IMG/VR virus record: IMGVR_UViG_3300050821_011652
DNA length: 64,000 nt
Source: an uncultured virus (IMG/VR IMGVR_UViG_3300050821_011652)
Lineage: Duplodnaviria > Heunggongvirae > Uroviricota > Caudoviricetes
Reading direction: 5' to 3' (one strand)
Positions 1 through 64,000 of the stretch are shown here, piece by piece. Positions within the stretch are counted from its first letter, which is position 1, and the number at the start of each line of letters is the position of its first letter. The position numbers and the translations under genes are program-made. Under the pieces are notes generated by a model that worked only from the letters and a program-made list of their open reading frames with translations, was not told where the DNA came from and made no database searches.

Positions 1-849
1 AGCCAGTTCGGAACTTCCGATCAACTCTTCGTCGTGCCAGGTCATATGTCCCATTTCATGGACTGGAAGACCGGCTACCACTCGGTCACCGATGCAAAAG
101 ACAACGCGCAGCAACAAGGATATCTGCTAGGCGCCTGGGATGAAATCCCTGAGATGGATGAAACCATGGTCCATCTCTTCATGCCGCGGCGAGACGAAGT
201 GTCCACTCACATATACACCCGCGAGAAAGACTACCTTCGAATCAAAGAACGCGTGGCCCGGATCATCGATAAGCAGAAGAACCCAAAGACGTACAACCCA
301 GTATGGAAAGCCTGCAGATATTGTGGAAACATTGGGAACTGCGAAGCGTACGCCGGCCTATCTCTACAGCTCGCCCGCCGGGTGGAACCAGACGTCTTCC
401 TACCAGCAGAAATAGATCCCGAAAAACTGACCACCCCAGAACAGATCAACCTGGGGTTCCGGATCCGGAAGGTATTAGAGCGCTGGAACGAGAAGATGTA
501 CAACCGCGCGCTGGAGTTCTTGCAGCAAGGTCACTCTCTCGAGGACTTCAAGTTAATCCCGATGTCGGGAGACCGAACGATAAGCGACTCGCAGCTAGCC
601 TGGCAGCACGCTGAAGAAAAGGGCATCTCGCTCGAGAACTTCCTAACCATCTGCAAAGTGTCGGCCCCAAAACTCATTGAATTCGTCAGCAAAGCCGCGC
701 CCCGCGGACAGAAGGGTAAAGCGGCAGATAAATTTCAACTCGAACTTTTCGAAGCCGGAGCCTTGGAATTCGGAGGTACCGAATACCAGATCCGCGCCAA
801 GACCAACAAGGATGAACCCAAACAGCTCACGGATGTGAGAGACATATAA
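1..849 (+). CDS. PD-(D/E)xK Cas4-like (DUF2800-like) phage nuclease, 5' truncated by window edge
   Basis: Frame is open from base 1; GTSD...DWKTG nuclease motifs and C-terminal CRYCxxxxxC cluster. Confidence 0.75.
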   Translation, partial: SQFGTSDQLFVVPGHMSHFMDWKTGYHSVTDAKDNAQQQGYLLGAWDEIPEMDETMVHLFMPRRDEVSTHIYTREKDYLRIKERVARIIDKQKNPKTYNPVWKACRYCGNIGNCEAYAGLSLQLARRVEPDVFLPAEIDPEKLTTPEQINLGFRIRKVLERWNEKMYNRALEFLQQGHSLEDFKLIPMSGDRTISDSQLAWQHAEEKGISLENFLTICKVSAPKLIEFVSKAAPRGQKGKAADKFQLELFEAGALEFGGTEYQIRAKTNKDEPKQLTDVRDI

Positions 850-864
850 CAAAAACCCATAGAA

Positions 865-1578
865 ATGAACAAGTTAATAACTATCCTGACATCAATCACC
901 ATCGCCGCCTCGGCGTTCGGGCAACAATCGCCTATGCATTTTGTTCAAGGCACTTTAGTGCCTGAGCAGACGCCAATTATTCCGGCATCACCATCACCAA
1001 CTCCGAAACTACTGCCTGCCTACGATGGTCAAAAGATCATCAGTCTCGCCGAAAACGAACTTGGAGTCTACAAGATCCCCGGCAACGACGACCCCCGCGT
1101 CCGCCAGTACGCAACCGACACGCTTCAGAATGACGACAACTACACGAACGACGGATGGTGCAGTGCTTTCGTGTCCTTCATTCTCAAAGAGGGCGGTTAT
1201 CAATACAGCCCAAACAACACCGACTACGGTTGGGGGTTTGTCATTCACCGGGTAGACGCGCCAAAGCCCGGCGATATCGCAATGTTGGACAGCCACATCG
1301 CGTTCTTCATCGGCCAAAAAGTAAATGCTGAAGGCCAAATAGTCGTCGGTCTACTAGGCGGAAACCAAGACTACCAGGTCTGCATTATGTGGGTTCCAGC
1401 GATGGACATCGAATACTACGCAGAAGCCGAGCCGGCCGGCAGCGACTGGAAACCGACGAAGCACATTCCGAACGGTATGGGCGCTTCGAGCGGGCTCAAT
1501 ATCCTGGACGACCACATCAAGTTCAGCGGGCACAGTTTGCCCAACTGCACCGTCACTCGCGGGGGTCATCCTCTGTGA
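865..1578 (+). CDS. Secreted CHAP/NlpC-P60-like peptidase (TIGR02594-like)
   Basis: Signal peptide, Pro-rich linker, WCSAFV...SHIAF...LGGNQ motifs. Confidence 0.7.
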   Translation: MNKLITILTSITIAASAFGQQSPMHFVQGTLVPEQTPIIPASPSPTPKLLPAYDGQKIISLAENELGVYKIPGNDDPRVRQYATDTLQNDDNYTNDGWCSAFVSFILKEGGYQYSPNNTDYGWGFVIHRVDAPKPGDIAMLDSHIAFFIGQKVNAEGQIVVGLLGGNQDYQVCIMWVPAMDIEYYAEAEPAGSDWKPTKHIPNGMGASSGLNILDDHIKFSGHSLPNCTVTRGGHPL

Positions 1579-1760
1579 GATCATTCCAAGCTGTCCTTTT
1601 AATATTGCTATTTTGCTGTGCCGCCGTCCTGGTCATGGCAAACGACCCAAACAAAAAGACCGGACACCGCCTGGGCCCGGTGGGAAAATCCTTCATCGAG
1701 AAGGTCAAACCCAAAGCCTCGGCCACACCAACTCCATATCATCCATACTATCCCTACTAA
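1575..1760 (+). CDS. Small secreted or membrane protein
   Basis: GTG overlaps upstream stop; hydrophobic N-terminus; stop abuts next ATG. Confidence 0.5.
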   Translation: MRSFQAVLLILLFCCAAVLVMANDPNKKTGHRLGPVGKSFIEKVKPKASATPTPYHPYYPY

Positions 1761-1761
1761 C

Positions 1762-2508
1762 ATGGCAACCACATCAATCGCAGACTTAGATCTCGAAAAA
1801 GAAGAAGCATCAGAATCCATTACCCCGGCATCATCCAGAGCCGTCGGCACCTACGCCGGCGAAGCGACGCCAGACGTCCAGGGTGAGATTACGGCCGCAG
1901 ACTTACGCTTACCGCGGCTCAACATCGGTCAAAAGGTCGGCGACCTGGGAGACCAGTTCAGCTACGGCGGCGTGATACTCGCCAAAGAAGCCGAGCTCGT
2001 CGCCGTGGGGGTGCCCCTCCACGATATCACCGTGCTCAAGATCCGAAAGCAATACCAAGAGAAACTCAAATTCGACGGAGACCGCACCGAAGCTCCAAGA
2101 ACCTTCGAAACGGCGAAAGAGGTTATCGAGGCAGGACTGTCGATCAACTTCGGCGACGAGGGCTACTGTGAGCGCATTGCTCATATGCTCCTGCTCGTTC
2201 CGGAGGTCGAAGGCCTTGACGAAGACGTCATGGACTCATTCTTCTACCATTCCTTCAACGGGAAGCGGTACTGCCAAACGCTGTTCACGGCGGCCGGCAC
2301 CCAATTCACCGAGTCGGGTAAATCAATTCTCACGGCCGCATCCAAGCCGGATTGTACTCCTCCCAACGGTTCAATTCGCGTCGCCAAATGGAATGCATGG
2401 ACCATCGAGAAAAAGGGCCGCGGAAACAAGTGGTGGGTACTGAAGGTCGACCGGGTCGGCAACAACAGCCCTGAATTCATCGAGTTCACCAAAACGATCG
2501 CTCCCTAA
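1762..2508 (+). CDS. Putative phage single-stranded DNA-binding protein
   Basis: ATG at 1762; DLRLPRLNIGQ N-terminal motif and aromatic C-terminal strands (GNKWWV); next to nuclease and polymerase genes. Confidence 0.5.
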   Translation: MATTSIADLDLEKEEASESITPASSRAVGTYAGEATPDVQGEITAADLRLPRLNIGQKVGDLGDQFSYGGVILAKEAELVAVGVPLHDITVLKIRKQYQEKLKFDGDRTEAPRTFETAKEVIEAGLSINFGDEGYCERIAHMLLLVPEVEGLDEDVMDSFFYHSFNGKRYCQTLFTAAGTQFTESGKSILTAASKPDCTPPNGSIRVAKWNAWTIEKKGRGNKWWVLKVDRVGNNSPEFIEFTKTIAP

Positions 2509-2612
2509 GTATTGAATGAAGTCATTCAGTACCCAAGCAATGATGCGCGCCTGTGAGGTAATTGCAGACGCGCGAACCCGGGCGCTAATGGCCCGGGCTG
2601 CAGTTAAACGAT

Positions 2613-2780
2613 ATGAATTCGATTTATCCTTACATAGAGATTGGGGAGCTCAACGAAGAGATCAAAGCACTCCAGAAGGAGAAGCAACAGCTGGAGCAGA
2701 GAATCTATCAGCTGGAGACCGAGAACGATCTTCTACGAACTGAGCGCGACCAACTGTTAGTTGAAAGAGAAAACCAATGA
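2613..2780 (+). CDS. Small coiled-coil protein (55 aa)
   Basis: MNSIYPYIEIGELNEEIKALQKEKQQLEQRIYQLE heptads; ATGA overlap with next gene. Confidence 0.55.
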   Translation: MNSIYPYIEIGELNEEIKALQKEKQQLEQRIYQLETENDLLRTERDQLLVERENQ

Positions 2781-3226
2781 CGCCCGCCGAAAGAGACGTA
2801 GCGCTAGCCGAACTCAACAAAGAGCTAGCTAAAGTCCACCACGCCAAATCGACTGACTACGCCGGGAAAGAAGATGTCCTGGCCAATTTCAAACGGATCG
2901 CAGAGAAGACCGGCCTCACAAAATACCAAGTGTGGAGTGTCTACTTCAACAAACACATCGAAGCCATCTGCAACTCGATCAAACATAATTCGGACGAACC
3001 GCAGGTCGAATCCGAACCTCTCGAGGAGCGGGTCGTAGACGCAATCGTCTACCTCAAACTCTTCCATTTCATGAGGGTTGAGGACAAAGCCAAACGGCAG
3101 AAAAAGAAACTCAAAGCCGATCTGGCCCCACAAGTCATGCCCAATCCCGAAGTCCTGCAGCGTTACGCCCACCAATCAGCCCAAGGATCGGGTGTCGCCA
3201 ATATGGAAGGGGTCATAATCCAATGA
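2777..3226 (+). CDS. Nmad1/DUF1599-like nucleotide-modification-associated protein
   Basis: KSTDYA...DVLANF...K(H)...ERVVDAIVYL pattern. Confidence 0.6.
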   Translation: MTPAERDVALAELNKELAKVHHAKSTDYAGKEDVLANFKRIAEKTGLTKYQVWSVYFNKHIEAICNSIKHNSDEPQVESEPLEERVVDAIVYLKLFHFMRVEDKAKRQKKKLKADLAPQVMPNPEVLQRYAHQSAQGSGVANMEGVIIQ

Positions 3227-3627
3227 TCACCCAAGACCAGTGCAAAGGAGCCCTAACCAGGCTCCTGTCCCCGCGTAAAGAGATCTTCTTCTTTACCAAC
3301 CAACAACAGGTAGGCCAGAACGATTTCTTTCACGCGATTTACTTCTTTACCATCTCGGACGACCGGCTGTTCAACATCAGCCCTCTTCTTACCACACTCG
3401 CCGGAATCAAAGCCACGGAAACCAACCGTATCACTCACCGGGCGCCTGGAGACTGGCCGATACAGCTCGTCAACGTGCTGAAACAGAAACTGGAAGATCC
3501 GGACGTCAAGTTCCTCACTCTAGACGATGCGCTGCCGAGCACAACGATGCGGCTCTTAATCGATTCGTCGCCGATCCGACTCGTACCAAACCTCAACGAA
3601 GACATAGATCCAAATGACCCCTTCTGA
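3223..3627 (+). CDS. Hypothetical protein
   Basis: ORF translationally coupled on both sides. Confidence 0.6.
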   Translation: MITQDQCKGALTRLLSPRKEIFFFTNQQQVGQNDFFHAIYFFTISDDRLFNISPLLTTLAGIKATETNRITHRAPGDWPIQLVNVLKQKLEDPDVKFLTLDDALPSTTMRLLIDSSPIRLVPNLNEDIDPNDPF

Positions 3628-3991
3628 TCTTGTCCGTCAGTTTCATACCCAATGCGATCTCCCGGTGGCCTCAGCACCGGGATTACCTTCTGAGGATCGA
3701 CGAGAACTCCGCCGGCGCCTGCTTCAGGAAGAGCTCAACGAGTATTTAGAAGCAGAAGAAGAAAACGATATCGTCGCCATCGCCGACGCGTTGGGGGATC
3801 TCGTCTACGTCGCGTTAGGGTGCTGCCTCGAATACGGCATCCCATTCGACCGGGTATTCGCCGAAATCCATAGGAGCAATATGACCAAACTAGGCCCCGA
3901 TGGGAAACCCATTTGCCGGGCCGACGGAAAGATCATGAAACCAAAACACTTTGAACCACCACAACTAGAAAAAATTCTGACCAATGAATGA
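3614..3991 (+). CDS. MazG-like (PRA-PH-like) NTP pyrophosphohydrolase
   Basis: VRQFH...LLQEELNEY...DALGDLVYV...HRSNMTK...DGKIMKP. Confidence 0.85.
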   Translation: MTPSDLVRQFHTQCDLPVASAPGLPSEDRRELRRRLLQEELNEYLEAEEENDIVAIADALGDLVYVALGCCLEYGIPFDRVFAEIHRSNMTKLGPDGKPICRADGKIMKPKHFEPPQLEKILTNE

Positions 3992-4256
3992 GAACCAACA
4001 GCAGCTGACCCCTGAACAAATGCAACAGCTCAGGGACGAGGCGCTAAAAACGCTGCAGGATCAAATGAAATCTTTCCGAGCAACCGCGCAGGAATTAAAA
4101 GAGCACACCCAAACCGTCGCGATCGGCATCACACTCCTCACCCTTATGGGTCACATCAACCTCATCGGACAAAGGCTCGCGAGGATTGAACAATTCATGG
4201 CCGTTCAGACTGCTCCGGCTCCCCAAGGTAGCGGGCTAATCGTGCCCGGAAGATAA
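3984..4256 (+). CDS. Hypothetical protein
   Basis: Coupled ORF. Confidence 0.6.
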   Translation: MNENQQQLTPEQMQQLRDEALKTLQDQMKSFRATAQELKEHTQTVAIGITLLTLMGHINLIGQRLARIEQFMAVQTAPAPQGSGLIVPGR

Positions 4257-4483
4257 TGGCAGTACAATTTATACCGCGGCCGCTGTCGGACATAGATCCA
4301 AGCCGGCGGAACGACATCTACCGGATCATGGTGTGCTGCTTCCACCATCACTGGCTGGTCGACCCGGAAGAAGCGGAGGCGGCATGGATCGCCGCAAATG
4401 GGGAGAGTGAAGAGTGGATCAAACTAGGTCGACTAAGCGACGACAAAATATGGAACCTAATTTTTCCTTACATTTCTACTTAG
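4256..4483 (+). CDS. Hypothetical protein
   Basis: TAATG overlap with upstream gene. Confidence 0.55.
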   Translation: MAVQFIPRPLSDIDPSRRNDIYRIMVCCFHHHWLVDPEEAEAAWIAANGESEEWIKLGRLSDDKIWNLIFPYIST

Positions 4484-5478
4484 ATTTTGAATCGTATTAC
4501 AAAAAGGGCAGCATCGATATCCGAACGATGGGTGCCTACAACTATCTCCGCCATCCCGCCCAGGACATCTATCTGGTATCAGCTGTCGCGATGGGAATCG
4601 AATGGGTGGGTCACCCAAAAGACTTCGACTGGAATTTAACAAATGGAAAATTGCTTATTGCTCACAACGCAGCCTTCGACAAACTCGTGTACGAACGACT
4701 TCAACAACTGGGTATCATACCTGCAGGAGTACATCCTAAAGGTTGGCAGTGTTCCGCCAACCTTGCTGCATTCCTCCAGGTCCCGCGAGACCTCGCATCA
4801 GCTTCGAAATTTCTACTTGGCAAGACGGTTGATAAGTCGGTTCGGTCCAACATGAACGGCAAGTATGTGAAGGATTTGAGCACCGAGGAATACCAGGCAC
4901 TCCTAGACTACGGTTTACAGGACTCGGTTAACGGTTGGGAGCTCTGGACCAAGTATTCGCCACAGTGGCCGGAAGCCGAGCAGCGTTTCAGCCAGCATAC
5001 GATCAAAATGTGTCACCGGGGCATTCAAGTCGACCTGCCCATGCTGGATGCCTCAATCACCAACCTTGAGGGTCAAGCTCTCGCGCAGCTCGAACAACTG
5101 CCCTGGGTCAGAGAAGGGACCGCCAAACCCTTATCTAAACCTGCTCTCGATGCTGCCTGCCGAGCAGAAGAAGTCGAACCTCCAAAGTCATGGGCAATGG
5201 GTAACGAAGAAGCTAACGCCTGGTTTGAGAAATATGCTGATCAATTTCCCTTTGCCATGGCCGTCCGCCAATTCCGGAGAATGAACTCGCTCAAGAAAAA
5301 ATTAGCGGGGATCAAACTGCGAACCCGTTCGGACGGGAGATTCCTTTACGAACAAAAATACTGTGGTGCCTCCACCGGCCGCGACTCGGGAGCGGGCGGG
5401 ATAAATATGCAAAATCTACACAAAGACGAAATCTTCGACATCGATGTCCGAGGTCATTTCATCCCATGCAGTTTATAA
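4450..5478 (+). CDS. Family A DNA polymerase, N-terminal part (3'-5' exonuclease and thumb)
   Basis: ExoI YLDFESY, ExoII AHNAAFD, ExoIII YGLQD, TGRDSG...NMQN. Confidence 0.85.
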   Translation: MEPNFSLHFYLDFESYYKKGSIDIRTMGAYNYLRHPAQDIYLVSAVAMGIEWVGHPKDFDWNLTNGKLLIAHNAAFDKLVYERLQQLGIIPAGVHPKGWQCSANLAAFLQVPRDLASASKFLLGKTVDKSVRSNMNGKYVKDLSTEEYQALLDYGLQDSVNGWELWTKYSPQWPEAEQRFSQHTIKMCHRGIQVDLPMLDASITNLEGQALAQLEQLPWVREGTAKPLSKPALDAACRAEEVEPPKSWAMGNEEANAWFEKYADQFPFAMAVRQFRRMNSLKKKLAGIKLRTRSDGRFLYEQKYCGASTGRDSGAGGINMQNLHKDEIFDIDVRGHFIPCSL

Positions 5479-6335
5479 TTTGCGATCTAAGTCAGATCGA
5501 GGCCCGGGTCTTACTAACCCTGGTAAAGGACACCGGTCAATTAGAACAGATCCGATCGGGCGTTTCGGTCTACGAAGCCCATGCCCGGGCGTCCATGGGG
5601 TGGATGGGCGGAGTTCTAAAGAAAGAAGATCCCAAGCGCTACCTATTGGCCAAGGCCCGCGTACTGGCCCTCGGTTACGGATGCGGATGGAATAAGTTTA
5701 TCACCATGGCCTACCAGCCAGCCTACCTGGACAAAGACGCGAAAGAAGTATTCTCAATGCCTGTCACCGATTTCGAGGTCCTTCAGTTCCAGGATTTCCT
5801 ATACAAATATGGTGACAAAATCCAGGCAAAAAAATGGAACCGTAGATCACAAGACCTAGAACGAGAATGGGTTAACAGCTGGAAAATTGTGACAGATTTT
5901 CGGCAATCCAACCGAAAAATCACTAAGCTTTGGGCCTTCTTCGACAAAGCAATCAAAGCCTGCCACGGAAGCGACTATTCGATCCTCCTCCCCTCGGGGA
6001 GAGAGCTCATCTACCGAAACGTCAGAGTTGAGGACGATATCTGTTCCGCGGTCACCGTTGATAAGGACAAATGGAAAGGATCCAAACTCTACGGCGGTTT
6101 GTTAGTCGAGAACGTGGTGCAAGCGATTGCGAGAGATATCTTCCGCGACGCATGCCTAAGGATCGAGGACGCCGGCTACGCCGTGGTTTGCAGAATTCAC
6201 GATGAGGCACTCTGCGAAGTTCCAAAAGGAACTGACCCGGAAATCATAAGAGCTCTCATGTCCGCGCCGGTCAGTTGGTTTCTCGATTGCCCCGTAGATG
6301 CCGAGGCTAAGACCGCTGACAAATATAAGAAATGA
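5466..6335 (+). CDS. Family A DNA polymerase, C-terminal part (palm and fingers)
   Basis: Motif A DLSQIEAR, motif B KARVLALGYG, motif C RIHDEAL; -1 frame relative to the N-terminal ORF. Confidence 0.85.
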   Translation: MQFIICDLSQIEARVLLTLVKDTGQLEQIRSGVSVYEAHARASMGWMGGVLKKEDPKRYLLAKARVLALGYGCGWNKFITMAYQPAYLDKDAKEVFSMPVTDFEVLQFQDFLYKYGDKIQAKKWNRRSQDLEREWVNSWKIVTDFRQSNRKITKLWAFFDKAIKACHGSDYSILLPSGRELIYRNVRVEDDICSAVTVDKDKWKGSKLYGGLLVENVVQAIARDIFRDACLRIEDAGYAVVCRIHDEALCEVPKGTDPEIIRALMSAPVSWFLDCPVDAEAKTADKYKK

Positions 6336-6775
6336 AAAATTATTTCAAAACACACGGCATGACGGCTACCAGGCCCTATCGCATATGGGATAACATACGT
6401 GGAAGATGTTGTCGAACTAGCAACACCTACTGGAAAAACTATGGCGGCCGAGGGATCACCATCTGCGATACGTGGAAAGAAAGCTTTATTAGCTTCTGGA
6501 ACGATATGAAGGACGGGTACACAGACGACCTCATGATAGAAAGGAGAGACAACACAAAAGGATACTATAAAGAGAACTGCTACTGGGCTACGCGACACGA
6601 ACAAGACCGAAACAAACGTTCTAACATCTGGGTAGATACCCCGTGGGGAAACATAATCCAATCGGACGCGGCTAAACTGATAGGGATCGATTTAGATACC
6701 TTCCGGTATCGAATGAAAAACTGGCCTAGGTCCCAGTGGTTCGAACCCAATGCCGGCACGCGACCGAGAAAATGA
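6332..6775 (+). CDS. HNH-type homing endonuclease
   Basis: HGM...RC...YGGRGITIC...IERRDN.KGY..ENC.WAT...RN.R plus C-terminal HTH. Confidence 0.75.
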   Translation: MKNYFKTHGMTATRPYRIWDNIRGRCCRTSNTYWKNYGGRGITICDTWKESFISFWNDMKDGYTDDLMIERRDNTKGYYKENCYWATRHEQDRNKRSNIWVDTPWGNIIQSDAAKLIGIDLDTFRYRMKNWPRSQWFEPNAGTRPRK

Positions 6776-8154
6776 CGTTACTCCTCCCTTACCAAGTCCC
6801 CCACGTCGAAAACCTTGTCGCCTCAGTCAAACGCTGGGGCGCGGCGCTCGACGCCTCCGACGCAGGGACCGGAAAGACGTACGCGGCGCTAGCGACCGCT
6901 AAAGCGCTGAACCATCACGCCTTTATCCTCTGCCCCAAGGTGGTCATCCCAATGTGGGAGCGGGTGGCGACCGAGATGGGAGTGAAGCATGCGGTGCTTA
7001 ACTACGAGATGGCGAGACTCCACGGGATCAAGAAGTACAAGAACACGATCTATCTATTAGACGAAGTTCACGTTTGCTCCGGCCTGGATACCCTCAACGC
7101 AAAGCTGCTGGTCAACATCAAGAACACCGGCTGCCCACTGCTCATGCTCTCAGCCACCGTCGCTGAGACCCCATTGAAACTCTGGGCCATTGGATACGCT
7201 CTCGGACTACACAACGGGATCGGTGCAAGCAAAGGAATGGCCCAGAACCCGTTCGTAAAAACCGGCATGAACTTCTACCAGTGGTGCTTCCACATGGGTG
7301 TGCGCCGGCTGCAGAACATAGGGACCTGGTACTACTCCGGTAAACCAGAAGACACCAAGCGCCTGCACGGGGTCATCTTCCCAACCCGCGGCAGCCGAAT
7401 GCGCAAGCAAGACATCCCGGAGTTCCCAGAGGTTCAGAACACTGTGGAGGAAGTAAAAGCCGAACCCATTCCGCCGCAGCTTGAGTTTATCGGCGAGCGG
7501 ATCAAACAGCGCCGCCTGGATCTTCTCCAAGCACTCTCCCTTGAGCCCGACGAAGAAGCCCCGCTCACGGGCCCAGAATCGGATCCCTCACTAGCGGATG
7601 CCATTTATGAAAGAATGGAAACTGAATTACTCAAGGTGGCGCCGCTGGCCGCGCTCGCGCGACTGGGGATAGAGGAGGGGAACAACGTCGTCGTGTTCGT
7701 CAACTTCCGCACCACCCTTGAAGCCCTCAGCATCCTATTCCCCAACGCCGCGGTCATTCAGGGGGGCCAGAACCCAACCGAACGACAGGACGCGATCGAC
7801 CGGTTTCAGAATGAAGACGTCCACTTACTCATAGCCACGTTAGAATCCGGCGGCGCCTCGATCTCGCTCCATGATCTGATCGGCAACCGCCCCCGCATGT
7901 CCCTGATCTCTCCTGGGTGGAGAGCAGTCAGTCTCATTCAAGCGCTTGGGCGGGTGCATCGGGCCGGGGCCAAAACGAAGGCCTGGAACCGAATTGTGCT
8001 CGTGGAGAATTCGATCGAGAAGAAGGTCGCCAATAAGTTGCGGAAAAAGATTAGCCAGATCGAAGGGATCAACAATGGGGACCTGGATCCGGAGTCGGAC
8101 CTAGCCTTTCTCCACAAAACATATCACAGTACCGAACGCACTAATTCCATATGA
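6772..8154 (+). CDS. SF2 (SNF2-like) helicase
   Basis: Walker A GTGKT, DEVH, SAT, QALGRVHR. Confidence 0.9.
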   Translation: MTLLLPYQVPHVENLVASVKRWGAALDASDAGTGKTYAALATAKALNHHAFILCPKVVIPMWERVATEMGVKHAVLNYEMARLHGIKKYKNTIYLLDEVHVCSGLDTLNAKLLVNIKNTGCPLLMLSATVAETPLKLWAIGYALGLHNGIGASKGMAQNPFVKTGMNFYQWCFHMGVRRLQNIGTWYYSGKPEDTKRLHGVIFPTRGSRMRKQDIPEFPEVQNTVEEVKAEPIPPQLEFIGERIKQRRLDLLQALSLEPDEEAPLTGPESDPSLADAIYERMETELLKVAPLAALARLGIEEGNNVVVFVNFRTTLEALSILFPNAAVIQGGQNPTERQDAIDRFQNEDVHLLIATLESGGASISLHDLIGNRPRMSLISPGWRAVSLIQALGRVHRAGAKTKAWNRIVLVENSIEKKVANKLRKKISQIEGINNGDLDPESDLAFLHKTYHSTERTNSI

Positions 8155-8336
8155 AAGACATCGACCACGAATATACCGATAACATCGTGTGCCCCTACTG
8201 TGGGTACGAAGACCACGACTCCTGGGAATCCGAACGGGACTGGTACCCCGATATGGAATGTATGCACTGCGAGAGGCAATTCAAAATGAGCCGGATCACA
8301 ACGGTCAAATACGTCACCGAAAAGATCGAGAAATGA
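8151..8336 (+). CDS. Zinc-ribbon protein
   Basis: CPYC...CMHC. Confidence 0.65.
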   Translation: MKDIDHEYTDNIVCPYCGYEDHDSWESERDWYPDMECMHCERQFKMSRITTVKYVTEKIEK

Positions 8337-8731
8337 AGCCGGCCGACGTCCAAAAATTCCTGCGCCGCAACCGGCACAAGCTCGTGCGCCTCTTCCACCT
8401 GGAGCACACCGACTTCGATCTGCGCTGCGCCGAGATCCCGGGCAACGAGGCAATCGACGGGGCCATGGCCGACGACTGCCGCTATCAATACGTCACCATC
8501 ATAATTGACGCCGCCAAGATCAAAAACGAAAAGCATCTCTGGCAAGTCGTTAAACACGAGTTCCTCCACACCTTACTCCGGCCCACAGAGCAACTCGAAA
8601 CGCTCCTTTGTAACAGCCTCGAAGACCACCGGTCCTTAATCGAAGCGGCGTTCGAGATCGCCAAGGAGCAAACCGTTTTCAACCTCGAACGCTTCGAACC
8701 TGTGAAACGCTTACAGCCGCCCGCCAAATGA
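8333..8731 (+). CDS. Zincin-like HExxH protein
   Basis: ATG 8333 coupled to upstream stop; VKHEFLH motif. Confidence 0.55.
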   Translation: MKPADVQKFLRRNRHKLVRLFHLEHTDFDLRCAEIPGNEAIDGAMADDCRYQYVTIIIDAAKIKNEKHLWQVVKHEFLHTLLRPTEQLETLLCNSLEDHRSLIEAAFEIAKEQTVFNLERFEPVKRLQPPAK

Positions 8732-8937
8732 ACAATCACGACGACATCACAAAATTGTGCTCCCAAGAATCTGACCGCCTCTCCTCAGAAGTATTCAAAA
8801 TCATAACACGACCCAACCCCTGGCTGACTCTTCTACCGACCACGCCTGGGAAGCCTCGGCCGAGAATCGCACTTGCCCGCAGGTGGCATGAATTCCGACG
8901 CTGGCTCTCGAACAAAATTTATAGGTGGGACGATTAA
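8728..8937 (+). CDS. Small protein resembling the major capsid N-terminus
   Basis: Gapless similarity to capsid N-terminus (see findings); coupled on both sides. Confidence 0.55.
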   Translation: MNNHDDITKLCSQESDRLSSEVFKIITRPNPWLTLLPTTPGKPRPRIALARRWHEFRRWLSNKIYRWDD

Positions 8938-9037
8938 TGAACATACACATCGACCTTAGCTTGGTCAGCCTCATTGAAACCTTTTTTGACGTTCTGCTCG
9001 GCTTCGTCGCTGGCTACGTGATTGCGCGGTTAGACAT

Positions 9038-9256
9038 ATGAACGACGCTCTTCAAATCATCAGTGTAGCCCTGGCCGTTCTGGGCAACGTCACACTTGTT
9101 AAAAAACTCCGGGCCACCTTCATCCTGTGGGCCGTAGCCAACGTAACCCAGGGCATCGTAGAGCTATCAGCCCACCTCTATTGGCTCTTCGCCCTACAAG
9201 TCTTCTTCCTGGTCATGAATGCGATCTGTTGGGTGAAGTGGGGGAAGGGGAAATGA
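9038..9256 (+). CDS. PnuC-like small membrane protein
   Basis: Three hydrophobic segments, W.VAN motif, C-terminal W..W. Confidence 0.5.
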   Translation: MNDALQIISVALAVLGNVTLVKKLRATFILWAVANVTQGIVELSAHLYWLFALQVFFLVMNAICWVKWGKGK

Positions 9257-10110
9257 AACCCTCCGACGTCCTTCCCTTCTACCGTTGGTACAAGGCCAAC
9301 CCGCCACCGTCACGCGGGGGCGGCCTCAACAACTGGCTCTTCGTCGCAGCCCTGCGCCTTCGCCATTACACGTCCCAGGGCGAAGCGATGGAAGTACTGG
9401 AGTCCTTGAACCTGGAGGCCGTCAAAGAGGGCGAGATCCTACGCCAGGTCGAGTGTGCCTTCGAAGCCGATACGTCGGGTCATAAGGCGCCTCGCTGGCC
9501 GAAGCCCGATATGGAATTGAGAGATTCCATAGCGAAGACCAATACCAACGTCGACGAATTGCTTTCCCACCCATTTACCAAAACCCCAGCGACCGAGGAA
9601 GCTATAGACCTGCTCTTCCCAGGGGACCCGTTAATCTGCGCCGGAGCGACCCAGATGCTCTTCCACACCCAGCCGAGGTCTAAGTGGCGGGGCACACTAT
9701 CCCGCAAGCAGTTCATCGTCCCTAACCCGATGTCCGCGGTGAAGGGACTTACCCTCCAACGCAAGGAGTCGTACCACACGCTCAACAACACCGGCCCGCG
9801 GCAGTATCTCGTCACCGAGTTCGATTCAGGCAACGTGGCGGAGCAACTCCGGGTCATCCTGCACCTCAGGAACCACGGACCAACGCCTGGCGCTGATGTC
9901 CTCCCACTCAAGATGGTCCTTCACTCCGGGGGCAAGTCCATTCACGCCTGGTGGGAGGCCGCCGCATTCGACCCAACCGACTTCTTTCGCCGCGCGGTAG
10001 TTTTAGGCGCCGATCCCCACACGTGGTTGAAATCCCAGTTCGTCCGCATGCCTGATGGCTGGCGGAAGGATAAAGCCAGGGTTCAACACATCCTTTATTT
10101 CGCCCAATGA
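9253..10110 (+). CDS. Putative primase (AEP/RepB-primase-like)
   Basis: VTEFD, HSGGKSIHAWW, QFVRMP motifs; upstream of SF3 helicase. Confidence 0.65.
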   Translation: MKPSDVLPFYRWYKANPPPSRGGGLNNWLFVAALRLRHYTSQGEAMEVLESLNLEAVKEGEILRQVECAFEADTSGHKAPRWPKPDMELRDSIAKTNTNVDELLSHPFTKTPATEEAIDLLFPGDPLICAGATQMLFHTQPRSKWRGTLSRKQFIVPNPMSAVKGLTLQRKESYHTLNNTGPRQYLVTEFDSGNVAEQLRVILHLRNHGPTPGADVLPLKMVLHSGGKSIHAWWEAAAFDPTDFFRRAVVLGADPHTWLKSQFVRMPDGWRKDKARVQHILYFAQ

Positions 10111-10271
10111 ACAACTACACCGAAGAAGATTTGAGAGAGGCATTCCGCGAAGGCTGGAAAGGCGGAGGAGACGAGGTTGGCGCCATGGACTGGGGCTCCC
10201 GAGCCCCCGACGAAAAGGTCATGTGGCGCCAATTCCTCCAAGACCTTAAAGCGGAAAAGGGGTTGGAATGA
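10107..10271 (+). CDS. Small hypothetical protein
   Basis: MNNYTEEDLREAFREGW; ATGA overlaps at both ends. Confidence 0.55.
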   Translation: MNNYTEEDLREAFREGWKGGGDEVGAMDWGSRAPDEKVMWRQFLQDLKAEKGLE

Positions 10272-11626
10272 CCACCCACGAACAGGTGTGGAACACCTTT
10301 GGTCCACGGGTCATCTGGTACCCGAAGCAGACGAAGTTTTTCTACAATGCCAGTACCGTCCGAGAACACTGGATCGACCCAGGGACCGAGAAGCACCTGC
10401 TCAACCATTTGAAGTTGGGTGGCTTTTACGACGGGATCGTACGGAGTGAAGACCCCGCCCTCAGGGATGTGGCGGACAAGATATTCAAGGAAGAGATAGC
10501 GGAACGGCGCGACAAGTTCTTAGCTCGAGTACAGACGGGGAATACAGTGCAGTGGGTCGGGGAACTGGGCGGCAGGGTCGCCGGTCTTCACCGAGTGGGG
10601 AACCGCCAAATATTACTCCTGCACGGCCCTACATTCCCCACACCGGCCGAGGGCGACTGCTCCTTTGGTCTCAAGATCCTGGAAGAGCTGTTACCCGGTG
10701 ACCAAGCACCTAGGTTCCTCGCCTGGTTGAAGCGAGCGTACCTCGCAATCAAAAATCAGAGTGGCGAAATGGGACAAGCATTGATCGTCGCAGGAGCTTC
10801 CGATAGTGGAAAGTCCCTGCTACAGAAACGCTTTATCACCCCGGTACTGGGCGACCAGGGTGCAGACGCGATCCGATTCCTGATCGGCCAGACGGGCTTT
10901 AATGGAGAGCTGGGGGCGGCCTCCCACTGGATGGTCGATGACCAGGGCGACGCGGTTGGATTCAACCGTCAGGTGTTTTCCGACGCGGTGAAGAAGGCTG
11001 TGGCAGACCCGATGACACGAATAGAGGCCAAAGGGGCCGACGCAATCACCGCGCCCATCTTCCGTCGACTGAGTATCGTGATGAACACAGGGGGAAAGAA
11101 TATGGCCTTACTCCCCGAACTGACCGAGGACATTGCCGACAAATTGATCGTACTGAAATGCGACAAGGTCACCAGTCTGCTAGGATCCACGCCTGAGAAC
11201 AACGCGCGCCTGGTGGCCGACTTGCCGGCGTTTTTATATTGGTTGGAGGGGTATGAACCAGATCCTGAGGTCATGGGTAACCCCAGGTTCGGGACACAGG
11301 CCTACTTCCATCCGGAACTCAAAAGAGAGCTGCAGAGCACCAGCGCCGCGGCAAACCTGCTACCCCTGATAAAGAAGTTGTCGACCCGGTTCGAAGGGGT
11401 CTATGAGGGGACCTCCCAACAGATATACGACGAGCTCCTACAGTCCCCCTCCCGGTTCTTCTTAGAAAAAATCGTGAAGTCAATTCAGCAGTTCGGAAGG
11501 CTCATGACGGAGATCACAAAACTCTATCCAGAGCTGGTGACAAAAAGGGAAACCAAGCACGGCGCGAGGTACAGAATTGTTGTCACCGACGAAAAGCCCG
11601 AAATAAAAACGACAGTTGTTGGGTAA
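10268..11626 (+). CDS. SF3/D5-like (DUF5906-like) replicative helicase
   Basis: Walker A GASDSGKS, Walker B MVDD, IEAKG, sensor VMN. Confidence 0.75.
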   Translation: MTTHEQVWNTFGPRVIWYPKQTKFFYNASTVREHWIDPGTEKHLLNHLKLGGFYDGIVRSEDPALRDVADKIFKEEIAERRDKFLARVQTGNTVQWVGELGGRVAGLHRVGNRQILLLHGPTFPTPAEGDCSFGLKILEELLPGDQAPRFLAWLKRAYLAIKNQSGEMGQALIVAGASDSGKSLLQKRFITPVLGDQGADAIRFLIGQTGFNGELGAASHWMVDDQGDAVGFNRQVFSDAVKKAVADPMTRIEAKGADAITAPIFRRLSIVMNTGGKNMALLPELTEDIADKLIVLKCDKVTSLLGSTPENNARLVADLPAFLYWLEGYEPDPEVMGNPRFGTQAYFHPELKRELQSTSAAANLLPLIKKLSTRFEGVYEGTSQQIYDELLQSPSRFFLEKIVKSIQQFGRLMTEITKLYPELVTKRETKHGARYRIVVTDEKPEIKTTVVG

Positions 11627-11800
11627 AAATCGCCAACAGGTCGCCGTCTCAACGTCAGTTGACGTCACCAGGACAACACTTTTTCGGGTGTTGTCTCCGA
11701 GGGGAATGACAATAGTGACATTGATTTCTTATACTCTCTCTCTCTCTCTCTCTCTTCTCTTATATAAGAAGTAGGTCTCTTGTCATGTCATTTTGTCACC
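11536..11800. other. Putative replication origin (TGACA/TGTCA iterons around a CT run and AT-rich palindrome)
   Basis: TGACA at 11707 and 11716; three TGTCA at 11781-11798; (CT)10 at 11734-11753; TCTTATATAAGA palindrome; directly after helicase gene. Confidence 0.45.
11734..11754. repeat. (CT)n microsatellite
   Basis: 21-nt perfect CT run. Confidence 0.95.
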
Positions 11801-11829
11801 GGCAAAATTTGCCTAGCCCCCCGTCATCC

Positions 11830-12210
11830 TTAATTTCTTGTCGGAGGAGTCGACACCCGCGCTTTGTAAGCCGCGTCAGTTTCACCCGGCAATGGAAGAC
11901 GACCAGTTCGGCGGTTGAAGGCCAAATCGGTTTCATGACCGTCCGCTCTTACTTTTTCGGGTACGGGAGGACGCTCAAAATTCTCTGGATCCCTGGCGAG
12001 TAGGTCAGCGCCGTAGGGGCCGAAGCTGGAGACATTGTTGTCCGTTGTTCCGACGCGGGTGTTGTACGCGGCCTGCGTCTCTCCGGGCAGAGGCTTGTTG
12101 GCTGCTGGAACTGGTGGGGTTAGACCTGGAATTGGTACAGGCGGACGTTGAAAGGTGTCAGGGTGTACCGCCGGAAGGGTTGAACCGTAAGGACCTGGGT
12201 TGTTTGGCAT
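11830..12210 (-). CDS. Pro-rich two-repeat protein paralogous to the C-terminus of the 57614-60775 tail protein
   Basis: Two GPYG..L.A..P..F.RPPVP...PLPGET.AAY..RV units. Confidence 0.75.
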   Translation of the reverse strand: MPNNPGPYGSTLPAVHPDTFQRPPVPIPGLTPPVPAANKPLPGETQAAYNTRVGTTDNNVSSFGPYGADLLARDPENFERPPVPEKVRADGHETDLAFNRRTGRLPLPGETDAAYKARVSTPPTRN

Positions 12211-12218
12211 AGTATGGA

Positions 12219-12247
12219 ACGATATCGTTCAATCTTGCAGCCTGCAA
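12219..12247 (-). promoter_or_regulatory. Candidate sigma70-type promoter for the 12210 gene (near-leaderless)
   Basis: TTGCAG-N17-TATCGT ending 8 nt before the ATG. Confidence 0.35.
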
Positions 12248-12315
12248 TGACCCGTCCGCGGATGCGCACACCGACCCCCTCGACAAGTTTGGGGTGGGTG
12301 TGATACTGTTCCCGT

Positions 12316-12861
12316 ATGGAAGATGAAAGTTCTATACTGGCGGTCCCCCTAAAGAAGCGACGAAAGTCTCGTTGGGGTGATTGGAAGAAGACCGAAAAAG
12401 GTAAACAATATGATAGGAGCTATAAACAGCGCCCCGAAGTTAAGGATCGAGAGAAGGCCCGAAGGGTTCGAAAGAGGGTTCAAAATAGGGCTCGGCACCG
12501 AGAGTTGCGGCGGGATCAAAGAGCTCGGGCTAGAGAGCGAGCGCGTACATGGCTCTCCGAATTTAAGTCTTCGGCTTCTTGTGCCTCTTGCGGATTTTCT
12601 CGTCCGGCCGCACTTCAGTTTCACCATGAGGGGGCGAAAAATAATACGATCCCTGATCTTATGGGCCGGGGCTCTTTGACAGCCCTCAAGCGAGAGATCA
12701 CTTTGTGTGTAGTTCTCTGCGCCAATTGCCACATGATCCTGCATGCGGCTGAGTTGGAGCGGGAGTTGTCTGAAGCGGCCGAGGGGCTAAGGGACTCAAG
12801 GCCGATGACAGATTGGGAGCGAAAAGCGGCTGCAGGATCTTTCTGGTCGGAGTTTGATTGA
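12316..12861 (+). CDS. HNH endonuclease
   Basis: Basic N-terminus; CASC...LQFHH...CVVLCANCH. Confidence 0.8.
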   Translation: MEDESSILAVPLKKRRKSRWGDWKKTEKGKQYDRSYKQRPEVKDREKARRVRKRVQNRARHRELRRDQRARARERARTWLSEFKSSASCASCGFSRPAALQFHHEGAKNNTIPDLMGRGSLTALKREITLCVVLCANCHMILHAAELERELSEAAEGLRDSRPMTDWERKAAAGSFWSEFD

Positions 12862-13316
12862 TGGACATCCAACTCCGGCGGGTCTTGATGACCCGTCAAC
12901 AAGGCTAATTCTAAAAAATCCAAAAAATCTTAGATCCGGTAGAGCAGTTCCCGGGATGTGTGTACCCCCCTGCCGGCACCACGCCCCCGGGTCCGACGCG
13001 CGACTAAAAGACCGCGCGCGAACCGCGACGCGAGCCAAATCCGTATTGGAGGTGTCGGACAGCGATGGCTGAACGAAACGAAAGCCGCGGTTGCGGTGAG
13101 TAGGACACAAACCCGTTCTTTCTCACAGATCATTCGTTCCGCCGGAAGTACCGAGACAAACCGGCTAGCCGATCGAGCCAGAGTAACAAGAGGCTGTGCA
13201 GATCAATCCTTGCGAATGCCACGCTAAGGGGAGTCACAGACGCCGACGGTGAAGGAGATGGGGCGCTTTCTAGCCCGAGCTGAATCAACAGCTCGGACAC
13301 AGAAAGCACCAATACC

Positions 13317-13673
13317 ATGCAACTTGCAACACTAGAGTCATTCGGAATTCAGATCGTCGGCGGCCGTGTAGCGAAGTCCATCAAGGACTCGCTCAAGTCA
13401 CAAGGGCTTAAGGGGCAAGGACTTCGGACGAAGTATTACGAAATCACTCGCGCTTGCGCTGCGGACACATCAGCTGTTCAAGGCGAGTTTGACGCGAGGG
13501 GATTTCTCAAGGAGGTCACCTCGATTCGTCACGACAAGAGTGGCGAGGTCATCGGCGGATCGGTCCGCTACTTTCGCCCGGTCGCGCCCAAGGCTAAGAC
13601 TAAGAGCGAGAAGGACAAGAGGATTGCGGCTCTCGAGAAAGAGCTTGCCGCGATGCGTGCACCCAAAGCCTAA
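13317..13673 (+). CDS. Basic hypothetical protein
   Basis: Preceded by structured GCACCA leader, followed by a hairpin. Confidence 0.65.
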   Translation: MQLATLESFGIQIVGGRVAKSIKDSLKSQGLKGQGLRTKYYEITRACAADTSAVQGEFDARGFLKEVTSIRHDKSGEVIGGSVRYFRPVAPKAKTKSEKDKRIAALEKELAAMRAPKA

Positions 13674-13678
13674 ACACA

Positions 13679-13705
13679 CTGCCGGGCATGACCCGGCAGA
13701 AGTTT
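13679..13705 (+). terminator. Possible intrinsic terminator
   Basis: CTGCCGGG-CATGA-CCCGGCAG hairpin between convergent genes; weak U tail. Confidence 0.4.
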
Positions 13706-13721
13706 AGACTTGTTAGGGCAT

Positions 13722-13762
13722 TATGTCAGTAGCCGAGGGAAGTGTACCAGAATCGTGTACCA
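13722..13762. repeat. Second copy of att half-core plus arm-type pair (direct repeat of 31923-31963)
   Basis: 36/41 identical to 31923-31963; GTGTACCA at 13742 and 13755. Confidence 0.8.
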
Positions 13763-13778
13763 GCGCGCCGAAAACGCG

Positions 13779-14417
13779 CTAGGATGCCTCAGGATCGCTC
13801 GCAAGCTCTGAGCTGGTAGATGACAGCTGTAATGGGCCAATCGATCGAGCCAGGGCCAATTCCGGCCCGCCGTTAAGCACGCTCAGGTTTATTAGTATCC
13901 CTGCTTTCTTTTCATCGTCACGATCTAATCCACGCGCACGAGCACCGGTCTTTTCAATCTTCTCAGCTATTGAAGCAACGGAGTCAGCCTGCATCATAGT
14001 CACGACGCCTTCACTCTGTTCAACCAGGTAGTCGGCGATGCGATCGGTGATGGTGGCGATCTTGTCGCGAAAAGTGTCCTTCCGAGGGAGAATCCCTTTA
14101 ATTCGCTCTTCGGCCGGGATCACCTCAGCCTTTGGGTTTGCAACTTTTTCCGAATTGGGCTCTGTTTTTTGCATGTTTGGCACGATTTGTGCCTGCTTTG
14201 CATCCCTGAGACCCTGAATTTGGCCATCTAAGTGCTCTTGTAATGGGATAAGTATGCGCTTTCTCTGAGCAACCCACCCTTCATCCTTTGCTTTCGATGC
14301 CACGGTATTAGGTGGAATCCCGAATATCTTAGCAATCGTGTGCGTTGAATGCTGACTTGCTAGATATGAGGCCTTTACGCTCTCCCAATCCCACTTTGCC
14401 CTCGCACCTTTTCTCAT
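13779..14417 (-). CDS. terS: Terminase small subunit-like HTH protein
   Basis: KWDWESVKASYL...IAKIFGIPPNTVASKAKDEGW N-terminal HTH; C-terminal ARARGLD. Confidence 0.65.
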   Translation of the reverse strand: MRKGARAKWDWESVKASYLASQHSTHTIAKIFGIPPNTVASKAKDEGWVAQRKRILIPLQEHLDGQIQGLRDAKQAQIVPNMQKTEPNSEKVANPKAEVIPAEERIKGILPRKDTFRDKIATITDRIADYLVEQSEGVVTMMQADSVASIAEKIEKTGARARGLDRDDEKKAGILINLSVLNGGPELALARSIGPLQLSSTSSELASDPEAS

Positions 14418-14597
14418 TTTGCACCCCTGTTACCCTGTGACCCTGTTGCTGTGCGCCAAAGCTGCCAAGTGACAGGGATCGAAGGCACTCTTGGCGCACT
14501 TAGATAAAGAATATCTTGCATCAATACCAATTTTACGCTTTAAGCAGGAACAGTTCAATCCTGTTCCCCCAACCAAAACCAATGCACAGCACCAAAT

Positions 14598-14759
14598 ATG
14601 AAATACAATGTCCCAGTCTACGGCAATGTGACCGTAGAAGCCTCGTCTGAAGACGAAGCGATCGAAAGAGTCAAGAGAGCCATGCACGGCGAACTCAACA
14701 ACGTCTCACTAAACGTTTTGCGTTCTCTCGAAATCGGCAGTGATGTTTATCCGTTATGA
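14598..14759 (+). CDS. Small hypothetical protein
   Basis: GCACCAAAT-ATG leader; VEASSEDEAIE pattern. Confidence 0.65.
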   Translation: MKYNVPVYGNVTVEASSEDEAIERVKRAMHGELNNVSLNVLRSLEIGSDVYPL

Positions 14760-15049
14760 AACCAGAACCAAAGTTCAAACCAATCCATCCCGAGGGCGCA
14801 CACTACGATCACGACTGTGACGCCTGCACATTTTTAGGAACTTGGCGCGGTGACGCTAAGCACGGCGCCGGCATTCACGACCATGACCTGTATTACTGCG
14901 GCGGCCGATGGCCGACGGTAATTGCTCGCTGTTCATCTGAGGGCAGCGATTACATGAGCGGCATAGTTTTTCGAACTCACAATCCTGCGATTGAAGAAGG
15001 GTGTAAGCGAGCTGAAGCGCTCGGTTTGAATTTGAAGCGCGGCGATTAA
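14756..15049 (+). CDS. Phage hypothetical protein
   Basis: HDCDACTFLG...DLYYC...TVIAR; coupled. Confidence 0.65.
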   Translation: MKPEPKFKPIHPEGAHYDHDCDACTFLGTWRGDAKHGAGIHDHDLYYCGGRWPTVIARCSSEGSDYMSGIVFRTHNPAIEEGCKRAEALGLNLKRGD

Positions 15050-15051
15050 TC

Positions 15052-15130
15052 GGAACGGGCGACGCACCAATTGTCGCCCTGTTCCCCTGCACCCCTGAAC
15101 CCCAACAATTCAGTACCCTAGCACCAAATG
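15052..15130 (+). promoter_or_regulatory. Structured leader element, partial (P1 + CCCTG array + GCACCA)
   Basis: GGAACGGGCGAC/GTCGCCCTGTTCC stem; GCACCAA-ATG. Confidence 0.7.
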
Positions 15131-15376
15131 ACCACCGAACACGAAAACCTATCCCGCATTCAAGAGCTCGTGTATGAGCTCGTTGAACTTGAGAAAGATC
15201 CCGAGCGCAAGAAAAACCTCAAAGCCGATTTAGCGAGCTCGACCGATTGGTTTGGCTCACTGCAAAGTATCCGGGAGTTTTGTCATGACTTCGAGGATGA
15301 AATTAAAGAGCGGCTCAATTGGCATTATTACATCGCCGAAGAGTATATCGACGCGAACCCGGCGGATCCAGAATGA
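15128..15376 (+). CDS. Acidic hypothetical protein
   Basis: ORF after leader element. Confidence 0.65.
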   Translation: MTTEHENLSRIQELVYELVELEKDPERKKNLKADLASSTDWFGSLQSIREFCHDFEDEIKERLNWHYYIAEEYIDANPADPE

Positions 15377-15543
15377 AAGCCAGCGAACTAATCCAACGAC
15401 TAAACGAACTAATCGCCGAGCATGGTGACCGCGACATCGTCTATCCTGACAATTCTGAACGCTCTTATGGTCCGCTTGAGGCGGATGAAGTTGATGAGTA
15501 CGAGCATTGGGATCACAAGACAATCCAATTTTATATTCGATGA
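15373..15543 (+). CDS. Small hypothetical protein
   Basis: MKASELIQRLNELIAEHGD; coupled. Confidence 0.65.
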   Translation: MKASELIQRLNELIAEHGDRDIVYPDNSERSYGPLEADEVDEYEHWDHKTIQFYIR

Positions 15544-15551
15544 GAGCGAGT

Positions 15552-15695
15552 GAACGGGCGAGAGCGGATGTCGCCCTGTTCCCCTGTGGCTCTGCGATAA
15601 ACCTCTACAGTACCTAAGCCGGTTTAAGTCCGGAGTCGCAGGGTCACAGGGGAGCAATAAAGCTCCGCGAACAAGAAACAAGAAAAAGACATATG
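15552..15695 (+). promoter_or_regulatory. Three-hairpin leader element copy (lacks GCACCA)
   Basis: P1, P2 CCCTGTGGCTCTGCGA/TCGCAGGGTCACAGGG, P3 GGAGC/GCTCC. Confidence 0.75.
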
Positions 15696-16016
15696 ACATA
15701 CGTGAAAAGAGACGAACAGGTCGACCTCAAATTCGAGGGTGACCTGATAGCAAAAGCGAGCAGCCGTTCAGTCAACGGCCCGAATCAAAATCGGTGGACT
15801 GAGATGAAGCTGTACAAAACCAAAAGCGGGAAATTCGTTATCGGGATCGCCGGCATAACCATCTGGCAGGGTGAGCATGACCGATACTCAGGTTATACAT
15901 GTAAGGACGAGAATGAAGTGGTGAAGGCTCTAATCGATCACAACGAGGGAGAGCTCAGCTGGTTGGCCAAGGAGCTATTGGGTGAGGCGGGAATTGATTC
16001 CGCTGAGGAAGTTTAA
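15693..16016 (+). CDS. Phage hypothetical protein
   Basis: FEG.LI...SS...RWTE.KLYKT..GKFV pattern. Confidence 0.65.
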   Translation: MTYVKRDEQVDLKFEGDLIAKASSRSVNGPNQNRWTEMKLYKTKSGKFVIGIAGITIWQGEHDRYSGYTCKDENEVVKALIDHNEGELSWLAKELLGEAGIDSAEEV

Positions 16017-16023
16017 ACGGGAT

Positions 16024-16136
16024 GGAACGGGCGAAACGGATGTCGCCCTGTTCCCCTGTGGCTCTGCAACCACGCACCCCAAATGCACGGTCGCAGGGCT
16101 ACAGGGGAGCATTAAGCTCCAAAGCACCAAAATATG
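16024..16136 (+). promoter_or_regulatory. Three-hairpin leader element copy
   Basis: P1-P2-P3 then AAAGCACCAAAAT-ATG. Confidence 0.8.
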
Positions 16137-16430
16137 AAACTATTCAAAATATCCCAAACCGTGAACGGAGGGTATGACACATATGACTCAGTGGTCGTAT
16201 GCGCTGAGGATGAAGAAGCAGCTCGAAGGATCCATCCGATGGGGGAAAACAACACTTATTTTCTGGATGAAGAGGACACCTGGATGCTGCGGCTCATCAA
16301 GGGCGGAGTTGTTCCTTACGGTGGTGGGGAGCGGGCGTGGGCACTTCCTAAAGATGTGATCGTTGAGTATCTAGGAGAAGCGCAGGGATGGAAGCACGGG
16401 GTTATTGTCGCGTCGTTTAACGCGGGGTAG
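16134..16430 (+). CDS. Phage hypothetical protein
   Basis: GYDTYDSVVVCAEDEEAARRIHP...VIVASFNAG. Confidence 0.7.
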   Translation: MKLFKISQTVNGGYDTYDSVVVCAEDEEAARRIHPMGENNTYFLDEEDTWMLRLIKGGVVPYGGGERAWALPKDVIVEYLGEAQGWKHGVIVASFNAG

Positions 16431-16444
16431 GAGAAAGCACCAAT

Positions 16445-16630
16445 ATGACCACCGACGAATTAATTGCGTTGTACCGTAAGAAAGCGGCACAAAAACCAGG
16501 CTTTGACCAACTGCCGCTGGACGAGCAGCGCTACGAAGTGACCCTGCTTTTGGCAAAAAAGGTCATGAGCTTAGCGCGCGAATTGCACAAGCTGAATCCG
16601 AAGGGTTTGTATTTGAGAAAGGATTTATAG
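16445..16630 (+). CDS. Hypothetical protein
   Basis: GCACCAAT-ATG leader. Confidence 0.6.
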   Translation: MTTDELIALYRKKAAQKPGFDQLPLDEQRYEVTLLLAKKVMSLARELHKLNPKGLYLRKDL

Positions 16631-16633
16631 AAT

Positions 16634-16774
16634 ATGATCTGTACCCGATGCAACAAAGGCGAAGCGTTAGCGCCGCATTCCTGCCCCTATGCTGAAGAAC
16701 TCGATGGCATCCACGATGATGAGTTTTGTGATTGCTGCGAAGATTGTACGGATTACTGCGCGGAGTGTATATGA
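16634..16774 (+). CDS. Cys-rich small protein
   Basis: MICTRC...HSCPY...CDCCEDC...C. Confidence 0.6.
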   Translation: MICTRCNKGEALAPHSCPYAEELDGIHDDEFCDCCEDCTDYCAECI

Positions 16775-16947
16775 CCCTTTACCGCGTTAAAACTAGCAGC
16801 GGCGAGATCGATTCTATCTATGATTCCTACGTTGAAGCGAAGGAGCGCTTTAGCCAATTGATCGAGTCGGATGGCTTTTATGAGATCACGCTCTCAGAGT
16901 TAGAGGTCGTGAATGAACAAGAGATTGAAAATTGGATCGACGATTGA
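16771..16947 (+). CDS. Small acidic protein
   Basis: Coupled ATGA start. Confidence 0.55.
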   Translation: MTLYRVKTSSGEIDSIYDSYVEAKERFSQLIESDGFYEITLSELEVVNEQEIENWIDD

Positions 16948-17078
16948 TATGAACACCGAACAGAAATATAAGATTCTCTTGGAATTTGTGAGGGAATTGT
17001 TATGGAAGCATTCGCGTATTCCCTGCCGGTGGAGGCCGTGGGCGTATCGCGTATTAAGAGAGATAGGAGAAGAGTGAT

Positions 17079-17417
17079 ATGAACCAAAACACTTTTTGCC
17101 AAATATGCCGTAAGCCGAGCCCACAGCATGACCCGGACTGCCCGGTTAAAACTGGCCGGCCAGTTACCTCGCTTCAGAGTCAAATGGCCGATGGGTCGAT
17201 ATTTCAACAACAGAACGGAATGTTGGGACAGATGGGTCAAATCCGCGACCCCAAACGCATTGATGACATTCTAGACGCCCTGAAACTCTACTGGAAAGAA
17301 AACCCGGATCTGCGGCTAACTCAGATTATCGGGAACTGTTTCGGGCCACACGAACTTTATTATTACGAGGATGAGGAATTTTACCAATACCTTTTAACCA
17401 CAAAGGATCGACAATGA
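17079..17417 (+). CDS. Zn-finger plus DUF1040-like protein
   Basis: CQIC..H..C; RDPKRID.IL..L..YW...PDLRL.QII. Confidence 0.55.
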   Translation: MNQNTFCQICRKPSPQHDPDCPVKTGRPVTSLQSQMADGSIFQQQNGMLGQMGQIRDPKRIDDILDALKLYWKENPDLRLTQIIGNCFGPHELYYYEDEEFYQYLLTTKDRQ

Positions 17418-17586
17418 CCTACAAATACTACGAACTTGAATTTGAGAAACGCGACGATATTCCCTCCGTGTTCCTAAACGACACGATGAACCAATTGGCG
17501 TTCGAGGGTGAGGTTCTGCTCGCCTTTGACGATGGGTTTGGGGTTGAATCAACTCCCGATATGGAATGGTAATGTTCCACGGGTAC

Positions 17587-17705
17587 GGAACGGGGTGTGA
17601 CCTTGCACCCCTGTTCCCCTGTGATCCGGCAACCTTGTTATCTTTCCACCGGGTGGAAGGACCGCAGGGTCACAGGGGAGCAAAAACGCTCCAAGCACCA
17701 ATATG
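17587..17705 (+). promoter_or_regulatory. Three-hairpin leader element copy
   Basis: P1 covaried to GGGGTG/CACCCC; P2; P3; AAGCACCAAT-ATG. Confidence 0.8.
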
Positions 17706-17996
17706 AAGATCAAAGAATTGTTTAGTGATCAGTCCAAATGGACGAAGAAAACCGCCGCTCGAGATGCGAGTGGGACTCCTGTTTCGCCGTCCGATTCAGA
17801 CGCTGTTTGCTGGTGTCTGGCGGGAGGGGTTGCAAAGTGTTATCCGGGCGAAGAACGGTATAAGGTCCACGACGCAATCGTGGAGAAGTTATCCGGATCA
17901 GCCCAAGGCTATGGTTATGGATCGGCGTACGGCGACTGGAATGACCGGGCGTCGTTTGAAGAGGTGAAGGCGTTAGTTGAGCAATTGGATATATAA
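17703..17996 (+). CDS. DUF6197-like protein, paralog 1
   Basis: IKELFSD..W...AVCWCL.G...WND. Confidence 0.65.
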   Translation: MKIKELFSDQSKWTKKTAARDASGTPVSPSDSDAVCWCLAGGVAKCYPGEERYKVHDAIVEKLSGSAQGYGYGSAYGDWNDRASFEEVKALVEQLDI

Positions 17997-18000
17997 ATAC

Positions 18001-18161
18001 GGAAGGGGCGGCTTCCTTGTCGCCCTGTTCCCCTGCACCCACGTACCTTAAGGCGCGAGACAAGACGGGAGTTCACCACGGTTGAATGAACTAACCCATG
18101 GTCGCGAAAATGCGTGGGTGCAGGGGAGCAAAAACGCTCCAAGCACCAATCCAATTATATG
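18001..18161 (+). promoter_or_regulatory. Three-hairpin leader element copy with long P2 insert
   Basis: P2 CCCTGCACCCACGTA/TGCGTGGGTGCAGGG; P3; GCACCA. Confidence 0.8.
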
Positions 18162-18314
18162 AAGACAATCGTATTACCATCTACCCTATTGAGAGCACTC
18201 AAGAAGGGCAAAATTGATCCGGAGACTCGGGCTGAGGCACTGAGTCTATACTTCCGCTCTAACCGGCGGTTCTTTAACTGCCCTTCCGTTCGAACCGCGG
18301 GGAGGGTGAGATGA
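18159..18314 (+). CDS. Small basic protein
   Basis: ORF after leader element. Confidence 0.55.
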   Translation: MKTIVLPSTLLRALKKGKIDPETRAEALSLYFRSNRRFFNCPSVRTAGRVR

Positions 18315-18688
18315 CCTTAGGGCCAAAACAAAGGATCTGGGTCGATGCGCTCAGGTCTGGTGAATATAAGCAGGGCGATGGTTGTCTCTTTGATCCGGAG
18401 ACGCAGTCATATTGCTGTCTAGGCGTTGCCAATTGCGTCCTCGAGTTGGGGGAAGGCGACGAGCACGTGTTGGAATACACTTACCAGCAGTTAGGGCTAA
18501 GGGGTCAGTCCGGCGCGATCGTGGGCTTAAGTCTCGAAGCTTTTAAAGAGCTGCATGACCTCCCGGCCGGGTATGATCCGACATTCACAATTGAACTAAC
18601 GGCGCTCAACGATCGGGGTTGGTCGTTTTCTAAAATCGCCGATCTAATCGAGCAGCACCCACACTGGGTGTTTGAAAGGAGCGTATGA
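18311..18688 (+). CDS. Phage hypothetical protein
   Basis: WVDALRSGEYKQG...YCCLGV...ND.G.SF..IADLIE. Confidence 0.7.
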   Translation: MTLGPKQRIWVDALRSGEYKQGDGCLFDPETQSYCCLGVANCVLELGEGDEHVLEYTYQQLGLRGQSGAIVGLSLEAFKELHDLPAGYDPTFTIELTALNDRGWSFSKIADLIEQHPHWVFERSV

Positions 18689-18969
18689 CCATCAAGGAAT
18701 TATTCAGCGATCCGGCGCGGCACACGCGGTTTTACTACGCGGAAACCGCGGAGAACAAAGATTGCGGGGCACTTGCTCCAGATGCGGTGCGCTGGTGTTT
18801 GGCTGGCGCGTTAACTAAGTGTTATCGCAATGACTCGGAACGCGAATGGGCTGAGGACGCATTAAGAGCAGCGGCCATGGGAATCTTCGGCACTCTCGAC
18901 TTTGTGATAATCAATGATCACAAACCGTTTGAAGATGTGATGAAACTTGTGGAGGCAGCCGGCGTGTGA
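18685..18969 (+). CDS. DUF6197-like protein, paralog 2
   Basis: TIKELFSD...AVRWCLAGA...IND. Confidence 0.65.
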   Translation: MTIKELFSDPARHTRFYYAETAENKDCGALAPDAVRWCLAGALTKCYRNDSEREWAEDALRAAAMGIFGTLDFVIINDHKPFEDVMKLVEAAGV

Positions 18970-19227
18970 AAAAACAGGGACGGAGAACCCCCCGGTTTCC
19001 CGTCCCTGCTTCAGTTATCCTCAATCCCAAACCCACTCAGGCTTGGGACACCGACTTTGGAGTACTGAAAGAGGTAAGTCAATATGAATAAAAGAATAAG
19101 AGAGTCATGTCGAACGTGAAATCAAAGAAGCTGAGGTCAGCGTGTGTCAACTGGAGGCGAAGCTTGTGGCCCTCTATAGGATTCTGAACGTTATCAAAAT
19201 CGAGGAAGCTAACGAGGCGAAGTAAAC

Positions 19228-19321
19228 GGAACGGGGTGCGCGCCTAGCACCCCTGTTCCCTTGATCCCGTACGATCACTCCGTATTGGATCAGGGGAGCA
19301 GAAAGCTCCGCACCAAATATG
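19228..19321 (+). promoter_or_regulatory. Three-hairpin leader element copy (shortest)
   Basis: P1, P2 CCTTGATCC/GGATCAGGG, P3, GCACCAAAT-ATG. Confidence 0.8.
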
Positions 19322-19693
19322 AATATCTATCAAAAACTATACCGCGGGATCAAGGATCACTGCGAGCTTGAAGACGACGCGATAATCGATGCGGGCCGGC
19401 ACGGCGCTGACGCTGGTTGGGGCGGTTTCTCTTACACCAAGGATTGCTGTGAGTTTTACGAAGCCAACAAGGAGGAGATTTGGGAGTTGCTGCGTGAGGC
19501 TGCTGATGGGCAAGGACTGAAGCCGCTTGAGCTTGTAGCGCAGTTCGGTCGTAGCGACATGGCAGATGACCCTGACGGGCTAGAGAACCTACTAGCCTGG
19601 TTTGCGCTAGAAGAAGTGGGACGCTGGCTGGAAGACAATCGGTCGGAGGGTGATGATTTTGAAGAGGAAGAGGAGTCGGACGAAAAGGATTGA
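19319..19693 (+). CDS. Acidic protein, possible DNA mimic
   Basis: GGFSY...FY...NLLAWFALEEV; acidic tail DDFEEEEESDEKD. Confidence 0.6.
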   Translation: MNIYQKLYRGIKDHCELEDDAIIDAGRHGADAGWGGFSYTKDCCEFYEANKEEIWELLREAADGQGLKPLELVAQFGRSDMADDPDGLENLLAWFALEEVGRWLEDNRSEGDDFEEEEESDEKD

Positions 19694-19770
19694 CTTTCAC
19701 CAAGTATTGAATAGACCAAATCCATAACAAAAGGAGCAACTGAACGATTAGGTAGAACTTGAGTGAGTGT

Positions 19771-19895
19771 GAGCGGGGGACGTGGAACTCCCCCGTTCCT
19801 TCCAGCCTCGAGATTAAATCATAGCCGGATCCAAAGCGCTTTGGAGGGGCCGGTACGGGGTTGGAAGGAGCGAAAGCGCTCCGCACCAAAATATG
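19771..19895 (+). promoter_or_regulatory. Diverged three-hairpin leader element copy
   Basis: Different sequence, same fold: GAGCGGGGGA/TCCCCCGTTC, CTTCCAGCCTCG/CGGGGTTGGAAG, GGAGC/GCTCC, GCACCAAAAT-ATG. Confidence 0.75.
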
Positions 19896-20159
19896 AAGAA
19901 ACTAATATTATGTTTGTTATTGCCAGCCGTGAACGCGGTGGCTTTTGATCCATACGGCGCGGATGACAGTGTGCCAGTAACACGGTTCCAGTTTATGGGG
20001 CACGGGATTGTTATCACATATGGGACTCACCATACGTACGACGGGTATCGCAAATTATACGACGCCTTTATTGATGGTCATTCGACCTCGATACAATTTC
20101 AAAACTCCGTAGGGGAGGAGATTCAAGCAGTGATGAGTGATCTCCAGGGGGCGAAATGA
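19893..20159 (+). CDS. Small secreted protein
   Basis: MKKLILCLLLPAVNAVA signal peptide. Confidence 0.6.
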   Translation: MKKLILCLLLPAVNAVAFDPYGADDSVPVTRFQFMGHGIVITYGTHHTYDGYRKLYDAFIDGHSTSIQFQNSVGEEIQAVMSDLQGAK

Positions 20160-20344
20160 AGACCCTTCCGTCCGGGCCAGAACCTAGACCTACAGTCTGG
20201 GTCGTTCTTTGCCGCTTCGATTATGAAGGTGATTCAGTGGAGTGCATCTTTTCAAATGAGGCTGCGGCGATGGAATATAGAGAACAACGTCAGCAGGAAG
20301 ATAAGTGGTATCAGTATCTGGTCGAAGAGTGGGAGGTGAAATGA
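20156..20344 (+). CDS. Small hypothetical protein
   Basis: VWVV...DYEG...IFS...A...EEWEV; coupled. Confidence 0.6.
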   Translation: MKTLPSGPEPRPTVWVVLCRFDYEGDSVECIFSNEAAAMEYREQRQQEDKWYQYLVEEWEVK

Positions 20345-20538
20345 ACATTCCCCCCGAACATTATTACGAGGCCGAGTTTGAAGGCGCGCCGTGCCCGACG
20401 GTTCAGGAAGAGATGGCTTTAAGTCGAATAGTGGAGGAGGGAGAGCGGCTGCTTCGATACCAAGCAATTATTCGATTCGTGCCCATCGTCGTCATTATCC
20501 TCGGGATAGTGTTGATGATCGCTAGTGACTGGATCTAA
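20341..20538 (+). CDS. Small membrane protein
   Basis: C-terminal TM helix; coupled. Confidence 0.55.
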   Translation: MNIPPEHYYEAEFEGAPCPTVQEEMALSRIVEEGERLLRYQAIIRFVPIVVIILGIVLMIASDWI

Positions 20539-20608
20539 CCCGCGACACCGCCCTCGGTATGGAACGATCGAGGTCGGTACGCGAGATAGACTCGCAAAGC
20601 ACCAAAAT

Positions 20609-21037
20609 ATGAAAACACCATTTAAACACGTCGGTTCCGTTTCACACGGAACCTTACGGCCGGAGGATTTAGTTCCTACCTTCGCCATCTTGTTATATAA
20701 ACTCGATCCTGAGCACTTCCCCGAGCGACACCCGGTCGATCTGGAGGAAGAGGTGGAGTGGCTGATTGATCGACTAAACGATTACGCGCCGCCCTACTTC
20801 TATTTCGGCGCCCATCCGGGCGACGGATCGGACTTCGGGTTCTGGTTCGATGAAGAATCATTCGAACAGGCCGTGGCGGACGGAGAGATAGTTAAACTCG
20901 CCGGTCTACCAGACTTCGAACGCATCCGCGATGACTATGGTGAGTGGAACGGGGTGTTCTATGTCGCGGTCATCTCTGACCACGGCAACATCTCGCTCTA
21001 TGATCTAGATGGAGAGGAGCTGTGGGCAATCGTATGA
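20609..21037 (+). CDS. Acidic phage protein
   Basis: GCACCA leader; SHGTLRPEDL...YFGAHPGDGSDFGFW. Confidence 0.7.
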   Translation: MKTPFKHVGSVSHGTLRPEDLVPTFAILLYKLDPEHFPERHPVDLEEEVEWLIDRLNDYAPPYFYFGAHPGDGSDFGFWFDEESFEQAVADGEIVKLAGLPDFERIRDDYGEWNGVFYVAVISDHGNISLYDLDGEELWAIV

Positions 21038-21318
21038 CCATCAAGGAATTACTATCCGATCGGGCCAATTGGGCTCAACACGATTACGCGTACAGGGCAG
21101 ATGGGGAGGGGTGTTGGGGGACGGACAAAAACGCAGTTTGTTGGTGCCTCTTAGGAGCGGTTGATAAAGTTTATCCCGGGCTTGAAGGGGCAGTTAAGGG
21201 AAAGATAGGGGACGCCATTCGGAAGCTGTACCCCGAGCGAGTTATAGGCGCGGCCGATGTGAATGACGAATTAGGGTACGAGGCGGTGATGAAGGTCGTG
21301 GAGGAGGCGGGAGTATGA
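21034..21318 (+). CDS. DUF6197-like protein, paralog 3
   Basis: TIKELLSD..W...AVCWCLLGA...ND. Confidence 0.65.
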   Translation: MTIKELLSDRANWAQHDYAYRADGEGCWGTDKNAVCWCLLGAVDKVYPGLEGAVKGKIGDAIRKLYPERVIGAADVNDELGYEAVMKVVEEAGV

Positions 21319-21509
21319 CCCAACTCGCCGAGTTAGCCGACGCTGAAGTTGAGACGGTCAGGAAGCTCTTTCGCAAGCACGAACACTGGCACGGTTTGGA
21401 TTACGCCGAGCGATCGATTTACCGAAAGCTGTGGCCGGTGAAGGCGAAGGAAACGCCCTGTCACTGCGGAGAGTGTGAGCAGTGCTGTCCTTCGGTAAGA
21501 CCATTGTAA
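21315..21509 (+). CDS. Small Cys-rich protein
   Basis: CHCGECEQCC; coupled. Confidence 0.5.
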   Translation: MTQLAELADAEVETVRKLFRKHEHWHGLDYAERSIYRKLWPVKAKETPCHCGECEQCCPSVRPL

Positions 21510-21519
21510 CCCTGTGCTT

Positions 21520-21924
21520 ATGTCACCCTGCATTGAGTGGAAAGGGACTCTCCGCGACAAGGATGGTTACGGGCGTCGGAAGTATAGAGGGAAAGTGTGG
21601 CAAGCCCATCGAGCAGCTTGGCATGAATGCAAAGGAGAAATCCCAAAGGATTTGTGGGTGCTTCATCGATGTGACAATCCAGCCTGTGTGCGGGTAAGTC
21701 ATTTGTTTCTCGGCACCCACCAGGATAATGAGGACGACAAATGTAGAAAGAATCGTCAGTCCAAAGGAGAGGGACACCGAAATGCGAAGTTGATTCAGAT
21801 TGATGTGGACTTGATTAGAGGTTTGTATTCAACCGGAGAGTTTCAGCAGAAAGAGCTAGCTGGAATGTTCCGGGTCGGCCAAAACCAGATATCGCGCATT
21901 GTCCGGCACGAAGAGTGGGCCTGA
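21520..21924 (+). CDS. HNH homing endonuclease with C-terminal HTH
   Basis: CIEW.G...GYG...AHR...VLHRCDNPACV..HLFLGT..DN. Confidence 0.85.
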   Translation: MSPCIEWKGTLRDKDGYGRRKYRGKVWQAHRAAWHECKGEIPKDLWVLHRCDNPACVRVSHLFLGTHQDNEDDKCRKNRQSKGEGHRNAKLIQIDVDLIRGLYSTGEFQQKELAGMFRVGQNQISRIVRHEEWA

Positions 21925-22035
21925 GTTCCTGTCGCCCTGCACCCCTGTTACAAATCCTCTACACTTATTGATAAGTGGCGACGTTTTGTAACGGCGGGGG
22001 CCGGGCTGAGGGATTTAGAAATCCCGCACCAAAAT

Positions 22036-22203
22036 ATGAATGAATCCAGAACAAAAGAATTCATCGAGCTGATCGCTCGAATGACCAAAGACGGAGAAGA
22101 GGTAGATGGCGAGGAGTTTATTATGGAGAACGACGACGCCGTGTACATCCTCAATGGTTTGATCCATGAGGCTAGAAGCTTGTTGGGGGTGAAAGATGAA
22201 TAA
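22036..22203 (+). CDS. Small acidic protein
   Basis: Hairpin plus GCACCAAAAT-ATG leader. Confidence 0.6.
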   Translation: MNESRTKEFIELIARMTKDGEEVDGEEFIMENDDAVYILNGLIHEARSLLGVKDE

Positions 22204-22708
22204 GTATTATGTCGGTTTCGGGTTCTCTACTTTCATAGAAGCCGAGAGTGAGGAAGAGGCGGTAAAGAAGGCTGAAAAAGCGCTGGCCGAAAATGGCTAC
22301 GCTGTGCATGTACAAAAAGTATGACCACACTTCAGGAAGGTCGGCCTACGTCGGGGTGGTAATCATTAAGCCGCTACACTGCCCGGGGCTATAGGCCCTC
22401 GGCAGTAAGCAGTTTAAACTGCAAGCACCAAAATATGAATAAAACATCAAAGACAGAATTCCTTGACTTCGAAGCACAATCTCCGCCACTCTCGAGTGGT
22501 TCTGAGTGTTTCAGAAGCAGAGCAGTTGGAGTTAGAACTAGATCATGACGATTCACATGCCTATGACGGGTTAAAGTCCTTCGGGCTCTTAATCCATGGG
22601 TCACAGCGGGGCGGTTCAATCGCTTCAAAGGCAGTCAGGGAGCTGAAGGGATTAGGATCCTATTCCCGCGAGGCGTAACCCTCAAAACGCATTTTTACCG
22701 GTAAAAAT

Positions 22709-22861
22709 ATGGACATCTTTTGGCTAGGATTTTTGTTTGGCGCGCTATCCTGCGCCTTTGTCTGGATATTGCTCACCTTCATCGCAATTTGCATGCTCTC
22801 TAGATCCTCTCTTGTGGAGGAATGCCCGGCGGATGAAACCGCCGAAACTAAACTTTCATAG
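22709..22861 (+). CDS. Small membrane protein
   Basis: N-terminal TM; preceded by 18-bp palindrome. Confidence 0.5.
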   Translation: MDIFWLGFLFGALSCAFVWILLTFIAICMLSRSSLVEECPADETAETKLS

Positions 22862-22866
22862 GTGCA

Positions 22867-22906
22867 AAGGGGGCTCTCCCAATCGGGGAGGGCCCTCTTA
22901 CCTTTC
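22867..22906 (+). terminator. Possible intrinsic terminator
   Basis: AAGGGGGCTCTCCC-AATC-GGGGAGGGCCCTCTT hairpin then pyrimidine run. Confidence 0.45.
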
Positions 22907-22938
22907 ACACTTCGGAACTTTGGAACACTTGGAACAAC

Positions 22939-23181
22939 ATGAAATATAAGATCGCGACGTCTCTCGACGTCACATTTAATGACAATTTCGAACAGATTCG
23001 AGATGAGTTTACGGCGGCGGTAGGCGACGAGTCTCCCGACCGGATTGTTAGTGCTGGTATCGAATTGATGCAGGCCTATTCAATTAGGCTTGAGTTTTTA
23101 ATGCATTCTCTCCAGGATCATCTGGATGATTTGTCAAAAGTGCTATCTGCGCTACGAGGCAGGAGTGAGGGGGAAGAATGA
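22939..23181 (+). CDS. Hypothetical protein
   Basis: ORF in + strand array. Confidence 0.55.
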   Translation: MKYKIATSLDVTFNDNFEQIRDEFTAAVGDESPDRIVSAGIELMQAYSIRLEFLMHSLQDHLDDLSKVLSALRGRSEGEE

Positions 23182-23356
23182 ACACAGAGCAAGAAAAAGT
23201 GATAAAGCTCCTTATGCGAGGAGAGTCGCCGGAGGACCTGAAAGATGATTTCGGATCTGAAGTGGTTGAGGAAGCAATAGCGAAATTAGAGGAAAGAATT
23301 TAGTTGCACAAGATATGGAACAATGTATATCCATATCGCAAGCACCACCCAATCAA

Positions 23357-23650
23357 ATGGATCAACTCACATCCCGAGTCTGGCGGGCTATTTCAAACGC
23401 AGACGCTCTTCCCTTCTTCCTCGAGCTCTTAGACGGCTCCGAGGGTCCTGAAGTAGCGGAGTCCTTGAGAGAGTTCTTTTTAGACGAAAATGAGAAAGTC
23501 GAATGGAGTGAGTCCGTCCCGGACGTTCTTCAATCCCTTCTCACCGATAGCTTGGAGTTGGTGGAGTGGGAACTAATCGCCCGCAAGTGGAGGGATCTTA
23601 TGGGCATGATCGAGGAGTATCAGGAAATCGTTCGGGGGGTGGAGGATTGA
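23357..23650 (+). CDS. Acidic hypothetical protein
   Basis: GATATGGA/TCCATATC hairpin plus GCACCA leader favours ATG 23357. Confidence 0.6.
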   Translation: MDQLTSRVWRAISNADALPFFLELLDGSEGPEVAESLREFFLDENEKVEWSESVPDVLQSLLTDSLELVEWELIARKWRDLMGMIEEYQEIVRGVED

Positions 23651-23982
23651 GAACCCCACAAAGGCAAAAGGAATCTGACGCGTTACTTCAATACTTCCAG
23701 TACGCTTTCAAACAGGGAAAGCTGATCTCGATCCCGGTGGTGGATACGCAGAACGTGGAGAAAGAGGAGTGGATGATAATCTCGAAGGAAGGGCAAAAGG
23801 GATACCCTCTGGCGCTTTTGATGTTGGATCCGGTCGAGGCGGCGGCCAGGTATCCAGCAATGGTCACCGCTCCGTCCGACACGCCTTTAAAGGACGAACT
23901 GGAGAAGCGGGAGCCGAAGGGTACGCCTGCGTTAGATAAAGCGGCGAGGGCGGGGAAGATGAGACGAAAAAGGAAGTCCTAG
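23647..23982 (+). CDS. Hypothetical protein
   Basis: TTG start overlapping upstream stop. Confidence 0.5.
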   Translation: MRTPQRQKESDALLQYFQYAFKQGKLISIPVVDTQNVEKEEWMIISKEGQKGYPLALLMLDPVEAAARYPAMVTAPSDTPLKDELEKREPKGTPALDKAARAGKMRRKRKS

Positions 23983-24070
23983 AAAAGCGGAAGCCGAGGT
24001 TATGACGACCTCGGCTTCCAAGCACCAAATTATGAATGACAGCCATACGATAACGGCTTCTGGCCGCACG

Positions 24071-24655
24071 TCAAATCTTTTGCCAGCAAACTGCTGGGAG
24101 TTCAACCCGATGATCTTTGGGGAGAACGTCCAAAGGGAGCCAAACCAAAGCGTTCAAAGAGCACCCACAAACATAGCAGCCGTTGAGGTTGGCACTTTGA
24201 GAGGTTTTCCTGCCTCCCACAATTTCGGTGATCTTGCCGGCGAGATTGCTGCACCCTGTGCAGCCTTGGACGACGACATTATAGGGGCAGTCTGCACAGA
24301 TCGCCGCGCGTCGCTCGGCCTCGGCCTGGTCGACGAATCTAAGTCCCTTCAGAAGCCAATTTTTGGCCGTCTTCAAGAAATGCACGGCGTCCATGGCCTG
24401 TATCGATCGGCTTGGAATCCCTGGACTCTCGCCTGGCTGGGCGCATATTCTCGGGTCATTGCCGGCCCGCTCGCATATTTGACTTTGGAGCTCATCGTCG
24501 AGCTCAGGCCCCGTGAAAATCCCATTAAGGGTTCGGTGAGCGAGCACCTTCTGCCGAAGTGTCCCATAATCTCCGCCCTCTATTCGGAGCCCTGTGGTGG
24601 GATCTATAAATACCCACTTCCCGGGGGGCACAACATTAAACATTCTCAACTTCAT
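24071..24655 (-). CDS. Cys-rich phage protein (lone minus-strand gene)
   Basis: RRAAICADCPYN...CTGC...CYVCGC...CW. Confidence 0.65.
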   Translation of the reverse strand: MKLRMFNVVPPGKWVFIDPTTGLRIEGGDYGTLRQKVLAHRTLNGIFTGPELDDELQSQICERAGNDPRICAQPGESPGIPSRSIQAMDAVHFLKTAKNWLLKGLRFVDQAEAERRAAICADCPYNVVVQGCTGCSNLAGKITEIVGGRKTSQSANLNGCYVCGCSLNALVWLPLDVLPKDHRVELPAVCWQKI

Positions 24656-24657
24656 GT

Positions 24658-25176
24658 ATGGAACAGTCTACTTCAATAGCCGAGGACACGCTAGTCATCC
24701 CCTTAAGCCGTGGAATGACCACAGTCATTAGCCGGGAGAAAGAGTATCTCGCGGAGTTCAAGTGGTACGCACACAAGGGTCAACAGGGGGATTTTTATGC
24801 CGCTCGCACGTCTCAACAAGGGACCATCCGTCTTCACAGAGAAATCATGGGCGCGCAACTCGGTCAAGAGGTAGACCATATAAACGGCAATACGCTAGAT
24901 AATAGAACCGAGAATCTTAGGTTGTGTGGTCATACACAAAACATGATGAACAGAAAGCCACAGATCAACAATACCTCTGGCTTCAAAGGCGTCGTCTGGC
25001 ATAAACGGGCCCAACGGTGGTACGCTCGCATCCAGTGTCTAGATCGCGAGCACCATTTGGGATCCTTTGATCACCCTGAAAGTGCGGCCCGTGCCTATGA
25101 CGCCGCCGCGCGTGAGTTATTTGGAGAGTTCGCCCGTCTCAATTTCCCAATAGGTACAGAGTTAGGAGCAAGATGA
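24658..25176 (+). CDS. HNH-AP2 homing endonuclease
   Basis: LHREI...VDHINGNTLDNR.ENLR; AP2 domain SGFKGV.W...W.ARI...HLG.F...AARAYD. Confidence 0.9.
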   Translation: MEQSTSIAEDTLVIPLSRGMTTVISREKEYLAEFKWYAHKGQQGDFYAARTSQQGTIRLHREIMGAQLGQEVDHINGNTLDNRTENLRLCGHTQNMMNRKPQINNTSGFKGVVWHKRAQRWYARIQCLDREHHLGSFDHPESAARAYDAAARELFGEFARLNFPIGTELGAR

Positions 25177-25373
25177 AACGAATCTTTAATCGAAATGAAG
25201 CAATTGAATACGTGGGCGGCCGGCCGAATTTGGAGCTGCTTGAACGCTCGGGCTTGATCAAAGCCATTCCCGGTAAAGCGAAAGCGTGTGACTTTGATCT
25301 AAAGGATCTGGACCGCGCGATCGACACGGTGAAACTGGCCGGCTGGCGGGCGGTACAGGCGGAGGTGAAGTGA
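25173..25373 (+). CDS. Excisionase-like HTH protein
   Basis: FNRNEAIEYVG...GLI.A...FDLKDLD; integrase nearby. Confidence 0.55.
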   Translation: MKRIFNRNEAIEYVGGRPNLELLERSGLIKAIPGKAKACDFDLKDLDRAIDTVKLAGWRAVQAEVK

Positions 25374-26395
25374 CCGACTTCATTAACGATCCGATTCGGT
25401 TCCTCGAGACCGCCTGCACCCAGCCGGTGGTCGACCTGGATCTCTTCTCCACCGGTCAGACTGTCCCGGTCATATCTGGGGCGGAAGTTAACCAGTTCGT
25501 CTATTCCCATCCCGACCTCTGGGACTACTCACTCGGGCGCCAGGCGTTTCGGGAGGCGTTCGGTGACCGGTATATCACGTTGTTGTCTGGGGTGGAGTAC
25601 CATGAAAACCAGCGTCAATTTCAGAACGAGCTGCGGGTGGAGTTGGATGAGCCGGCGCTCCGGGAAATTGTGAAGGTAAGGTTGCAGGTTTGGATTAGGA
25701 ATTGCCGTCTGTCGGTATGGGCAAGGGAACTTGCGATTGAGCTTTTATGGAAAGCCCTGCACCCCTGTGACCCTGTTCCCCTGCGACTACTCGATCGGTT
25801 TGAGGATTACTTTCAACGTGGCGCTGGGCTGCCGGTGTTTGGTTCCTACTTTCAAATCAATACTTGGCCCTCTCTTTGTATGCGAATGCAGGTGGAAATG
25901 AATGCACATAGCGGAGAAGATTTCGCTCTGAAAGCGGCGCCCTTCATCGCCGGCATTCGCGCTCTATCCACGGCGATTGAGTGGTTAGTTCTTGGGCGAT
26001 GCGAACGGCCGCCCGCGGATCTGTATGAAATCTTACGTTTCCGGCCGCCGTTCATTCTCTTTCCACTTTACCCGAAGGACGATTTCCAGTTGTGGAATTA
26101 TGTGGCGCCCAACGATGAAGGCGAGATAGCGTTTGCTTCGCGCTGGATTAAAAAGGGCGAGTTAGTATTCCACGCGATGTGTATCCCGCAGTGGAAAGAT
26201 TCCCTCGCTCCACTGGCTCTCTTTGGCGGAGGGATGCATAAATGCCCCGGCCGACACTTGGTCAAGCGGTTGTTACAGTTAGTGCTGTGGGAGCTGACGA
26301 TGACGGATGACCTTCGACTAACCGGGGGCGACGGTATAATGGATGCAAAATTTAACGGCTTATTAGTACCAAAATACGATTGGAGATTTGAATGA
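25370..26395 (+). CDS. Cytochrome P450-like protein (short, divergent)
   Basis: ExxR (EILRFRPP), heme loop FGGGMHKCPG, degenerate I-helix FIAGIRAL. Confidence 0.7.
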   Translation: MTDFINDPIRFLETACTQPVVDLDLFSTGQTVPVISGAEVNQFVYSHPDLWDYSLGRQAFREAFGDRYITLLSGVEYHENQRQFQNELRVELDEPALREIVKVRLQVWIRNCRLSVWARELAIELLWKALHPCDPVPLRLLDRFEDYFQRGAGLPVFGSYFQINTWPSLCMRMQVEMNAHSGEDFALKAAPFIAGIRALSTAIEWLVLGRCERPPADLYEILRFRPPFILFPLYPKDDFQLWNYVAPNDEGEIAFASRWIKKGELVFHAMCIPQWKDSLAPLALFGGGMHKCPGRHLVKRLLQLVLWELTMTDDLRLTGGDGIMDAKFNGLLVPKYDWRFE

Positions 26396-26549
26396 CAATT
26401 CCTGACGAACTGTGGTTTGACCTTGTGGTCTTTGTTAGCGCGGCAAGATATGCCGGGCAAGACGGACTTTCAGCATTGACAGGAGATGCAACTGAGCTTC
26501 TCCAGCGCATGTTAAAAGTTGTTGAGACAAGAGATTATATAAGAAGCTT

Positions 26550-27317
26550 ATGACTGTGGACCCTTATTCCTACGACCCTAAAACCTTCTTCGACTCCTTC
26601 TATCGCACCATGAAGGTCGCGAACTGGATCACTGACCGGCAGACGGTTGGCGAGCTCGACCCCCGGCACATTCGACACCACTACAACTCACTCGAAAATT
26701 TGATCCTTGAATCGATCGGAAATACGCCACTTGGACCAGTGTTAGATTTTGGCGCGGGCGCCGGTCACTGGGCCGACTTTGCCCTCAACGTTCTCGAAAC
26801 TAAGTGGGTTGATCTAGTGGACACTTCCTCGATCGCTCGCGACCATTTGAGTTCAAAGTATTCAGCAATTAAACAAGTGGAGGTTTACGATTCGCTCTAT
26901 AAAACCTTCACCCGTCGTTACGATGCGGTGTTCGCCATTGGGGTGCTTTTCCATATCGTCGATGATGCGAAGTGGGAATCGACCTTACACCGGTTAATCG
27001 AACGGTTGACGCCGGGTGGCCGGCTGTTTGTGAGCGAAAAGTTTCATACCTATGGGACCATGACCGAACTGGAACCTACAAAGGCGAGGGATGTTCAGTT
27101 TCACGCAACTGACAAGTTCTCGACTTGGGCTGAGTGCTACAATGTTAATCAACGGCCGGCGGTGTTAGTTCACAAGCGGCTGCGCTGCTTGTATGAATGG
27201 AAGCGGGTAGTGAGGGAAGCGGGGGCGAAGGTTGAGCTTGTTTGGTACAACCGCGCGCCATTCGGCTACATCACGCCGGAGAATTCGCTAATGGTGGTGA
27301 GGAAGGAAGACGAATGA
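26550..27317 (+). CDS. Class I SAM-dependent methyltransferase
   Basis: VLDFGAGAG, VDTS, YDAVFAIGVLFHI, LTPGG. Confidence 0.85.
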   Translation: MTVDPYSYDPKTFFDSFYRTMKVANWITDRQTVGELDPRHIRHHYNSLENLILESIGNTPLGPVLDFGAGAGHWADFALNVLETKWVDLVDTSSIARDHLSSKYSAIKQVEVYDSLYKTFTRRYDAVFAIGVLFHIVDDAKWESTLHRLIERLTPGGRLFVSEKFHTYGTMTELEPTKARDVQFHATDKFSTWAECYNVNQRPAVLVHKRLRCLYEWKRVVREAGAKVELVWYNRAPFGYITPENSLMVVRKEDE

Positions 27318-27435
27318 TTACCTATTCCCAATTTGTTAAGTTAATAATCCGAAACATACCGGATGCGCCATTGTGTGAGATAGAAGACGCGGCGCAAGAG
27401 TTGGTGGATAAGGGCTATCTGGAGGACGAAGAAGA

Positions 27436-28491
27436 TTGAAAATCGAAGGCCTCTACCAACGCAATGGCGTCTATTGGTTCCGTAAAACCACCAATGGCCA
27501 GCGTATCGCTGTCTCGCTTCAAACTAAGGACTTTGCTGAGGCGGTATCTAAAGCGGTTGAGATGCGCGACGGGATTGAGAAGGAGTCGAATACTACTATC
27601 CTTTCCTCAGCCATCACTCAGTTCATCCGGGTAAAGTCTGTTCGCCGGGCGCCGACAATTTCGAGTTACCGTTTCGCGCTTAACAAGCTAACTGATGGGC
27701 TAGGGGATCGTTCGGTGCGCTCGGTTTCAGCTCAGTGGTTAGAAGAGAGGGTTCGAGAGCTGGAATTAAAAGGGCGGTCGCCAGTTTCAATCAACGTCTG
27801 GATCGGAGTGTGGCGGGTATTCTTCAAATGGTGCGAAAGCGAGAAACTGATTAAAACTTCACCGGCGTTGTCCTTAGAGTATCAAGACACGGGCTCGACC
27901 ATTCGAGATGACAAGGCTTGTTCGAAGGAGGAGCGGGACGCACTGATTGCCGGGGCGGTTGTCTCTGAGCGCAGCAGTTGGACCAATGACGATCTTAAGT
28001 TTGTTCTTCTTGCCGGCTTTCATGCCGGGATGCGGAAGCTTGAGATTGTGGAGGCGAGACGGGACTGGTTTGATCTGGATCGCAAGATGATTCACATCAA
28101 ACGAATCGAGGGAAAACGCCTTCGGGCTGGAGAGAAGGCGTTCCGGATTAAGGACGGCACGGAAAGGAAGATTCCGCTGACGAATGAGTTCCATAGTTTT
28201 CTCGTCGACTATTTGACGGGCAGAGGCACTTTGGATTTTGCGCTCCGTCCGCAGATTACACACGGGTCGACTTACTACCGGACCGATATTGCAGTCCCCT
28301 TTGAAGGGTACATGAAAGAGGTAGGAATGGAGTGGGTTACGCCCCACATAATGAGGCATACTTTCTGCACCTTGTTAATTCAGAACGGACGTCCTCTGGA
28401 CGTGGTCGCCTTTTGGATGGGAGATACGCCCGAGGTGATCCGCAAACACTATGCACATTTGGTTAACTATGACGCGAGTATAAATTTATGA
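27436..28491 (+). CDS. int: Tyrosine recombinase/integrase with N-terminal arm-binding domain
   Basis: GMRKLE (R), KDG (K), HIMRH, WMGD, KHY (Y); N-terminal LYQRNGVYW...SLQTKD. Confidence 0.9.
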   Translation: MKIEGLYQRNGVYWFRKTTNGQRIAVSLQTKDFAEAVSKAVEMRDGIEKESNTTILSSAITQFIRVKSVRRAPTISSYRFALNKLTDGLGDRSVRSVSAQWLEERVRELELKGRSPVSINVWIGVWRVFFKWCESEKLIKTSPALSLEYQDTGSTIRDDKACSKEERDALIAGAVVSERSSWTNDDLKFVLLAGFHAGMRKLEIVEARRDWFDLDRKMIHIKRIEGKRLRAGEKAFRIKDGTERKIPLTNEFHSFLVDYLTGRGTLDFALRPQITHGSTYYRTDIAVPFEGYMKEVGMEWVTPHIMRHTFCTLLIQNGRPLDVVAFWMGDTPEVIRKHYAHLVNYDASINL

Positions 28492-29166
28492 AACTACAAC
28501 TAATATGCGCAGGCGAAACCGCCTACACGCCAGCCGACAACTTCATCGTTGCGACGCTGGGCGGTAAGGTGATAGGTCGGTTCGAGAATGAGGACGACGC
28601 GAAAGTATTTATTGCGCTCAAAGAAGCGGAAGAGCGACCATGCTGGCGCTGCGGGGCCACTGGAGAGATAAAATGAGCGAACCTATCGAACGATTAAAGA
28701 TCAGCCGTATGCTGTTCTGTGACGCAATGGGAAGGACCCTATTCGTTTTTTGTAACTGCGATGAGATCGATGTTAAGGAAGTCGCAGAATATTTCGTTGC
28801 CGAAGCAGCACTCTTAACCAGGATTAGTGAGAGGAAGAAATGAGCGAACCGGAGCTGTTAGAATTTGCGTGGGACATTATTGCAAATGCAGGCGAGGGCG
28901 ATTGGCACAAAGAAACGCCAGAGTGGTTTGATGCCGCCACTGTATGGAGAGAAAACTATTTCAAGTGGCTAAAGAGCCGCGCTACATCCACCAGTCGCTG
29001 GGCTGCGTTCTCGGCGAAAGAGTTGTCTCACTTACGAGGCAGTATCGAGAGTGCGCCTTTGACAAAACGATGTCCTATCTGTTGGTCTGTGATTGAAGAA
29101 ATCAACGCAGAACTCGCTAGCCGCAAAAGGGACTCGAAGCCCGGTCAGCCTGGAGGGGCGTATTAA
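28488..29166 (+). CDS. Three coupled small hypothetical ORFs (28488-28676, 28673-28843, 28840-29166)
   Basis: Chain of ATGA overlaps. Confidence 0.55.
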
Positions 29167-29168
29167 AT

Positions 29169-29465
29169 ATGGCGAACCGTGAAATACCGCGTTGGCTTGA
29201 GAAAGTGGAAATTGCGATCGGCATCCCGATTGTGCATTGGTCGATCGCAATCGCGGCGCTCGGGTTTCTGCTGTGGCTGCTCTGCGGCTGTGCAGGAATT
29301 GAAAATAACGATGCGTATTGGAACAAAACGATCCGCGACCCGCTCCATTGGGACTCAAGCGTTTGGCTGGAGTCACGTATTGAATCCGTGAGCCATTCCA
29401 ATATTGATGGTATCGTTTTAGACCAGTATCAAACAAAACCAAAAAAACCAACCCTTAGAAAATAA
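29169..29465 (+). CDS. Putative lipoprotein
   Basis: Hydrophobic stretch ending in LCGC lipobox. Confidence 0.5.
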   Translation: MANREIPRWLEKVEIAIGIPIVHWSIAIAALGFLLWLLCGCAGIENNDAYWNKTIRDPLHWDSSVWLESRIESVSHSNIDGIVLDQYQTKPKKPTLRK

Positions 29466-29469
29466 ATAG

Positions 29470-29814
29470 ATGACTATTGTTGATGTAAACGTAATGGAAG
29501 ATGGCCTAAGTAACGCCGGCGACACCGGCGAAATCGCGGTCACTGCAAACCCGTGGACCTTCCGAGTGAGGTTCCTCGGTCAAGAGGGAGCCTACCTCGT
29601 CGGATTCTTTGACACCCTGGCCCACGCGCTTGCATCCCTTAGCGCGGCCCAGGCGGCGGCGCAGTTTGGTGCAGCAGCAACCGCTGCGACCATCACGACC
29701 TGGATGGGGACGACCGTCCCACAAACCGGTTTTGTGGCAACCCGGACCTATACCAATGGCGGCGCGATTGGGGATCAGTACCTCACGGGCGGACCCAATG
29801 TGTCGATGAACTAA
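29470..29814 (+). CDS. Hypothetical protein
   Basis: Ala/Thr/Gly-rich ORF. Confidence 0.6.
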   Translation: MTIVDVNVMEDGLSNAGDTGEIAVTANPWTFRVRFLGQEGAYLVGFFDTLAHALASLSAAQAAAQFGAAATAATITTWMGTTVPQTGFVATRTYTNGGAIGDQYLTGGPNVSMN

Positions 29815-30120
29815 AGGCGGATCAAAGGGGTCAGCGTTCAATCCGTGGCCCCTCACCAAAATCTATGAAAAAACAAAACAGTAAACCGGCCAAGTCGGCC
29901 GTCAAAGGCGCGAGCAACATGCTGCAGGCGTACACGGGGATGGGTGCAGCGGCGGCAAAGGGAAAGAAGAAAGGGAAGAAATGAGCATGATTGTTGACGG
30001 CCGCCGCGCCGTTTTTAATGTCGTGATCGATGGAATTTTAATCGCGACTGGGTTTGATTCACCTGAAGCGGCAGACGCCTTCGCGCGTAAGTATATTCTC
30101 GATCAAAAAGGAGAAAAGAA

Positions 30121-30300
30121 ATGAGCAAACCAATGATCAAGCCTTCACGGCGCGGGCTGCTTCATAAGAAGCTGGGTGTCCCACAGGGAGAGAAAATCCC
30201 GGCGGCGAAGCTCGCAGCCGCGAAAAAATCATCTTCACCGTCCCTGCGCAAGGAAGCGGTGTTTGCGGAGAACTTTGGTAAGGGCAAGAAACGGGGATAG
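30121..30300 (+). CDS. Small very basic phage protein
   Basis: IKPSRRGLLHKKLGVPQGEKIPAAKL; below ORF-track length cutoff. Confidence 0.65.
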   Translation: MSKPMIKPSRRGLLHKKLGVPQGEKIPAAKLAAAKKSSSPSLRKEAVFAENFGKGKKRG

Positions 30301-30336
30301 TATGGAACGCCGTGCATCCATGGCGTAAGGTCATGA

Positions 30337-30513
30337 ATGCGGTTCTTCGATCTACCTCAGTGTCCGTATTGTGGATCGAAGAGTTTCATGTGGCAGGGCC
30401 CGGTGCCAACGTCTTCGGAGGATTACTTTATCTTCTGTTTGGACTGCCTGGCACAGGGGCCGCCGGGGGAAACATGGGAAGAAGCACTGAACAATTGGAG
30501 TGAAAGATTATGA
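30337..30513 (+). CDS. Lar-like restriction alleviation protein
   Basis: MRFFDLPQCPYCGS...FCLDCLAQGP...EEALNNWSER; not in ORF track. Confidence 0.65.
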   Translation: MRFFDLPQCPYCGSKSFMWQGPVPTSSEDYFIFCLDCLAQGPPGETWEEALNNWSERL

Positions 30514-30728
30514 GTGAAGATATTACGGCCTTAGTGCCGATGGTAAACAATATTGAAGATCGAAACGCAGAGGAAATGGAAAAGATGAAATCGACGATCG
30601 AGAAGAGGGGGCAGCTGCGGCTGGCTAAGTCGTTGATCTTCCGGAATCCTACTACCACCACTGAGATCGTTGGTGCCATTAGGGCGCTAGTGAAGGTGGC
30701 GGAACTGGAAAGGGATTTCAATGTTTAA
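30510..30728 (+). CDS. Hypothetical protein
   Basis: Coupled ORF. Confidence 0.55.
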   Translation: MSEDITALVPMVNNIEDRNAEEMEKMKSTIEKRGQLRLAKSLIFRNPTTTTEIVGAIRALVKVAELERDFNV

Positions 30729-30880
30729 AGAAACTATCTGGGGATGGAATCCTGAAGGCCCTAATTTTGGAAGGCACACCGTAACGGTCTATGGGGAAGA
30801 CGGAACAGTGAATACGTGGGAAGTGAAAGATTACCTGGGGTCGAGAGAGGTCACTTTCGAGGACCAGAAGGAGCCTGGGA

Positions 30881-31377
30881 ATGAGTGACGACCTGTCAGA
30901 CGAAGCGTTTGAAGGAATTAAACAGGTGTGCAGGGAAAAGTGGGGATGCGTAACGGGAATTAGAGTGTTCTGGGAATGCCGTCGACTAGCAGTGGCTCAG
31001 ATAGAGGAGGCGCGGCGAGAGGCTTTCCGTGCCGCATGGAAGACTTGCGCTGTTTTATGGGACGGAGATGCGAGCGAAACTTGCATGGAACAATCTTATC
31101 GCGCATGGCGTGAACAACCGGAGTGTAAATGAACGACGATCTGTCAGATGAAGCCGCGAAAGATCTTTGCCGAGAGTATTGGAAAACCCCTACCGAGAAA
31201 CCCGTGTGGCTGCGGATGTGGCAAGAAGCCAAGCGCCGCGCAGAGGCGATCATCGAAGAGCGCGAGCGCAAGGCGTTCGAGGCGGGATTCGATCTCTACG
31301 ACCGAATGTGCGTAACGACCCGGGCTGAACGTCTCCAGACAGCTTACCGCGCCTACCGCGCCGAAGGGAGCAAATGA
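30881..31377 (+). CDS. Tandem paralog pair (30881-31132, 31129-31377)
   Basis: Both M.DDLSDEA...CRE.W...W.E..R.A...IEE..R.AF.A...YRA.R. Confidence 0.65.
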
Positions 31378-31825
31378 GCGACGACCTACAACTACACGAC
31401 GGACACACAATAAAATTCAAGCGCGTGTCTTACCTGCAAATGTGGATCGATGGCGACGAGGACTACCCTGGTGAATACTGGGGATCCTTTAACAGCGAAA
31501 AAGAGGGTATGGTCTTTTTCAAAACAACGGTCCAGTGGCAATTGGACGCGAGAGACGAGCGAGACATGTTCGGACCTGGCGGAGATCCGGCGAATGCGTG
31601 GAAGAGGGAGGATGCTTGAAGCGTAAGATCGTCCAGTTCCAGGTGGTGCCCGTCGTCCCCAATGTCTGGAACGTGGTCAACAACTACATCTACGCGCTGG
31701 CTGACGACGGGACTATGTGGTTTTACGGCACGGAATGGTGGCCAATATCGCAGCTGCCCGAAACCGTGGAGCGTGTACCAGCTACGTGTACCACCCCCGA
31801 ACCTTCCCCAGGGGAAACTGCATGA
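31374..31825 (+). CDS. Two small hypothetical ORFs (31374-31619, 31616-31825)
   Basis: Coupled; second has IVQ...YALADDGTMW...W..I..LP. Confidence 0.55.
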
Positions 31826-31963
31826 AATTTCATGCAACTAACTGTCCACCCACTATAATTTAAAAACGTAAGCGCCTCATCCTCAACCTTCTTATAAATA
31901 ACATATGCGCATAAATGGGAAGTATGTCAGTACCCGAGGGGAGTGTACCAGTTCCGTGTACCA
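31773..31963. other. attP-like site: paired arm-type repeats flanking a dif-like core
   Basis: GTGTACCA pairs (13-bp period) at 31773/31786 and 31943/31956; core TATGCGCATAA-ATGGGAA-GTATGTCAGT at 31904-31931; palindrome TGCATGAAATTTCATGCA at 31819-31836. Confidence 0.65.
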
Positions 31964-32053
31964 CTTTTGGGCCAGTTGGGTGGGGAATGGGGTCATTTGG
32001 GCGCTTCTTCTCGTCTGGATGTCCGTCCGATTGGTGCTGGCGCTGGTTCGAAA

Positions 32054-32308
32054 ATGAACTGGCATTTGCACACCAATTCGGCCGACGCCTATTCGACAGG
32101 CGACACCCTGCGGCACTATGAGATTGCACGGCCACACAACATTAACCACTACTTTCTCGTCAGGTGCAACGGCTGCCGGGTGGCGAATGTTGATTCGATC
32201 GAGGAAGGGATAAGACTGTCGGAGTGGCACGAGCGCAGTATGTGTCCGACAGTGGCGCAGGAGATATCTGCCGCTGTCCCCACTAGTGACGAGCTGGCCC
32301 GGGCGTAG
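32054..32308 (+). CDS. Hypothetical protein
   Basis: Last + strand ORF before convergent virion block. Confidence 0.45.
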   Translation: MNWHLHTNSADAYSTGDTLRHYEIARPHNINHYFLVRCNGCRVANVDSIEEGIRLSEWHERSMCPTVAQEISAAVPTSDELARA

Positions 32309-32351
32309 GATTACTCCCCGCGTTTCCAAGCGTCCGAGGGGTCATCATCCT

Positions 32352-35300
32352 TTATTCATTTAGTGATCGGGTTTGGGTTGAGACGGTTCCTGGCGGGAGG
32401 GTCTTCCCGGCTACTTGTGCGTTGTGTAACAAATTCTTTGTCGGGCGGTAAGGGACGTAGCGTCCTACCATTAGCGGCCCGGCTTCCTTATCGTACTTGC
32501 TCAACGCTTGATGTACTATGGCGGGTGCTACACCGGATTGAAGAGCTGCCTGGACCTTTTCGTGGATGTCCATGAATGCGTGGTAACGGGCAGCTTCCAT
32601 TTTAGCGTAGGTCTGCTTGATCTCGTCGCTGTCCATCGGGTGCCCCGGATTCTGAAAGGGGGAGGTGAAGATCTGCTCGACCTTGTGGAGGTCATCCATC
32701 TCGTCGTTCAAAGACGAACGGAGACGTTGACCCAGATCAACTTCAGCGATCTTTCCGCCGACAAGTTCTCCGCCAATATGTTCGGGAAGCGTCGTGGCCA
32801 TCCCGCCCGAGGAAGTGGTCTTTCCCATGGCCGTTGGAATCCAGCTGCGTATAACCCGACCTGGCGTCCCACCTTCCCATATCGGATCGAACGCGTAGCC
32901 GAGGCGCCCCATGAACTGTTCGGTGCCGGGAAGGTTCTCGTTCACGATCGATTGTCCAAAGTCGTTCTTATTGCCCAGTGCTTGGTAAATTCGCGGCACA
33001 ATAATGCCGGCGTCCGAGAAATTTCTCATTAACTGCCCCATGGTCTTACCAACCATCGTCGGGACGTCTTCATGGCCGGACATCGACCGTCCGATCTGGG
33101 TTACTGCATCGGTGAAGTAGGAGTAAGGGCTCGAGTAGTTCAGGTTCGCATATCCGATTTTTCCATTCTCGTGTTTGAAAAAGAGGAGCGCCGAGTTCTG
33201 CTCCCACCAGGGAAGAAGCTTTCGAAAGTTGTCGACGTCCTTATCACTCATCCCCACAGCCCTTGCGGTAGCCCATCCGATCAAAGCTGGTCCGGTGAGC
33301 GCGGCGCCGATCCCTGCGATGCGTCGGATGCCCGAAGAGGTAAGGACACCGTTCCCTTGCCTTACTCCTTCCTTTAGATCCTTGAACGCGTAGTAGGCTG
33401 AGTTCGTGGCCGCCCGCGTGGCTTCAGCGAAGTAGCCAGCGAAGGGTCCAAAGAAGGGCTGGTTCACAACGGCCCGTACATTTGGGCTCATCCGGCTCCA
33501 CGTCGGCATGGTGTCCCGAGTTCGTTTAGACGCCATCGAATCCAATTCGGTCGGGCTGTTCTGGGCGATATCAGGAAACGCTTTAGCCAACATCGAACGC
33601 TCCATCTCGAAGTTGAGAATTTTTCCCATCGAGTCGGCCGTGGCGTAAAAGTGCTCGGCAAAATTCTGTGTCTTGCGCAGGACCTTAAACACCGGGTTGT
33701 TGGCGAACTGCCCACTGATAGCGTCTTGAAGGTCGATTGGTTGCCCGGAGTTTTTGTTCCAAGCTTTAGAAATTTCCCGGAGTGTCCGCACGTTAGGATC
33801 TTGGTCGAGTAGCCCCAGCCCGCGATAGCGCAGGAGCTGGGCGCGCAAGCCTGGATCGTCCAATTTTCCCCAATCAGTGGCCAGGGTTCCCACGGCCTTT
33901 TTCACAGCGTCTGGGCTGAGCCCATGACCATTCATGAGAAGGTTGAAACCTTGAGTCGTATAGTTCCGCATCGCCGACCGGACAGAGTCAATAGTATGTA
34001 CTGTCTTAGCTACCCGGTTCATCTTCATGAGAAGATTCATGGTCGGGTTGTTTCCTGTACTTACTGCTCGGGCTGCTTTTAAAGCTTCCCGGATCTCTGG
34101 AGTGGTATACATCCCATCCAACGGATCATAGGCGCGGTTGTCTTCCTTTGCGATCTTCGCGTCGTGGATGCCATTGGGTTCTTTGAAGAGCCACTGGCCC
34201 TCTCCGGCCGATCGGATATCACGTAGCCCTTGAGATGTTGCAAGGAAGTCCGAGAGCTTCTGCATGGACTGGGCGAATACCGCTCGGGGATCAGTGTTCT
34301 CTCCCAATAGTGTCCGATACGATTCGGGTAGATCTTGGCGCTCTTTGAAAAAGGTGGTATCGGTTTTTGCTGCCGGCCGGCCAAAATTAGAATTGCCTTT
34401 TCCTTCGGCTATATCGCGGAAGTCTGACATCTGCCGGTCCACAAATCTCCGCATGGAGGAGTATTGAACCGTCTTTTCCGCCTCTGTCTTTGCTTTATCA
34501 AAGGCCTCTTTGAAAACGGCCCGGTGTTCGAGGGTACCGAACTGACCCGGGTTAACTTTCAGCCATTGAGCTTGAGCTTGAATGCCCGCATCCCGGGCCT
34601 TATCGCTCCTGAACTTTTCCACTAAATCTCGAGCGGCCTGGTCCTTTTTGGCTTCGGTCACATTACGCTCGATCCAGCGAGGGTCGTCGAAAATCCGATA
34701 GCTGCGTTTGGTGTAGAAGCCTTCGTTGTCGGCGAACTTAGCTGCCAGGTCAGGTGGCAAATAAACTTGAGCCTTTCGGGAGAGGTAATCGATTGAGTCA
34801 CGCATTGCGCGAATCGCCCGGTAAGTGTTGACAGGAAAGTCCGCCGGTGCCGCGCGGCCTTGCAAGATCTGGGTAAACTGTTCGAGTTTGGCCGTGGGTA
34901 GCTTATCAAGAGGACTGCCCTTGTAGTCTTGTCTCACTGCGCGGTCGAGGTCAGTCAGACGGTCGCGAACAATTTGTGCTGCCGCATCTCGCTTTGCTTG
35001 GATTTCTTGAGTAGCCTCATACGCCGGAGAGGAGCGGTAGCCGGTGTCCTCAGTGACCCTGGGCAGGTTCCCCTCAGAGGTCCAATCTTTCATCCATCGA
35101 CCGAACCTTCGGGTCCAAGAGTTCCGGTCCTCTTTATTTCCACCCAGAGCCCCCAACAATGGGAACGAAGTAGAATCTAGCGCCCGCCATGCTTCGGCGT
35201 ACTGGTGAGGCGTTATAGCATTCTGATTAAAAGCCTTATCCGCTTCGGAACGCAGGGCTTCAATATCGCGGTGTTCTAAACCCTTAGCCTGGGCGATCCG

Positions 35301-38300
35301 ATCCAACACGTCGGCCCCGGACTTAAGCCCTTCAAAAGCGCGAGGGTTATACTGTGACTCGAACGAGGGTTCTGGATTAGACTTAACATCGTTCCAATCG
35401 TGAGGCAGATTCTGCCTCGGGAGTTCCTCAGTATCTGGATGAATATCAGCCACCCGACGGTCGATTTCTGACCGGTCATCTTCCATCATTCGATTCTTGT
35501 ACCCCTGTAGCCCGTCGACTTCCACCCCTGCACCCATTAACCGGCGTCCCCCTTCAGTCACGGTTCCGATGCGCTCTAGCGTTTTGGATAGGACACTATC
35601 TTCTTTCCCACCGAACAGCCGGCTGACTGCGTCCCAGACCTTCGTCATCAAGCCCTTGGGCTTTGGTCCGGATATGTCCTTCATCCCGGATAGATGGCGT
35701 TGAAAATCTCCGTTAGTGAGCGCTTCAGAAACAAACTCTGGAAGGTTAATGAGGCCGTAGTACTTGTTGAACTTGTCGTCGAGAGCAGAGAAAATAAGGT
35801 TCCGGGTTGCGGGGTCGGCTGCTGCGAGTGCGCGGATTTCATCGGGGGTCGAGGGGTGGGAGAGAGCTTTCTGTCGTAGGGCGCCAAGGTCCTGGATCGC
35901 TGAACGCTCCGCGGGGGAAAGTTGGTCCATCCGGTCAAGCATGTAGGCATTGATCTTGCCGGCTGAAACCGCGTGGGCGAGCTCGTGTAGAATCGCTCGT
36001 TCGGTTTGGTCGTCATTCAGATCCTGGTTAATTCGGATCTTATCATTGGTGAGATGGTACATACCCAGCTCGCCATTTTTCATCCGCTCGACATTGATCT
36101 TGACCTCGGGACTTGATTCCAACGAGGCCTTGAGGAATTTAGCTACAGCGCCGTAGGTCGGGTTCTTAGTCTTCTCAGCGATAGCGTCGAGGATTGCCGA
36201 AGTCCCTTGCGCCACGTTGTACTTGGACAGCTTGCGGGCGAGGCGGACTTCCCCGGTGATGGGCTTGCGTTCGACGTCGGGCGCCGACAAGTACGGCCTA
36301 GAATCGCGTAGAAGTTGAGCGGCCTGATCCCTGGTAATGAACCGTCCATCTCCCGTCCGGTATCCTTGCTCTAGCATCGTGGATTTGAGTCCAGTTGCTG
36401 GCATGCCCTCAGTCGCCTCGCTTGGTACCCGAATGTGAATGCCCTGTCCGGATTGTCGAAGACTCGATCCTTCATGGATTTGAGCAAATGCTTGTGCTGC
36501 GTCCCAATGGTCTTTTCCGGTGGTGACCTGGTCGCCCAAACGTACCGCTGGTTCCATCCGGAACCCAGCGTCGTGGAGCATTCCTTCAAATGAACGGCCA
36601 CGATTTGAGCTTGGCGCAGAATGGAGAGGATTCGAATCGATCGGAACGCCTGGCCGGCGCGCGGCGGCGTCGTTGATCTGATCGGCCGTGGACCAGAAGT
36701 GGTCGAGGGCGGTTGACTTGGTATCGAATCCGAGAAGGTCGCCGACCCAGTTGGAAAGGCGTTCAAACCAGGAGTCGCCGTAGTAGCGAACCGATTTGGC
36801 GAAGGAGCGGAATTCAGGGGAGGAAAATAACTGGGCGGCCGCTTCGTGCGGATCGGATAGGGCGTACAGAACCGGCATCCATTTTTTCTCATCCTCCGTC
36901 AGGCGGTTGTAATCTATCCGGCTGTCACCGCTTGCTCGGCGCGCCTCGATCAGCGGCTGGACCTTTTGATAGAAACTATCCCGCATCTCGGGCGGAAGGG
37001 CCCCTAACACTTCCTGTCGAATGCGATCGAATCGGCGAACGAGTTCCTCTTCGTGAGGACCACGCGGGTCGGAAAGAACGGCGTGAGAAACTGCATGGGC
37101 CATCTCATGGGCCAAGACCTGATGCAGGTTGTTGGCATCGAGCTGACCCTTAGTCAGGAAAATCTTGCCGTCATGGTAGAAGCCGCCGGTCTCCGGCGAA
37201 TCAATGATGTGAATGCCGACCTGATTAAGCCGGTCACGTTGGGCCTCTAGCCGTGGGAGTGCCTCCTTAACCGAGTCATCCCCGTGCTCTTGGAGGGCTG
37301 TGAGCGCGTCGGCCGCGTTCCCGGTATGAAGCCGCTCGGCGACTGGATCTTTCGGACTACCCTCAACCTCGGTCCATCCCGGCCGCGGATCGGCGACGGG
37401 TGGGGACTGGAGCACCTTCCATCTCGCCTTGTATTCTTGCGGAGTGATCTCGCCGGAGTTCAATTTCTCCATCAACCCTGTGCGGGTATCAGGAGCTCCG
37501 CCGACGTTTACGCGGTCGGGGGAGGCGGGGTAGTTTGGCCCGCGTTCTGCAGTGCTGCCATTAGCTGATTCGAGTCCGGATCTCCCGGGTTCTGTGCCGC
37601 GTGCTCCTTGACCATTTGAGTTAGCTGATTCACCGGTAGCCGGGTGTTCAACAGCTGATGCTGGACGTGCGGAGGAAGCTTCTGATAGTGCTGCATCAGG
37701 GTGCTCAGAACCGCGTTCTCCGGAGGGCTTGTTTCGCCCGTTATCATGCTGAACATCCTCGGTCCCACGACCCGTTTCACCTGCGCCTGCAGTGCCTCGG
37801 CCGGCCTCAGTGGCGCCTGTGTCGCCTGTCCGCTCTGCAGATTCGCTGGGAGTTGGTCGGGGCTCTGAATGGGTGAGCCTTCCCCGGGCAAAATCTCGGA
37901 AGGACTCGAAGACGCGGTCTCGATCGGTGGCTGTGGTATTGGATTCATTTAGTGGTTCTCCAGAAAAAACCCCAAGGTGTTTGTCATCTAAGGCGGCGTT
38001 GAATGCTATCCTATCCTCGGGCGAAAGGGTAGCTCGAAATTGGTCGACAAGGTTACTGACATCGCCGTGGTCGCTCGCGGCCTGGGGCTCATGTTCAAAC
38101 TGTTGAGCTACGGTATCGTGCTCCATCTGAGGAGTCTGGCTTTGATCACCAACGACCTCATGCAGTGTGTCGCCACCTTCGGTCATCGGTCGATCTAGGC
38201 TTACGTCAGAGACAACGCCTTTGGCCTTTAGCTTCTCCAGTTCGCGTAGAGCGTCCTGTATGGAAGTGTTGAAAGTGCGCTTAGCAAAAGCGGTCACAGT

Positions 38301-40673
38301 TGAAGGCGATGCGTCCTCAGGGAGCTTGCCTTTGTGGACTTGATCAAGAAAGCGCAGAGTAGCGTCTGAGACAACATCATCCCCGGTCAATCGATGACCT
38401 GAATACCCTGATAACTTCGCGTCGGCCGCGGCTTGAAGGTCAGCGATGGTTCTGATCCCTGGACCAATCTGTGTCTCTCTTTCAGGAGTCAGTCTTTCCC
38501 ATTGCTTTGCGCGATCCAAGAATTCTGGTTTTTGGGACTGAAGAGTAACTCGATCGGTGATGGGGATTACAATGCCTGCCCCTTGCCCTCGGTTCCATTT
38601 TGCATCAAATCCATTTTGGTCAGCAAAGTCTTGATACTGGCCGCGGTCGGCGTGTGTAATTGGAATTTGCTGCCCGGAGTCAAGGGCTGCTTGCAGCCCG
38701 GCGGCGTCGTTTTCTTTGGCGAAGTCGGCGAATGTTTTCTTTTCCGGCGCTTGGGCCGGCCCGGTTTCTTGGGGTGCAGGTTCTGTTTCTGCATTTTTCT
38801 CAATTGGGACTAACTCGTTTCCATTAAAGTCATACTTCCCGCGCAGTTCTGGAGCGTGCTGTTCAAACTCTTCAGCGGTGACCGGTAGTCCTTCACTAAC
38901 CGCTTTGGCCAATCCAGTTTCGTCCTTTGCATGGATGAAATCGGTAAGCGTCTTTGTCGACTCTTCAGGCTTAACCGACGGTGCGGTTGGGACGGGTTCG
39001 GGTTCGTTTTGATCCTTAACGTCCTTGTCGAAAATGTCAGCCAGGTCACTGGGCGCTGTGGGCGGAGTGTTCCGCGCTTTGTCTGCCAGCTGCCGCTCGA
39101 CTGCTGCGGTTTGTGGTGAGTTGGCTTTATCTAACTCTCCCGCCGCTTTATCGTGCGCGTCTGCTTCCTGCTCCTTGGCCCTAACATCAAGGAGAGATTT
39201 CTTCGTCGCCTCTGGGAATGGCTGGATGAGCGTATCGTAAGCGTGGTCAGAATCCCGGAACACATCCGGATGATCCGTCGCCATCTGGTCGGCCAATTGA
39301 GACACAGCAACATGCGTGTCTTTAACTGCCTGAACCTCAGCCCTTTTCCTAGCGATCGTTCCTACCAAGGCTCCGCCGGCGCCCAGGATTAAACCCTGAC
39401 CTACGCCCGACACCGTCTCGCCTAGAATGTTACCCCACGGATTGTTGCCTGGCTCTCCCGTCCCGGAGGAAGCGTCAACCGCTTCCTTGATCCCCTGACT
39501 GCCTCCTGATATTAGCCCGAACCCAAAAGCGTCCTTCATCAACTGGGCCGGAATATTTCGAGCCGGGATCCCGGCGTTCAACATCGAAATGCCTTTGGTC
39601 GCGAGGATGGCTGAAGGGAGGGAGACGAGCAGACTATTCTGCCGGGCTAGTTCGTCCTGTTGATCTGAAGTGAGATTGGCAAACTTAGGGTTGTTCGCGA
39701 TCTGCGCTTTCTCCGACTGATAAATATCGCCTCGGGACTGAGCTTGCATCATCGCCGCGGTGATCCCCTGACCTACTCCGGGAATCGCTTCAGTCAGCAT
39801 GTAGGGGATCATGCCAGCCGCGTTCATCACAAACTTACCCGCCATCGAATTCCGCACCTTGGGGTCGATATCGTTCTCGATCCCTTGCTGCATGTCGCTT
39901 CCCCACTTAGCGACTGCATCGCCTGCGGTTCGAATGTCTTGGACCGGATGACCCGCGATAGCTTGCTGAAGATCTCCCGCTCGGCGGGTCAGATCGTTTT
40001 GAAAGTAGTCGTAGTCATGAGCTAACCGATTCGAGGGATTAGCAGCGGCCTCAGGATTTTCTTTGATGTAATCCTGATAGGCCTTCCTTGGATTCTTCTG
40101 CATCTCCTGAACATTGGAGAGCTCGGATTGGAGGTAGTTAAGGGGAACTTGGTTTAAAACTTTTCTATCCGCTGCCGCGCGTGGGTCCTCTAAGTCGCCA
40201 GCGTTAACTCCCGCTCCGGATACCGCTCCTGCGACCGAGGAAAGAAAACCGGCCGGCGCTAATCCTGCAATTGATTGAGCGGTCCCCTTCGGGTTTTGGA
40301 TGTCATTCGCCCGCGCCTGGCGCCAGGTGTTCGATTTCGCCGCGATGTCTTCTGGTTTCTCACCCGCTTCTCTGGCGCGGGCATTCACTTCATTCGCGTA
40401 CTGATCGACTATCTGCGATTTCTGGTCAGCGTTTAAAGTCTGCCACCGTGGGTCAGCAGTTAGCTGTTCCCATTCCGGAAGCAGCTGGGTAGTGTCGGGG
40501 GGAGCCGGCAGGTTGGAATAAGGAGCGACTTGAAACGCCGGATCGACGTTAGGCTGCGGCTTAGTCGGAGTGGGCGCAGGTTCCTGCAACCCTAGGGATT
40601 TGAAATCAGCGGCCTCGGTGGAAGTCGCGGGTCCGGGCCCATCTGCATTTAAAGAAGCCGTTGCTCCGGGCAT
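32352..40673 (-). CDS. Giant polyvalent internal virion/ejection protein (sigma-like domain, two zincin domains)
   Basis: 2773 aa; HEMAH and HELAH motifs each with downstream E; sigma-like segment; last gene of virion block. Confidence 0.8.
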   Translation of the reverse strand: MPGATASLNADGPGPATSTEAADFKSLGLQEPAPTPTKPQPNVDPAFQVAPYSNLPAPPDTTQLLPEWEQLTADPRWQTLNADQKSQIVDQYANEVNARAREAGEKPEDIAAKSNTWRQARANDIQNPKGTAQSIAGLAPAGFLSSVAGAVSGAGVNAGDLEDPRAAADRKVLNQVPLNYLQSELSNVQEMQKNPRKAYQDYIKENPEAAANPSNRLAHDYDYFQNDLTRRAGDLQQAIAGHPVQDIRTAGDAVAKWGSDMQQGIENDIDPKVRNSMAGKFVMNAAGMIPYMLTEAIPGVGQGITAAMMQAQSRGDIYQSEKAQIANNPKFANLTSDQQDELARQNSLLVSLPSAILATKGISMLNAGIPARNIPAQLMKDAFGFGLISGGSQGIKEAVDASSGTGEPGNNPWGNILGETVSGVGQGLILGAGGALVGTIARKRAEVQAVKDTHVAVSQLADQMATDHPDVFRDSDHAYDTLIQPFPEATKKSLLDVRAKEQEADAHDKAAGELDKANSPQTAAVERQLADKARNTPPTAPSDLADIFDKDVKDQNEPEPVPTAPSVKPEESTKTLTDFIHAKDETGLAKAVSEGLPVTAEEFEQHAPELRGKYDFNGNELVPIEKNAETEPAPQETGPAQAPEKKTFADFAKENDAAGLQAALDSGQQIPITHADRGQYQDFADQNGFDAKWNRGQGAGIVIPITDRVTLQSQKPEFLDRAKQWERLTPERETQIGPGIRTIADLQAAADAKLSGYSGHRLTGDDVVSDATLRFLDQVHKGKLPEDASPSTVTAFAKRTFNTSIQDALRELEKLKAKGVVSDVSLDRPMTEGGDTLHEVVGDQSQTPQMEHDTVAQQFEHEPQAASDHGDVSNLVDQFRATLSPEDRIAFNAALDDKHLGVFSGEPLNESNTTATDRDRVFESFRDFARGRLTHSEPRPTPSESAERTGDTGATEAGRGTAGAGETGRGTEDVQHDNGRNKPSGERGSEHPDAALSEASSARPASAVEHPATGESANSNGQGARGTEPGRSGLESANGSTAERGPNYPASPDRVNVGGAPDTRTGLMEKLNSGEITPQEYKARWKVLQSPPVADPRPGWTEVEGSPKDPVAERLHTGNAADALTALQEHGDDSVKEALPRLEAQRDRLNQVGIHIIDSPETGGFYHDGKIFLTKGQLDANNLHQVLAHEMAHAVSHAVLSDPRGPHEEELVRRFDRIRQEVLGALPPEMRDSFYQKVQPLIEARRASGDSRIDYNRLTEDEKKWMPVLYALSDPHEAAAQLFSSPEFRSFAKSVRYYGDSWFERLSNWVGDLLGFDTKSTALDHFWSTADQINDAAARRPGVPIDSNPLHSAPSSNRGRSFEGMLHDAGFRMEPAVRLGDQVTTGKDHWDAAQAFAQIHEGSSLRQSGQGIHIRVPSEATEGMPATGLKSTMLEQGYRTGDGRFITRDQAAQLLRDSRPYLSAPDVERKPITGEVRLARKLSKYNVAQGTSAILDAIAEKTKNPTYGAVAKFLKASLESSPEVKINVERMKNGELGMYHLTNDKIRINQDLNDDQTERAILHELAHAVSAGKINAYMLDRMDQLSPAERSAIQDLGALRQKALSHPSTPDEIRALAAADPATRNLIFSALDDKFNKYYGLINLPEFVSEALTNGDFQRHLSGMKDISGPKPKGLMTKVWDAVSRLFGGKEDSVLSKTLERIGTVTEGGRRLMGAGVEVDGLQGYKNRMMEDDRSEIDRRVADIHPDTEELPRQNLPHDWNDVKSNPEPSFESQYNPRAFEGLKSGADVLDRIAQAKGLEHRDIEALRSEADKAFNQNAITPHQYAEAWRALDSTSFPLLGALGGNKEDRNSWTRRFGRWMKDWTSEGNLPRVTEDTGYRSSPAYEATQEIQAKRDAAAQIVRDRLTDLDRAVRQDYKGSPLDKLPTAKLEQFTQILQGRAAPADFPVNTYRAIRAMRDSIDYLSRKAQVYLPPDLAAKFADNEGFYTKRSYRIFDDPRWIERNVTEAKKDQAARDLVEKFRSDKARDAGIQAQAQWLKVNPGQFGTLEHRAVFKEAFDKAKTEAEKTVQYSSMRRFVDRQMSDFRDIAEGKGNSNFGRPAAKTDTTFFKERQDLPESYRTLLGENTDPRAVFAQSMQKLSDFLATSQGLRDIRSAGEGQWLFKEPNGIHDAKIAKEDNRAYDPLDGMYTTPEIREALKAARAVSTGNNPTMNLLMKMNRVAKTVHTIDSVRSAMRNYTTQGFNLLMNGHGLSPDAVKKAVGTLATDWGKLDDPGLRAQLLRYRGLGLLDQDPNVRTLREISKAWNKNSGQPIDLQDAISGQFANNPVFKVLRKTQNFAEHFYATADSMGKILNFEMERSMLAKAFPDIAQNSPTELDSMASKRTRDTMPTWSRMSPNVRAVVNQPFFGPFAGYFAEATRAATNSAYYAFKDLKEGVRQGNGVLTSSGIRRIAGIGAALTGPALIGWATARAVGMSDKDVDNFRKLLPWWEQNSALLFFKHENGKIGYANLNYSSPYSYFTDAVTQIGRSMSGHEDVPTMVGKTMGQLMRNFSDAGIIVPRIYQALGNKNDFGQSIVNENLPGTEQFMGRLGYAFDPIWEGGTPGRVIRSWIPTAMGKTTSSGGMATTLPEHIGGELVGGKIAEVDLGQRLRSSLNDEMDDLHKVEQIFTSPFQNPGHPMDSDEIKQTYAKMEAARYHAFMDIHEKVQAALQSGVAPAIVHQALSKYDKEAGPLMVGRYVPYRPTKNLLHNAQVAGKTLPPGTVSTQTRSLNE

Positions 40674-41498
40674 TTAGTTCCCTTGATTAGCGTTTCCAAG
40701 TGCGGCGAGTTGGGCCGAGGTCGGTTGCTGTGAGGGATCAATCCCAGTCGCCTGCCAAGCCGGGGCGGGCTGTTGAGCCTGCGGAGCCTGCTGTGGCGCA
40801 GCCGGGGTGCCGGCGGCCACTAAGCTAGCATGTCCAAGGTCTTGGTCATTCCACAATTCAAATGCGTTGCTATTAGGATTGTTGGGCGACACGTAACTGT
40901 AGTCAGCAACGCGCATGTTAGAGCGCACTACGTTTCCATCTTTGTCGACTACATTAACAAAGGAGCCCAAAGGATATTTCGACAGCAGATTTGGCGCGAT
41001 GGCCAGATCTCCTTGTTGCAGTTTTCCTAACGGGCCGTTTAACGTGTCGTGAGTGTATTCTCCTTGACTAGGACCGTAGGCCATAGCCCGATAGAGTCCC
41101 GTTCCTCCGCCATCACCGGCTGAGGGAGAGGCGCCCGGGATTGCTTGATTCGCAAGGGGTTTGTTCGGGTCATATCCCTGACCTGCAGGAAGAGGTTGGG
41201 GTGTTGCCTGCGCGGCGATCGGTTGATTGGGATTCACACCCTGACCCGCGGGAAGTGGTGCCGTTTGAACTTGGGGTAGCGCTTTAAATCCTGAGTTCGT
41301 GTACTTCTCCAAATCGCCCGGGTTATTAACCAGGTGATTGACCATATCGTGCTGTCCGTTCAGCGCGAGAGAGGTTAATTGCTTGGCAGTCGCGTTTACA
41401 CTTTCGGGCGTCCACTTGTGTTTCTTGTCTAGCTTGTCGGATCCATAGTCGACCGGGGTCGTCTTAGGGGTGGAGAATGTGTCGTTACTGGGTATCAC
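40674..41498 (-). CDS. Internal virion protein with 3D/RlpA-like (peptidoglycan hydrolase-like) domain
   Basis: YRAMAYG...DLAIAP...YPLGSFVNV...RVAD...FELW; PLPAGQG repeats. Confidence 0.55.
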   Translation of the reverse strand: MIPSNDTFSTPKTTPVDYGSDKLDKKHKWTPESVNATAKQLTSLALNGQHDMVNHLVNNPGDLEKYTNSGFKALPQVQTAPLPAGQGVNPNQPIAAQATPQPLPAGQGYDPNKPLANQAIPGASPSAGDGGGTGLYRAMAYGPSQGEYTHDTLNGPLGKLQQGDLAIAPNLLSKYPLGSFVNVVDKDGNVVRSNMRVADYSYVSPNNPNSNAFELWNDQDLGHASLVAAGTPAAPQQAPQAQQPAPAWQATGIDPSQQPTSAQLAALGNANQGN

Positions 41499-42859
41499 GC
41501 GTTTTCTCCCTGTGCATTTTCAAGCGAGGCTAGTTGCTGACCGGAGTTATCTCCTCCGCCCGACATCGCGGACAATTGGTTCGTTCTCCATTCATGGATC
41601 GCGCCTAGTGAATTGAGAGTCTGGTCATCGATCTGGCTCGTGCCGGGCGTCGTACCTTGGGTCATGCCGGGTACGATTGTTTGTGTCCCGATTGTAGGAT
41701 TAATAAGATTGGGCTGTTGAGACGGATCCTGTATGGCGCCCGGGTTCAAAGGCGTGTTGGTGTTAGGAGCGGGAGCCGGGGTAACGTTCTTGTAAAAACG
41801 TTCGGTCGGGGCGACGGGCGTTGTGGGATTGTTTGCTGTGGGTTTTAAGATGCCTGCTTTTTGTGCGTCTGGGTAAATTTGGTCCGGGTTCAGTCGATAG
41901 TAAGCAGTCTTGGAGGGGTCGTCTTTAGTCAACGCATATCCCGCTTGGGCTAACTTTTCGGCCTCGCTGACCGCGGCCTTTTGTGGGTCATCGGTGTACG
42001 CGTTAAGGTCCCTGGGATTTTGCCCATTGTGATTCATAGCCCAGGCCCTCCATGCGCCCATTCCATTCTCGTCAATGTTCTGCTTGTTCTGTTCTTCCTC
42101 CTGCTTCTGTGTGGCCGGATTATTTCGCTTCTGAGCTAAACCATTCGCATACGAGAAAGCGTCTCCTGTAGATAATCCCAGCCCCCCTTGCTCTTTGGGT
42201 ACCTGCGCTTTATAAAAAGCGTTCCGTTCGTCGAGATTCCAGGCTGATTTGGCTTTTAGCATGTAGCCATTCGCGCCCCTGTCTTGACGTTCTTCGAGCA
42301 TTGAATCGGCCCTCTTAATCGCTTCTGATGTATTGAAATTGGTGTCGCCCAATAAATCTTGGGCCTTCCCATTCAAAATGTCGTCGTCCGACATTGAGTG
42401 TAGCTGTTGGGAGAATTTGCTTAATGTCGCATTATCTGCCGCTTGATTGTTTAATGCGTCAGTTTTTGCCTGGTTCTCAAGTTGGAATTGGGCAATCTGC
42501 GCTCGGGTCAATGCAACCTTTAGTGGGAATGTTTCCGCTTCAGCTTGGGCTTGAATCTTCGCCCGAGCTTCCTGCGCTTGCTCCAATGCTAATCGAGCAC
42601 TGTCCGATTGATTGTAATGTTCGGACCGCGCCTGTTCTAAAGCCAGGTACGCGTCGGCCCTTTTCGCGGTCGATTGAGAATTAAGCTGGGCAATGCGATC
42701 CTGCTCGTTTTCGTGCTGAGCCGTTTGATTTTGCGCCTGTCCTTGAAGAATGTAACGAAGAGGCTCGAGGGTCGCTTGGACGGCTTCACTATAATCGTGG
42801 ACGTAGTCTCTGGGAGTGCCAACGCCCGGATGAGTTACGAATTGTTGTGGGTGCCACAT
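41495..42859 (-). CDS. Putative ejection protein
   Basis: Q/A/N-rich helical protein positioned before giant protein. Confidence 0.6.
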   Translation of the reverse strand: MWHPQQFVTHPGVGTPRDYVHDYSEAVQATLEPLRYILQGQAQNQTAQHENEQDRIAQLNSQSTAKRADAYLALEQARSEHYNQSDSARLALEQAQEARAKIQAQAEAETFPLKVALTRAQIAQFQLENQAKTDALNNQAADNATLSKFSQQLHSMSDDDILNGKAQDLLGDTNFNTSEAIKRADSMLEERQDRGANGYMLKAKSAWNLDERNAFYKAQVPKEQGGLGLSTGDAFSYANGLAQKRNNPATQKQEEEQNKQNIDENGMGAWRAWAMNHNGQNPRDLNAYTDDPQKAAVSEAEKLAQAGYALTKDDPSKTAYYRLNPDQIYPDAQKAGILKPTANNPTTPVAPTERFYKNVTPAPAPNTNTPLNPGAIQDPSQQPNLINPTIGTQTIVPGMTQGTTPGTSQIDDQTLNSLGAIHEWRTNQLSAMSGGGDNSGQQLASLENAQGENA

Positions 42860-42862
42860 AAC

Positions 42863-43837
42863 TTAAAAGCTCATTCCATCTAGCCCAAGCCCCTGTGATC
42901 CATAGAAGTCGGTGGGGGTGGCATTAGGGCCAGCATTGTTCAAAGACGCCTGAAGCGAGCTATCAGCCGTTTGGGTGGTGCCTGGATTCGGCGGTCCTAC
43001 CTGCAGCTGACCGGGGTTGCCGTAGTAAGCGCCGCCTGGGTTAGAATTTAGAGGAGGAGTGGCCGTGCCATTATTTGACTGAGTGAATGCGTTATAGAGT
43101 TGCGACCCACTCTGCCCGAGTTTTGCGAGTGACTGTCCGAGGGCCGCTGTTTGTTGTTGCCCCAAGGTCGCGTTCGCCGCGCTAGCCGCGAAGGCATGGC
43201 CGGCATTGGCGAAGTCGACCTGGTCTTGCAGGTCGGTGTTGTACTGCGTCTGTTGATCCTGGCGTTGAAGAATCTGCTGAGGGCTGAAAAGCAAATCAGA
43301 CACGTTCATCTGGCTCGGGTTCAGCGCCGAAACCAAATTCATTTCAGACCCGGCCATAGAGGCGCCCGAGCTTTCAAGGCTCAGCGAAGTAAGCCCTAAA
43401 TCCCTAGCCGTTAAATTCCGCCCCATGCCTGTGCCCCCGTATCCACCCTGCAACGCCGAATAGGCGCTCGATTCCTCAATCTGCGCTTTCACGTCTTGAG
43501 GAATTAGACCCTTCGCCAGCGAGTTGGCATTCTGTCCAATAGTCGCGACAGTGTCGAGCATGTGCGGATCAAGCTTCAATACTTGATCCTGCCAGGACTT
43601 ATTGGCGAAAGTGTTGACCTCGTTAGCGAACGAGTTCAGCGAGGGGAGATTGTTTTCCTGCTGGAGGAAATCGTTAAAGGAACTCCCTACGGGCGCAAGG
43701 TTCAGGTAGTCGTAGGGCTGAAGCGTGATCTTTCCACCCTGGACCGCGCCGGCTCCGCCACCGCTTAAGGCGCCGGATGAGCTGAGGGCAGCCCCCGCGA
43801 TCGACCCTACCGCCCCGATAATCGCCCCAACTGCCAT
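42863..43837 (-). CDS. Putative ejection/pilot protein
   Basis: Gly/Ala-rich hydrophobic N-terminus; NLTARDLGLTSL. Confidence 0.6.
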   Translation of the reverse strand: MAVGAIIGAVGSIAGAALSSSGALSGGGAGAVQGGKITLQPYDYLNLAPVGSSFNDFLQQENNLPSLNSFANEVNTFANKSWQDQVLKLDPHMLDTVATIGQNANSLAKGLIPQDVKAQIEESSAYSALQGGYGGTGMGRNLTARDLGLTSLSLESSGASMAGSEMNLVSALNPSQMNVSDLLFSPQQILQRQDQQTQYNTDLQDQVDFANAGHAFAASAANATLGQQQTAALGQSLAKLGQSGSQLYNAFTQSNNGTATPPLNSNPGGAYYGNPGQLQVGPPNPGTTQTADSSLQASLNNAGPNATPTDFYGSQGLGLDGMSF

Positions 43838-44415
43838 TAGTTACCCGCCTCCAGTATGGCTCGATAACGTTCCGTATCCCCAGAACGAATCTGTTCAATA
43901 CCGGACGAAACATTTCTCGCCAGTACGTCGGCTTTAATCTGAACGTTGAAATCTCTCAGCATTCGAAGTCGTTGTTTATTCACCGGTTCCGATGGCACAC
44001 AAAAATCCCACACGGCTGTGGGGTCTAGCGCCCGGTAGTCCATCACTAGTGTTCTGGACTCATAGACTTCCGCAATGCGGTCAAGCTCTCGTTCAAATTT
44101 ATCCAGGATCCGCGTGTAATCAAACCCGAACCCTAGGGCACTCATTGACTGGTCAACCTCCGACCTCTCCCGGCGGACCACTACGATCCGGGCATGGGGG
44201 AAGAGATGAACCAGCGTATCGATAAAGAGGGTGTTTGCTGAATCAGAAACCCCGGCGTTCGGAACCCGCGTCGATTCAAGCAATTCCGGATATCCGTGGA
44301 CACCCGATCGTAAATACTGAAAGACCTCATGAAAGCAGAACGAAGTCCCATAGGTAAGAAAGTTGGCGATCCAGGCGGTGCGGGAGCGGGGAAGGGAACA
44401 GATGAAATAGTTCAT
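43837..44415 (-). CDS. Sulfotransferase-like P-loop protein
   Basis: FICSLPRSRTAW...CFHE...IVVVRR; ATG 44415 coupled. Confidence 0.6.
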   Translation of the reverse strand: MNYFICSLPRSRTAWIANFLTYGTSFCFHEVFQYLRSGVHGYPELLESTRVPNAGVSDSANTLFIDTLVHLFPHARIVVVRRERSEVDQSMSALGFGFDYTRILDKFERELDRIAEVYESRTLVMDYRALDPTAVWDFCVPSEPVNKQRLRMLRDFNVQIKADVLARNVSSGIEQIRSGDTERYRAILEAGN

Positions 44416-45989
44416 AGGACGGCCGCACTCAACGGCACGATTTCCTGCACTGTGACTTCCGACCACGGGTACGGATCCGAAACCGAGATAGTGAATGGTG
44501 TCATTTCGTTTAGATTCAACTGAGGTTGAGCAGCCGGTTCTGTGGAGGCTACGCCCAACGCGACCAGTTCTTGATTGACCTGAAACAAAGGACCGCCGGA
44601 GGGATCGGCGTTAATAAAGGGGTCGTAGACCTCAAAAAAATGCGCTCCCTCTGTAACACCCCGAGTCAACAGAGCAGGGTATCCTGCGACGTTCGCTACC
44701 AACGGTTGGGCTACGTACGGCAGGATGACCGATGAGAGATTTATCACGTCTCCCTGATAAATCTCGAACCAGCCAGGAGTGACCGTGGGGTAGGGTTGAT
44801 TGGACAGGTACTCCTGCGCCAGGACCATGATCTTTTTGAGAACGTCGGCATACCCCAGCGGGTCAGGTACTCCGCCACTGTCGTGCCAAGAGGTGTTTCC
44901 AAAGGCGACCAGTGACTCCTGCATCCCAATAATTACTCTGCCTTGGAACTCGGCCAGAATCGTAAAATTGCTGTTTGTTAAAAGAGCCTGGGCCGGGGGC
45001 GCAATTGTGGAAGTTAATTGATTTTTCTGTATCGCAAATCTCGGGCCATATTTAGTGATGTTGGCCCTTGTGATATGTTCACAAACATAGTTTGGATTGA
45101 CCTGGGTTGCAGTGGGTAAAATTCCGCCAGAGGTAGGATCTAGATTTCCGTTGCGACCAACGGCTAAAGTCATGATAGCGTTGGGAAAAGCGCCCGCGAT
45201 AGTATCGATAGTGGCCTGGACCGTGTTGATTATACGAGTGGAGGTATACAAATAAATTCGGGAGACCAGATTGTTAATATCCGAGACGGTAACAAGACTG
45301 CCCGCTAGAATCGTACCGGAAGAGGCGTTCCCGGCGGTGCCTAAATTTGTTAGTTGGACACTAGTGGGGTGACTTTGAGGACCGTTGACATCGGTAGCTT
45401 GGAAAAAACCAAAGCCGGTGATGTATCCGATTGACCCCGCAAAGACCGGCTGGTTCGGCTGTGGGACGACAGTAACCGTTGCCCCGTAAGCCGGGCAAGT
45501 CACATTCGCGGATATATTCCAGGTAGAGGTTCCGTTTGGTATTCCCCAATCTCCAGAATGGGTAACGGCTATTTCGATTGCGATTACTTTGAGGCTGTTA
45601 TTTGCCCCGTATCGCGCGCCAACAGCCTGATACATTGCTTGCAGATAGGGGTTCACCACCGGGTCCCACCAGACCCAGAGAGTCTGCCCCTGACTATCGG
45701 TGTAAGACTGCATCCCTGGTAACTGGAATAGCCATCCCGGCGCCCCGTTTTGTACGAGAACCCTAAGCAGAATTCCTTTACCGGCCGTCGTCACTCTGCC
45801 GATTTCTGAATCGAGATAAGACCAGTCGTAGCTGGGATCGGTGGGGTTGTTTGTCGGACCTCCCGTGGGTTCCAGGGGTTGCAGGCCGCCCCAAGCGGAG
45901 CGGATACTAACCCACTGGTTAACCGAGCTAGGAGCTAGTACCGCCGCGTCGCAGGGCACTCCGACATCGCCTAAAGAGGATACAATCAT
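44412..45989 (-). CDS. Virion-associated clan GH-A-like glycoside hydrolase
   Basis: W..L.P...YDWSYLD...GKGILLRV...PGW...WWDP...GARY. Confidence 0.6.
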   Translation of the reverse strand: MIVSSLGDVGVPCDAAVLAPSSVNQWVSIRSAWGGLQPLEPTGGPTNNPTDPSYDWSYLDSEIGRVTTAGKGILLRVLVQNGAPGWLFQLPGMQSYTDSQGQTLWVWWDPVVNPYLQAMYQAVGARYGANNSLKVIAIEIAVTHSGDWGIPNGTSTWNISANVTCPAYGATVTVVPQPNQPVFAGSIGYITGFGFFQATDVNGPQSHPTSVQLTNLGTAGNASSGTILAGSLVTVSDINNLVSRIYLYTSTRIINTVQATIDTIAGAFPNAIMTLAVGRNGNLDPTSGGILPTATQVNPNYVCEHITRANITKYGPRFAIQKNQLTSTIAPPAQALLTNSNFTILAEFQGRVIIGMQESLVAFGNTSWHDSGGVPDPLGYADVLKKIMVLAQEYLSNQPYPTVTPGWFEIYQGDVINLSSVILPYVAQPLVANVAGYPALLTRGVTEGAHFFEVYDPFINADPSGGPLFQVNQELVALGVASTEPAAQPQLNLNEMTPFTISVSDPYPWSEVTVQEIVPLSAAVL

Positions 45990-48121
45990 GGGACGGAAGT
46001 GGAATACGGCCAGCGTGGGGATACGCCGTTAGGATGGTTGTTATACTGCTTAAAAAGGGAGTAGGCCGGCACGTCATTCGAGAGCACCGCGCCAGTTAGA
46101 TAGTTCCACTTGAGTCCTACCTGGTTACCTAATAGAGAGGCAAGAGATGCGAACGCGGATTCAGCTACCAAGATGTTTTTAAAGCCGGAGCTTGGCGGAT
46201 AAAAATTCACGACGATCGGAGTCTGAGTAAATGACGCTTTGTACAGGGCCCCAATCTGATGGACAGATTGAGCCCACAAATTTACCCCGCTTACTCCGCC
46301 AACAGTGATTGCGGCTAATGCATTGTCATCAGCGACCGAGGTACAAAAGGAAAATGAATCGAGCCACCCTACACCTGAGAAGATGATGTAGGCGAGATTT
46401 GGAGAACTATCATACCTAGCAGCTAAAGCCGATAGAAACGTGGTCAGAATGCTCTGATACACTGGATCCCAAGGGGCAGGGATTGCACCGTGGTTTGCGT
46501 TAGGAACAGTCGCAAACCCCGTAGCCCAGCTGGGTGTAGCGAAACCCATCCCAACAGAGATCGAATACCGCTTTCCCGTTGAGACAGCCTTAACATTAAT
46601 TAGATCGAGGTAGGTCCAATTGTAGGAAGTAGATCTAGTTGGCTGGATATCTGACCATTTTACCCGAGCCGCGTATCCAGAAATGGCAGGATTAGCCCAT
46701 GAAGGATCAAGAGCCGGGTTAACGCCCAAGGTCATCTCGGAGTAATCGCCGAGCCGAAAAATACCCCATAAAGCCGGCTTCGTAGGAACGGAATAGGCAA
46801 AACTAGGCAAATTAAGAATATCCTGTTCGTAAGTTTCCAGGACGCCGACCCCGTAATTTTGGGCAGCTACTATCGTTTTATTAAAAACCGGAACAGGATC
46901 GTTGTATGGTATCCCCCCGTTTGCGGTATAGGGACCAAGGGCCGACGCCGTGGTAGTGGGGCTGTACAACCCCGTTGGGTCAAAACACTCCCAAGCAAAC
47001 TGACCGTAGGAAAGCGAGTTGACTGGAATAGTTCCGCTTGTCCCGCTTGTGTTAGAGGAACCTGGTATGCACTGGGCTTGCAGATAAAAAGTACTTCCGT
47101 CTTGAGCCGCTAAAGCTACGGATGGGGGTGGAGTCGTTGACTCAAAAATATCTTTCTCAATCGCGAACTGGCCGAATGGGATATTGGCGTAACCCCACTG
47201 GGCTATCTGAGTTGCTGCGTTAAACTGATAAGTGGTTGCTCCTGGGTATGGGTCGAGAGTCCCACTTCTTCCGACTTCCTGGTCAATGACCTGAGTTGGA
47301 AAAGCGGCGTGAGCGGCTGACAAGATGTTAGTAACAGCTGTCACGAAATTCGCCGTGGTGTATCCGTACACGGGTCCCTGGAGAGTTCCAATATCACTTA
47401 CCTGCATAATAGCAGTACTGGGCACTGTGCCAGAACTCGCATTCCCGCTAGTCCCTAAGTTTAACAAAGTAACTGTGCTCGGGTTACTGGTAGGCCCAGT
47501 CCAACCAGAAATCTGGAACCATCCGAATCCTGTAATAAAGACGACCCATTGTCCGTGAATTTGCTGGTTAGCAATAGGTGAAACAATAACATGGGAACCA
47601 TAAGCGGGGCATGTAAAAGGTGCCGAAATCTGCCAGTTGGCTGCGCCAGTTGGGCTGCTAGAAGCTGGGGTAAAAGGCATTGCCCAGTCGCCTACGTTAT
47701 CTGCCGCGATGTTACAGGTAAAGACGGCGACTAAAGGATTGCCAGAATACCGAGCACCCATAGCCTGAATCGCCGCTATCAAATACGCCTGGAATTGCGT
47801 GTCCCACCAGACGTTAATAGCTTCGCCGTCAGTGTCGACATATTGCTGAGCTAACGCCCGCAACCAGCTCGGGCTACTAGCGCCTTGAGGAACGATTCGC
47901 AACCAAGCTTTTTTGCTGTAGGCAGCAGCCTGGGCTACTGCTGCGTCGAAAAAACTCCAGTTGAAACTGGGATCACTTGGATTGCTAGCGGGACCTCCGA
48001 CAGGCTGATTGGGTTGGAATTGCCCCCATGGTAGGCGGTAGCTAACCATTCCCACCTGACTATTGGCGATCGCGGCCGGGGCAGCCAGAGCGCCTGATTT
48101 CGGTAAGTCCGAAATGATCAT
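45986..48121 (-). CDS. Virion-associated protein with two GH-A-like modules
   Basis: Module 1 FNWSFFD...WWD...GARY; module 2 YNWTYLD...PWDP...ARY. Confidence 0.6.
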   Translation of the reverse strand: MIISDLPKSGALAAPAAIANSQVGMVSYRLPWGQFQPNQPVGGPASNPSDPSFNWSFFDAAVAQAAAYSKKAWLRIVPQGASSPSWLRALAQQYVDTDGEAINVWWDTQFQAYLIAAIQAMGARYSGNPLVAVFTCNIAADNVGDWAMPFTPASSSPTGAANWQISAPFTCPAYGSHVIVSPIANQQIHGQWVVFITGFGWFQISGWTGPTSNPSTVTLLNLGTSGNASSGTVPSTAIMQVSDIGTLQGPVYGYTTANFVTAVTNILSAAHAAFPTQVIDQEVGRSGTLDPYPGATTYQFNAATQIAQWGYANIPFGQFAIEKDIFESTTPPPSVALAAQDGSTFYLQAQCIPGSSNTSGTSGTIPVNSLSYGQFAWECFDPTGLYSPTTTASALGPYTANGGIPYNDPVPVFNKTIVAAQNYGVGVLETYEQDILNLPSFAYSVPTKPALWGIFRLGDYSEMTLGVNPALDPSWANPAISGYAARVKWSDIQPTRSTSYNWTYLDLINVKAVSTGKRYSISVGMGFATPSWATGFATVPNANHGAIPAPWDPVYQSILTTFLSALAARYDSSPNLAYIIFSGVGWLDSFSFCTSVADDNALAAITVGGVSGVNLWAQSVHQIGALYKASFTQTPIVVNFYPPSSGFKNILVAESAFASLASLLGNQVGLKWNYLTGAVLSNDVPAYSLFKQYNNHPNGVSPRWPYSTSVP

Positions 48122-48513
48122 ATCAGCGGCACAGGCGAAACCAAGACCTTAAAGGACCCGGCCAGAATCGTATACGTCTCGGCCGCGTCGGTTTTTGCCT
48201 TGATCTGAAAGGTATAGTCGCCGGGCTGGAGACCGGAAGTTTGGGTCTGCAGTAGTTTGAACCGTGTCTGCTTTAGGGGCAGAGTTGAATCATATCCCCA
48301 GGTCGTTGCTAACACGTTGGACCCAAAGTTGGGAAGAGTTCCGGACGCGATAAACCCGTCATTTAGCCCGGAGTTGGCCGCCCTCTGGCACGCGAAAGCG
48401 TACTGGAACTGAGTGAAATCGAAAGTGTAGTTGGGTAACGGGGTGATCTGAATCAACCAGTCGACCGTGTCGCCTTGAATGATGGTTGCGCTGTGACCTG
48501 TGACATTGACCAT
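48118..48513 (-). CDS. BppU-like small tail protein
   Basis: IIQGDT...TSGLQPGDY.FQI...TILAGSFKV. Confidence 0.5.
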   Translation of the reverse strand: MVNVTGHSATIIQGDTVDWLIQITPLPNYTFDFTQFQYAFACQRAANSGLNDGFIASGTLPNFGSNVLATTWGYDSTLPLKQTRFKLLQTQTSGLQPGDYTFQIKAKTDAAETYTILAGSFKVLVSPVPLI

Positions 48514-48516
48514 AAG

Positions 48517-50397
48517 TTACCTAGGTTGTATTACTCGCCGCGGCCCGAAGCCTCGAAGTTGAACATTGAGTTGTTGAGCCGAACCACCGCGAGAATTTTT
48601 CAATTGGTCATTCAGGATCTGGACCGCTTTCTTTTCCAAAACCAACGACTTATCGAGTTGAGGGTCAGTTGCATTTTCCATCGCGATTGCCTGGACCATG
48701 GTTTTGATGGCGCCGTAATTGTGGATCACAAGGAAGTCGGACGGCATATGAACCCACGACGGTTTTAGTTTGAGCTGACAATTCACAACCGTTTGTGGGT
48801 CAAAGTTATGCCCTAGCCCAGCGACAAAATAGCGATGGAAGGTAGGAGAAACATCCGTGGGTTGGAGGATGGCAAGCACCTGATGGTCCACCGATTGCAG
48901 GGTAATAAATCCAACAGTCAGTCCCTTCTGAAGGTTTGTGACCTTGGAGAAATTGGTAACACTTGAGCCCCCCGTTGGTACCGACTCGACTGCCGGAATG
49001 CCGTCCTGATCCAGGCCCGTGATTGTGATCGCGGTTCCGGGCACCTCTGTCCCGGACGAGATGACGGTGACTTGAGAGGTCTCGGTGAGATCAAAGAAGG
49101 TCGGGCCGTATCCCCGATCGATTACGTTAACCTCAGAGTATGAATTGTTGGTAGTCAGCCCCGGCCCGTTCTCCGTCGCCTCAAACCATTGGTTGCGAAT
49201 AAGGAATGGGTGCCGGCCGATGTGGGCGGTCAATATCGACTCAGCCATTGAGGGCAGAACGATGTATCCATTCTCATATATCTGGAGATTGAACTGGCCT
49301 ACCGTCGCCCGCCAGTGGCCCTGACTAACTAGACGCTCCTGTGCCTCGTTGACGATCCGAGTGATGGTGCGCAAACCCACCTTTAAAAGGTTGGGGAGTT
49401 CTAACGCTAATCTTGCGCGTACATGGCCCAATTGAGCGAACGAGTAGGTTTGCTCATCGACCAATAATTGAGCCTTCCGGGTCGTAGTCCTCGAGGGGTC
49501 AAGCTGGTAATTCTTGGCCTCCATCTTGAGCATCTCGACCGCCTGCTTGTGGTAAAGCTCAGCGCCTTGCAAGTCGCTCGACAACTGCCTTTCGATCGAC
49601 AACACCTCTAGCTTCAACGCTGAGATATTGGGGATGATCAAGAGGTCCGACATGTTTTGGACGTAAACAAACCGCTTTTTCCCTGTTACCCGGATGATGA
49701 CAGGAGTGCCGTCTGAGTTAGATGGGATGTCACTGCAGAAATATCGGCGGTAAGAAGGATTGGTTTCACTCGGTTCGTAACGCGCGATGAGGACTTCATC
49801 GAGTGTCGTCGGATCGACGGCGTAGAGAGACACTGGCCCGTTGGTCTGTGGCTTTTGGATTCCTGTAACCTGGTTAAACTGCTGGATGCTTAAACTTCCA
49901 GCCGTTGTAATAGGCAGTAGAATTCCGGCCTGGTATTGAGGTTGCGCGGAATAGAGCTGGGCGTTGTTCTGGTCGTACCCGAGGATGCGGAGAAAAGCAT
50001 CTGTCTCTCCCACGTCGGAATAGACTTTCAGAAACTGGGCGCCGCACACGTCGAAAGAGGTCGGGACCTCTCCCATATCTACCAAAGCGATATCATTAAT
50101 CGCTTCTGGGTCGACGTAGCCCGACTGGCTCTCAACCGAGTACCACCCATTGGGAACATCAAGCCGGGAATCCGGAATGTAAAAATCGATGGCATTCTCA
50201 AGAATTCGGGGAAGCGTGAAGCATTGTTGACGGGCGCAGATCCGCACATCCGCGATCATGCCAACGAACAAGCCCTCGGACATAAGACGACGAGTGGCAT
50301 CATTTATCCGGGGAATTATTCTGGCGTCGGAGGTCTGGACACCGTTTCCGACGACCTCCGCTATTGCATATACTGCATCTGCCACTGTTGCGCTCAT
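48517..50397 (-). CDS. Tail adaptor/tubular protein A-like, internally duplicated
   Basis: Two repeats: IND(E)A..RL...G...LP...E...P.Y/F.RYF...DLLI/DFLVI...A.K. Confidence 0.55.
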   Translation of the reverse strand: MSATVADAVYAIAEVVGNGVQTSDARIIPRINDATRRLMSEGLFVGMIADVRICARQQCFTLPRILENAIDFYIPDSRLDVPNGWYSVESQSGYVDPEAINDIALVDMGEVPTSFDVCGAQFLKVYSDVGETDAFLRILGYDQNNAQLYSAQPQYQAGILLPITTAGSLSIQQFNQVTGIQKPQTNGPVSLYAVDPTTLDEVLIARYEPSETNPSYRRYFCSDIPSNSDGTPVIIRVTGKKRFVYVQNMSDLLIIPNISALKLEVLSIERQLSSDLQGAELYHKQAVEMLKMEAKNYQLDPSRTTTRKAQLLVDEQTYSFAQLGHVRARLALELPNLLKVGLRTITRIVNEAQERLVSQGHWRATVGQFNLQIYENGYIVLPSMAESILTAHIGRHPFLIRNQWFEATENGPGLTTNNSYSEVNVIDRGYGPTFFDLTETSQVTVISSGTEVPGTAITITGLDQDGIPAVESVPTGGSSVTNFSKVTNLQKGLTVGFITLQSVDHQVLAILQPTDVSPTFHRYFVAGLGHNFDPQTVVNCQLKLKPSWVHMPSDFLVIHNYGAIKTMVQAIAMENATDPQLDKSLVLEKKAVQILNDQLKNSRGGSAQQLNVQLRGFGPRRVIQPR

Positions 50398-50434
50398 AGT
50401 ACGGACTCAATCTATTCCATATTCATACCCGACG

Positions 50435-51151
50435 CTAGCAGGGCCCTTTCCTCCACATAACGTACCCCTGCGCGATGAAAGGAGGGAGAAGCGATACCGG
50501 CGTTTGCGGCCCTGTTCCTACGGCGGCTATGCTGTAGGTGTAGTTGTCGGCTCCTCCGCCCTGAGGATAAGCATACTGCTGCGGTGATCCGATCTGAAAT
50601 CCATCATGAAAGGGGCAAAAAGAGGTAAGGACAGGAATATTGTAGAGCTGAATTGTCAGACTCGCATTCCCACCAGAGGTGACGCCGTTGTTAAGGTTGT
50701 CAAAATAGGCCAGGAACTGACCGCTAACCGCCTGCCCAGAACAAATAAACTTGTCAAGCATGTTGGGCGTGCCATTACTTCCGTTGCACAATGCCCACCC
50801 GGTCCATTCCGCGGTAGTTATGCCTAGGCCCGTCGTATCAAAATAAAGCGTCGGATCTCCGCAGAACATCCGGATCTCCCCTGGTAACCCCGTGATCACC
50901 GGGTACCAGGCTAGCGCACACGTGTTCCACCTGTACCACCCCAAAGGAATCCCACAAGGGGAGGTCCGTAGCCACACTTTGCTCTGATCCTCCGTTACCG
51001 GATTGTTCGGACCCACTACAACAAGCTGAGAATCTTGCGTAATCGAGTAAGAGGTATAAGTCGCAACCGTGTTGAGCGCCTCCTGAATGGTCAACGGAGG
51101 AGGGTTCGTCCGAGGAATCGCGTCTGGGTCGGCTATTACCGGAGTAGGCAT
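50435..51151 (-). CDS. Tail collar/fibre protein, paralog 1
   Basis: GWALCNGSNGTPNMLDKF...LPPFIA. Confidence 0.7.
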   Translation of the reverse strand: MPTPVIADPDAIPRTNPPPLTIQEALNTVATYTSYSITQDSQLVVVGPNNPVTEDQSKVWLRTSPCGIPLGWYRWNTCALAWYPVITGLPGEIRMFCGDPTLYFDTTGLGITTAEWTGWALCNGSNGTPNMLDKFICSGQAVSGQFLAYFDNLNNGVTSGGNASLTIQLYNIPVLTSFCPFHDGFQIGSPQQYAYPQGGGADNYTYSIAAVGTGPQTPVSLLPPFIAQGYVMWRKGPC

Positions 51152-51153
51152 AA

Positions 51154-51927
51154 TTAAGAGTATCCGATAAACATTGCAAGCCCCACCGCTATGTACGGGG
51201 GCACAGGGGAGATCCCCGGTTGTTGTCCCACACCTGTATTAACCCCGTTAACAAAAGTTTCACCTGTTGTTCCCCCCGGATTCGGGCTGCCGCTAGGAAC
51301 TGATAACGCATAGAACTGAGAACCTCCCATTATTACACTATTAGTGAGCGGTATCGAACAATTGATCGCCGGAAGATTGTACACTTGCAGCAGTGTCGAC
51401 GCAGCGCCACCTGTCGTTGCTCCCACCGTTGTGGTAACGCCCGCCGTAGTTTGCGGCGCCGGGTTTACTAGAACCGTATACCAACCGAAAGCGCTCTGCG
51501 CGTAGTTACCCGAAAGAACGAATTGGTTCCGTAAATCCTGAGTACCATTCTGCCCGTTAGCTATAGCCCACCCGTCCCAGCGAGTGCCTACTAACCCTAA
51601 CCCAGTTGAATCAAAATCAGAATAAGGCTGCCCGAAAAAATACCGAAGCTCGAATGGGAGCCCCGAGTAGAGCAACCTCCACGATCCATTATAAAAGAAA
51701 AACGCCCCCTGTGGTCGCCCAAAAGAATCAAGCTGAAACTTCACCTTATTCTGGTTATCAGCTGCGCCGGCCCCAGGCGAGGACACGCTAATACAAAATC
51801 GATAGTCGGCGGGTAGAAAGTAGAGAGTGTACTTGGCACATGCCGCAACGAAAGAATCCACATCCTCGGGCGGAAAAATCAGATCCGTGGGATAAATTAG
51901 AGGTTGAGCAAGAACAGAAATACTCAT
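51154..51927 (-). CDS. Tail collar/fibre protein, paralog 2
   Basis: GWAIANGQNGTQDLRNQF...PPYIA. Confidence 0.7.
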   Translation of the reverse strand: MSISVLAQPLIYPTDLIFPPEDVDSFVAACAKYTLYFLPADYRFCISVSSPGAGAADNQNKVKFQLDSFGRPQGAFFFYNGSWRLLYSGLPFELRYFFGQPYSDFDSTGLGLVGTRWDGWAIANGQNGTQDLRNQFVLSGNYAQSAFGWYTVLVNPAPQTTAGVTTTVGATTGGAASTLLQVYNLPAINCSIPLTNSVIMGGSQFYALSVPSGSPNPGGTTGETFVNGVNTGVGQQPGISPVPPYIAVGLAMFIGYS

Positions 51928-51931
51928 CGCT

Positions 51932-52675
51932 TTAGTATCCTATCCACATCGCTACTCCCATAACAAGATAGGGCGGCAGAGTGTAAATGGGCCTAAACCC
52001 CCCAGCGGAAGCAGGGTCAAACATAACAAGAGGAAGAGAATGCGCCGCGCCCAAACCTGTAGAGGGCCCCGTGTCGGTTGAGAGCACATACTGGTTGTTA
52101 CTCGCCAAAGCTCCAGAAAATTGCTGTTCCAACAAAATCTGCCAAGTAAGCGCCGGCAGGTGTTCTGGGGTCATCGATACCGTCGTTTGGCCTCCGCTAG
52201 CTTTATAGGTACCAGGAATACCTTCTACCGTGGTCAGCCAGGCGCCGTCCGCAAAATTATAGTAAGCGCCCGGGACCAAAAACTTATTGGCCAGGTTCGG
52301 GGTGCCGTTGTTACCGTTACACAACGCGTAGCCATCCCATGGTTGATTAACGATCCCCTTCCCAGTCCCGTCAAAATAACTAGGCCAATAGCCGTAGAAA
52401 TACTTTAGTCCGGTCGCATCCCCTCCTTGAGGAACCGGCCTCCAATGGCCTCCATAATAAGCATACACCCCCACCGGATTGCCAGATCCATCGTCCTTGA
52501 ACCAAACTCCCGACGTATCGTGGGGAGCAGCTGTCCCAGTGTAGATCGAAGTATTACCCTGATCATTCCATTGATAGGTAGTATTCGCGGCCACAATGCG
52601 AAGCAACAGAGGAAAATCCTTCGGCGGGGCACCCGTATAAGGCGCGGGGACTGCATCTATGAAGGTCGGTATCAT
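51932..52675 (-). CDS. Tail collar/fibre protein, paralog 3
   Basis: GYALCNGNNGTPNLANKF...LPPYL. Confidence 0.7.
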   Translation of the reverse strand: MIPTFIDAVPAPYTGAPPKDFPLLLRIVAANTTYQWNDQGNTSIYTGTAAPHDTSGVWFKDDGSGNPVGVYAYYGGHWRPVPQGGDATGLKYFYGYWPSYFDGTGKGIVNQPWDGYALCNGNNGTPNLANKFLVPGAYYNFADGAWLTTVEGIPGTYKASGGQTTVSMTPEHLPALTWQILLEQQFSGALASNNQYVLSTDTGPSTGLGAAHSLPLVMFDPASAGGFRPIYTLPPYLVMGVAMWIGY

Positions 52676-54459
52676 TGATTAGTCTTAAACGCGTCTCCGT
52701 AAATATTGGCTTTCAAGTTCTCCATCAGTTTGCGGCCGAATAACCGAAGCCAGGAAATCGAATATGCCCCCTGAATCTCCAGCTTGACTTGAAATACGTA
52801 GCCCTTGTCCGACATATCTTTACCCGGCACAGGCACCGCCGGAGGTGACGGCCACACTAAGCGGGGCTCTTCGGGCGGAACGAAACGGTTAAACTCAAAC
52901 GCATAAGGGAGATTTCTCTTAGGGGGTGGCGACGGCAGATATTGCGACCGCAAATTTTTCGTGCCCCAGGGGAACCATAACGCGAAGTCGTCAGGACGAT
53001 AAGACGCCTCGACCTCCACATCTCCCTGATATCCGGCAAAACCTATCTGCATTGAAAAGAGCTGCTTCAGCTCCACTTGGGATTTCGCAAAATAGCCAGG
53101 AAATTCAATCAGACTTAAAATCGGCTGATTCGATGACCCATAGTTATCGAATGGATCAGCCAACGAAATCTCGTATAACGCGATCTGACCCTGATCATAA
53201 CAAAACGCGAAACAACGAAGCTGTCCCGCCACCATTCCACTCAGGATCTGAAAAGGTTGAATGCCAGTCCAAAGATCCTCCCACGCCGGGCTCGAATAGG
53301 TGTAGGGGTTGAACTCCGACAACTGCCGTATGCTCGAGATCGGAAAGAAATCTAGTGCCACCATTCCCAGATGATAAATCCCTTGAGGCCCCTTTTGAGG
53401 CATCGCAGTCGCGATCAAACGATTGTCAAAATATACGGCCGATCCCCAAGGCAAAAGCCCCGGACTCTCATCCCGGATCCTGTGAATGATCTCGTTACTC
53501 ATGGTCGTCCGGGGCCATCGCAGCGTTTCCGCCCGGGCCGATCGGAAACTTCTCCAACCGTCCAGAGAACGGAACCACAAGTCCCCATTGACTGAGACAA
53601 TGGACTCGTTTCCAATCGAGCCGCGTTCAGTTAATGCCTGCGTAGCAAAGAGACCGTTCTGCCAAACCGTACGGTCATTCTGCACGTTGTAGCTAGTGGC
53701 GCCCCCGGGCCCAAACGAAAGTAGCGGCCCCTGTCCAGTAGCGGTGTCCTGAGTAGCCAGAAACGCCATGCCTGATATCTCTCCCTGAGATGCGTCCGGC
53801 CCAAAATCTCCGCCGCCGCTAAGTAATTCAGTCTCCGTGAAATTTAGGATTGAGCCGATTTTGGTACCGGAGATATCTCCGGCCCGAATACGCGAATTAC
53901 AAGTCTTAACAAACAACCGTCCCTGTCCAGCGACCATTGCGGTGCCTACCGGAACTTGCGGAGTTCCACCTCCCTGAGACGTATTCACCGCGCGCTTAGC
54001 AACGCCGCCATCATAAATAATCGGTTTCGACTGTCCATCCTGACAAATCAGATAGTTATCGGCCTCACAAAACCACGCTCGCAATTTATTAGACGCGTTC
54101 GGTCCTGCTATCGGGATCCTATCAACAGAGACTGCGTTTGGCTGTAATAAGAAACGAAACAGCTGCCCGCTGATGCTCGCAACTAACATGGGAACGTTAG
54201 AATTTGAGGATGAATAGAAAGCCGCTCTCTGAAATAGCCCTGTCTGCACCGTGGTCTGAGTATTGGGCTTATCAAAAGTCAGAGATATCTTTTTAAACCC
54301 AGGACGGTTCGAGATTTCTCCATTCCTAACAGTAATGTTAGTGCCACGGACAACGTGTTGCGGGGAAACAAGCCGAGGACGCTTCCCGCCGTCGACACCA
54401 AGACCAAAGTTATCGGAGCCATCGACGACTAAGTTCTCTTGATCGCTTTTCCCGGTCAT
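52672..54459 (-). CDS. Tail nozzle/tubular protein B-like
   Basis: N-terminal N.TVR.G..S.RPG; beta-propeller-like composition; size and position. Confidence 0.6.
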   Translation of the reverse strand: MTGKSDQENLVVDGSDNFGLGVDGGKRPRLVSPQHVVRGTNITVRNGEISNRPGFKKISLTFDKPNTQTTVQTGLFQRAAFYSSSNSNVPMLVASISGQLFRFLLQPNAVSVDRIPIAGPNASNKLRAWFCEADNYLICQDGQSKPIIYDGGVAKRAVNTSQGGGTPQVPVGTAMVAGQGRLFVKTCNSRIRAGDISGTKIGSILNFTETELLSGGGDFGPDASQGEISGMAFLATQDTATGQGPLLSFGPGGATSYNVQNDRTVWQNGLFATQALTERGSIGNESIVSVNGDLWFRSLDGWRSFRSARAETLRWPRTTMSNEIIHRIRDESPGLLPWGSAVYFDNRLIATAMPQKGPQGIYHLGMVALDFFPISSIRQLSEFNPYTYSSPAWEDLWTGIQPFQILSGMVAGQLRCFAFCYDQGQIALYEISLADPFDNYGSSNQPILSLIEFPGYFAKSQVELKQLFSMQIGFAGYQGDVEVEASYRPDDFALWFPWGTKNLRSQYLPSPPPKRNLPYAFEFNRFVPPEEPRLVWPSPPAVPVPGKDMSDKGYVFQVKLEIQGAYSISWLRLFGRKLMENLKANIYGDAFKTNQ

Positions 54460-55826
54460 CTAGTGAATGAGTAGTTAACCGCCCAGAAATCAGCCAGCGC
54501 AATAAAGTTAGTCGTCGAAGCACTGCCGCGAGTGATAAAGGAGAAGAAGGGCGATCCAGAACCCGTACCAACACTAAATCCCCCCATCAAATTAAGCACT
54601 ATGACTCCATTGATGAGGAACTTAGCATTACTCCATCCGGCGCTAACATCGATCTCCAGGTCATAGCGTGTGTTCGGAGCTACCGCGACTGGTGTATTAA
54701 ATATCGTGGGAGTCGTGGAATAACTGTTTCCAACAACTATCTGCCATTGACCGGAATTATTGTCCGGAACGTATTGGAACGCGGCCCCCATAAAATTGTT
54801 TGGTCCGCTGGTTCCAAACCAGGATGAAGAAGGACCGTATGATCCAAAACCGGCCCGAAAACAATAGCTAATTCCTGTGGCCGGTAGAGTGCCCTCTAAA
54901 AAGATACTCGTCTTATGGTTTAAGGGACCGAGATTAAAAACTAGTAAGCCGCCGCCATTCGCGGCCGGACCGTAATTGAACCCATACCCTTGCCCCGCCG
55001 ACCCTGCTGTCCCAGTAGAAAATTCTGCAGACCCATTTACCTTATTGACCGTGTCCTGTCCATAGACCGACGCGATAGTAAAAGCGCCTCCAACCGCAGC
55101 CCCGGTGTAGGCAGCCGTAACCGTAAAATCATCGTCTTGTTTTGCGTAGCCGAATAGTTGGGGATCCCAAAGATCAGGGACTCCACCGTCTCCACTACCC
55201 AAACCTAAAGCTGTCGGCGTAGACCATTGAACCCCGCCGGATGCAGCGGCCAAAGATGACAAAATCTGGCCGTCCGAGCTCGCCGCCGGAAGCGCGACAT
55301 TGTGGGCGCCGTTCCATACAATAAACTGCCCAATAGCCGAAAGAGGGGAAAGAGCATCAAACGCCGTGGTATTAGTAGTCTGCCCCGTGCCGCCGCTACC
55401 GATCGCGAGAGGGCTCCCCGACGAATACGAACTACCTGGGATTCCTTGGAACCCAGCCGGCGAAATCTGCACGCCAGCAGCAATCAGAGTACCCACCGCG
55501 ACATTCGTGGTAGAATTAGGGTCCTGCTGCAGCACAGCAACCGTGCCCCCAGTAGCGGGCTGAACGATATAATAGCCGGCGCTTCCTGCAAATACCTCTT
55601 GGCCCGGGGTCATCCAGGAAGCATCGTTAACCGAAATATTGACCGAGACCCCCAAAGCTGGAACATTAAAAGTGGCAGTCGTCTGACTATAGGCACTGCT
55701 GCCTTGAGCTCCATCATTGCCGGGCGGCCCCGGTGGTCCCGCGGGACCGGGCGGCCCCATCGAGGCCGCGGTATTAAGCGGCGCGCAAACGGGAGTACAA
55801 GTGCAGTCTAAGGAGAGGAAGCTCAT
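54456..55826 (-). CDS. Tail fibre with short collagen-like repeat
   Basis: GPPGPAGPPGPPGNDGAQG; PLAIGSGGTG; lectin-like C-terminus. Confidence 0.65.
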   Translation of the reverse strand: MSFLSLDCTCTPVCAPLNTAASMGPPGPAGPPGPPGNDGAQGSSAYSQTTATFNVPALGVSVNISVNDASWMTPGQEVFAGSAGYYIVQPATGGTVAVLQQDPNSTTNVAVGTLIAAGVQISPAGFQGIPGSSYSSGSPLAIGSGGTGQTTNTTAFDALSPLSAIGQFIVWNGAHNVALPAASSDGQILSSLAAASGGVQWSTPTALGLGSGDGGVPDLWDPQLFGYAKQDDDFTVTAAYTGAAVGGAFTIASVYGQDTVNKVNGSAEFSTGTAGSAGQGYGFNYGPAANGGGLLVFNLGPLNHKTSIFLEGTLPATGISYCFRAGFGSYGPSSSWFGTSGPNNFMGAAFQYVPDNNSGQWQIVVGNSYSTTPTIFNTPVAVAPNTRYDLEIDVSAGWSNAKFLINGVIVLNLMGGFSVGTGSGSPFFSFITRGSASTTNFIALADFWAVNYSFTR

Positions 55827-55882
55827 GCTTAGAGGAACAATAAATCAGATATGGATCGGACGCATTCCATATTTCCGAGCGC

Positions 55883-56296
55883 TCACCCTCCAACTCCGAT
55901 CGGGTTAGTCAGCGTGACAACCGGCTGCGGAAGAAGGGGTGCTGTCGATAGCCCCAGTAAATTATCCACAGTCGGATTGAGCGTTAAATCCAAGAGGCGG
56001 GACGGTCCTCCAGTCGTGTAAGAAATGTCTTCCGGTATCGGAAGATTTACCGCTATCACGAATTTTGAGATAAGGACAGATGAAAGCGTAGCGGCAGTCA
56101 CCACTCCAACATCAAAAATCACCACTGGCGGGGCATCGACAACACCAACACTCGAAAAGGTAATGGACGATTGAAAGACCAATGGCACAGCAACCCCGGA
56201 GCCCGAACTGGTGATTGCGACAAACGCCAATACCGGCGCAGCAGCGTGCGCGGTCGAATTGGTAATTGATGTTACCGTCCCTACATCAGTAGGCAT
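55883..56296 (-). CDS. Hypothetical virion protein
   Basis: V/S/T-rich ORF in tail block. Confidence 0.5.
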   Translation of the reverse strand: MPTDVGTVTSITNSTAHAAAPVLAFVAITSSGSGVAVPLVFQSSITFSSVGVVDAPPVVIFDVGVVTAATLSSVLISKFVIAVNLPIPEDISYTTGGPSRLLDLTLNPTVDNLLGLSTAPLLPQPVVTLTNPIGVGG

Positions 56297-56305
56297 CGAG
56301 CTCCT

Positions 56306-57145
56306 TTAAGGAGTAGTACTGGTTAAAATTTCTTGCAGTGAGCCGACCGGAAACTGTACCTGGCTCCCGTTACCGACTACCAAACCAGACAAAAGCCCAA
56401 ACATCCAGGAGTTCCCCGCGGTCAGCGCATCATTTAACGACCACCCCAACCAAGTCTCCGTACCTGATCCTCCTAAAGGGTTAAAATTGACCGTGTTCCC
56501 ATTGGACTGAGTGATCGGATTAGTCCCCGATGCAGAAGGCCAATCAGTAAGGTCCGCCGGGATCAACACTCGAGCATACCCGGTTCTGGTCGATTCCGTG
56601 CCGCCGCCGGCAATTGTCGGGTTGGCGGTATAACCGGCCAGGTACCAATTACTCGGAGGCGAAAAAGCACTCCTGCGCAAGTATCCGTTAAGGATTTGTT
56701 GTGCTCCGTAGGTAGTCAGTCCCCCATTCGTATTTAGTACGATCTCGGTGACCAGCTCTCCTATTCCAACCTGAATAACCGTGCTTGCGGTCAGCGAAGC
56801 CGAACACGGATAAAAAGTCCAAAGATTTCCACCGGTAGGCGCATCAAAAAGACCGAGCGCTGTCCATGACTCACTTGTGCCTGCGCCAGCAGCTGGAAAA
56901 AGAAAGGCCGCCCCATTTGCGACCTGGACGGTCGAGGTGCCTGTCGCGTTCGGAAAATTAGCGCCGTTGGCTGCAATAGCGACTCTCGCATAATTCGTGT
57001 AGGTCGACTCCGTACCGCCACCAGCCGCCGTGGGAGCTACCTTAAATCCGGCCAAATACCAAGTGGTGAGTGTACCACGGGGCTGCCCGGCGAGCACCGA
57101 GTTTAAAATAATTGTCGACGCGTAGTTTGTAAATCCGGAGGCCAT
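56306..57145 (-). CDS. Tail protein made of two tandem domains
   Basis: Twice WYLAG...PT.AGGGTES...YARV...DA.T.GN. Confidence 0.7.
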   Translation of the reverse strand: MASGFTNYASTIILNSVLAGQPRGTLTTWYLAGFKVAPTAAGGGTESTYTNYARVAIAANGANFPNATGTSTVQVANGAAFLFPAAGAGTSESWTALGLFDAPTGGNLWTFYPCSASLTASTVIQVGIGELVTEIVLNTNGGLTTYGAQQILNGYLRRSAFSPPSNWYLAGYTANPTIAGGGTESTRTGYARVLIPADLTDWPSASGTNPITQSNGNTVNFNPLGGSGTETWLGWSLNDALTAGNSWMFGLLSGLVVGNGSQVQFPVGSLQEILTSTTP

Positions 57146-57146
57146 T

Positions 57147-57617
57147 CTAAAGAAACAATAATGCAGATATGGAATCGGCGCATTCCATATTTCTGGACTG
57201 AAGGAAGCGAAGAGTTCGCCCGATAATCTTCATCTCCGCCACCGAAAAAGTATCAGAACGAATGCGATTGCACTGGGCACAACAAGGCACAATGTTGCCT
57301 GGACTGTACCCACGAGCGTTATTTATACGGTCAGCGCCGACGCCCTTTTCTACTCCGCAGTAGTGACAAGGCTTTGATAAAACGTGCTTCTCCAACCATT
57401 CCTCAGTTATGGTCACAGACAAACCCCGCCGACGACTTCTGCGTTGATAAAAATACAGCAAGCGGTGCGCCCGATGATTCAATGAATAAACCTTATCGCG
57501 CTTAGCAGAACAGACGCGACAAACGCGGGCAAGCCACCGTTGACCGCGCTTGCGAAAATATTCCTCCGTCTCTGGTTTCTCCTTCTTACAACGCGAGCAG
57601 CGCCGGAGTTCTGTCAT
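57147..57617 (-). CDS. HNH homing endonuclease inserted in tail block
   Basis: CSRC...CRVC; CHYC...DRINN.RGY..GNIVPCC..CN. Confidence 0.85.
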   Translation of the reverse strand: MTELRRCSRCKKEKPETEEYFRKRGQRWLARVCRVCSAKRDKVYSLNHRAHRLLYFYQRRSRRRGLSVTITEEWLEKHVLSKPCHYCGVEKGVGADRINNARGYSPGNIVPCCAQCNRIRSDTFSVAEMKIIGRTLRFLQSRNMECADSISALLFL

Positions 57618-60600
57618 TGCCTAGGAGAGATTGTTCCTACCCGGGCGTTATATTGATCCTGGGTTTCGCCCGGCAGAGGCTTTCGACCGGTGCGAATATC
57701 CCACACGAGATCCGATTCATGCCCAGGGGCGGCAGCGGGGATCGGAACGGGCGGCCTCATTAAGGTCAACGGATCCTTGGCGGGAAGAAACGTGCCGTAA
57801 GGTCCCACAGTCGAAACATTATCCACGGCTGCCCCGACGCGGGAGTTGTACTGCGCCTGGGTTTCAGTCGGCAATGGTTCGACCGTCTGATTAATCGAAA
57901 ACGTCGGAATCGGCGGCCGCATCAACGTGTCTGGATCTTGAGCCAGGATATGGCCGTCATACGGACCCGGACCCGAAGTGGGCGCTAGCCCAATGGCCAC
58001 TCCGGGCGTGACAGAGCTTCCACTTGCGTTGACTGCGCGAACTCGGTAGAAATATTGGGTCGTTGCAGGGGTCGCGCTCGTATCGGTGTAGGACGTCGTT
58101 CCTTGAGTTAGCACTACCGAAAGAACATTTTGAGTGAAGGCGCCATCTGTCGCTCGGTCCAGGTATAGCCCGTGCGGCTTCGTCTCATTGTTCGTCCAGC
58201 TTACGTTAACGCCTACAGCCACTCCTAATCCGGACGGCGCCGCGGGTTGGCCGGTGAGTGGCGGGAATACTGAATCAAAGGTCCAGTTATTCGTCCAGCT
58301 AATCGATAATGCGCCGGAGTTCGGATCAACTGCAACCGGCAACATGATATGTCGCCAACCTTTAAAGCTGTCGTTTGTCGTCTGTATTGAGGGAGGGAAG
58401 ACGCTAAAATCCCAGCGATCTCCGACGTATATAAGCGCCGGAGTTCCTGCGTTTATTCCCTGCCTACCGGGAATAATGTAAAACCCGTCAGTCTGAGAAT
58501 CGAAAGCGAAATTCTGTGATGGAGTGAAAGGATGAGAACCAGAACTCCAATTCCCGGCTGCACCATCAGTGAGTTCGTTAGCGTCCGGCTGGAAAGGATT
58601 AGACGGAGCGCTCCATGTACCGAGTGGACCTGTAGTATTTGTTACATACAGATTGAGGCCAGGAGGCCATGGCGATAGATTTGACGATTGCCAATAGTAC
58701 GTGCTCCCGATCTTGAACATGGCAAAACCTTCTGACTGTCGTCCGAAAGGAGTTGTATTTGTACCATCGCTCTGATTGTTGTATGCAACAAATGATCCGC
58801 TCGTGTTAGTGTAGGTTGAATTGAGTTTATGAATTACTATGTAAAAGGTAGTGTTGTTGGGAGTTCCTCCTGCATTATCGCAAATAATTAGATAACAACT
58901 ACCATCAGTATCTAAGAATAGTTTAAAATCTCCCTGGGTATTATAACCATCTAGCACCGTGTACGACGCGAAGAGTGTCCACGGACCACCGGGAGCAGGA
59001 GCCGTGAATACTGACGAATTATTCGACAGACCCTGTTGCGTCCACATCACATAGTTATTGTTAGCAACATTATAAACCACGCTGACCCTGTTAACTGGAG
59101 GGGCGCTTTGTGCTATATTGCTGCAATTGCTAACATAATTCCAGTTGCGAAGATCAATAGAGGAATAACAATCAACACCTGCTCCTTTAGCCTCTACTAC
59201 ACCATTTTGGTCTACGTTCTGTCCGTACCAGTACCAAAGACCGCTAACCGGGTCTAGGAACTTATCGCCTGCGATTGTCCAGATTCGGTAGCCTCCTCTA
59301 TTCAAGGAGTAAGGAATATCAGTAGGAACGATCGAGGTGATGTGATAGCTGGCCAAAGTTACCCGGCTGTTAGACAAGCCGCTCAAGACAGCAATCGCTT
59401 GGATCACTTTGTTGGATGAAATAACAATTGGGCCGGTGTATTGCTGAGATGTACCTCCGCCCGCGCTCGGTGTGCTGCCGTCGGTTGTATACCAAATGGC
59501 AGCGCCGGTGGTCGGAGTCGCCATGCTAACCTGAACAGGCAAATCGTAGTATCCACCAGTCGTTCCGTTCGTGTTGGTTATTGAAACTGGAGCACAGGTC
59601 GCGGCAACACCAGAGTAATAGGAACCATAGAACTCCAGATCGGCTGGTGCGCTAGATGCGGCTGGTAGTGTAATCCGATAGTATCTGTAATAACCCGATA
59701 ACTGAGGGAACGTTAAATTATTATGCAGCGTCCCCCACTGAGGGGCCGCAGCTGGAAGTGTTGCAGTAGCGTTAATCGGAAATATGGTCTGGAATGAGGC
59801 AAACGTAGGATCATTACTGGCCTGAATTTGAGCTGTGTTGGGCGTGACTAAATTGGTGTAATTAACCGGATTTATAAAGCTAAGTAACACATGATCAGCC
59901 TGGATAGGTGCGCCACAATCAATTCCAACATAGTCGCCGCTAGCGTTAGGGTTTAACCATTGCGTCCAAGAACCACCGGCGGTCGGAATGGCCTGTGTCT
60001 GTGATCCGGCATCAAACACCAAAGCTTTTGTGGTGGCATTACCATTTGGATCATTGCCGCCTCCGGCAGTGCCGATAATACTTCCCGCTCCTCCATTAGT
60101 TCCGAGTACTACTTGACCATTGGTTATGGTTCCAAGAGCATTCGACCAACCCACCGCAATGCACACCCAGTCAGCCGACACGCTGGATGTCATAACTGCT
60201 GAGGTAGCGGCTTGTGTGGCTATTAGCTGAGAAGCGGAAGCCCCAAGTAAAGGGGATGTTCCTCCAGATTGCGCTGCTGTGTACCCGCTACCAGGAGTAA
60301 TGACCGCGCTGGCAGCGTGGACATAACCAAACTCAATAAAGAGTTCGTTAGCTCCGGGCATTGAAAGATTAGGCGTGCTGAGATCTGTCCCGGAAGAAGC
60401 AGAGGCTTGCCCATTAGAGCACCCAACTATAGGAGCATTACTAATTTCGTGAAGCTCCAGATAAACGTATTGAACTGTAGTTGCGGATCCGAAATTAACA
60501 GTGACGGTCGTTGATCCGGCAGCAACATTTACAGCTGCCCAAACTTGACCCCAGGATCTATTGGCTCCTCCGTAACCTATAGTAACCGGTTTCCATACAT

Positions 60601-60775
60601 TGCCGAGGTTATCGGTTACGCTCTGAACTGCGGGGATGCCCGCCCCCCGGAAGCATCCAATATCAAGCTGAAGGGAATTGCCTGTGGCAACGCCGGTTAA
60701 AGTAATGGAGACGGAGGATGTAGTTCCGCTCCCATTAGAAACCTTATTACCCTGAACGTATGCTGGATTAGGCAT
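57614..60775 (-). CDS. Multidomain tail spike/decoration protein (chitobiase-like, GH43-like propeller, FN3, C-terminal repeat module)
   Basis: IWYTTDGSTP; YWYG...YSS.DL.NW...YVMW...D..LF.D.DG..YL...EG..MF; YFYRVRAVN. Confidence 0.65.
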   Translation of the reverse strand: MPNPAYVQGNKVSNGSGTTSSVSITLTGVATGNSLQLDIGCFRGAGIPAVQSVTDNLGNVWKPVTIGYGGANRSWGQVWAAVNVAAGSTTVTVNFGSATTVQYVYLELHEISNAPIVGCSNGQASASSGTDLSTPNLSMPGANELFIEFGYVHAASAVITPGSGYTAAQSGGTSPLLGASASQLIATQAATSAVMTSSVSADWVCIAVGWSNALGTITNGQVVLGTNGGAGSIIGTAGGGNDPNGNATTKALVFDAGSQTQAIPTAGGSWTQWLNPNASGDYVGIDCGAPIQADHVLLSFINPVNYTNLVTPNTAQIQASNDPTFASFQTIFPINATATLPAAAPQWGTLHNNLTFPQLSGYYRYYRITLPAASSAPADLEFYGSYYSGVAATCAPVSITNTNGTTGGYYDLPVQVSMATPTTGAAIWYTTDGSTPSAGGGTSQQYTGPIVISSNKVIQAIAVLSGLSNSRVTLASYHITSIVPTDIPYSLNRGGYRIWTIAGDKFLDPVSGLWYWYGQNVDQNGVVEAKGAGVDCYSSIDLRNWNYVSNCSNIAQSAPPVNRVSVVYNVANNNYVMWTQQGLSNNSSVFTAPAPGGPWTLFASYTVLDGYNTQGDFKLFLDTDGSCYLIICDNAGGTPNNTTFYIVIHKLNSTYTNTSGSFVAYNNQSDGTNTTPFGRQSEGFAMFKIGSTYYWQSSNLSPWPPGLNLYVTNTTGPLGTWSAPSNPFQPDANELTDGAAGNWSSGSHPFTPSQNFAFDSQTDGFYIIPGRQGINAGTPALIYVGDRWDFSVFPPSIQTTNDSFKGWRHIMLPVAVDPNSGALSISWTNNWTFDSVFPPLTGQPAAPSGLGVAVGVNVSWTNNETKPHGLYLDRATDGAFTQNVLSVVLTQGTTSYTDTSATPATTQYFYRVRAVNASGSSVTPGVAIGLAPTSGPGPYDGHILAQDPDTLMRPPIPTFSINQTVEPLPTETQAQYNSRVGAAVDNVSTVGPYGTFLPAKDPLTLMRPPVPIPAAAPGHESDLVWDIRTGRKPLPGETQDQYNARVGTISPRQ

Positions 60776-61334
60776 TGCTTAGTGAATTCTTATCAAATGT
60801 GCGAAGGTCGGCGTCCCTGTTCAGCCAACCGTGAAGGAATTGCCGGAGACGAGAGTTGTTGTCGGCCAGGTGTTCATAATGAATGTCGGCCAGGTCAACG
60901 ATCTTAAGTGCGAGCTGCTGCGGCGACGCCCACTGCTTCACCAAAGAAAGCGTCTGCGGTCCAATAACGCCGTCGGGTGCCGCATGCACCGCCATCTGTA
61001 ATAGCCGGGCGGCCTCAGACTCACCGCAATTCACAGAGTAGTTAGCCACCGTCGCACCGACAGGCGCCGGCAAACGGTCGGCAGAAGACTTAAGCCAGTC
61101 ATCCGTGTACTCGTTCACAACGGCTTCAGGCGTAGGATGGGAAAAGGGAAATTTCTGATGAGACGACTGGTCAATGCCAGCGAAGGTCAGGCCGCCACCA
61201 TCGCCCGGAACGTTCTCAAACTTGATCGTGCCAGTGTGAGGATCGGTCACATCCTCATGATCGAGTTCAAAACCCAACCAGTCGGTGAAGGCGTGGTCGG
61301 AGCCGGAAGCGTTAAGGACGTCTTGTTTAGTCAT
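60768..61334 (-). CDS. Endolysin, GH108-like
   Basis: HE...DGGGLTFAGI...VNCG...LQ...DGVIGPQT...FLHGWLNR. Confidence 0.85.
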   Translation of the reverse strand: MTKQDVLNASGSDHAFTDWLGFELDHEDVTDPHTGTIKFENVPGDGGGLTFAGIDQSSHQKFPFSHPTPEAVVNEYTDDWLKSSADRLPAPVGATVANYSVNCGESEAARLLQMAVHAAPDGVIGPQTLSLVKQWASPQQLALKIVDLADIHYEHLADNNSRLRQFLHGWLNRDADLRTFDKNSLSNA

Positions 61335-61500
61335 CTATTGAGACCGGTTGTCCATCGTCGGCCGGCGGTTCCCACCACGGACCGATCGACCAGTGAATCC
61401 AAGCGACATGCGCCACTACCACCCCACGATTGTCGGCCCCTTGCGGAGCCGATGATCCTACACAAGAGGTCAAGAGGAATAGTAGTGGCAGCCACTTCAT
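61327..61500 (-). CDS. Small lipoprotein (possible spanin component)
   Basis: MKWLPLLFLLTSC lipobox; overlaps neighbouring lysis genes. Confidence 0.5.
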   Translation of the reverse strand: MKWLPLLFLLTSCVGSSAPQGADNRGVVVAHVAWIHWSIGPWWEPPADDGQPVSIDD

Positions 61501-61706
61501 TTCTTAGGCGGCACCAAACTTGTGGGAGCCCCATTGCTTGATGGAGCACTGCCCACGGATGGAACAAAGTGATTCCATACCTGAGCGATGATTGCCCCAA
61601 CGCCGGCTACCCACAGATTGTGCGACAAAAAGTCATTGATCTGCGGGGTAAAAATCCCGACGAGTTGAATCAAAATAGGAACGAGAAGAGCTAGAAGAGA
61701 ATTCAT
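61497..61706 (-). CDS. Holin-like membrane protein
   Basis: 69 aa, two hydrophobic segments, upstream of endolysin. Confidence 0.5.
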   Translation of the reverse strand: MNSLLALLVPILIQLVGIFTPQINDFLSHNLWVAGVGAIIAQVWNHFVPSVGSAPSSNGAPTSLVPPKK

Positions 61707-61707
61707 A

Positions 61708-62109
61708 TTAATAACCAGCATTTGTGAGACCATTAACAAAGTCGGTGCAATACGTATCAAAGACGGTATTACCCAACCCATAGGTCGTATATACTTCAGC
61801 GAACACCGCACTCGCGGCACCCAACGCAATCGACAATGCCGGTGCATCTTTCGAAGGTAACTTGGCAGCGATAAGCGCCTGTAGCTGAGCGACGGGCAGC
61901 GTACCATTAGCGAACGCAGCGACACCGGTTTTGATCACTGAAATGTCACCGACCTCGCTGGCCGTCAAATATGGCCTCGCGATAGTCGCGACCGTTTGAA
62001 TATCTGCTCCGACCTGCGCCGGGGCCACAATCGCCGGAGGCTGCTGATTCGCAGCACAGCCAGCGAACAGAGCCAGCCCGACACAACACACTAACAATTT
62101 GATTTTCAT
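61708..62109 (-). CDS. Lipoprotein
   Basis: MKIKLL...LFAGC lipobox. Confidence 0.65.
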   Translation of the reverse strand: MKIKLLVCCVGLALFAGCAANQQPPAIVAPAQVGADIQTVATIARPYLTASEVGDISVIKTGVAAFANGTLPVAQLQALIAAKLPSKDAPALSIALGAASAVFAEVYTTYGLGNTVFDTYCTDFVNGLTNAGY

Positions 62110-62267
62110 TTTTTGTCTTTCGAGTTTGATTTGGTGAGTGAAACCAATGACGCGGCAACAGAAAGTATGAGGGCCGTTATCGCTAGTCCCTCATGGATGT
62201 TTTCTAACGCGCCGCCCGCGCCAGCTAACACCACGCCTGCCAATGCGAAGGTGCTATGCGAGTGCAT
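62106..62267 (-). CDS. Small holin-like membrane protein
   Basis: 53 aa, two hydrophobic segments, basic C-terminus KDKK. Confidence 0.5.
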   Translation of the reverse strand: MHSHSTFALAGVVLAGAGGALENIHEGLAITALILSVAASLVSLTKSNSKDKK

Positions 62268-62505
62268 TTAGGAAGCCATTTCCATTCTGGCCTTGGTCGG
62301 TGTCGGACTCGGAACCAGCCTGCGATTTCGATGACTTTTTATCGTCCTCGTCGCCGTCATCACCGATCGGAATACCATCGAGGGAAACTAGCTCGGCGGA
62401 TCCATCCTCTGCCAACTTAAGGCTGGCGACAGCGTCGAACGTCTGACCAGGCTCCACATCCTGTGGCACCTGAAAACCTTGAGGGAGTGGAAATTCTACA
62501 GCCAT
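62254..62505 (-). CDS. Small acidic protein downstream of capsid gene
   Basis: P.GF.VP..V.PG..F...L.SLDG. Confidence 0.6.
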   Translation of the reverse strand: MAVEFPLPQGFQVPQDVEPGQTFDAVASLKLAEDGSAELVSLDGIPIGDDGDEDDKKSSKSQAGSESDTDQGQNGNGFLNALA

Positions 62506-62568
62506 TTTTCTTTTCTAATCCTCTTCAACCGGGGGCGTTAACCCCCGGTTGGTAGGAGGAGCGGCAGG

Positions 62569-63783
62569 TTAGGAAATGTTAGCAAGCTGAGCGCAAGTGA
62601 CATCAGCCAGCGGCACGTCGCAGCGAATGTGACGAACAACCCATGCGTAATCAGGGAAGATCGACTTGGTACCCTGGGCAAACACTCCCCTAAAAAATCC
62701 AATCGTGCCATCAGGATTGTCTTTTGCGTGCGGGATGTTGAGCCATTTGAACTCGCCTTTGTAGGTGAGCGGATCAAACTTGGTGTTACCACCAGGAGCG
62801 GTCAGCGGTCGCGGAACCATCGAGGACATCGCGTCGCGGACGAAGATCACGGAATCCGTGTAAGCGGCAGCCTCATACAACGGGTCGATGAATGCGCCTT
62901 GGCCCATGGTCACCGATTGATTGGTGTACGGGAACCGGCGAACCCAAGCGCCGGAAACGAAGTCCCAGCGAGCGGGCAGGTCATCGATCAAATGGAAGAA
63001 GCCCCGATAAGACCGCTCAACGCCCAGAGGCTTGAGCAAATCTTCCACTTCTTTACTCCACCGGAAGTCTTGGCGGATAGCCTGAGACTGCAGGATCAAG
63101 TTGGCAGAAGTTTCGGAGTCAGTGATGAGCGTAAAGACCGGGCGTCCGTTTTCACGGGCCAGCGCGGTTTTTCCGGCGCCATTACGAATCTCCTTCTGGT
63201 AAATCTTTTGCAGGATACCGTCGGACAGGGTCGAGGTTGGCTGGACTAAAGGGAATCCGGCTCCCAGGCCGTCGGGTAGTCCGCCCGAAACCGAGGCGAT
63301 GAGTTGGTGACCGGCGAGACGAGAATACTCATCCCGGTACCGATTGATCCAGGCAAAGCTGGTGTTATCGGTCAGCACGTTCATCATCGAGTTCAGCTGC
63401 TCTTTGCGTTGAAATGCAGTACGCAAGTCATTTACGCAGAGTGCCGGCGACTCGAGCGCCATTTGGTTCAGGTTGTACTGGCGCAGGGTTTGCGCGAAAT
63501 TGACGGTTTCAACGGGAGGCAAACAAGTGCCGCCAGTCGTACCGGATCCACCGCCGGTATTCGGATCGGCCGAATAACCAATCGGGGTCCACGTAATCGG
63601 GTAGGAAGGAATGGAGCGCTCATAGATTAGAACGCTAACAGTCGCGCCCATCTCCTCCGGAAATTCCTCCTGTTGGAAGAGCGACAAATAAGGTGACATG
63701 AACAGGGAGCGCTGATGTATGTCCTTTCCGATACGACCCGACTCGGATATGAGCAATTGATCAATTGTATATGGCTCTTGCGT
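62569..63783 (-). CDS. Major capsid protein (start uncertain: TTG 63756 or ACG 63783)
   Basis: About 400 aa, first gene of virion block, followed by a hairpin; composition compatible with HK97-fold capsid. Confidence 0.7.
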   Translation of the reverse strand, partial: TQEPYTIDQLLISESGRIGKDIHQRSLFMSPYLSLFQQEEFPEEMGATVSVLIYERSIPSYPITWTPIGYSADPNTGGGSGTTGGTCLPPVETVNFAQTLRQYNLNQMALESPALCVNDLRTAFQRKEQLNSMMNVLTDNTSFAWINRYRDEYSRLAGHQLIASVSGGLPDGLGAGFPLVQPTSTLSDGILQKIYQKEIRNGAGKTALARENGRPVFTLITDSETSANLILQSQAIRQDFRWSKEVEDLLKPLGVERSYRGFFHLIDDLPARWDFVSGAWVRRFPYTNQSVTMGQGAFIDPLYEAAAYTDSVIFVRDAMSSMVPRPLTAPGGNTKFDPLTYKGEFKWLNIPHAKDNPDGTIGFFRGVFAQGTKSIFPDYAWVVRHIRCDVPLADVTCAQLANIS

Positions 63784-63960
63784 AGAATTACCCTCTGAAC
63801 TTTCTTTAAAAGGTTAAAGTACTGAACTGATAGATTCCATACGGCGACCTGCGCCGACAAATAGGAACCAGTTTTACTTCGCCCTTCGAGGGAGAGAGCC
63901 TTTATACACTCGAACAGACCGAAAAATCTTGGCTGTCAGACCGGGACAGCTCCGTCTTGC

Positions 63961-63989
63961 AATATGGACGGCGCAAATTCCGTATGCAA
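63961..63989 (-). promoter_or_regulatory. Candidate promoter for capsid operon
   Basis: TTGCAT-N17-CATATT on minus strand. Confidence 0.4.
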
Positions 63990-64000
63990 GCGCAAATAAT

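Follow-up and report, generated by a model that had tools for sequence, protein, structure and literature searches.

An uncultured soil phage carries some fourteen small units of accessory genes, each headed by an RNA hairpin, the hexamer GCACCA and an ATG start codon. The signal is real in its motif, its position, its specificity for one gene class, the selection of its long hairpins in the RNA sense and the openness of the start region around it, and it is of a kind already known from other phages, where it has never been explained. We suggest, at somewhat less than even confidence, that it is a lineage-specific, start-associated sequence on the mRNA, placed behind an insulating hairpin, which directs or regulates how the first cistron is initiated without a Shine-Dalgarno sequence. 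The window, the whole stretch of DNA analysed, comprises 64 kb of a contig of roughly 76.9 kb, with about 12.9 kb lying outside it. A bacterial host is indicated by two of the encoded proteins, one from an endolysin family (phrog_315) and the other a DNA polymerase of family A.

GCACCA at the heads of accessory-gene units

As an earlier sequence-only reading had reported, GCACCA is found on the + strand at 14 of 14 listed positions, each 1–10 nt before an ATG. The spacers, in site order, are 5, 3, 1, 4, 2, 2, 10, 3, 4, 4, 4, 4, 9 and 4 nt, and the ORFs opened by these ATGs are 37–215 aa long. The sites and two variants are as follows.

Unit head 1, 13275..13319 (+): 8-bp hairpin 13275–13296, GCACCA 13306–13311, ATG 13317, ORF of 118 aa
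Unit head 2, 14547..14600 (+): 7-bp hairpin 14547–14567, C/A-rich, G-poor leader, GCACCA 14589–14594, ATG 14598; ORF of 53 aa, then ATGA-coupled gene at 14756
Unit head 3, 15095..15130 (+): 5-bp hairpin 15095–15113, GCACCA 15121–15126, ATG 15128; ORF of 82 aa, then ATGA-coupled gene at 15373
Unit head 4, 16049..16136 (+): long covarying hairpin 16049–16111, alternative short hairpin 16106–16120, GCACCA 16124–16129, ATG 16134; ORF of 98 aa, phrog_5444 aligned from residue 1
Unit head 5, 16408..16447 (+): hairpin 16408–16425 within the 3' end of the upstream gene (stop 16430), GCACCA 16437–16442, ATG 16445, ORF of 61 aa; intergenic space only 14 nt
Unit head 6, 17612..17705 (+): long hairpin 17612–17682, short hairpin 17677–17692, GCACCA 17695–17700, ATG 17703; DUF6197 protein, 97 aa
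Unit head 7, 18026..18161 (+): long hairpin 18026–18130, short hairpin 18125–18140, GCACCA 18143–18148, 10-nt spacer, ATG 18159 (51 aa, weak codon score), then ATGA-coupled genes with Shine-Dalgarno sequences at 18311 and 18685
Unit head 8, 19254..19321 (+): long hairpin 19254–19300, short hairpin 19295–19309, GCACCA 19310–19315, ATG 19319; DUF7222 protein, 124 aa
Unit head 9, 19794..19895 (+): long hairpin 19794–19872 with the outer pair altered on both arms (CGTTCC:GGAGCG), short hairpin 19867–19882, GCACCA 19883–19888, ATG 19893 (88 aa)
Unit head 10, 20581..20611 (+): 5-bp hairpin 20581–20595, GCACCA 20599–20604, ATG 20609 (142 aa, phrog_29605)
Unit head 11, 22010..22038 (+): 6-bp hairpin 22010–22025 abutting GCACCA 22026–22031, ATG 22036 (55 aa)
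Unit head 12, 22409..22437 (+): 5-bp hairpin 22409–22422, GCACCA 22425–22430, ATG 22435 (37 aa, weak codon score); N-terminus paralogous to that of the gene at 22036
Unit head 13, 23312..23359 (+): 8-bp hairpin 23312–23337, GCACCA 23342–23347, 9-nt spacer, ATG 23357 (97 aa)
Site 14, 23989..24034 (+): 13-bp hairpin 23989–24019 (T-run on the minus-strand side), GCACCA 24022–24027, ATG 24032
Variant cassette, 15577..15695 (+): long hairpin 15577–15656, short hairpin 15651–15666, AAGAAAC (15673), ATG 15693 (107 aa)
Candidate variant site, 29853..29867 (+): TCACCAAAATCT-ATG, start 29865, 39 aa, then ATGA-coupled genes

The enrichment check proposed in the sequence-only reading favoured the motif in its placement. 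Taken over both strands GCACCA shows no enrichment (36 copies, 28.65 expected; 10 of 100 shuffles reach 36), but 15 of the 22 + strand copies lie within 13306–24034, a segment that makes up 16.8% of the window (binomial p = 1.2e-7). With start association defined as an ATG opening an ORF of at least 35 aa within 10 nt, 14 of the 22 are start-associated, compared to a background of 5.3% over all 2,798 hexamers with at least 12 copies (p = 2.9e-13). No hexamer scored above GCACCA by this measure, the overlapping CACCAA being equal at 14. The extended consensus is (A)A-GCACCA-A(A)(A)(T)-ATG-A(A). The start codon is ATG in every case, and conservation extends across it, with ATGAA at 10/14 GCACCA starts versus 14/54 other starts (Fisher p = 0.0025) on our own ORF-based gene map, from which GTG- and TTG-start ORFs were left out. 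The motif was said to mark the first gene of each unit, and later genes do mostly follow by 4-nt ATGA or GTGA overlaps, often with GGAGG-like Shine-Dalgarno sequences (GGAGG/AAGGAG). Its reported absence before replication and virion genes also agrees with our search, in which nothing comparable was found upstream of these genes with a weight matrix that was built from the 14 sites themselves, making the search circular.

Codon scoring clearly preferred the ORF frame in 11 of the 14 GCACCA-headed ORFs; those following 18143 (51 aa) and 22425 (37 aa) scored poorly. The N-termini at 16134 and 19319 are real, since family profiles align from the first residues (residues 1–98 to profile positions 1–82 of 82 for phrog_5444, and residues 5–102 to positions 5–100 of 108, respectively). 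The site at 24022 probably precedes no real gene, judging by its 215-aa ORF, which is codon-aligned antisense to a minus-strand gene (24071–24655) conserved in relatives. That this site nevertheless scores fully as a motif counts against a role in translation.

Hairpins, start-region structure and Shine-Dalgarno use

A hairpin of variable sequence was described as usually preceding the motif, and one adjoins it at 11/14 sites, ending 0–3 nt before GCACCA; at the other three the distance is 7–22 nt. The hairpin sequences differ between sites. The short hairpins have stems of 5–13 bp and loops of 4–10 nt. In six long hairpins (19–24 bp) pairing is kept through changes on both arms, and their outer 19 positions contain 17 G.T wobbles and no A.C oppositions; therefore the long hairpin folds in the mRNA-sense strand. 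The arms-only folding energy of the six is −207.0 kcal/mol on the + strand and −146.3 on the − strand, and they are selected in the mRNA-sense strand. This asymmetry is confined to the six long stems, as whole intergenic regions show none when folded (−644.5 vs −639.9 kcal/mol). Compared to 54 other starts, the 14 GCACCA sites are more structured upstream from −50 to −8 (−12.7 vs −7.8 kcal/mol, p = 0.0016) and more open from −12 to +12 (0.69 vs 0.53 unpaired, p = 2e-4), with a G content of 8% from −12 to −1. Since no T-run follows them, the hairpins of the GCACCA units do not suggest canonical termination at each of these units.

RNase III processing hairpins lie between the early genes of phage T7. 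The 19–24 bp sense-strand RNA hairpins between units resemble those sites, suggesting that a host or phage endoribonuclease might cut at or beside GCACCA, or RNase III within the long stems. This would split a polycistronic early transcript into units, leaving the first cistron with a very short leader and the hairpin as the protective 3' end of the upstream RNA. Such processing would suit the single-stranded A-rich stretch 3' of each hairpin, the ATG starts without Shine-Dalgarno sequences, and read-through transcripts, which are likely because the hairpins lack T-runs. It is nonetheless distinctly unlikely: stems of RNase III length occur in only six units, the remaining hairpins being 5–13 bp, the spacer to the AUG varies from 1 to 10 nt where leaderless translation would ideally have none of this variation, and neither a candidate nuclease nor a tRNA-like or Rfam structure was found.

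The tRNA-like form of this idea, in which the hairpin and GCACCA mimic a CCA-ended acceptor arm cut by tRNA-processing enzymes, is disfavoured and hardly credible. The resemblance of GCACCA after a hairpin to a tRNA 3' terminus is countered by the geometry, in which CCA lies 3–6 nt past the stem and not one discriminator base away, the stems are 5–13 bp and the loops of 4–10 nt show no T-loop pattern. ARAGORN detected no tRNA or tmRNA, and Rfam was blank at the gathering threshold and at E<=1.

GCACCA was proposed to stand in place of a Shine-Dalgarno sequence, which holds for these 14 starts: 13 of them have no GGAG, GAGG, AGGA or GGGG from −4 to −18, and the exception, 16437, has AGGAG upstream of GCACCA. 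Among the 68 listed ATG-start genes, 32 have neither a Shine-Dalgarno sequence nor GCACCA, so the phage is not strictly Shine-Dalgarno-dependent. It also follows that initiation without a Shine-Dalgarno sequence strictly needs no special signal here, which counts against the translational reading. One gene family, DUF6197, is served by both signals: GCACCA heads the unit-first paralogue at 17703, and the internal paralogues have an SD-like G-rich run instead (at 18685 AAGGAG, 3 nt from the ATG; at 21034 GGAGAGGAG, 15 nt from the ATG).

A start-associated sequence or a promoter

The sequence-only reading had offered a dedicated signal, for example one acting by cleavage after a tRNA-like CCA. 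The cleavage part is unsupported, and a class-specific signal, RNA-acting or factor-bound, fits the sense-strand-selected long hairpins, the open start region and the lack of promoter-type features found. On this reading GCACCA would be the core of a start-associated sequence on the mRNA. It lies in an A/C-rich, G-poor stretch free of structure, immediately 3' of a stable sense-strand hairpin and 1–5 nt (twice 9–10 nt) from the AUG. It heads the first cistron of each accessory-gene unit, where translational coupling is unavailable and a Shine-Dalgarno sequence is absent. The hairpin would shield the start region from what lies upstream and might also stabilise or end the upstream RNA, and the open GCACCA-A-rich-AUG-AA region could serve as a loading site for ribosomes without a Shine-Dalgarno sequence. 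Its action in translation, like its recognition by a factor, is our inference. The hexamer would most likely be read by a trans-acting phage or host protein or RNA, or by a ribosomal component, and such a factor would switch this gene class on or off jointly.

Several observations sit poorly with this reading. A strictly invariant hexamer exceeds the needs of an unstructured enhancer, no partner was identified, and at three sites the spacer of 1–2 nt leaves too little room for SD-like pairing close to the 3' end of the rRNA. The sense-strand RNA hairpins are equally compatible with a terminator-plus-promoter cassette.

In such a cassette, which would be PeSL-like, GCACCA(A)n would be the core of a phage-specific promoter, and transcription would begin within the motif or immediately beyond it. 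The polymerase using this promoter would be either a phage enzyme that has escaped recognition or that of the host, redirected by a factor from the phage. The hairpin would terminate the previous unit, and first-gene mRNAs would be leaderless or near-leaderless. We regard this as rather unlikely. A promoter would explain why the motif marks unit-first genes, keeps to a single strand and is confined to one gene class, and would also explain the 14/14 ATG starts without a Shine-Dalgarno sequence, which leaderless mRNAs require. The site at 24022 lacks a convincing downstream gene and has an upstream hairpin resembling a terminator of the minus-strand gene, and the relatives' different motif at the equivalent place is what one would expect from co-evolution between a site and the specificity of its polymerase or factor. 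Many of this phage's large proteins have no family match, and a phage RNA polymerase or sigma factor too diverged to be recognised may be encoded, including in the roughly 12.9 kb outside the window. Intergenic repeats are described as promoters in T4 PeSLs (PMC2839356) and halovirus HF2 (PMC8707807).

Against a promoter, no phage RNA polymerase, sigma factor or −10-like element was found. T7-like RNA polymerase (PF00940) and sigma-70 region 2 (Sigma70_r2) were not detected in two complete relatives; for PF00940 the blank is weak, as the search found nothing in any control genome either. Nor does the giant virion protein look like an RNA polymerase: its likeness is to polyvalent proteins of the LPD38/SprT type, and its single D-x-D-x-D match (DKDVD) is not of the DxDGD type. 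The conserved stretch is only about 12 nt, and the would-be −5 to −35 region is the variable-sequence hairpin. Sigma-70-like promoter matches in the block number 14 (10.1 expected), of which one is on the + strand, and none on that strand falls at a GCACCA site. The −10-like xAxxxT is not enriched upstream of the motif (6/14 sites vs 36% of random positions), and TANNNT occurs at leaderless distance in 1/14 sites. The hairpins' lack of T-runs and the 14 nt that make up the entire intergenic space at 16437 also argue against such a cassette.

Relatives and known phage elements

The GCACCA element is absent from the closest accessible relatives (helicase 40–42% identical), which have a looser AGAAAC(A)n-ATG element in its place. 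The unit at 15693 has an upstream hairpin cassette as elsewhere, but AAGAAAC, the relatives' motif type, replaces GCACCA. The accessory block is hyperplastic: only DUF6197 and two minus-strand genes, among many ORFs, have homologues in relatives. The hairpin-GCACCA junction might therefore be mainly a homology patch, or a recombinase or homing nuclease site, for accessory-gene exchange, with nearness to the ATG secondary, a reading compatible with the others. One gene lies between two copies of an exact 31-nt repeat (15565–15595, 16037–16067), at which assembly contigs break off. The phage encodes four HNH endonucleases and a tyrosine recombinase, and PeSLs are described as mediating such shuffling (PMC2839356, PMC4122927). 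We consider this improbable: an ATG-adjoining hexamer that never changes, next to hairpins whose sequences vary between sites, indicates that selection acts on expression. The recombinase, a generic enzyme of Xer-like type, scores 20.8 bits with the integron integrase model (cut-off 265), direct reading showed no attC-type GTTRRRY core after the hairpins, and no population variants were seen, the sequence being identical in runs X2 and X3.

Variable-sequence hairpins between or before early genes are also a feature of T7 and N4. Only six stems of the GCACCA-unit type are long enough for the RNase III of the T7 system. The hairpin promoters of N4 require its virion RNA polymerase and 3-nt loops; no N4-type enzyme was detected here and the loops are 4–10 nt. 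In archaeal viruses, conserved early-gene regulatory sequences have been used to find anti-defence genes (PMC11065993), and the intergenic repeats of halovirus HF2 carry promoters (PMC8707807). A shared short upstream sequence likewise marks co-regulated small early or accessory genes, but those sequences are described as promoters of archaeal viruses (PMC11065993, PMC8707807), whereas no promoter features were found at the GCACCA sites and a bacterial host is indicated.

Among known elements, the SAS/ESAS of Cluster K mycobacteriophages and the PeSLs of T4 come closest. In the published descriptions SAS is a short, asymmetric, one-orientation motif 3–9 nt before the starts of 13–19 genes (PMC3203893, PMC11373665, PMC12699233). 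It is reported as confined to the non-structural arm and associated with genes from unrelated families, with a strong ATG preference (80/93, vs 14/14 for GCACCA) and an imperfect inverted repeat with a variable spacer before about half of the sites. The SAS is 13 bp (GGGATAGGAGCCC) and includes an AGGAG Shine-Dalgarno core, unlike GCACCA with its G-poor leader, and its consensus does not occur here (allowing <=2 mismatches, 2 matches against 1.97 expected). The ESAS of Adephagia is described as holding a putative SigA-like promoter, whereas no sigma-70-like promoter was found at GCACCA, and the 2011 authors saw little support for an RNA hairpin, in contrast to the covarying long stems here (17 G.T vs 0 A.C). 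Cluster K phages are also unrelated to the present phage. The function of SAS/ESAS is still called unknown in papers of 2024 and 2025 (PMC11373665; 188-genome survey, PMC12699233). This closest published analogue shares the layout and has also been read as translation-linked (PMC3203893, PMC11373665), in favour of a start-associated sequence. The PeSLs (promoter-early stem-loops) are described as small intergenic cassettes repeated through hyperplastic regions, each with a stem-loop that contains G-T pairs and stands immediately ahead of an ORFan gene; the repeated copies are usable as crossover points (PMC2839356, PMC4122927). They differ in being defined by a strong sigma-70-like promoter and in having a terminal Shine-Dalgarno sequence (PMC2839356); neither is present at GCACCA sites. 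Because it is short and repeated, the GCACCA cassette probably makes accessory genes portable, as the PeSLs do in T4.

Gene layout and the distribution of GCACCA

The window takes in 64 kb of a phage-like contig, which is recorded for its helicase cluster with a length of 76,861 nt and of which ~12.9 kb lies beyond the window. The window's sequence is present in three soil-metagenome DNA runs; contigs of these runs, compared over the accessory block, were identical in sequence, with no variants and no joints. The ORF-based gene map of the window contains the following features.

1-32 kb, + strand: exonuclease, family A DNA polymerase (two ORFs), helicase and HNH endonucleases
12.9 to 24.7 kb, + strand: block of small ORFs, followed by a tyrosine recombinase
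32-64 kb, - strand: virion genes, an endolysin-family gene and a 2773-aa protein
12316-12861, 21514-21924 and 24658-25176 (+ strand) and 57147-57617 (- strand): four HNH or endonuclease VII-type nuclease genes
54456-55826 and 56306-57145, - strand: two virion genes behind a shared upstream element, the second a head-protein gene

All 14 copies of GCACCA that the sequence-only reading had placed 1-10 nt before an ATG are present. Counting both strands, the window holds 36 copies against 28.65 expected, so the word itself is not enriched and its distribution is the striking part: the segment 13306-24034 makes up 16.8% of the window and holds 15 of the 22 + strand copies (p 1.2e-7), and 14 of the 22 are followed, at a distance of no more than 10 nt, by an ATG whose ORF reaches 35 aa or more. 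Start association of this kind has a background rate of 5.3% across the 2798 hexamers that occur 12 times or more (p 2.9e-13 for GCACCA); GCACCA is the top-scoring hexamer, equalled at 14 by the overlapping CACCAA and exceeded by none. The 14 sites all lie on the + strand of the accessory block, all use ATG, and open ORFs of 37-215 aa, with a spacer of 1-5 nt at 12 sites and 9-10 nt at two. The conserved stretch around them reads (A)A-GCACCA-A(A)(A)(T)-ATG-A(A). A weight matrix derived from the 14 sites themselves, and hence circular, gave 13 of them the top ranks, the best further matches being TCACCAAAATCT-ATG, which stands at 29853 in front of a small gene, and GTACCA, at 26366; over the window, this circular matrix found nothing comparable before replication or virion genes.

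Several other features of the map are of note. The family A DNA polymerase is split into overlapping + strand ORFs at 4414-5478 and 5466-6335 (354 and 289 aa) and is a single 626-aa ORF in the relative G002; the two-ORF form could mean that the gene is split, that a frameshift is present or that the assembly is wrong here. The single-gene unit 15693-16016 stands between two exact copies of a 31-nt direct repeat (15565-15595 and 16037-16067), at each of which public assembly contigs of the phage are interrupted, and the gene could be looped out through the repeat. Two virion genes on the - strand share an upstream element (55827-55880 and 57146-57200) that abuts the ATG, lacks a Shine-Dalgarno (SD) sequence and consists of a 9-bp hairpin, ATATGGAAT...ATTCCATAT, followed by CTGnnTTATTGTTnCTnTAag; a 19-mer of this element has two matches against 0.03 expected, and it may be the late-gene counterpart of the accessory-block cassette. 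A bacterial host is indicated by the endolysin-family match. Contigs of Verrucomicrobiota metagenome-assembled genomes carry an integrase with 35% identity to that of the phage, a faint hint of a host in that phylum; the rest of the phage had no further match on those contigs.

Start context and hairpin structures

The sequence-only reading had the motif in place of an SD sequence, and no SD-like tetramer was found at 13 of the 14 sites. The later genes of each unit are, as described, mostly coupled, with ATGA or GTGA overlaps at most of their junctions, and GGAGG-type sequences are frequent among them. The DUF6197 copy at 17703 is first in its unit and has GCACCA, and the copies at 18685 and 21034 are internal and have in its place an SD-like G-rich run, 3 nt and 15 nt from the ATG, respectively. 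Among the 68 ATG-start genes of the ORF-based map (GTG- and TTG-start ORFs excluded), 14 have GCACCA, 22 an SD-like tetramer and 32 neither; the phage is not strictly SD-dependent. When set against the 54 other starts, GCACCA starts are more structured in the -50..-8 region (-12.7 vs -7.8 kcal/mol, p 0.0016) and more open in the -12..+12 region (0.69 vs 0.53 unpaired, p 2e-4). Their leader is G-poor (8% G in -12..-1), and conservation reaches into the coding region, with ATGAA at 10 of 14 GCACCA starts vs 14 of the 54 others (p 0.0025). As to the reality of the ORFs, family models match the products of 16134, 17703, 19319 and 20609, two of the alignments beginning at the first residues, and codon scoring clearly prefers the ORF frame in 11 of 14, being weak for 18159 and 22435 and ambiguous for 24032.

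The sequence-only reading had a hairpin usually preceding the motif, and indeed one ends 0-3 nt 5' of GCACCA at 11 of the 14 sites; none of the sites' hairpins is followed by a + strand T-run. A longer hairpin cassette is common to six units, namely five GCACCA units and the unit at 15693, its left arm TGTTCCCCTG... pairing with the right arm ...CAGGGGAGCA over 19-24 bp around loops of 7-57 nt. Sequence is conserved in the outer 10 bp, and the inner parts vary among copies yet remain complementary; in the copy at 19794 the outer pairs too are altered, on both sides. Over their outer 19 positions the six stems show 17 G.T oppositions and not a single A.C, and folding of the arms alone gives -207.0 kcal/mol for the + strand vs -146.3 for the - strand, which marks the structure as one selected in the mRNA-sense strand. 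This asymmetry appears with the long stems isolated; folds of whole intergenic regions showed none. The right arm ends in GGAGC, which is also the 5' half of the short hairpin adjoining GCACCA, so that the long and short structures are mutually exclusive.

Repeats of CCCTG-N3-CCCTG with an 8-nt period form 13 arrays on the + strand, all within 14.2-25.8 kb (14204-25792), and together with three CAGGG-N3-CAGGG arrays they make up arms of the long hairpins; these arm repeats are absent from the relatives examined. The C-rich, G-poor CCCTG stretches could be protein or Rho binding sites too. CAGGG arrays also lie directly upstream of the ATG of gene 13779-14417, one of only two - strand genes within the + strand block. 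Its product has a match to phrog_4151, 'DNA binding protein' (E 8e-7), and counterparts with 26-28% identity in the relatives (L107, L079 and G002); the gene is a candidate regulator of the accessory block.

The same structures bear on the reading of GCACCA as an RNA-processing site, which we regard as distinctly unlikely. Six stems of 19-24 bp are predicted in the window, where ~20 bp of double-stranded RNA is the criterion for an RNase III site. The particular form suggested from sequence, cleavage after a tRNA-like CCA, fails every test made: ARAGORN found no tRNA in the window and Rfam no structure there, either at the gathering threshold or at E<=1. A tRNA-like or RNase P-type minihelix is likewise rejected, the CCA standing 3-6 nt from the stem and not one discriminator base away.

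Relatives and the overlapping gene at site 14

GCACCA was found at starts in none of the relatives examined. The closest of these, with a helicase 40-42% identical, are G001 (loci L079 plus L187) and L107, with G002 related more weakly; G002 (loci L186, L188, L189, L080 and L185) has a complete genome of 78,613 nt bounded by direct terminal repeats, and the physical ends of this genome lie inside the small + strand gene block and not at the replication/virion divergence point. Their equivalent block carries AGAAAC(A)n 0-12 nt before ATG ORFs, start-associated copies accounting for 12 of 31 + strand AGAAAC in G001, 7 of 15 in L107 and 8 of 28 in G002. G001 carries AAGAAACA 16 times, 15 of these on the gene strand and all within 7.3-23.6 kb. 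Hairpins of the relatives are not tightly joined to the AGAAAC motif, and one is a canonical terminator with a T-run. The window retains a single AAGAAAC unit, at 15673, behind the hairpin cassette of its GCACCA units, which indicates that GCACCA and AAGAAAC occupy the same slot. The accessory ORFs themselves are almost wholly unshared among the relatives. In L107, AAGAAAC occurs in three tandem copies within 45 nt before a single ATG (8609-8660), an arrangement more in line with a binding element that acts additively than with a promoter that has a single start point.

The accessory block had no megablast match among phage records, a tblastn search of phages with the helicase gave matches at 25-26% coverage only, and a helicase profile search of genome contigs and a search of IMG/VR with a PolA fragment had no match. 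The exact 16-mer AGCACCAAAATATGAA had 78 single, unrelated matches in IMG/VR, none with repeated start-associated copies. A closer relative is represented by an integrase (P0122) 63% identical to that of the window, on a 34.8-kb contig.

Site 14 (24022) stands apart. Its ORF (24032-24679, + strand, 215 aa) runs antisense and codon-aligned to a - strand gene at 24071-24655 (194 aa) that is 40% and 44% identical to genes in two relatives, and these counterparts have no long overlapping + strand ORF; site 14 is therefore a complete instance of the element, but one that probably has no own gene behind it. The hairpin of site 14, which carries a T-run on the - strand side, may act as terminator of the - strand gene. 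The last 22 nt of the 215-aa frame lie within the following + strand gene, an HNH endonuclease gene whose start codon is 2 nt from that of the - strand gene. The latter is without TTA, CTA or TCA codons (chance ~0.0025 at the phage's 3.05% usage), and the open frame at 24032 may be due to chance or be a maintained read-through frame.

Readings of the element and comparison with known systems

A promoter or initiator reading of GCACCA would require a polymerase or factor that reads ~12 nt beside a variable hairpin; none was found, and we consider this reading unlikely. No sigma-70 region 2 was detected in the two complete relatives, and PHROGs searches of 27 proteins of G002 gave no polymerase family. 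A T7-like polymerase (PF00940) was absent from G001 and G002 as well, a weak result because no control genome matched either. The giant virion protein (32352-40673, - strand, 2773 aa; 5690-16381, 3563 aa in G002) has an SprT-like metalloprotease motif and a single D-x-D-x-D match (DKDVD), not of the DxDGD type, and no match among PDB sequences. Its nearest ESM Atlas clusters are of the LPD38 polyvalent type and carry LPD38, LPD39 and ART-PolyVal domains, so that it resembles the polyvalent proteins and not an RNA polymerase. A scan of the block for the sigma-70 consensus, from which the host promoter type may differ, had one of its 14 matches on the + strand and none at a site, and the -10-like xAxxxT is not enriched (6 of 14 sites vs 0.36 at random positions).

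Four specific identities do not fit. Leaderless mRNA from a host sigma-A-type promoter would need TANNNT ending ~6-8 nt before the start, which occurs at only one of 14 sites. An N4-type hairpin promoter would need a virion-packaged T7-like RNA polymerase and a 5-7-bp stem with a 3-nt loop; the loops here are of 4-10 nt, the weak polymerase search is blank and the giant protein is LPD38-like. Archaeal promoters have their TATA box at about -26; the hairpin loops, ~17-23 nt before the ATG, are too near for a TATA box in the loop. For an integron attC array, the integrase scores 20.8 bits vs the TIGR02249 cut-off of 265, and the hairpins are followed by (A)AGCACCA instead of the attC core GTTRRRY. 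A mainly recombinational role for GCACCA, which would be compatible with the other readings, appears highly improbable.

The reading we tentatively prefer, as one possibility of several, is a start-associated signal at the mRNA level, by which SD-independent initiation is brought about or controlled. The preference derives from the sense-strand hairpins, the open start region, the conservation across the AUG and the exchange of SD for GCACCA within one gene family. More doubtfully, GCACCA could be the address label of a translational regulon with a dedicated trans-acting reader. Such a reader, which might be a phage-encoded protein, a small RNA or a part of the host ribosome other than the anti-SD, would bind single-stranded GCACCA beside the AUG and load or block ribosomes on about 14 accessory-gene mRNAs, with no SD pairing. 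Newly acquired genes would enter the regulon through the portable hairpin-GCACCA-AUG cassette, and the AGAAAC of the relatives would be an ancestral, looser element served by a reader of different specificity. If GCACCA is such a label, it would define an SD-independent, class-specific initiation route in bacteria. It would also offer an easy means of recognising, from sequence, early or accessory genes that are regulated together in uncultured phage genomes, the tagged genes being candidates for host take-over or anti-defence functions. Regulatory-motif searches have done a similar gene-finding job in archaeal viruses (PMC11065993). A practical limit is that the phage is known from soil metagenomes alone.

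Matches listed for GCACCA with phage and start codon in the literature were, by title, unrelated. Start-associated sequences have been known in phages since 2011, and their function is still stated to be unknown (PMC3203893, PMC11373665, PMC12699233). The start-associated elements of Cluster K mycobacteriophages (SAS/ESAS) are described there as short, asymmetric sequences that precede the ATG of non-structural genes by 3-9 nt, with an inverted repeat of variable spacer ahead of about half. The layout seen here is closely similar: GCACCA too is asymmetric, in one orientation, ATG-preferring and confined to non-structural genes, and five of the 14 sites, as well as the AAGAAAC unit, have an inverted repeat of 19-24 bp whose loop measures 7-57 nt. 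The sequences differ: the 13-bp SAS consensus GGGATAGGAGCCC, allowing at most two mismatches, has two matches in the window vs 1.97 expected, none at a gene start. The promoter-early stem-loops of T4-type phages (PeSLs) are defined by a sigma-70-like promoter and an SD (PMC2839356, PMC4122927). The stem-loop, ATG and ORFan context described there recur in the window cassettes, but the sites have no strong sigma-70-like early promoter (-35, -10, AT-rich upstream) and the SD is missing in 13 of 14. The GCACCA element is thus an independent start-associated example, in a phage unrelated to the Cluster K mycobacteriophages. Whereas SAS holds the SD core AGGAG, GCACCA has no SD core, which separates a start-associated signal from ordinary rRNA pairing. 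The inverted repeats of the window show RNA-type covariation, which the 2011 paper did not observe for ESAS (PMC3203893), and there is clear evidence that these repeats beside the motif are structures of the RNA.

Follow-up and report, generated by a model that had tools for sequence, protein, structure and literature searches.

A repeated three-hairpin element and its leader between small genes of an uncultivated soil podophage

Between the small, co-oriented genes of an uncultivated soil podophage, which is probably temperate, a structured sequence recurs, and we asked in what capacity it might act: as RNA, as duplex DNA or as a site of recombination. The initial annotation of the window (the whole stretch of 64,000 nucleotides analysed here) had listed six full copies and a partial one at 15052 on the plus strand. 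Those copies were confirmed, and together with several looser copies the elements occupy the plus strand from 13.3 to 24.0 kb, heading units of one to seven genes each.

Copies of the element and their leaders

A full copy folds into hairpins that abut one another: P1, which carries a bulged T, a long P2 with a variable interior, and a short P3, three in all. The copies and their model scores were as follows.

15052..15130, plus strand: partial element; P1 15052-15085 (loop containing GCACCAATT), CCCTG words at 15073-15097 that lack a 3' partner, P3 absent, leader GCACCAA, ATG 15128; 23.4 bits, E 2e-4
15551..15695, plus strand: full element; P1 15551-15582, P2 15583-15650, P3 15651-15666, A-rich tail in place of the leader, ATG 15693; 110 bits
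16024..16136, plus strand: full element; P1 16024-16054, P2 16055-16105, P3 16106-16120, leader AAAGCACCAAAAT, ATG 16134; 95.5 bits
17587..17705, plus strand: full element; P1 17587-17617, P2 17618-17676, P3 17677-17692, leader, ATG 17703; 98 bits
18001..18161, plus strand: full element; P1 18001-18031 (single G-G mismatch), P2 18032-18124, P3 18125-18140, leader, ATG 18159; 101 bits
19228..19321, plus strand: full element; P1 19228-19259, P2 19260-19294 (arms rewritten), P3 19295-19309, leader, ATG 19319; 69.5 bits
19770..19895, plus strand: full element; P1 19771-19798, P2 about 19799-19867 (rewritten, two G.T pairs), P3 19867-19882, leader, ATG 19893; 83.5 bits

The genes lie on the same strand as all seven copies and all 13 leaders. 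A start just after a stop codon, which had been ascribed to every copy, was found for five of the seven P1 stems, which begin 2-14 nt past the stop of a real ORF, but not for 19228 and 19770, where the previous ORF ends 258 nt and 77 nt upstream, respectively. The bulged T had been attributed to most copies and is indeed present in six of seven P1 stems, 19770 being the exception.

The constant core of the element is P3 followed by the leader, (A)AGCACCAA-N0-9-ATG. This core, whose leader serves 13 genes, was absent from the initial annotation, as were the 8-nt CCCTG words and the competition of P1 and P3 for GTTCC described below. The leader precedes 12 of the 15 genes that follow gaps of at least 70 nt (three such genes lack it), whereas among 21 tightly packed genes a single one has it. 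Packed downstream genes start from Shine-Dalgarno-like sites or 4-nt overlaps, a Shine-Dalgarno-like word being present in 14 of the 21 against a background of 0.18. GCACCA before the ATG, as first described, holds generally but fails at 15551, and GCACCAA-N0-8-ATG gave 12 matches against 1.2 expected. The leader is A/C-rich and unstructured, it is directly abutted by P3, and AAN usually comes next after the AUG. A perfect hairpin of at least 5 bp ends 0-3 nt upstream of 8 of the 13 leaders, compared with 2.2% of window positions; these hairpins vary in sequence (GGAGC, GCGAG, GGGATT, GCAGT), and GGAGC-N3-8-GCTCC alone gave 6 matches against 0.5 expected. Because M(K/T)IKEL begins directly at the ATG in three DUF6197 paralogs (17703, 18685 and 21034; one start with the leader, two internal), the ATG after the leader is, judged from sequence, the true start.

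Looser or leader-only copies are listed below.

13275..13319, plus strand: 8-bp hairpin 13275-13296, 9-nt spacer, GCACCAATACC, ATG 13317
14547..14600, plus strand: earliest leader in the array; GGAACAG-7 nt-CTGTTCC (14547-14567), a minimal hairpin resembling P1, followed by a C/A-rich spacer and GCACCAAAT, ATG 14598
16437..16447, plus strand: leader GCACCAAT-ATG lacking a hairpin, 14 nt beyond the stop codon before it; no other tightly packed gene has a leader
20547..20611, plus strand: P2-like hairpin 20547-20578, P3-type GCGAG/CTCGC 20581-20595, leader, ATG 20609
21925..22038, plus strand: CCCTG words 21927-21947, long hairpin, P3-type GGGATT/AATCCC 22010-22025, leader, ATG 22036
22376..22437, plus strand: P2-like hairpin, P3-type GCAGT/ACTGC 22409-22422, leader, ATG 22435
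23988..24034, plus strand: single 13-bp hairpin 23988-24020 and AAGCACCAAATT, ATG 24032, the likely true start of a 215-aa ORF

Four sites had been suggested as looser structured leaders. Those near 20540, 21930 and 22340 retain a leader and a P3-type hairpin, but the hairpin sequence differs and nothing else is common to them; the site at 18975 has its arms in reverse order and no leader, and looks like a minus-strand terminator.

The fold and the folded strand

When the full copies were folded alone, the three abutting stems proposed earlier formed the minimum free energy structure in three of six (16024, 17587 and 19228) and lay 0.8-2.3 kcal/mol above the minimum in the other three. RNAalifold, run de novo, found the same three hairpins, with 26 pairs, 11 of them showing compensatory change. 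For the supplied 31-pair structure, the share of paired cells was 92.5%, compared with 82.7% in shuffles and 38-51% with partners slid. Pairing kept by compensatory change had been claimed, and both sides had changed in 14 of the 31 modelled pairs against 6.2 ± 1.7 in shuffles (none of 500 reached the observed value), in an alignment that was fitted to the model and whose six copies are paralogs from one genome rather than independent lineages. Since paralogous copies have partially exchanged sequence, the changes counted as covariation do not represent independent events; homogenised hairpin arms could also arise by fold-back DNA repair.

The strand assignment, which had been based on G-T mismatches, was upheld. 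Under a strand-neutral rule the isolated non-Watson-Crick stem positions comprised 12 G.T, 1 A.C and 5 other (19 versus 11 under less neutral rules), and from the excess of G.T over A.C we conclude that it is the plus strand that folds. Single-stranded DNA also tolerates G.T pairs. Fold z-scores of the six full copies ranged from -4.7 to -7.3 for the plus strand and from -1.9 to -4.8 for the minus strand, and model scores at the same places were 69-110 bits and 13-34 bits, respectively. P2 contains an unbroken run of 8-17 pairs with additional pairing beyond it and is short at 19260 (8 + 5 pairs). The outer 3' strand of P1, GTTCC, has two possible partners of near-equal energy, GGAAC of P1 itself and GGAGC, which forms the 5' side of P3. 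The comparison with Rfam that had been suggested was run and no family matched the element, nor were relatives found in any collection searched. We conclude that the fold is real and that it matches no catalogued RNA family.

Other ways of reading the repeats

The following features bear on readings of the element other than as a folded RNA.

13779..14417, minus strand: 212-aa helix-turn-helix DNA-binding protein, diverging from the plus-strand array
14421..14445, plus strand: three to four CCCTG octamers that have no hairpin partner, located immediately upstream of the helix-turn-helix gene start
25755..25783, plus strand: four CCCTG words, all perfect and spaced 8 nt apart, within a P450-like ORF
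27436-28491: tyrosine recombinase gene

The C-rich arms of the element are composed of 8-nt CCCTG words, and it is conceivable, if unlikely, that the real signal is this 8-bp word (TCGCCCTG, TTCCCCTG, CACCCCTG, TGACCCTG), set in direct arrays of two to four and in mirrored arrays and bound as duplex DNA by a phage protein, perhaps the helix-turn-helix protein. Such binding might shut down or obstruct the early region in the manner of mycobacteriophage L5 stoperators, or the words might be iterons or a packaging site, and the hairpin potential would be a side effect of the mirrored arrays. Stoperators are asymmetric and occur in a single orientation. They have been described as 13 bp long and involved in regulating transcription (PMC3203893). 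With at most one mismatch, CCCTGNNNCCCTG occurs 29 times against 4.6 expected, nearly always within 14.2-25.8 kb; the exact 13-mer CCCTGTTCCCCTG occurs six times, and GCACC, the core common to the words and the leader, is found 33 times on the plus strand against 10.6 expected. Folding does not explain the partnerless array at 14421, in the divergent gap next to the helix-turn-helix gene start, or the array inside a gene at 25755, and both count against an RNA-fold model. The helix-turn-helix protein is a candidate reader of the words, with weak likeness to regulators and to small terminase subunits alike. Coding coincidence accounts for at least part of the in-gene array, since homologs 63% and 43% identical conserve the ALHPCxPVPL that it encodes. 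However, pairing survives loss of the words: 19770 has no CCCTG and retains P1 and P2, and the arms at 18032 and 19260 have been rewritten with pairing kept. Owing to the bulged T, P1 in six of seven copies has a 5' arm that does not truly mirror the word, the arm spacing of 27-85 nt is ill-suited to a fixed protein dimer, and an excess of G.T over A.C is not expected of duplex DNA sites.

Recombination linkers, through which gene groups would be exchanged, lost or acquired as cassettes, seem rather improbable, whether as homology patches or as sites where the tyrosine recombinase acts on folded single strands, in the manner of integron attC. The copies are mosaic, different modules of one copy being nearest to different other copies: at 17587, P1 is nearest to 19228 (88%), the P2 arms to 15551 and 16024 (75-88%), and the P3 hairpin is identical to that of 18001, while 15551 and 16024 have in common a 44-nt stretch of 95% identity with one gap. 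A tyrosine recombinase is encoded in the window and the P1 base offers AAC...GTT with an extrahelical T, but an integron-like site-specific mechanism, suggested earlier for cassette boundaries, failed two membership tests and is not supported. The recombinase is generic, scoring 20.8 bits with the integron-integrase model (cut-off 265) and 64 bits with XerD (cut-off 330), and the stem base is GTTCCCC rather than GTTRRRY. Integron attC sites are 57-141 nt long, P1 only 31-34 nt, and the units hold one to seven genes rather than one. Contigs of three runs contained no joints, deletions or alternative orders and were identical wherever the region was covered, and conserved pairing and G.T bias are not needed by homology patches. 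The weaker form survives, in which the copies may, from their sequence, serve as homology patches for shuffling; shuffling and mini-circles mediated by PeSLs are documented in T4-type phages (PMC2839356).

Quite unlikely, too, is a signal at the level of transcription, with P1 and/or P2 as terminator or attenuator joined to a start signal, like composite terminator/promoter PeSLs, or with P3 as an N4-type hairpin promoter. T4-type PeSLs occupy the stop-to-ATG gap in ORFan regions and their GC-rich stem-loops terminate transcription (PMC2839356); our element likewise spans that gap among small ORFans, but no T-run follows any of its hairpins. A promoter of the N4 type would suit P3, a 5-bp hairpin at a fixed 0-3 nt before conserved sequence, and a 2773-aa virion protein is present, but no RNA polymerase family was detected in this giant protein or the other ORFs scanned. 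Sigma-70-like promoters, whose consensus may not be that of the host, numbered 16 against 16.0 expected, with none in the element. The variable distance of 0-9 nt from leader to ATG favours a ribosome site over a promoter, and a promoter at the leader would give transcript leaders of just a few bases.

We consider it very unlikely that the element is a selfish or neutral portable hairpin-plus-leader repeat of tandem short words, kept for its usable start site. Its arms are made of 8-nt words, but there were no target-site duplications (longest flank match at most 5 nt in all seven copies) and no transposase or RAYT-like gene among the genes scanned. The copies have diverged (P1 identity 58-91%, P2 interiors unrelated) and are no recent burst; all lie on one strand of one region, compensatory change maintains their pairing, and the spacer, estimated at about 1.2 kb, is costly in a compact phage genome. 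Scaffolds releasing the P2 interiors as small guide RNAs, another earlier suggestion, are barely credible: each interior is unique and flanked by conserved stems, but searches against the window gave only chance matches of 9-13 nt and self-complementarity, and the genes scanned included no CRISPR-like or other effector.

A proposed role in punctuating early transcripts

The measurements fit best with an RNA element that acts in cis, as initially suggested, and serves processing, stability or start-site control, because of the plus-strand folding, the co-orientation of the genes, the stop-to-start placement and the long P2 with its unconstrained interior; the short P2 at 19260, the missing leader at 15551 and the three long-gap genes without a leader count against it. 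No RNA run contained this sequence. The function, like the transcripts, RNA ends and cleavage that it implies, is what we infer from these features. We tentatively propose, at slightly less than an even chance, that the element serves as punctuation in a long early mRNA. The small plus-strand genes between about 14.6 and 22.9 kb, with a few on either side, would be copied into long early or accessory transcripts, and each element would be a punctuation cassette reaching from the stop codon of one gene group to the ATG of the next. P1 would become the protective 3' hairpin, or cap, of the upstream piece, and P2 the substrate of a double-strand-specific endonuclease of the RNase III type, its interior being discarded. 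P3 would be the protective 5' hairpin, holding the leader single-stranded so that ribosomes could start without a Shine-Dalgarno site. As a secondary suggestion, since GTTCC pairs with GGAAC or GGAGC at near-equal energy, a ribosome terminating just before P1 might flip the fold.

Partial precedents exist in the T4-type PeSLs, which also span from stop to ATG in ORFan regions (PMC2839356), and in mycobacteriophages of Cluster K, where a start-associated motif (SAS) is paired with upstream inverted repeats (ESAS) (PMC3203893); our element likewise joins a start-associated leader to upstream hairpins. The leader is conserved far beyond what ribosome binding needs, which suggests that one shared factor, of phage or host, would read all 13 leader starts as a regulon.

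Fold and strand of the repeated element

The repeat consists of three abutting hairpins, P1 (with a bulged T), P2 (with a variable interior) and P3, followed by a leader and an ATG. Six full copies and one partial copy were confirmed at the sites reported in the initial annotation; they are given here with the other features on which the argument draws.

15551, 16024, 17587, 18001, 19228 and 19770 (+): full copies of the three-hairpin element
15052 (+): partial copy
20547, 21925 and 22376 (+): looser copies
13.3-24.0 kb (+): 13 genes with a GCACCAA-type leader before their ATG
13779-14417 (-): gene for an HTH protein

When the full copies were folded alone, the three abutting hairpins were the minimum-energy structure in three of the six and lay within 0.8-2.3 kcal/mol of it in the other three. 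Unguided RNAalifold returned the same three helices, with 26 pairs and compensatory change in 11 of them. For the 31-pair structure, 92.5% of cells could pair, compared to 82.7% after shuffling and 38-51% with slid partners. The compensatory change noticed in the initial annotation also held up, as 14 of the 31 pairs were altered on both sides relative to 6.2 +/- 1.7 in shuffles, a comparison to be read knowing that the six copies are paralogs with common ancestry and part exchange and that the alignment was fitted to the model. Three covarying pairs were in P1, whose inner stem reads GGGCGA/TCGCCC, GGGGTG/CACCCC or GGGGGA/TCCCCC, and 11 were in P2, which had 8-17 contiguous pairs, plus pairs past internal loops, in all six copies (the shortest, at 19260, having 8 + 5). 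P3 (GGAGC/GCTCC) did not vary among the six full copies, and its position was taken in the looser ones by other hairpins (GCGAG/CTCGC, GGGATT/AATCCC, GCAGT/ACTGC and one 13-bp stem). A search of the 64 kb with a covariance model built from the copies detected no further full copy, only the partial one at 23 bits.

The same model gave the copies + strand scores of 69-110 bits and - strand scores of 13-34 bits, and the fold z-scores of the six full copies ranged from -4.7 to -7.3 for the + strand and from -1.9 to -4.8 for the - strand. Isolated non-Watson-Crick positions within the stems, counted by a strand-neutral rule, comprised 12 G.T, 1 A.C and 5 others; under rules that favour one strand, the counts were 19 wobbles and 9 mismatches for the + strand and 11 wobbles and 20 mismatches for the - strand. 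Because covariance scores, z-scores and the counts of G.T versus A.C all favour it, we concluded that the + (mRNA-sense) strand is the folded one, as had been proposed from the sequence alone. The strand evidence by itself is compatible with single-stranded + DNA, instead of RNA, as the folded molecule.

The outer 3' strand of P1, GTTCC, has two possible partners: GGAAC, which gives P1, and GGAGC, the 5' strand of P3. The latter pairing extends P2 and opens P3, and the two folds are at most 2.3 kcal/mol apart; since it never varies across the six copies, covariation cannot probe it. P1, which starts 2-14 nt past a real stop codon in five of the seven copies, appears to lie within reach of a terminating ribosome.

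The leader and its start codons

The leader has the consensus (A)AGCACCAA(A)(A)(T). The + strand carries 14 instances of GCACCAA within 13.3-24.0 kb; an ATG follows 13 of them after 0-9 nt, and the remaining one sits in the P1 loop of the partial copy. Five matches elsewhere (minus strand at 29666, 30670 and 32031, minus strand within a gene at 21141, and plus strand at 61511) are not at starts. Leader usage was counted over the 36 mapped + strand genes of the region. The leader was found ahead of 12 of the 15 genes that follow a non-coding gap of at least 70 nt and ahead of only one of the 21 packed genes, which lie at most 14 nt from, or overlap, the previous gene. A Shine-Dalgarno-like word, for which the background is 0.18, preceded 14 of the 21 packed genes and, in the window from -16 to -3, one of the 13 leader genes.

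All 13 leader genes begin with ATG, followed in 10 by AAN. As judged from the predicted proteins, the ATG after the leader is the true start, because the DUF6197 (Pfam) paralogs at 17703, 18685 and 21034 begin M(K/T)IKEL at that ATG; the paralog at 17703 uses the leader, those at 18685 and 21034 use internal starts, and the 5' ends are similar. Upstream of the leader there was a hairpin at 12 of the 13 sites. A perfect hairpin of at least 5 bp ending 0-3 nt before the leader was present at 8 of 13, compared to 2.2% of window positions, and abutting hairpins rise to 9 of 13 when the 13-bp hairpin at 23988-24020, missed by the scan rule, is counted. From these counts we infer a grammar of hairpin, leader and ATG, to which P1 and P2 are added in a subset. 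P3 adjoins the leader even where its sequence has been replaced, and only the first genes of groups carry the element.

Genome setting and short-word arrays

The window represents most of an uncultivated phage genome; a 76,861-bp contig carries the same proteins, and identical sequence, whole or in part, was present in three soil DNA runs. The HTH gene aside, genes up to ~28.8 kb are on the + strand and those between 29 and 64 kb on the - strand. They encode a podophage GP4-type head/fiber domain, an endolysin, a 2773-aa virion protein and a tyrosine recombinase, and for replication a split family-A DNA polymerase, a helicase and a DUF5906 primase-helicase; there are also five HNH endonucleases, and ARAGORN found no tRNA or tmRNA genes in the window. 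The HTH protein (212 aa), whose gene diverges from an array of small + strand genes beginning at 14598, has weak sequence matches to both repressors and small-terminase-like proteins and may be either.

The DNA polymerase is spread over two + strand ORFs, 4414-5478 and 5466-6335, which overlap by 13 nt in different frames and match consecutive stretches of a single PHROG profile, and an HNH endonuclease gene (6332-6775, +) follows directly 3' of them; the arrangement across 4414-6775 may reflect gene splitting, a frameshift or faulty assembly. The 2773-aa ORF (32352-40673, -) contains a SprT-like zincin motif at residues 1179-1221, a second metalloprotease-like stretch at 1523-1569 and a virion-structural PHROG match at 2049-2501; it had no PDB sequence match and matched no polymerase family. 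A 455-nt non-coding stretch (12862-13316) separates an HNH gene from the first gene with a leader; it has an A-rich patch and GC-rich palindromes and may be, for example, an origin or a non-coding RNA. A 349-nt gap at 18970-19318 (+), without an ORF of at least 30 aa, begins with a hairpin, CAGGGACGG...CCGTCCCTG (18976-19009), that has A6 in front of it and resembles an intrinsic terminator of the minus strand; further minus-strand terminator-like hairpins are found within plus-strand gene territory at 24020-23988 and 13699-13679.

The C-rich arms of the element are built from 8-nt words ending in CCCTG (TCGCCCTG, TTCCCCTG, CACCCCTG and TGACCCTG), which the 3' arms of P2 mirror. Partnerless words occur beside the start of the HTH gene (14421-14445) and, as a run of four, at 25755-25783. 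The minus-strand reading of 14421-14450 shows the HTH gene leader to be (CAGGGNNN)x3 ending in CAGGGGTGCAAAATG; because this leader complements the CCCTG arms of the plus-strand elements, plus- and minus-strand transcripts could pair. The four perfect words at 25755-25783, spaced by 8 nt, encode residues 129-138 (ALHPCDPVPL) of a 341-aa ORF (25370-26395, +) that is predicted to be a short cytochrome P450-like protein (Atlas features 0.97; structure TM 0.80) and has a C-terminal FGGGxHxCPGxxL-like motif. Since ALHPCDPVPL is kept in both P450-like homologs (63% and 43% identity), this array is not an insertion, and is at least partly a coding coincidence or a product of sequence exchange. An origin inside an initiator gene was considered for this array and rejected, given the P450-like nature of the ORF and the conservation of the residues that the words encode.

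Other short repeats were seen at starts. At 22912-22938 (+), three GGAAC pentamers with 8-9 nt spacing (TCGGAACTT TGGAACACT TGGAACAAC) lead straight into the ATG at 22939 and are preceded by a terminator-like hairpin at ~22868-22900; GGAAC is also the 5' base of P1. On L133, an IMG/VR contig with a 27%-identical primase-helicase, seven tandem copies of the 9-mer CCCTATGAC (4742-4826), with three looser 11-nt units ahead of them, run into an ATG start codon, and L132, also from IMG/VR, has CCCTATGCAAA three times. It is possible that these tandem units parallel the short-word arrays of the window.

Relatives, analogs and a possible role

The initial annotation had put the element forward as a candidate for an undescribed system, and across the whole window Rfam 15 gave no match at gathering score. 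At E <= 5, the interval 13000-25000 gave six chance-level matches of 15-26 bits relative to gathering scores of 39-88, one of which overlaps an element (mir-125, minus strand, 20.9 bits). An examination for tRNA-like punctuation found no acceptor-stem partner 5' of P1. Neither megablast of 14000-23000 nor tblastn of one structural protein gave a match among 50,697 phage records; a 14-mer scan of IMG/VR gave single chance matches only among the at least 117 stretches listed, and a P3-plus-leader pattern gave two chance matches there. Searched against JGI metagenome contigs, a P1/P2...P2/P3 pattern yielded five single chance matches without features of the element and one contig 100% identical to window 10002-29299. 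The 17-nt leader occurred in GTDB genome contigs as single matches in at least 120 stretches from assorted phyla, which we took as chance. The primase-helicase has no relative above 35% identity, and the covariance model found no match in the 16 IMG/VR loci that contain its 25-28%-identical relatives; for the P450-like protein, a 34.8-kb contig encodes the 63%-identical homolog, and IMG/VR yielded no relative. The element thus matches no catalogued RNA family, and a literature search found no published counterpart. We conclude that the structured repeat with its start-associated leader is real and well supported, and that it is best filed as a variant, in a single genome, among the intergenic regulatory cassettes of phages.

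A role of some kind at the RNA level is somewhat more likely than not. One specific form of it, punctuation of a multi-gene transcript, would explain more of the features than the other readings and, at a little under an even chance, is the reading we favour. P1, right after the stop codon, would serve as a 3' protective hairpin; P2, long and with an unconstrained interior, would be a nuclease substrate that is discarded; and P3 would protect the 5' end and act as an insulator that keeps the A/C-rich start site unpaired. Early RNase III sites of T7 are irregular intercistronic hairpins, similar to one another, that are repeated along a polycistronic early transcript; each is a single hairpin with an internal loop, and cutting leaves a protective 3' hairpin. 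We know of no T7 site with a three-hairpin layout or a fixed start-associated leader. Position and strand of the element fit an intercistronic site, on a spanning transcript that we infer; T7-type cleavage uses a duplex of about two helical turns, P2 offers 8-17 contiguous pairs, and RNase III cleavage here is putative. Punctuation leaves unexplained both the hairpin-less CCCTG arrays and the invariance of the leader, and because the leader is invariant a common trans-acting reader may be supposed.

Most of the remaining probability is shared by readings in which the repeat is a DNA-binding site, a transcription signal, a recombination linker or a selfish repeat. Stoperators, found in mycobacteriophage L5 and Cluster A, are 13-bp asymmetric words placed in one orientation in short intergenic gaps throughout a temperate phage genome, and they are plain duplex sites without flanking pairing. 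A 13-bp word repeated in one orientation exists here too, with related words near the divergent regulatory gap, but the words here are parts of conserved hairpins and confined to one region. Stoperators are mentioned in PMC3203893. By analogy of layout, the closest formal analogs are the SAS/ESAS of Cluster K and Cluster EF actinobacteriophages. As described for mycobacteriophages of Cluster K (PMC3203893) and Microbacterium phages of Cluster EF (PMC7302621), the SAS, like the leader, is short and asymmetric, always points the same way and precedes the start codon of 10-19 non-structural genes by a few nt, with conservation far beyond the needs of a ribosome site; about half of its sites have upstream inverted repeats with a variable spacer. 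That motif includes AGGAG, the Shine-Dalgarno core, and is similar to GGGATAGGAGCCC or GGGAAAGGACCCC (PMC3203893, PMC7302621), whereas the 13 + strand sites found here near ATG, 12 of them with an upstream hairpin, carry GCACCAA, which has no Shine-Dalgarno core and no sequence similarity to it. The ESAS authors found that departures in the two repeats lend no support to RNA pairing, and favoured DNA-binding proteins; in contrast, compensatory changes, with a G.T bias, maintain the pairing here, and the spacers are much longer.

For a transcription signal, a weak test, since the host's promoter type may differ, gave 16 sigma-70-type promoter-like sites between 12500 and 32400 against 16.0 expected, none of them inside an element. 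No T-run was found after the element hairpins. Hairpin promoters of the N4 type depend on an RNA polymerase that is in the virion or encoded by the phage; none of the window ORFs scanned against Pfam and PHROGs matched a family of RNA polymerases, the window leaving out ~12.9 kb of the 76,861-bp contig. The PeSL (promoter-early stem-loop) of T4-type phages is similar to the element in being a repeated composite of ~100 nt that fills the stop-to-ATG gap among small ORFans (PMC2839356, PMC4122927), with GC-rich stem-loops that contain G-T pairs and end in a translation start signal (PMC2839356). The PeSL of that report has a strong sigma-70 promoter, a Shine-Dalgarno site and one stem-loop (PMC2839356), whereas here there is no promoter consensus found, three abutting hairpins and a leader without Shine-Dalgarno. 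PeSL copies swap parts by recombination (PMC2839356, PMC4122927), which shows as indels in relatives and as mini-circles, and the mosaic similarity between element modules of different copies hints at a comparable exchange. No target-site duplications were found at the copies. Contigs of three soil DNA runs had no joints or indels and were identical to the window where they covered it. In the run from which this DNA may come, contigs break exactly at a 44-nt near-identical stretch (15566-15594, 16038-16066) of the copies at 15551 and 16024, so the length of this repeat suffices to disrupt short-read assembly graphs.

An improbable but more far-reaching reading takes the element as a bistable RNA switch and cassette boundary, serving a private translation regulon free of Shine-Dalgarno sites, with one leader reader and exchange of groups. 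A ribosome terminating 2-14 nt before P1 would melt GGAAC, freeing GTTCC to pair with GGAGC and so opening P3, and expression of each gene group would hinge on translation of the preceding one; one phage or host factor would recognise the invariant GCACCAA at all 13 starts, and the conserved modules would double as crossover points at which whole groups are swapped between phages.

The integron-like cassettes suggested in the initial annotation fared poorly. attC sites have the R''/R' consensus RYYYAAC ... GTTRRRY, are 57-141 nt long and accompany one promoterless ORF each. The copies resemble them in several ways: they are imperfect palindromes behind ORFs in a co-oriented array, a single strand folds, one base is extrahelical, the triplet at the base is AAC/GTT and the terminal part varies. 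Their boxes do contain AAC and GTT but read (A/C)(C/T)GGAAC ... GTTCCCC, which departs from the R-box consensus; P1, at 31-34 nt, is too short, the element (94-161 nt) is three separate hairpins, units hold 1-7 ORFs, and the leader is fused to the next ATG. No integron-type integrase is encoded, as TIGR02249, the integron-integrase model, reached 20.8 bits against a cut-off of 265, and the tyrosine recombinase matched XerD best, at 63.9 bits against 329.6. The further suggestion that P2 inserts are released as small RNAs finds no counterpart in the window, where the interiors match nothing.

The early regions of phages hold many small genes whose function and group-wise expression and exchange are poorly understood. 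No mechanism has accompanied the start-associated sequences described from actinobacteriophages since 2011, and their upstream repeats did not resemble RNA hairpins; this phage, by contrast, joins a start-associated leader to hairpins that have clearly kept their pairing on the mRNA strand. Because of that coupling, an RNA-level mechanism is directly testable with short synthetic constructs, the candidates being processing, end protection, start-site exposure and a translation-coupled switch. If true, the element would be a compact natural insulator for multi-gene transcripts.

Follow-up and report, generated by a model that had tools for sequence, protein, structure and literature searches.

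A strongly diverged sigma-like module in a giant polyvalent virion protein of an uncultured phage, a likely RNA-polymerase-binding cargo

Results

A giant cysteine-free protein with metallopeptidase and virion modules

The window analysed here is a stretch of 64 kb out of about 76.9 kb of DNA of an uncultured, short-tailed phage. The giant ORF P0001, located at the end of the structural block, encodes a polyvalent virion protein, in which a sigma-like module is followed by two metallopeptidase regions and a conserved C-terminal virion module (Table 1). The hydrophobic segments of its N-terminal region were detected by the Kyte-Doolittle scale (19-residue window, >1.2).

Table 1. Features of P0001 with their positions in the 64-kb window
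Feature	Coordinates	Strand	Basis
Giant ORF P0001 (2773 aa), polyvalent virion protein carrying the sigma-like module	32352..40673	-	ORF list and translation
N-terminal region, three hydrophobic glycine-rich segments (aa 133-156, 347-367, 420-442)	39348..40277	-	Kyte-Doolittle
Sigma-2-like domain, aa 726-819 (region-2.2-like helix aa 763-781)	38217..38498	-	Pfam, AF2, Foldseek, VIA-align, co-fold
Acidic linker, aa 820-871, at the place of region 3.2 / ECF linker	38061..38216	-	Charge, predicted disorder
Sigma-4-like three-helix domain with degenerate HTH, aa 872-934	37872..38060	-	AF2, VIA-align
Low-complexity G/A/S/E/P/R/T-rich linker, aa 935-1060	37494..37871	-	Composition
First zincin (SprT-like) metallopeptidase core, aa 1179-1221 (HEMAH aa 1189-1193)	37011..37139	-	Pfam
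Second HExxH metallopeptidase-like region, aa 1516-1580 (HELAH aa 1563-1567)	35934..36128	-	PHROG 87
Conserved C-terminal virion module, aa 1923-2724	32502..34907	-	PHROG 22602, tblastn

The first zincin was matched by the Pfam SprT-like family (E 1.6e-8, 34.8 bits vs the 25.6-bit cut-off), and the second HExxH region by PHROG 87 'metallo-protease' (E 4.7e-9), with Pfam DUF6782 (0.001) and Peptidase_M78 (0.0037) both under their cut-offs. The C-terminal module matched PHROG 22602 'virion structural protein' over aa 2049-2501 (E 5.5e-23). By tblastn it had matches in 11 phage records, among them Cellulophaga phage proteins annotated as virion structural; a protein of Pseudoalteromonas phage vB_Pun_Y3 annotated as ADP-ribosyltransferase was matched at E 2e-42. 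A weak Pfam LPD38 signal covers aa 2487-2587 (E 0.03, 14.8 bits vs the 27-bit cut-off). P0001 contains no Cys in 2773 aa, compared to 1.08% Cys in 46 other ORFs, and the next three ORFs are likewise Cys-free (3825 aa in all).

P0001 is very large and combines several unrelated domains with zincin-like metallopeptidases, as polyvalent proteins do. The virion-module matches, the place of its gene and the absence of Cys suggest indirectly that it is packed in the particle and ejected into the cell with the DNA. Such proteins were proposed to be injected, processed by zincins and able to 'jump-start transcription' (Iyer et al. 2017, PMC5512222).

Transcription setting of the window

The first-pass annotation had recognised no phage RNA polymerase in the window, and none was detected there by Pfam (84 other ORFs) or PHROGs (33 larger ones); the same comparisons gave no free-standing sigma family. 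Both results refer to the 64 kb of the window, and a phage RNA polymerase may be encoded in the remaining 12.9 kb. No tRNA genes were found in the window. CCCTG arrays are present, and their repeated intergenic cassettes, in the early region (about 14-26 kb), are composed of a hairpin, the invariant CCCTGTTCCCCTG and the conserved leader GCACCAAAATATG. The distance from the GGAAC arm of the array hairpins to any -10-like element varies, and no exact copy of the 17-nt cassette core was found in viral contigs.

Sequence of the sigma-like segment

The four sigma-like motifs quoted in the first-pass annotation are all found in P0001 and all lie within 37875-38450 (aa 742-933), namely at aa 765-776 (38346-38381), aa 795-810 (38244-38291), aa 825-843 (38145-38201) and aa 875-891 (38001-38051). 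The low-complexity flanks described with them hold on the C-terminal side, where aa 935-1060 (126 aa) contain G21 A18 S15 E14 P11 R11 T10, but not on the N-terminal side, where the P/E/A/T-rich stretches are found only some 80-180 aa further upstream, not adjoining the segment. The acidic linker between the two sigma-like domains is 52 aa long (net charge -11, pI 4.16) and is predicted to be disordered (AF2 pLDDT <50); its counterpart in the relative P0002 has 39 aa and a net charge of -7.

The sole Pfam match of the segment is Sigma70_r2 (PF04542), with E 0.15 and 12.3 bits vs a 24-bit cut-off, aligning aa 755-811 to profile positions 14-67 of 71. The match recurs in P0002, i.e., in both members (E 0.15 and 0.16). 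Neither protein has a Sigma70_r4 or r4_2 match, even with E values up to 10 admitted, and NCBIfam gave nothing for the segment. By sequence, the resemblance to sigma factors is marginal. Direct comparisons with E. coli RpoE were at the level of chance: Smith-Waterman alignment of four domain pieces gave z of -0.53 to 0.31, with 188-374 of 500 shuffles reaching the observed score, and hhalign of the two-row profile (P0001 and P0002) to the single RpoE sequence gave a probability of 0.1. The two-row profile detected no sigma among PDB sequences, with one unrelated match at E 1.8. The phmmer search of the segment against PDB sequences returned designed pentatricopeptide repeats, an artefact of nine summed sub-threshold repeats (each i-E >100). 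RpoE relatives were left aside as the basis of a sigma profile, since the 120 listed were all at least 86% identical to RpoE, too alike for a useful one.

In the protein-language search, aa 755-935 retrieved as the first cluster a viral 'Sigma-70 family RNA polymerase sigma factor' (score 0.95, recognition 3058), and a PF04542-bearing cluster was at rank 9.

Predicted fold of the two domains

The AF2 model of the sigma-2-like domain has pLDDT of 78-90. The first, single-sequence model was fragile, with a mean pLDDT of 62 in one of five models and 39-45 in the rest. A Foldseek search of the PDB with aa 726-825, taken from the fold of aa 700-945, returned sigma or RNAP-sigma entries in all 48 listed rows, including the ECF sigmas 5uxx_A and 6jcx_F (best E 0.011). 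VIA-align against 48,161 chains placed ECF sigma-2 domains at ranks 1-3 (5uxx_C, Z 7.8; 5zx2_F, Z 7.4; 1h3l_B, Z 7.0), with rmsd of 2.9-3.2 over 76-88 aa (2.9 over 88 aa for 5uxx_C), and sigma-2 domains account for 16 of the best 50 rows. Of the 24 BFVD rows that carry a functional name, 17 are phage sigma or RNAP-sigma proteins. The structural scores are middling (Foldseek E at least 0.011, VIA-align Z below 8), in a range called common for helical models. A cyclin/TFIIB-like fold was also retrieved by VIA-align (Z 5.4-6.5, rmsd 5.9-8.0 in four of seven rows) and was ranked below sigma because the sigma rows have higher Z and lower rmsd. The Foldseek comparison proposed in the first-pass annotation thus finds for the region-2 part, in the single-sequence model, a sigma-2 domain fold (regions 1.2-2.4) with middling scores.

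For the sigma-4-like part, AF2 on the two-row alignment (pLDDT 67.5) predicts three helices, spanning aa 866-882, 885-901 and 912-934. Between the last two, aa 902-911 form a low-confidence loop in the position expected for the first HTH helix, in agreement with the HTH having been called degenerate. When aa 862-940 were folded alone, VIA-align retrieved sigma-4 domains at ranks 1, 2 and 5 (6dv9_F, Z 5.9; 3mzy_A, Z 5.7; 2h27_D, Z 5.2), and at least 21 of the best 50 rows were sigma-4 domains, in every case with the sigma-4 stretch of the chain aligned. Foldseek with this part alone gave nothing at E <=0.001, the row at rank 2 being region 4 of SigR (E 3.4), and the protein-language search with it alone retrieved no sigma, the top clusters being capsid fragments (0.86, recognition 1655). 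The last helix aligns in register with the region-4.2 helix of RpoE, both having T-x-R-x-R-(V/I)-F, with an alignment score at chance. The part is not basic (net charge -3 in P0001 and 0 in P0002), which is unlike the charge of DNA-binding sigma-4 domains. The proposed likeness to region 4 is accordingly suggestive only, with sigma-4 rows in VIA-align but no region-4 match in Pfam. Folded and searched apart, each of the two halves finds its matching sigma domain, in the right N-to-C order (sigma-2, then sigma-4).

Relatives and conservation

Among 1.84 billion representatives, one true relative of P0001 was detected, P0002 (2678 aa, 74.7% identical, in-frame indels only), suggesting a tiny family; the other match, P0003, is a peptidoglycan-binding repeat protein and was rejected as spurious. 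A word-indexed search gave P0001 itself and P0002 only. The phage collection has no match to the window DNA or to the segment as protein, and searches of viral contigs and genome contigs gave no relatives. Metagenome contigs yielded a single match, an 8-kb contig with 100% identity to the window.

The two parts of the module differ in conservation between P0001 and P0002: the sigma-2 part is 40% identical, the lowest of any folded part, and the sigma-4-like part is 74.6% identical, as conserved as the whole protein. The acidic linker is 27% identical with a 14-aa indel, and the low-complexity linker at aa 935-1060 is 38.9% identical with a 46-residue indel. Indels of 14, 46 and ~111 residues near the module make the cargo region a plastic one. 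The poor conservation of the sigma-2 part is odd for a surface that would fit a conserved target.

Predicted docking on RNA polymerase

Co-folding with the beta-prime clamp helices (RPOC_ECOLI 235-335), as proposed in the first-pass annotation, predicted docking with a score of 0.76, compared to 0.00 for the best of three controls; of 157 solved complexes, 116 attained this mark, and of 215 mismatched pairs, two did. The E. coli beta-prime subunit stands in here for that of the phage's own host. At least 78% of the contacts were common to the runs, with partner pLDDT of at least 80. The predicted interface, which pairs beta-prime 267-298 with phage aa 758-780, places the region-2.2-like helix on the clamp helices, in the manner of holoenzymes. 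This outcome may come from the model's memory of solved holoenzymes or from likeness to them.

The sigma likeness claimed in the first-pass annotation can be maintained for the region-2 part as more than chance because of the fold, language-model and co-fold results, but by sequence alone it is at chance level.

Discussion

On balance, we favour the interpretation that aa ~726-934 form a strongly diverged sigma70-family module with ECF (group 4) layout, ejected as cargo of a Cys-free polyvalent protein and capturing the host polymerase. The components of this interpretation carry different weight. True sigma homology of the module is probable; binding to RNA polymerase is slightly more likely than not; promoter-specific sigma activity is rather doubtful. 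A sigma-derived, RNA-polymerase-binding cargo is the likely description of the module. P0001 with its module would be packed in the particle and ejected along with the DNA. After ejection, the module would either be still tethered or be released by the two zincin peptidases acting in cis, with the cut in the low-complexity linker that flanks it, and would then bind host core RNA polymerase ahead of any phage gene expression. Its most likely use would be to capture polymerase for the incoming genome, resulting in immediate-early transcription and possibly transcription-assisted DNA entry.

The first-pass annotation had suggested an injected factor that redirects host RNA polymerase to phage early genes. 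An injected factor is consistent with the ECF-order module in a protein that looks like an ejected polyvalent protein of the virion, but the direction to early promoters is unsupported: region 4 has no Pfam match, the first HTH helix is missing from the model, the domain is acidic or neutral, and the sigma-2 part is the least conserved of the folded parts. That the module is the partner of the CCCTG arrays or leaders is pure conjecture. The fullest form of this idea, in which the module is a complete pre-made sigma, freed by the zincins on entry, that loads on host core RNA polymerase and reads the early-region cassettes (hairpin, CCCTGTTCCCCTG, leader), is quite improbable. If it were true, the first phage transcription would proceed without host sigma or phage polymerase, which would add to virion RNA polymerases and injected modifying enzymes a third means of taking over transcription upon infection.

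Part of the data would also be compatible with a helical spacer or relic having no polymerase role, either an old sigma-derived domain that is drifting under relaxed constraint or a chance look-alike, kept only for packing or as a linker. The sequence evidence is sub-threshold throughout, the identity of the sigma-2 part is near that of the low-complexity linker, the structural Z and E values are in the range common for helical models, and the surrounding cargo region is plastic. We consider this unlikely, given that sigma came first by four partly independent methods (Pfam, language model, Foldseek, VIA-align), that each half alone finds its sigma domain in the correct order, that the co-fold controls scored 0.00, and that the sigma-4-like part is conserved like the rest of the protein. 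The same predicted clamp-helix docking is shared by another possibility, a sigma mimic acting as inhibitor or decoy, which would occupy the sigma sites of the core enzyme (the beta-prime clamp helices, possibly also the beta flap) without promoter reading, so that host transcription would be shut off or re-balanced at the moment of entry. An acidic or neutral sigma-4-like domain modelled without the first HTH helix and having no region-4 family match would suit such a mimic, and the good conservation of this domain fits a protein-protein surface. However, no phage RNA polymerase was seen in the 64 kb, so a blanket block of the host enzyme would stop the phage too, unless the remaining 12.9 kb encodes a polymerase or the block is selective. 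Stoichiometry also argues against a decoy, as one or few copies per virion would face thousands of host polymerase molecules, and so does the register of the last helix with the RpoE region-4.2 helix, albeit at a chance score. We therefore regard the decoy as distinctly unlikely.

Docking would equally be expected if the module remained attached and held host RNA polymerase at the envelope channel and the leading DNA end, with transcription pulling the genome in and no promoter choice being made. Genome entry driven by transcription has its precedent in T7, and the module is positioned suitably, between the hydrophobic glycine-rich N-terminal segments and the virion module, with long flexible linkers. 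The two zincin domains in cis favour domain release over such a tether, following the processing scheme proposed for polyvalent proteins (Iyer et al. 2017, PMC5512222). We regard permanent tethering as very improbable.

The favoured interpretation, a polymerase-capturing sigma-derived cargo, can be compared to several known systems. The nearest solved folds are ECF sigmas, namely Bartonella RpoE (5uxx), M. tuberculosis SigH (5zx2/6jcx) and SigL (6dv9/3hug), S. coelicolor SigR (1h3l/5fgm) and E. coli sigmaE (2h27/2mao). The module shares with them the order sigma-2, acidic linker, sigma-4, and the ECF-typical lengths, especially in P0002. It differs in being embedded as residues 726-934 of a 2773-aa protein and not a free subunit, in falling below the Pfam and NCBIfam thresholds, in having a loop in place of the first HTH helix, and in being non-basic. 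Free-standing phage sigmas are the nearest viral folds; they are made post-infection from their own genes, whereas the module would be pre-made.

With polyvalent proteins P0001 shares the giant, multidomain build with zincin-like metallopeptidases interspersed among other domains, as well as the virion-associated C-terminal module and the predicted delivery with DNA (Iyer et al. 2017, PMC5512222); its LPD38 signal is a weak one, below the cut-off. The word 'sigma' has 0 occurrences in the main text of that report, and no description of such a sigma-like domain in giant phage proteins was found in the literature searched; a sigma-like cargo domain would extend the polyvalent-protein cargo catalogue by a transcription-factor class.

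Phage N4 shares the concept of a giant zincin-fused virion protein through which a capacity for transcription enters the cell together with the DNA (Iyer et al. 2017, PMC5512222). Its virion RNA polymerase is a complete single-subunit enzyme, whereas P0001 has only a module resembling a specificity or docking subunit, for which the host core enzyme would be needed, and Pfam and PHROGs revealed no homology of P0001 to the N4 virion RNA polymerase. A protein that is packaged in the head, injected and able to retarget the host polymerase has its precedent in T4 Alt (Iyer et al. 2017, PMC5512222), Alt being an enzyme, not a sigma. The known routes of takeover are post-infection sigma factors, injected enzymes (T4 Alt) and whole virion RNA polymerases (N4). 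To these would be added a sigma-like module that docks on the polymerase and arrives as protein together with the DNA.

Sigma-like module of the giant protein

The first-pass annotation had reported a sigma-factor-like domain at positions 37875..38450, and the peptides that it quoted are present there, all within the single minus-strand ORF P0001 (32352-40673, 2773 aa), at aa 765-776, 795-810, 825-843 and 875-891. Sequence comparison gave marginal support for the sigma likeness of this module. Its sole Pfam match was Sigma70_r2 (aa 755-811 on profile positions 14-67 of 71; E 0.15; 12.3 bits, below the cut-off of 24 bits), seen again in P0002, a 2678-aa relative of P0001. Searches of the segment for a region-4 family, an NCBIfam family or a sigma among PDB sequences found none, pairwise comparison with E. 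coli RpoE stayed at chance level, and hhalign against the single RpoE sequence gave no informative match. One of four RpoE alignments, scoring at chance, lined up the final helix (TDRDRVF) in register with that of RpoE region 4.2, with T-x-R-x-R-(V/I)-F in common.

The ESM Atlas feature search with aa 755-935 put a viral 'Sigma-70 family RNA polymerase sigma factor' cluster on top (0.95; recognition 3058), and a cluster with PF04542 in 33% of its members stood at rank 9. The single-sequence AF2 model of aa 700-945 reached pLDDT 78-90 across aa 729-819 in one of five models. Foldseek and a co-fold with the polymerase clamp had been proposed as checks, and for the sigma-2-like part both favoured sigma. 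All 48 PDB matches listed by Foldseek were from sigma structures or RNAP-sigma complexes (best E 0.011), the chains being assigned to sigma by chain letter and length. Among 48,161 chains, VIA-align ranked three ECF sigma-2 domains first (5uxx_C, Z 7.8, rmsd 2.9 over 88 aa; 5zx2_F, Z 7.4; 1h3l_B, Z 7.0), with sigma-2 domains in 16 of the 50 matches listed; of the 24 BFVD matches bearing a functional name, 17 were sigma or RNAP-sigma proteins of phages and one was an LPD-containing protein. VIA-align Z values below 8 are common for helical models. The sigma reading draws on agreement among methods and not on a single score.

For the co-fold, aa 722-830 (P0002 as extra row) were paired with E. 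coli beta-prime 235-335 as a stand-in for the host protein. The predicted contact scored 0.76 in three runs versus 0.00 for the best of three controls, a mark that 116 of 157 solved complexes attained, as did 2 of 215 mismatched pairs. The runs had at least 78% of contacts in common (partner pLDDT at least 80), and the confident contacts joined phage aa 758-780, the region-2.2-like helix, to beta-prime 267-298, the coiled coil of clamp helices to which sigma region 2.2 binds. What such a pass shows is resemblance to solved holoenzymes, and model memory may be its source.

The second half was folded separately (aa 862-940, P0002 as second row; mean pLDDT 67.5), giving three helices (aa 866-882, 885-901 and 912-934), with a low-confidence loop (aa 902-911) in the place of the first HTH helix of a sigma-4 domain. 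Foldseek found no significant match for this model (SigR region 4 at rank 2, E 3.4), and the language-model search with the sigma-4-like piece alone returned no sigma. VIA-align placed sigma-4 domains at ranks 1, 2 and 5 (6dv9_F, Z 5.9; 3mzy_A, 5.7; 2h27_D, 5.2) and in at least 21 of the 50 matches listed, each across the sigma-4 range of its chain. The domain carries a net charge of -3 (pI 4.9) in P0001 and is neutral in P0002; the preceding linker is strongly acidic (net -11 across 52 aa), as fits region-3.2 or ECF linkers. The second half is no more than suggestive of a sigma-4 domain.

Carrier protein and its conservation

The PHROGs search of P0001 also matched a metallo-protease family, and Pfam gave a weak LPD38 match (E 0.03). 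With the C-terminal 1023 aa, tblastn matched 11 phage records, including annotated virion structural proteins of Cellulophaga phages phi18:3, phi13:2 and phi19:3, a structural protein of Pelagibacter phage HTVC027P and, at E 2e-42, a Pseudoalteromonas phage vB_Pun_Y3 protein annotated as ADP-ribosyltransferase, whose gene comes after another giant ORF. A conserved C-terminal virion module thus bears variable cargo.

Neither P0001 nor P0002 contains a cysteine, and the three ORFs directly upstream of P0001 (40674-43837, minus; 274, 454 and 324 aa), which have no Pfam or PHROG match, are also Cys-free. The resulting block of four consecutive minus-strand ORFs (32352-43837) comprises 3825 aa, while 46 other ORFs average 1.08% Cys, a frequency at which zero Cys in 2773 aa has a probability of about 7e-14. 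To us the block looks like ejection or internal virion proteins. The N-terminal 450 aa of P0001 hold three hydrophobic, glycine-rich segments. Two tandem motif copies of ~45-60 aa (KTLTDF...GL..A...G / KTFADF...GL..A...G), seen by eye in the translation, lie just upstream of the module.

Among 1.84 billion representatives, aa 700-945 had one true relative, P0002, plus one spurious repeat protein; a word-indexed search gave P0002 again. No further relatives were found in phage records, viral contigs or species genomes, and metagenome contigs gave the same phage only. P0001 and P0002 are 74.7% identical overall with all indels in-frame, so the P0001 ORF is real. About 111 residues between the zincin (HExxH metallopeptidase) regions are missing from P0002, whose low-complexity linker in turn carries an insert of 46 residues; the cargo region is plastic.

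Genome setting

The window is phage DNA, with exonuclease, helicase, integrase, endolysin, head protein and family A DNA polymerase genes and one domain of the podophage GP4 fibre protein gp80. Its GC content is 52.9%, and no tRNA genes were found in it. The two-ORF polymerase may reflect a split gene, a frameshift or an error in sequencing, and the endonuclease VII / HNH-like, HNH-AP2 and HNH ORFs may be homing elements. A 46-nt repeat (copies 83% identical) flanks the genes neighbouring the endonuclease VII / HNH-like ORF.

The early region of small ORFs (about 14.4-25.8 kb) contains repeated intergenic cassettes. The elements of each are a first hairpin (arms GGAACGGG.../...CCCTGTTCC), an invariant CCCTGTTCCCCTG in which CCCTG recurs with a spacing of 8 nt, another hairpin (CAGGGGAGC...GCTCC) and, at the start codon, a conserved leader, GCACCAAAATATG. 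The plus strand has 102 copies of CCCTG and the minus strand 62 (expected 62.5).

Features of the window (nt) and of P0001 (aa), with identity to P0002 where compared
Feature	Position	Strand	Remarks
Family A DNA polymerase, two overlapping ORFs	4414-5478 and 5466-6335	plus	consecutive parts of PHROG 17, profile positions 704-1002 and 1008-1230
Cassette examples	15045-15135, 15560-15700, 16015-16140, 17578-17710, 17992-18122, 19219-19330
HNH-AP2 and HNH ORFs	24658-25176 and 21514-21924
Sulfotransferase-like or hydrolase-like ORF	43837-44466	minus	Sulfotransfer_3 E 3.7e-5 (under Pfam cut-off), PHROG 10855 1.8e-13; late block
46-nt repeat copies	55830-55875 and 57148-57193
Endonuclease VII / HNH-like ORF	57147-57617	minus	10 cysteines in 156 aa; within structural gene block
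Tandem motif copies	aa 574-700 (~38574-38952)
Sigma-2-like part	aa 726-819		40% identity
Linker between sigma-like parts	aa 820-871		27% identity
Sigma-4-like part	aa 872-934		74.6% identity
Low-complexity tail after module			38.9% identity
SprT-like zincin	aa 1179-1221, HEMAH at aa 1189-1193		Pfam, above cut-off
Residues missing from P0002	aa 1352-1464 (~36282-36617)
Second HExxH	aa 1563		weak Pfam matches around it
Zincin regions			79-86% identity
phrog_22602 'virion structural protein'	aa 2049-2501		PHROGs, E 5.5e-23
C-terminal module			81% identity

Discussion

In the best-supported reading, a diverged ECF-type sigma module would be the cargo of an ejected polyvalent protein, binding host core polymerase at entry, whether still tethered or already cut loose by the in-cis zincins. 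The module is probably homologous to sigma. Its predicted binding to polymerase we rate at slightly better than even, and a putative true sigma activity seems doubtful. Once bound to polymerase, it may act as a true sigma, a decoy or a tether. The first-pass annotation had recognised no phage RNA polymerase in the window, and searches of 84 other ORFs with Pfam, and of the 33 larger ones with PHROGs, upheld this, detecting neither such a polymerase nor a free sigma in these 64,000 of the contig's 76,861 bases (12.9 kb lie outside); this absence speaks for a productive role rather than a pure block.

Of the earlier interpretation, the sigma-like, polymerase-docking cargo is retained, consistent with the fold and the predicted docking, and the suggested partnership with the CCCTG arrays or leaders stays conjectural. 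GGAAC resembles the -35 element of many ECF promoters; in the cassettes it forms one hairpin arm, and its distance to any -10-like element varies, so no evidence connects the cassettes with the module.

Our full-text literature search turned up no account of a sigma factor within a polyvalent, virion or ejected protein. The word 'sigma' does not occur in the main text of Iyer et al. 2017 (PMC5512222), and free-standing jumbo-phage sigmas and polyvalent proteins are handled separately in the parts of PMC7824862 consulted. The module would place a sigma70-family fold in a new setting, that of a delivered protein, and its carrier, with a conserved C-terminal virion module and variable cargo, resembles the polyvalent proteins of Iyer et al.
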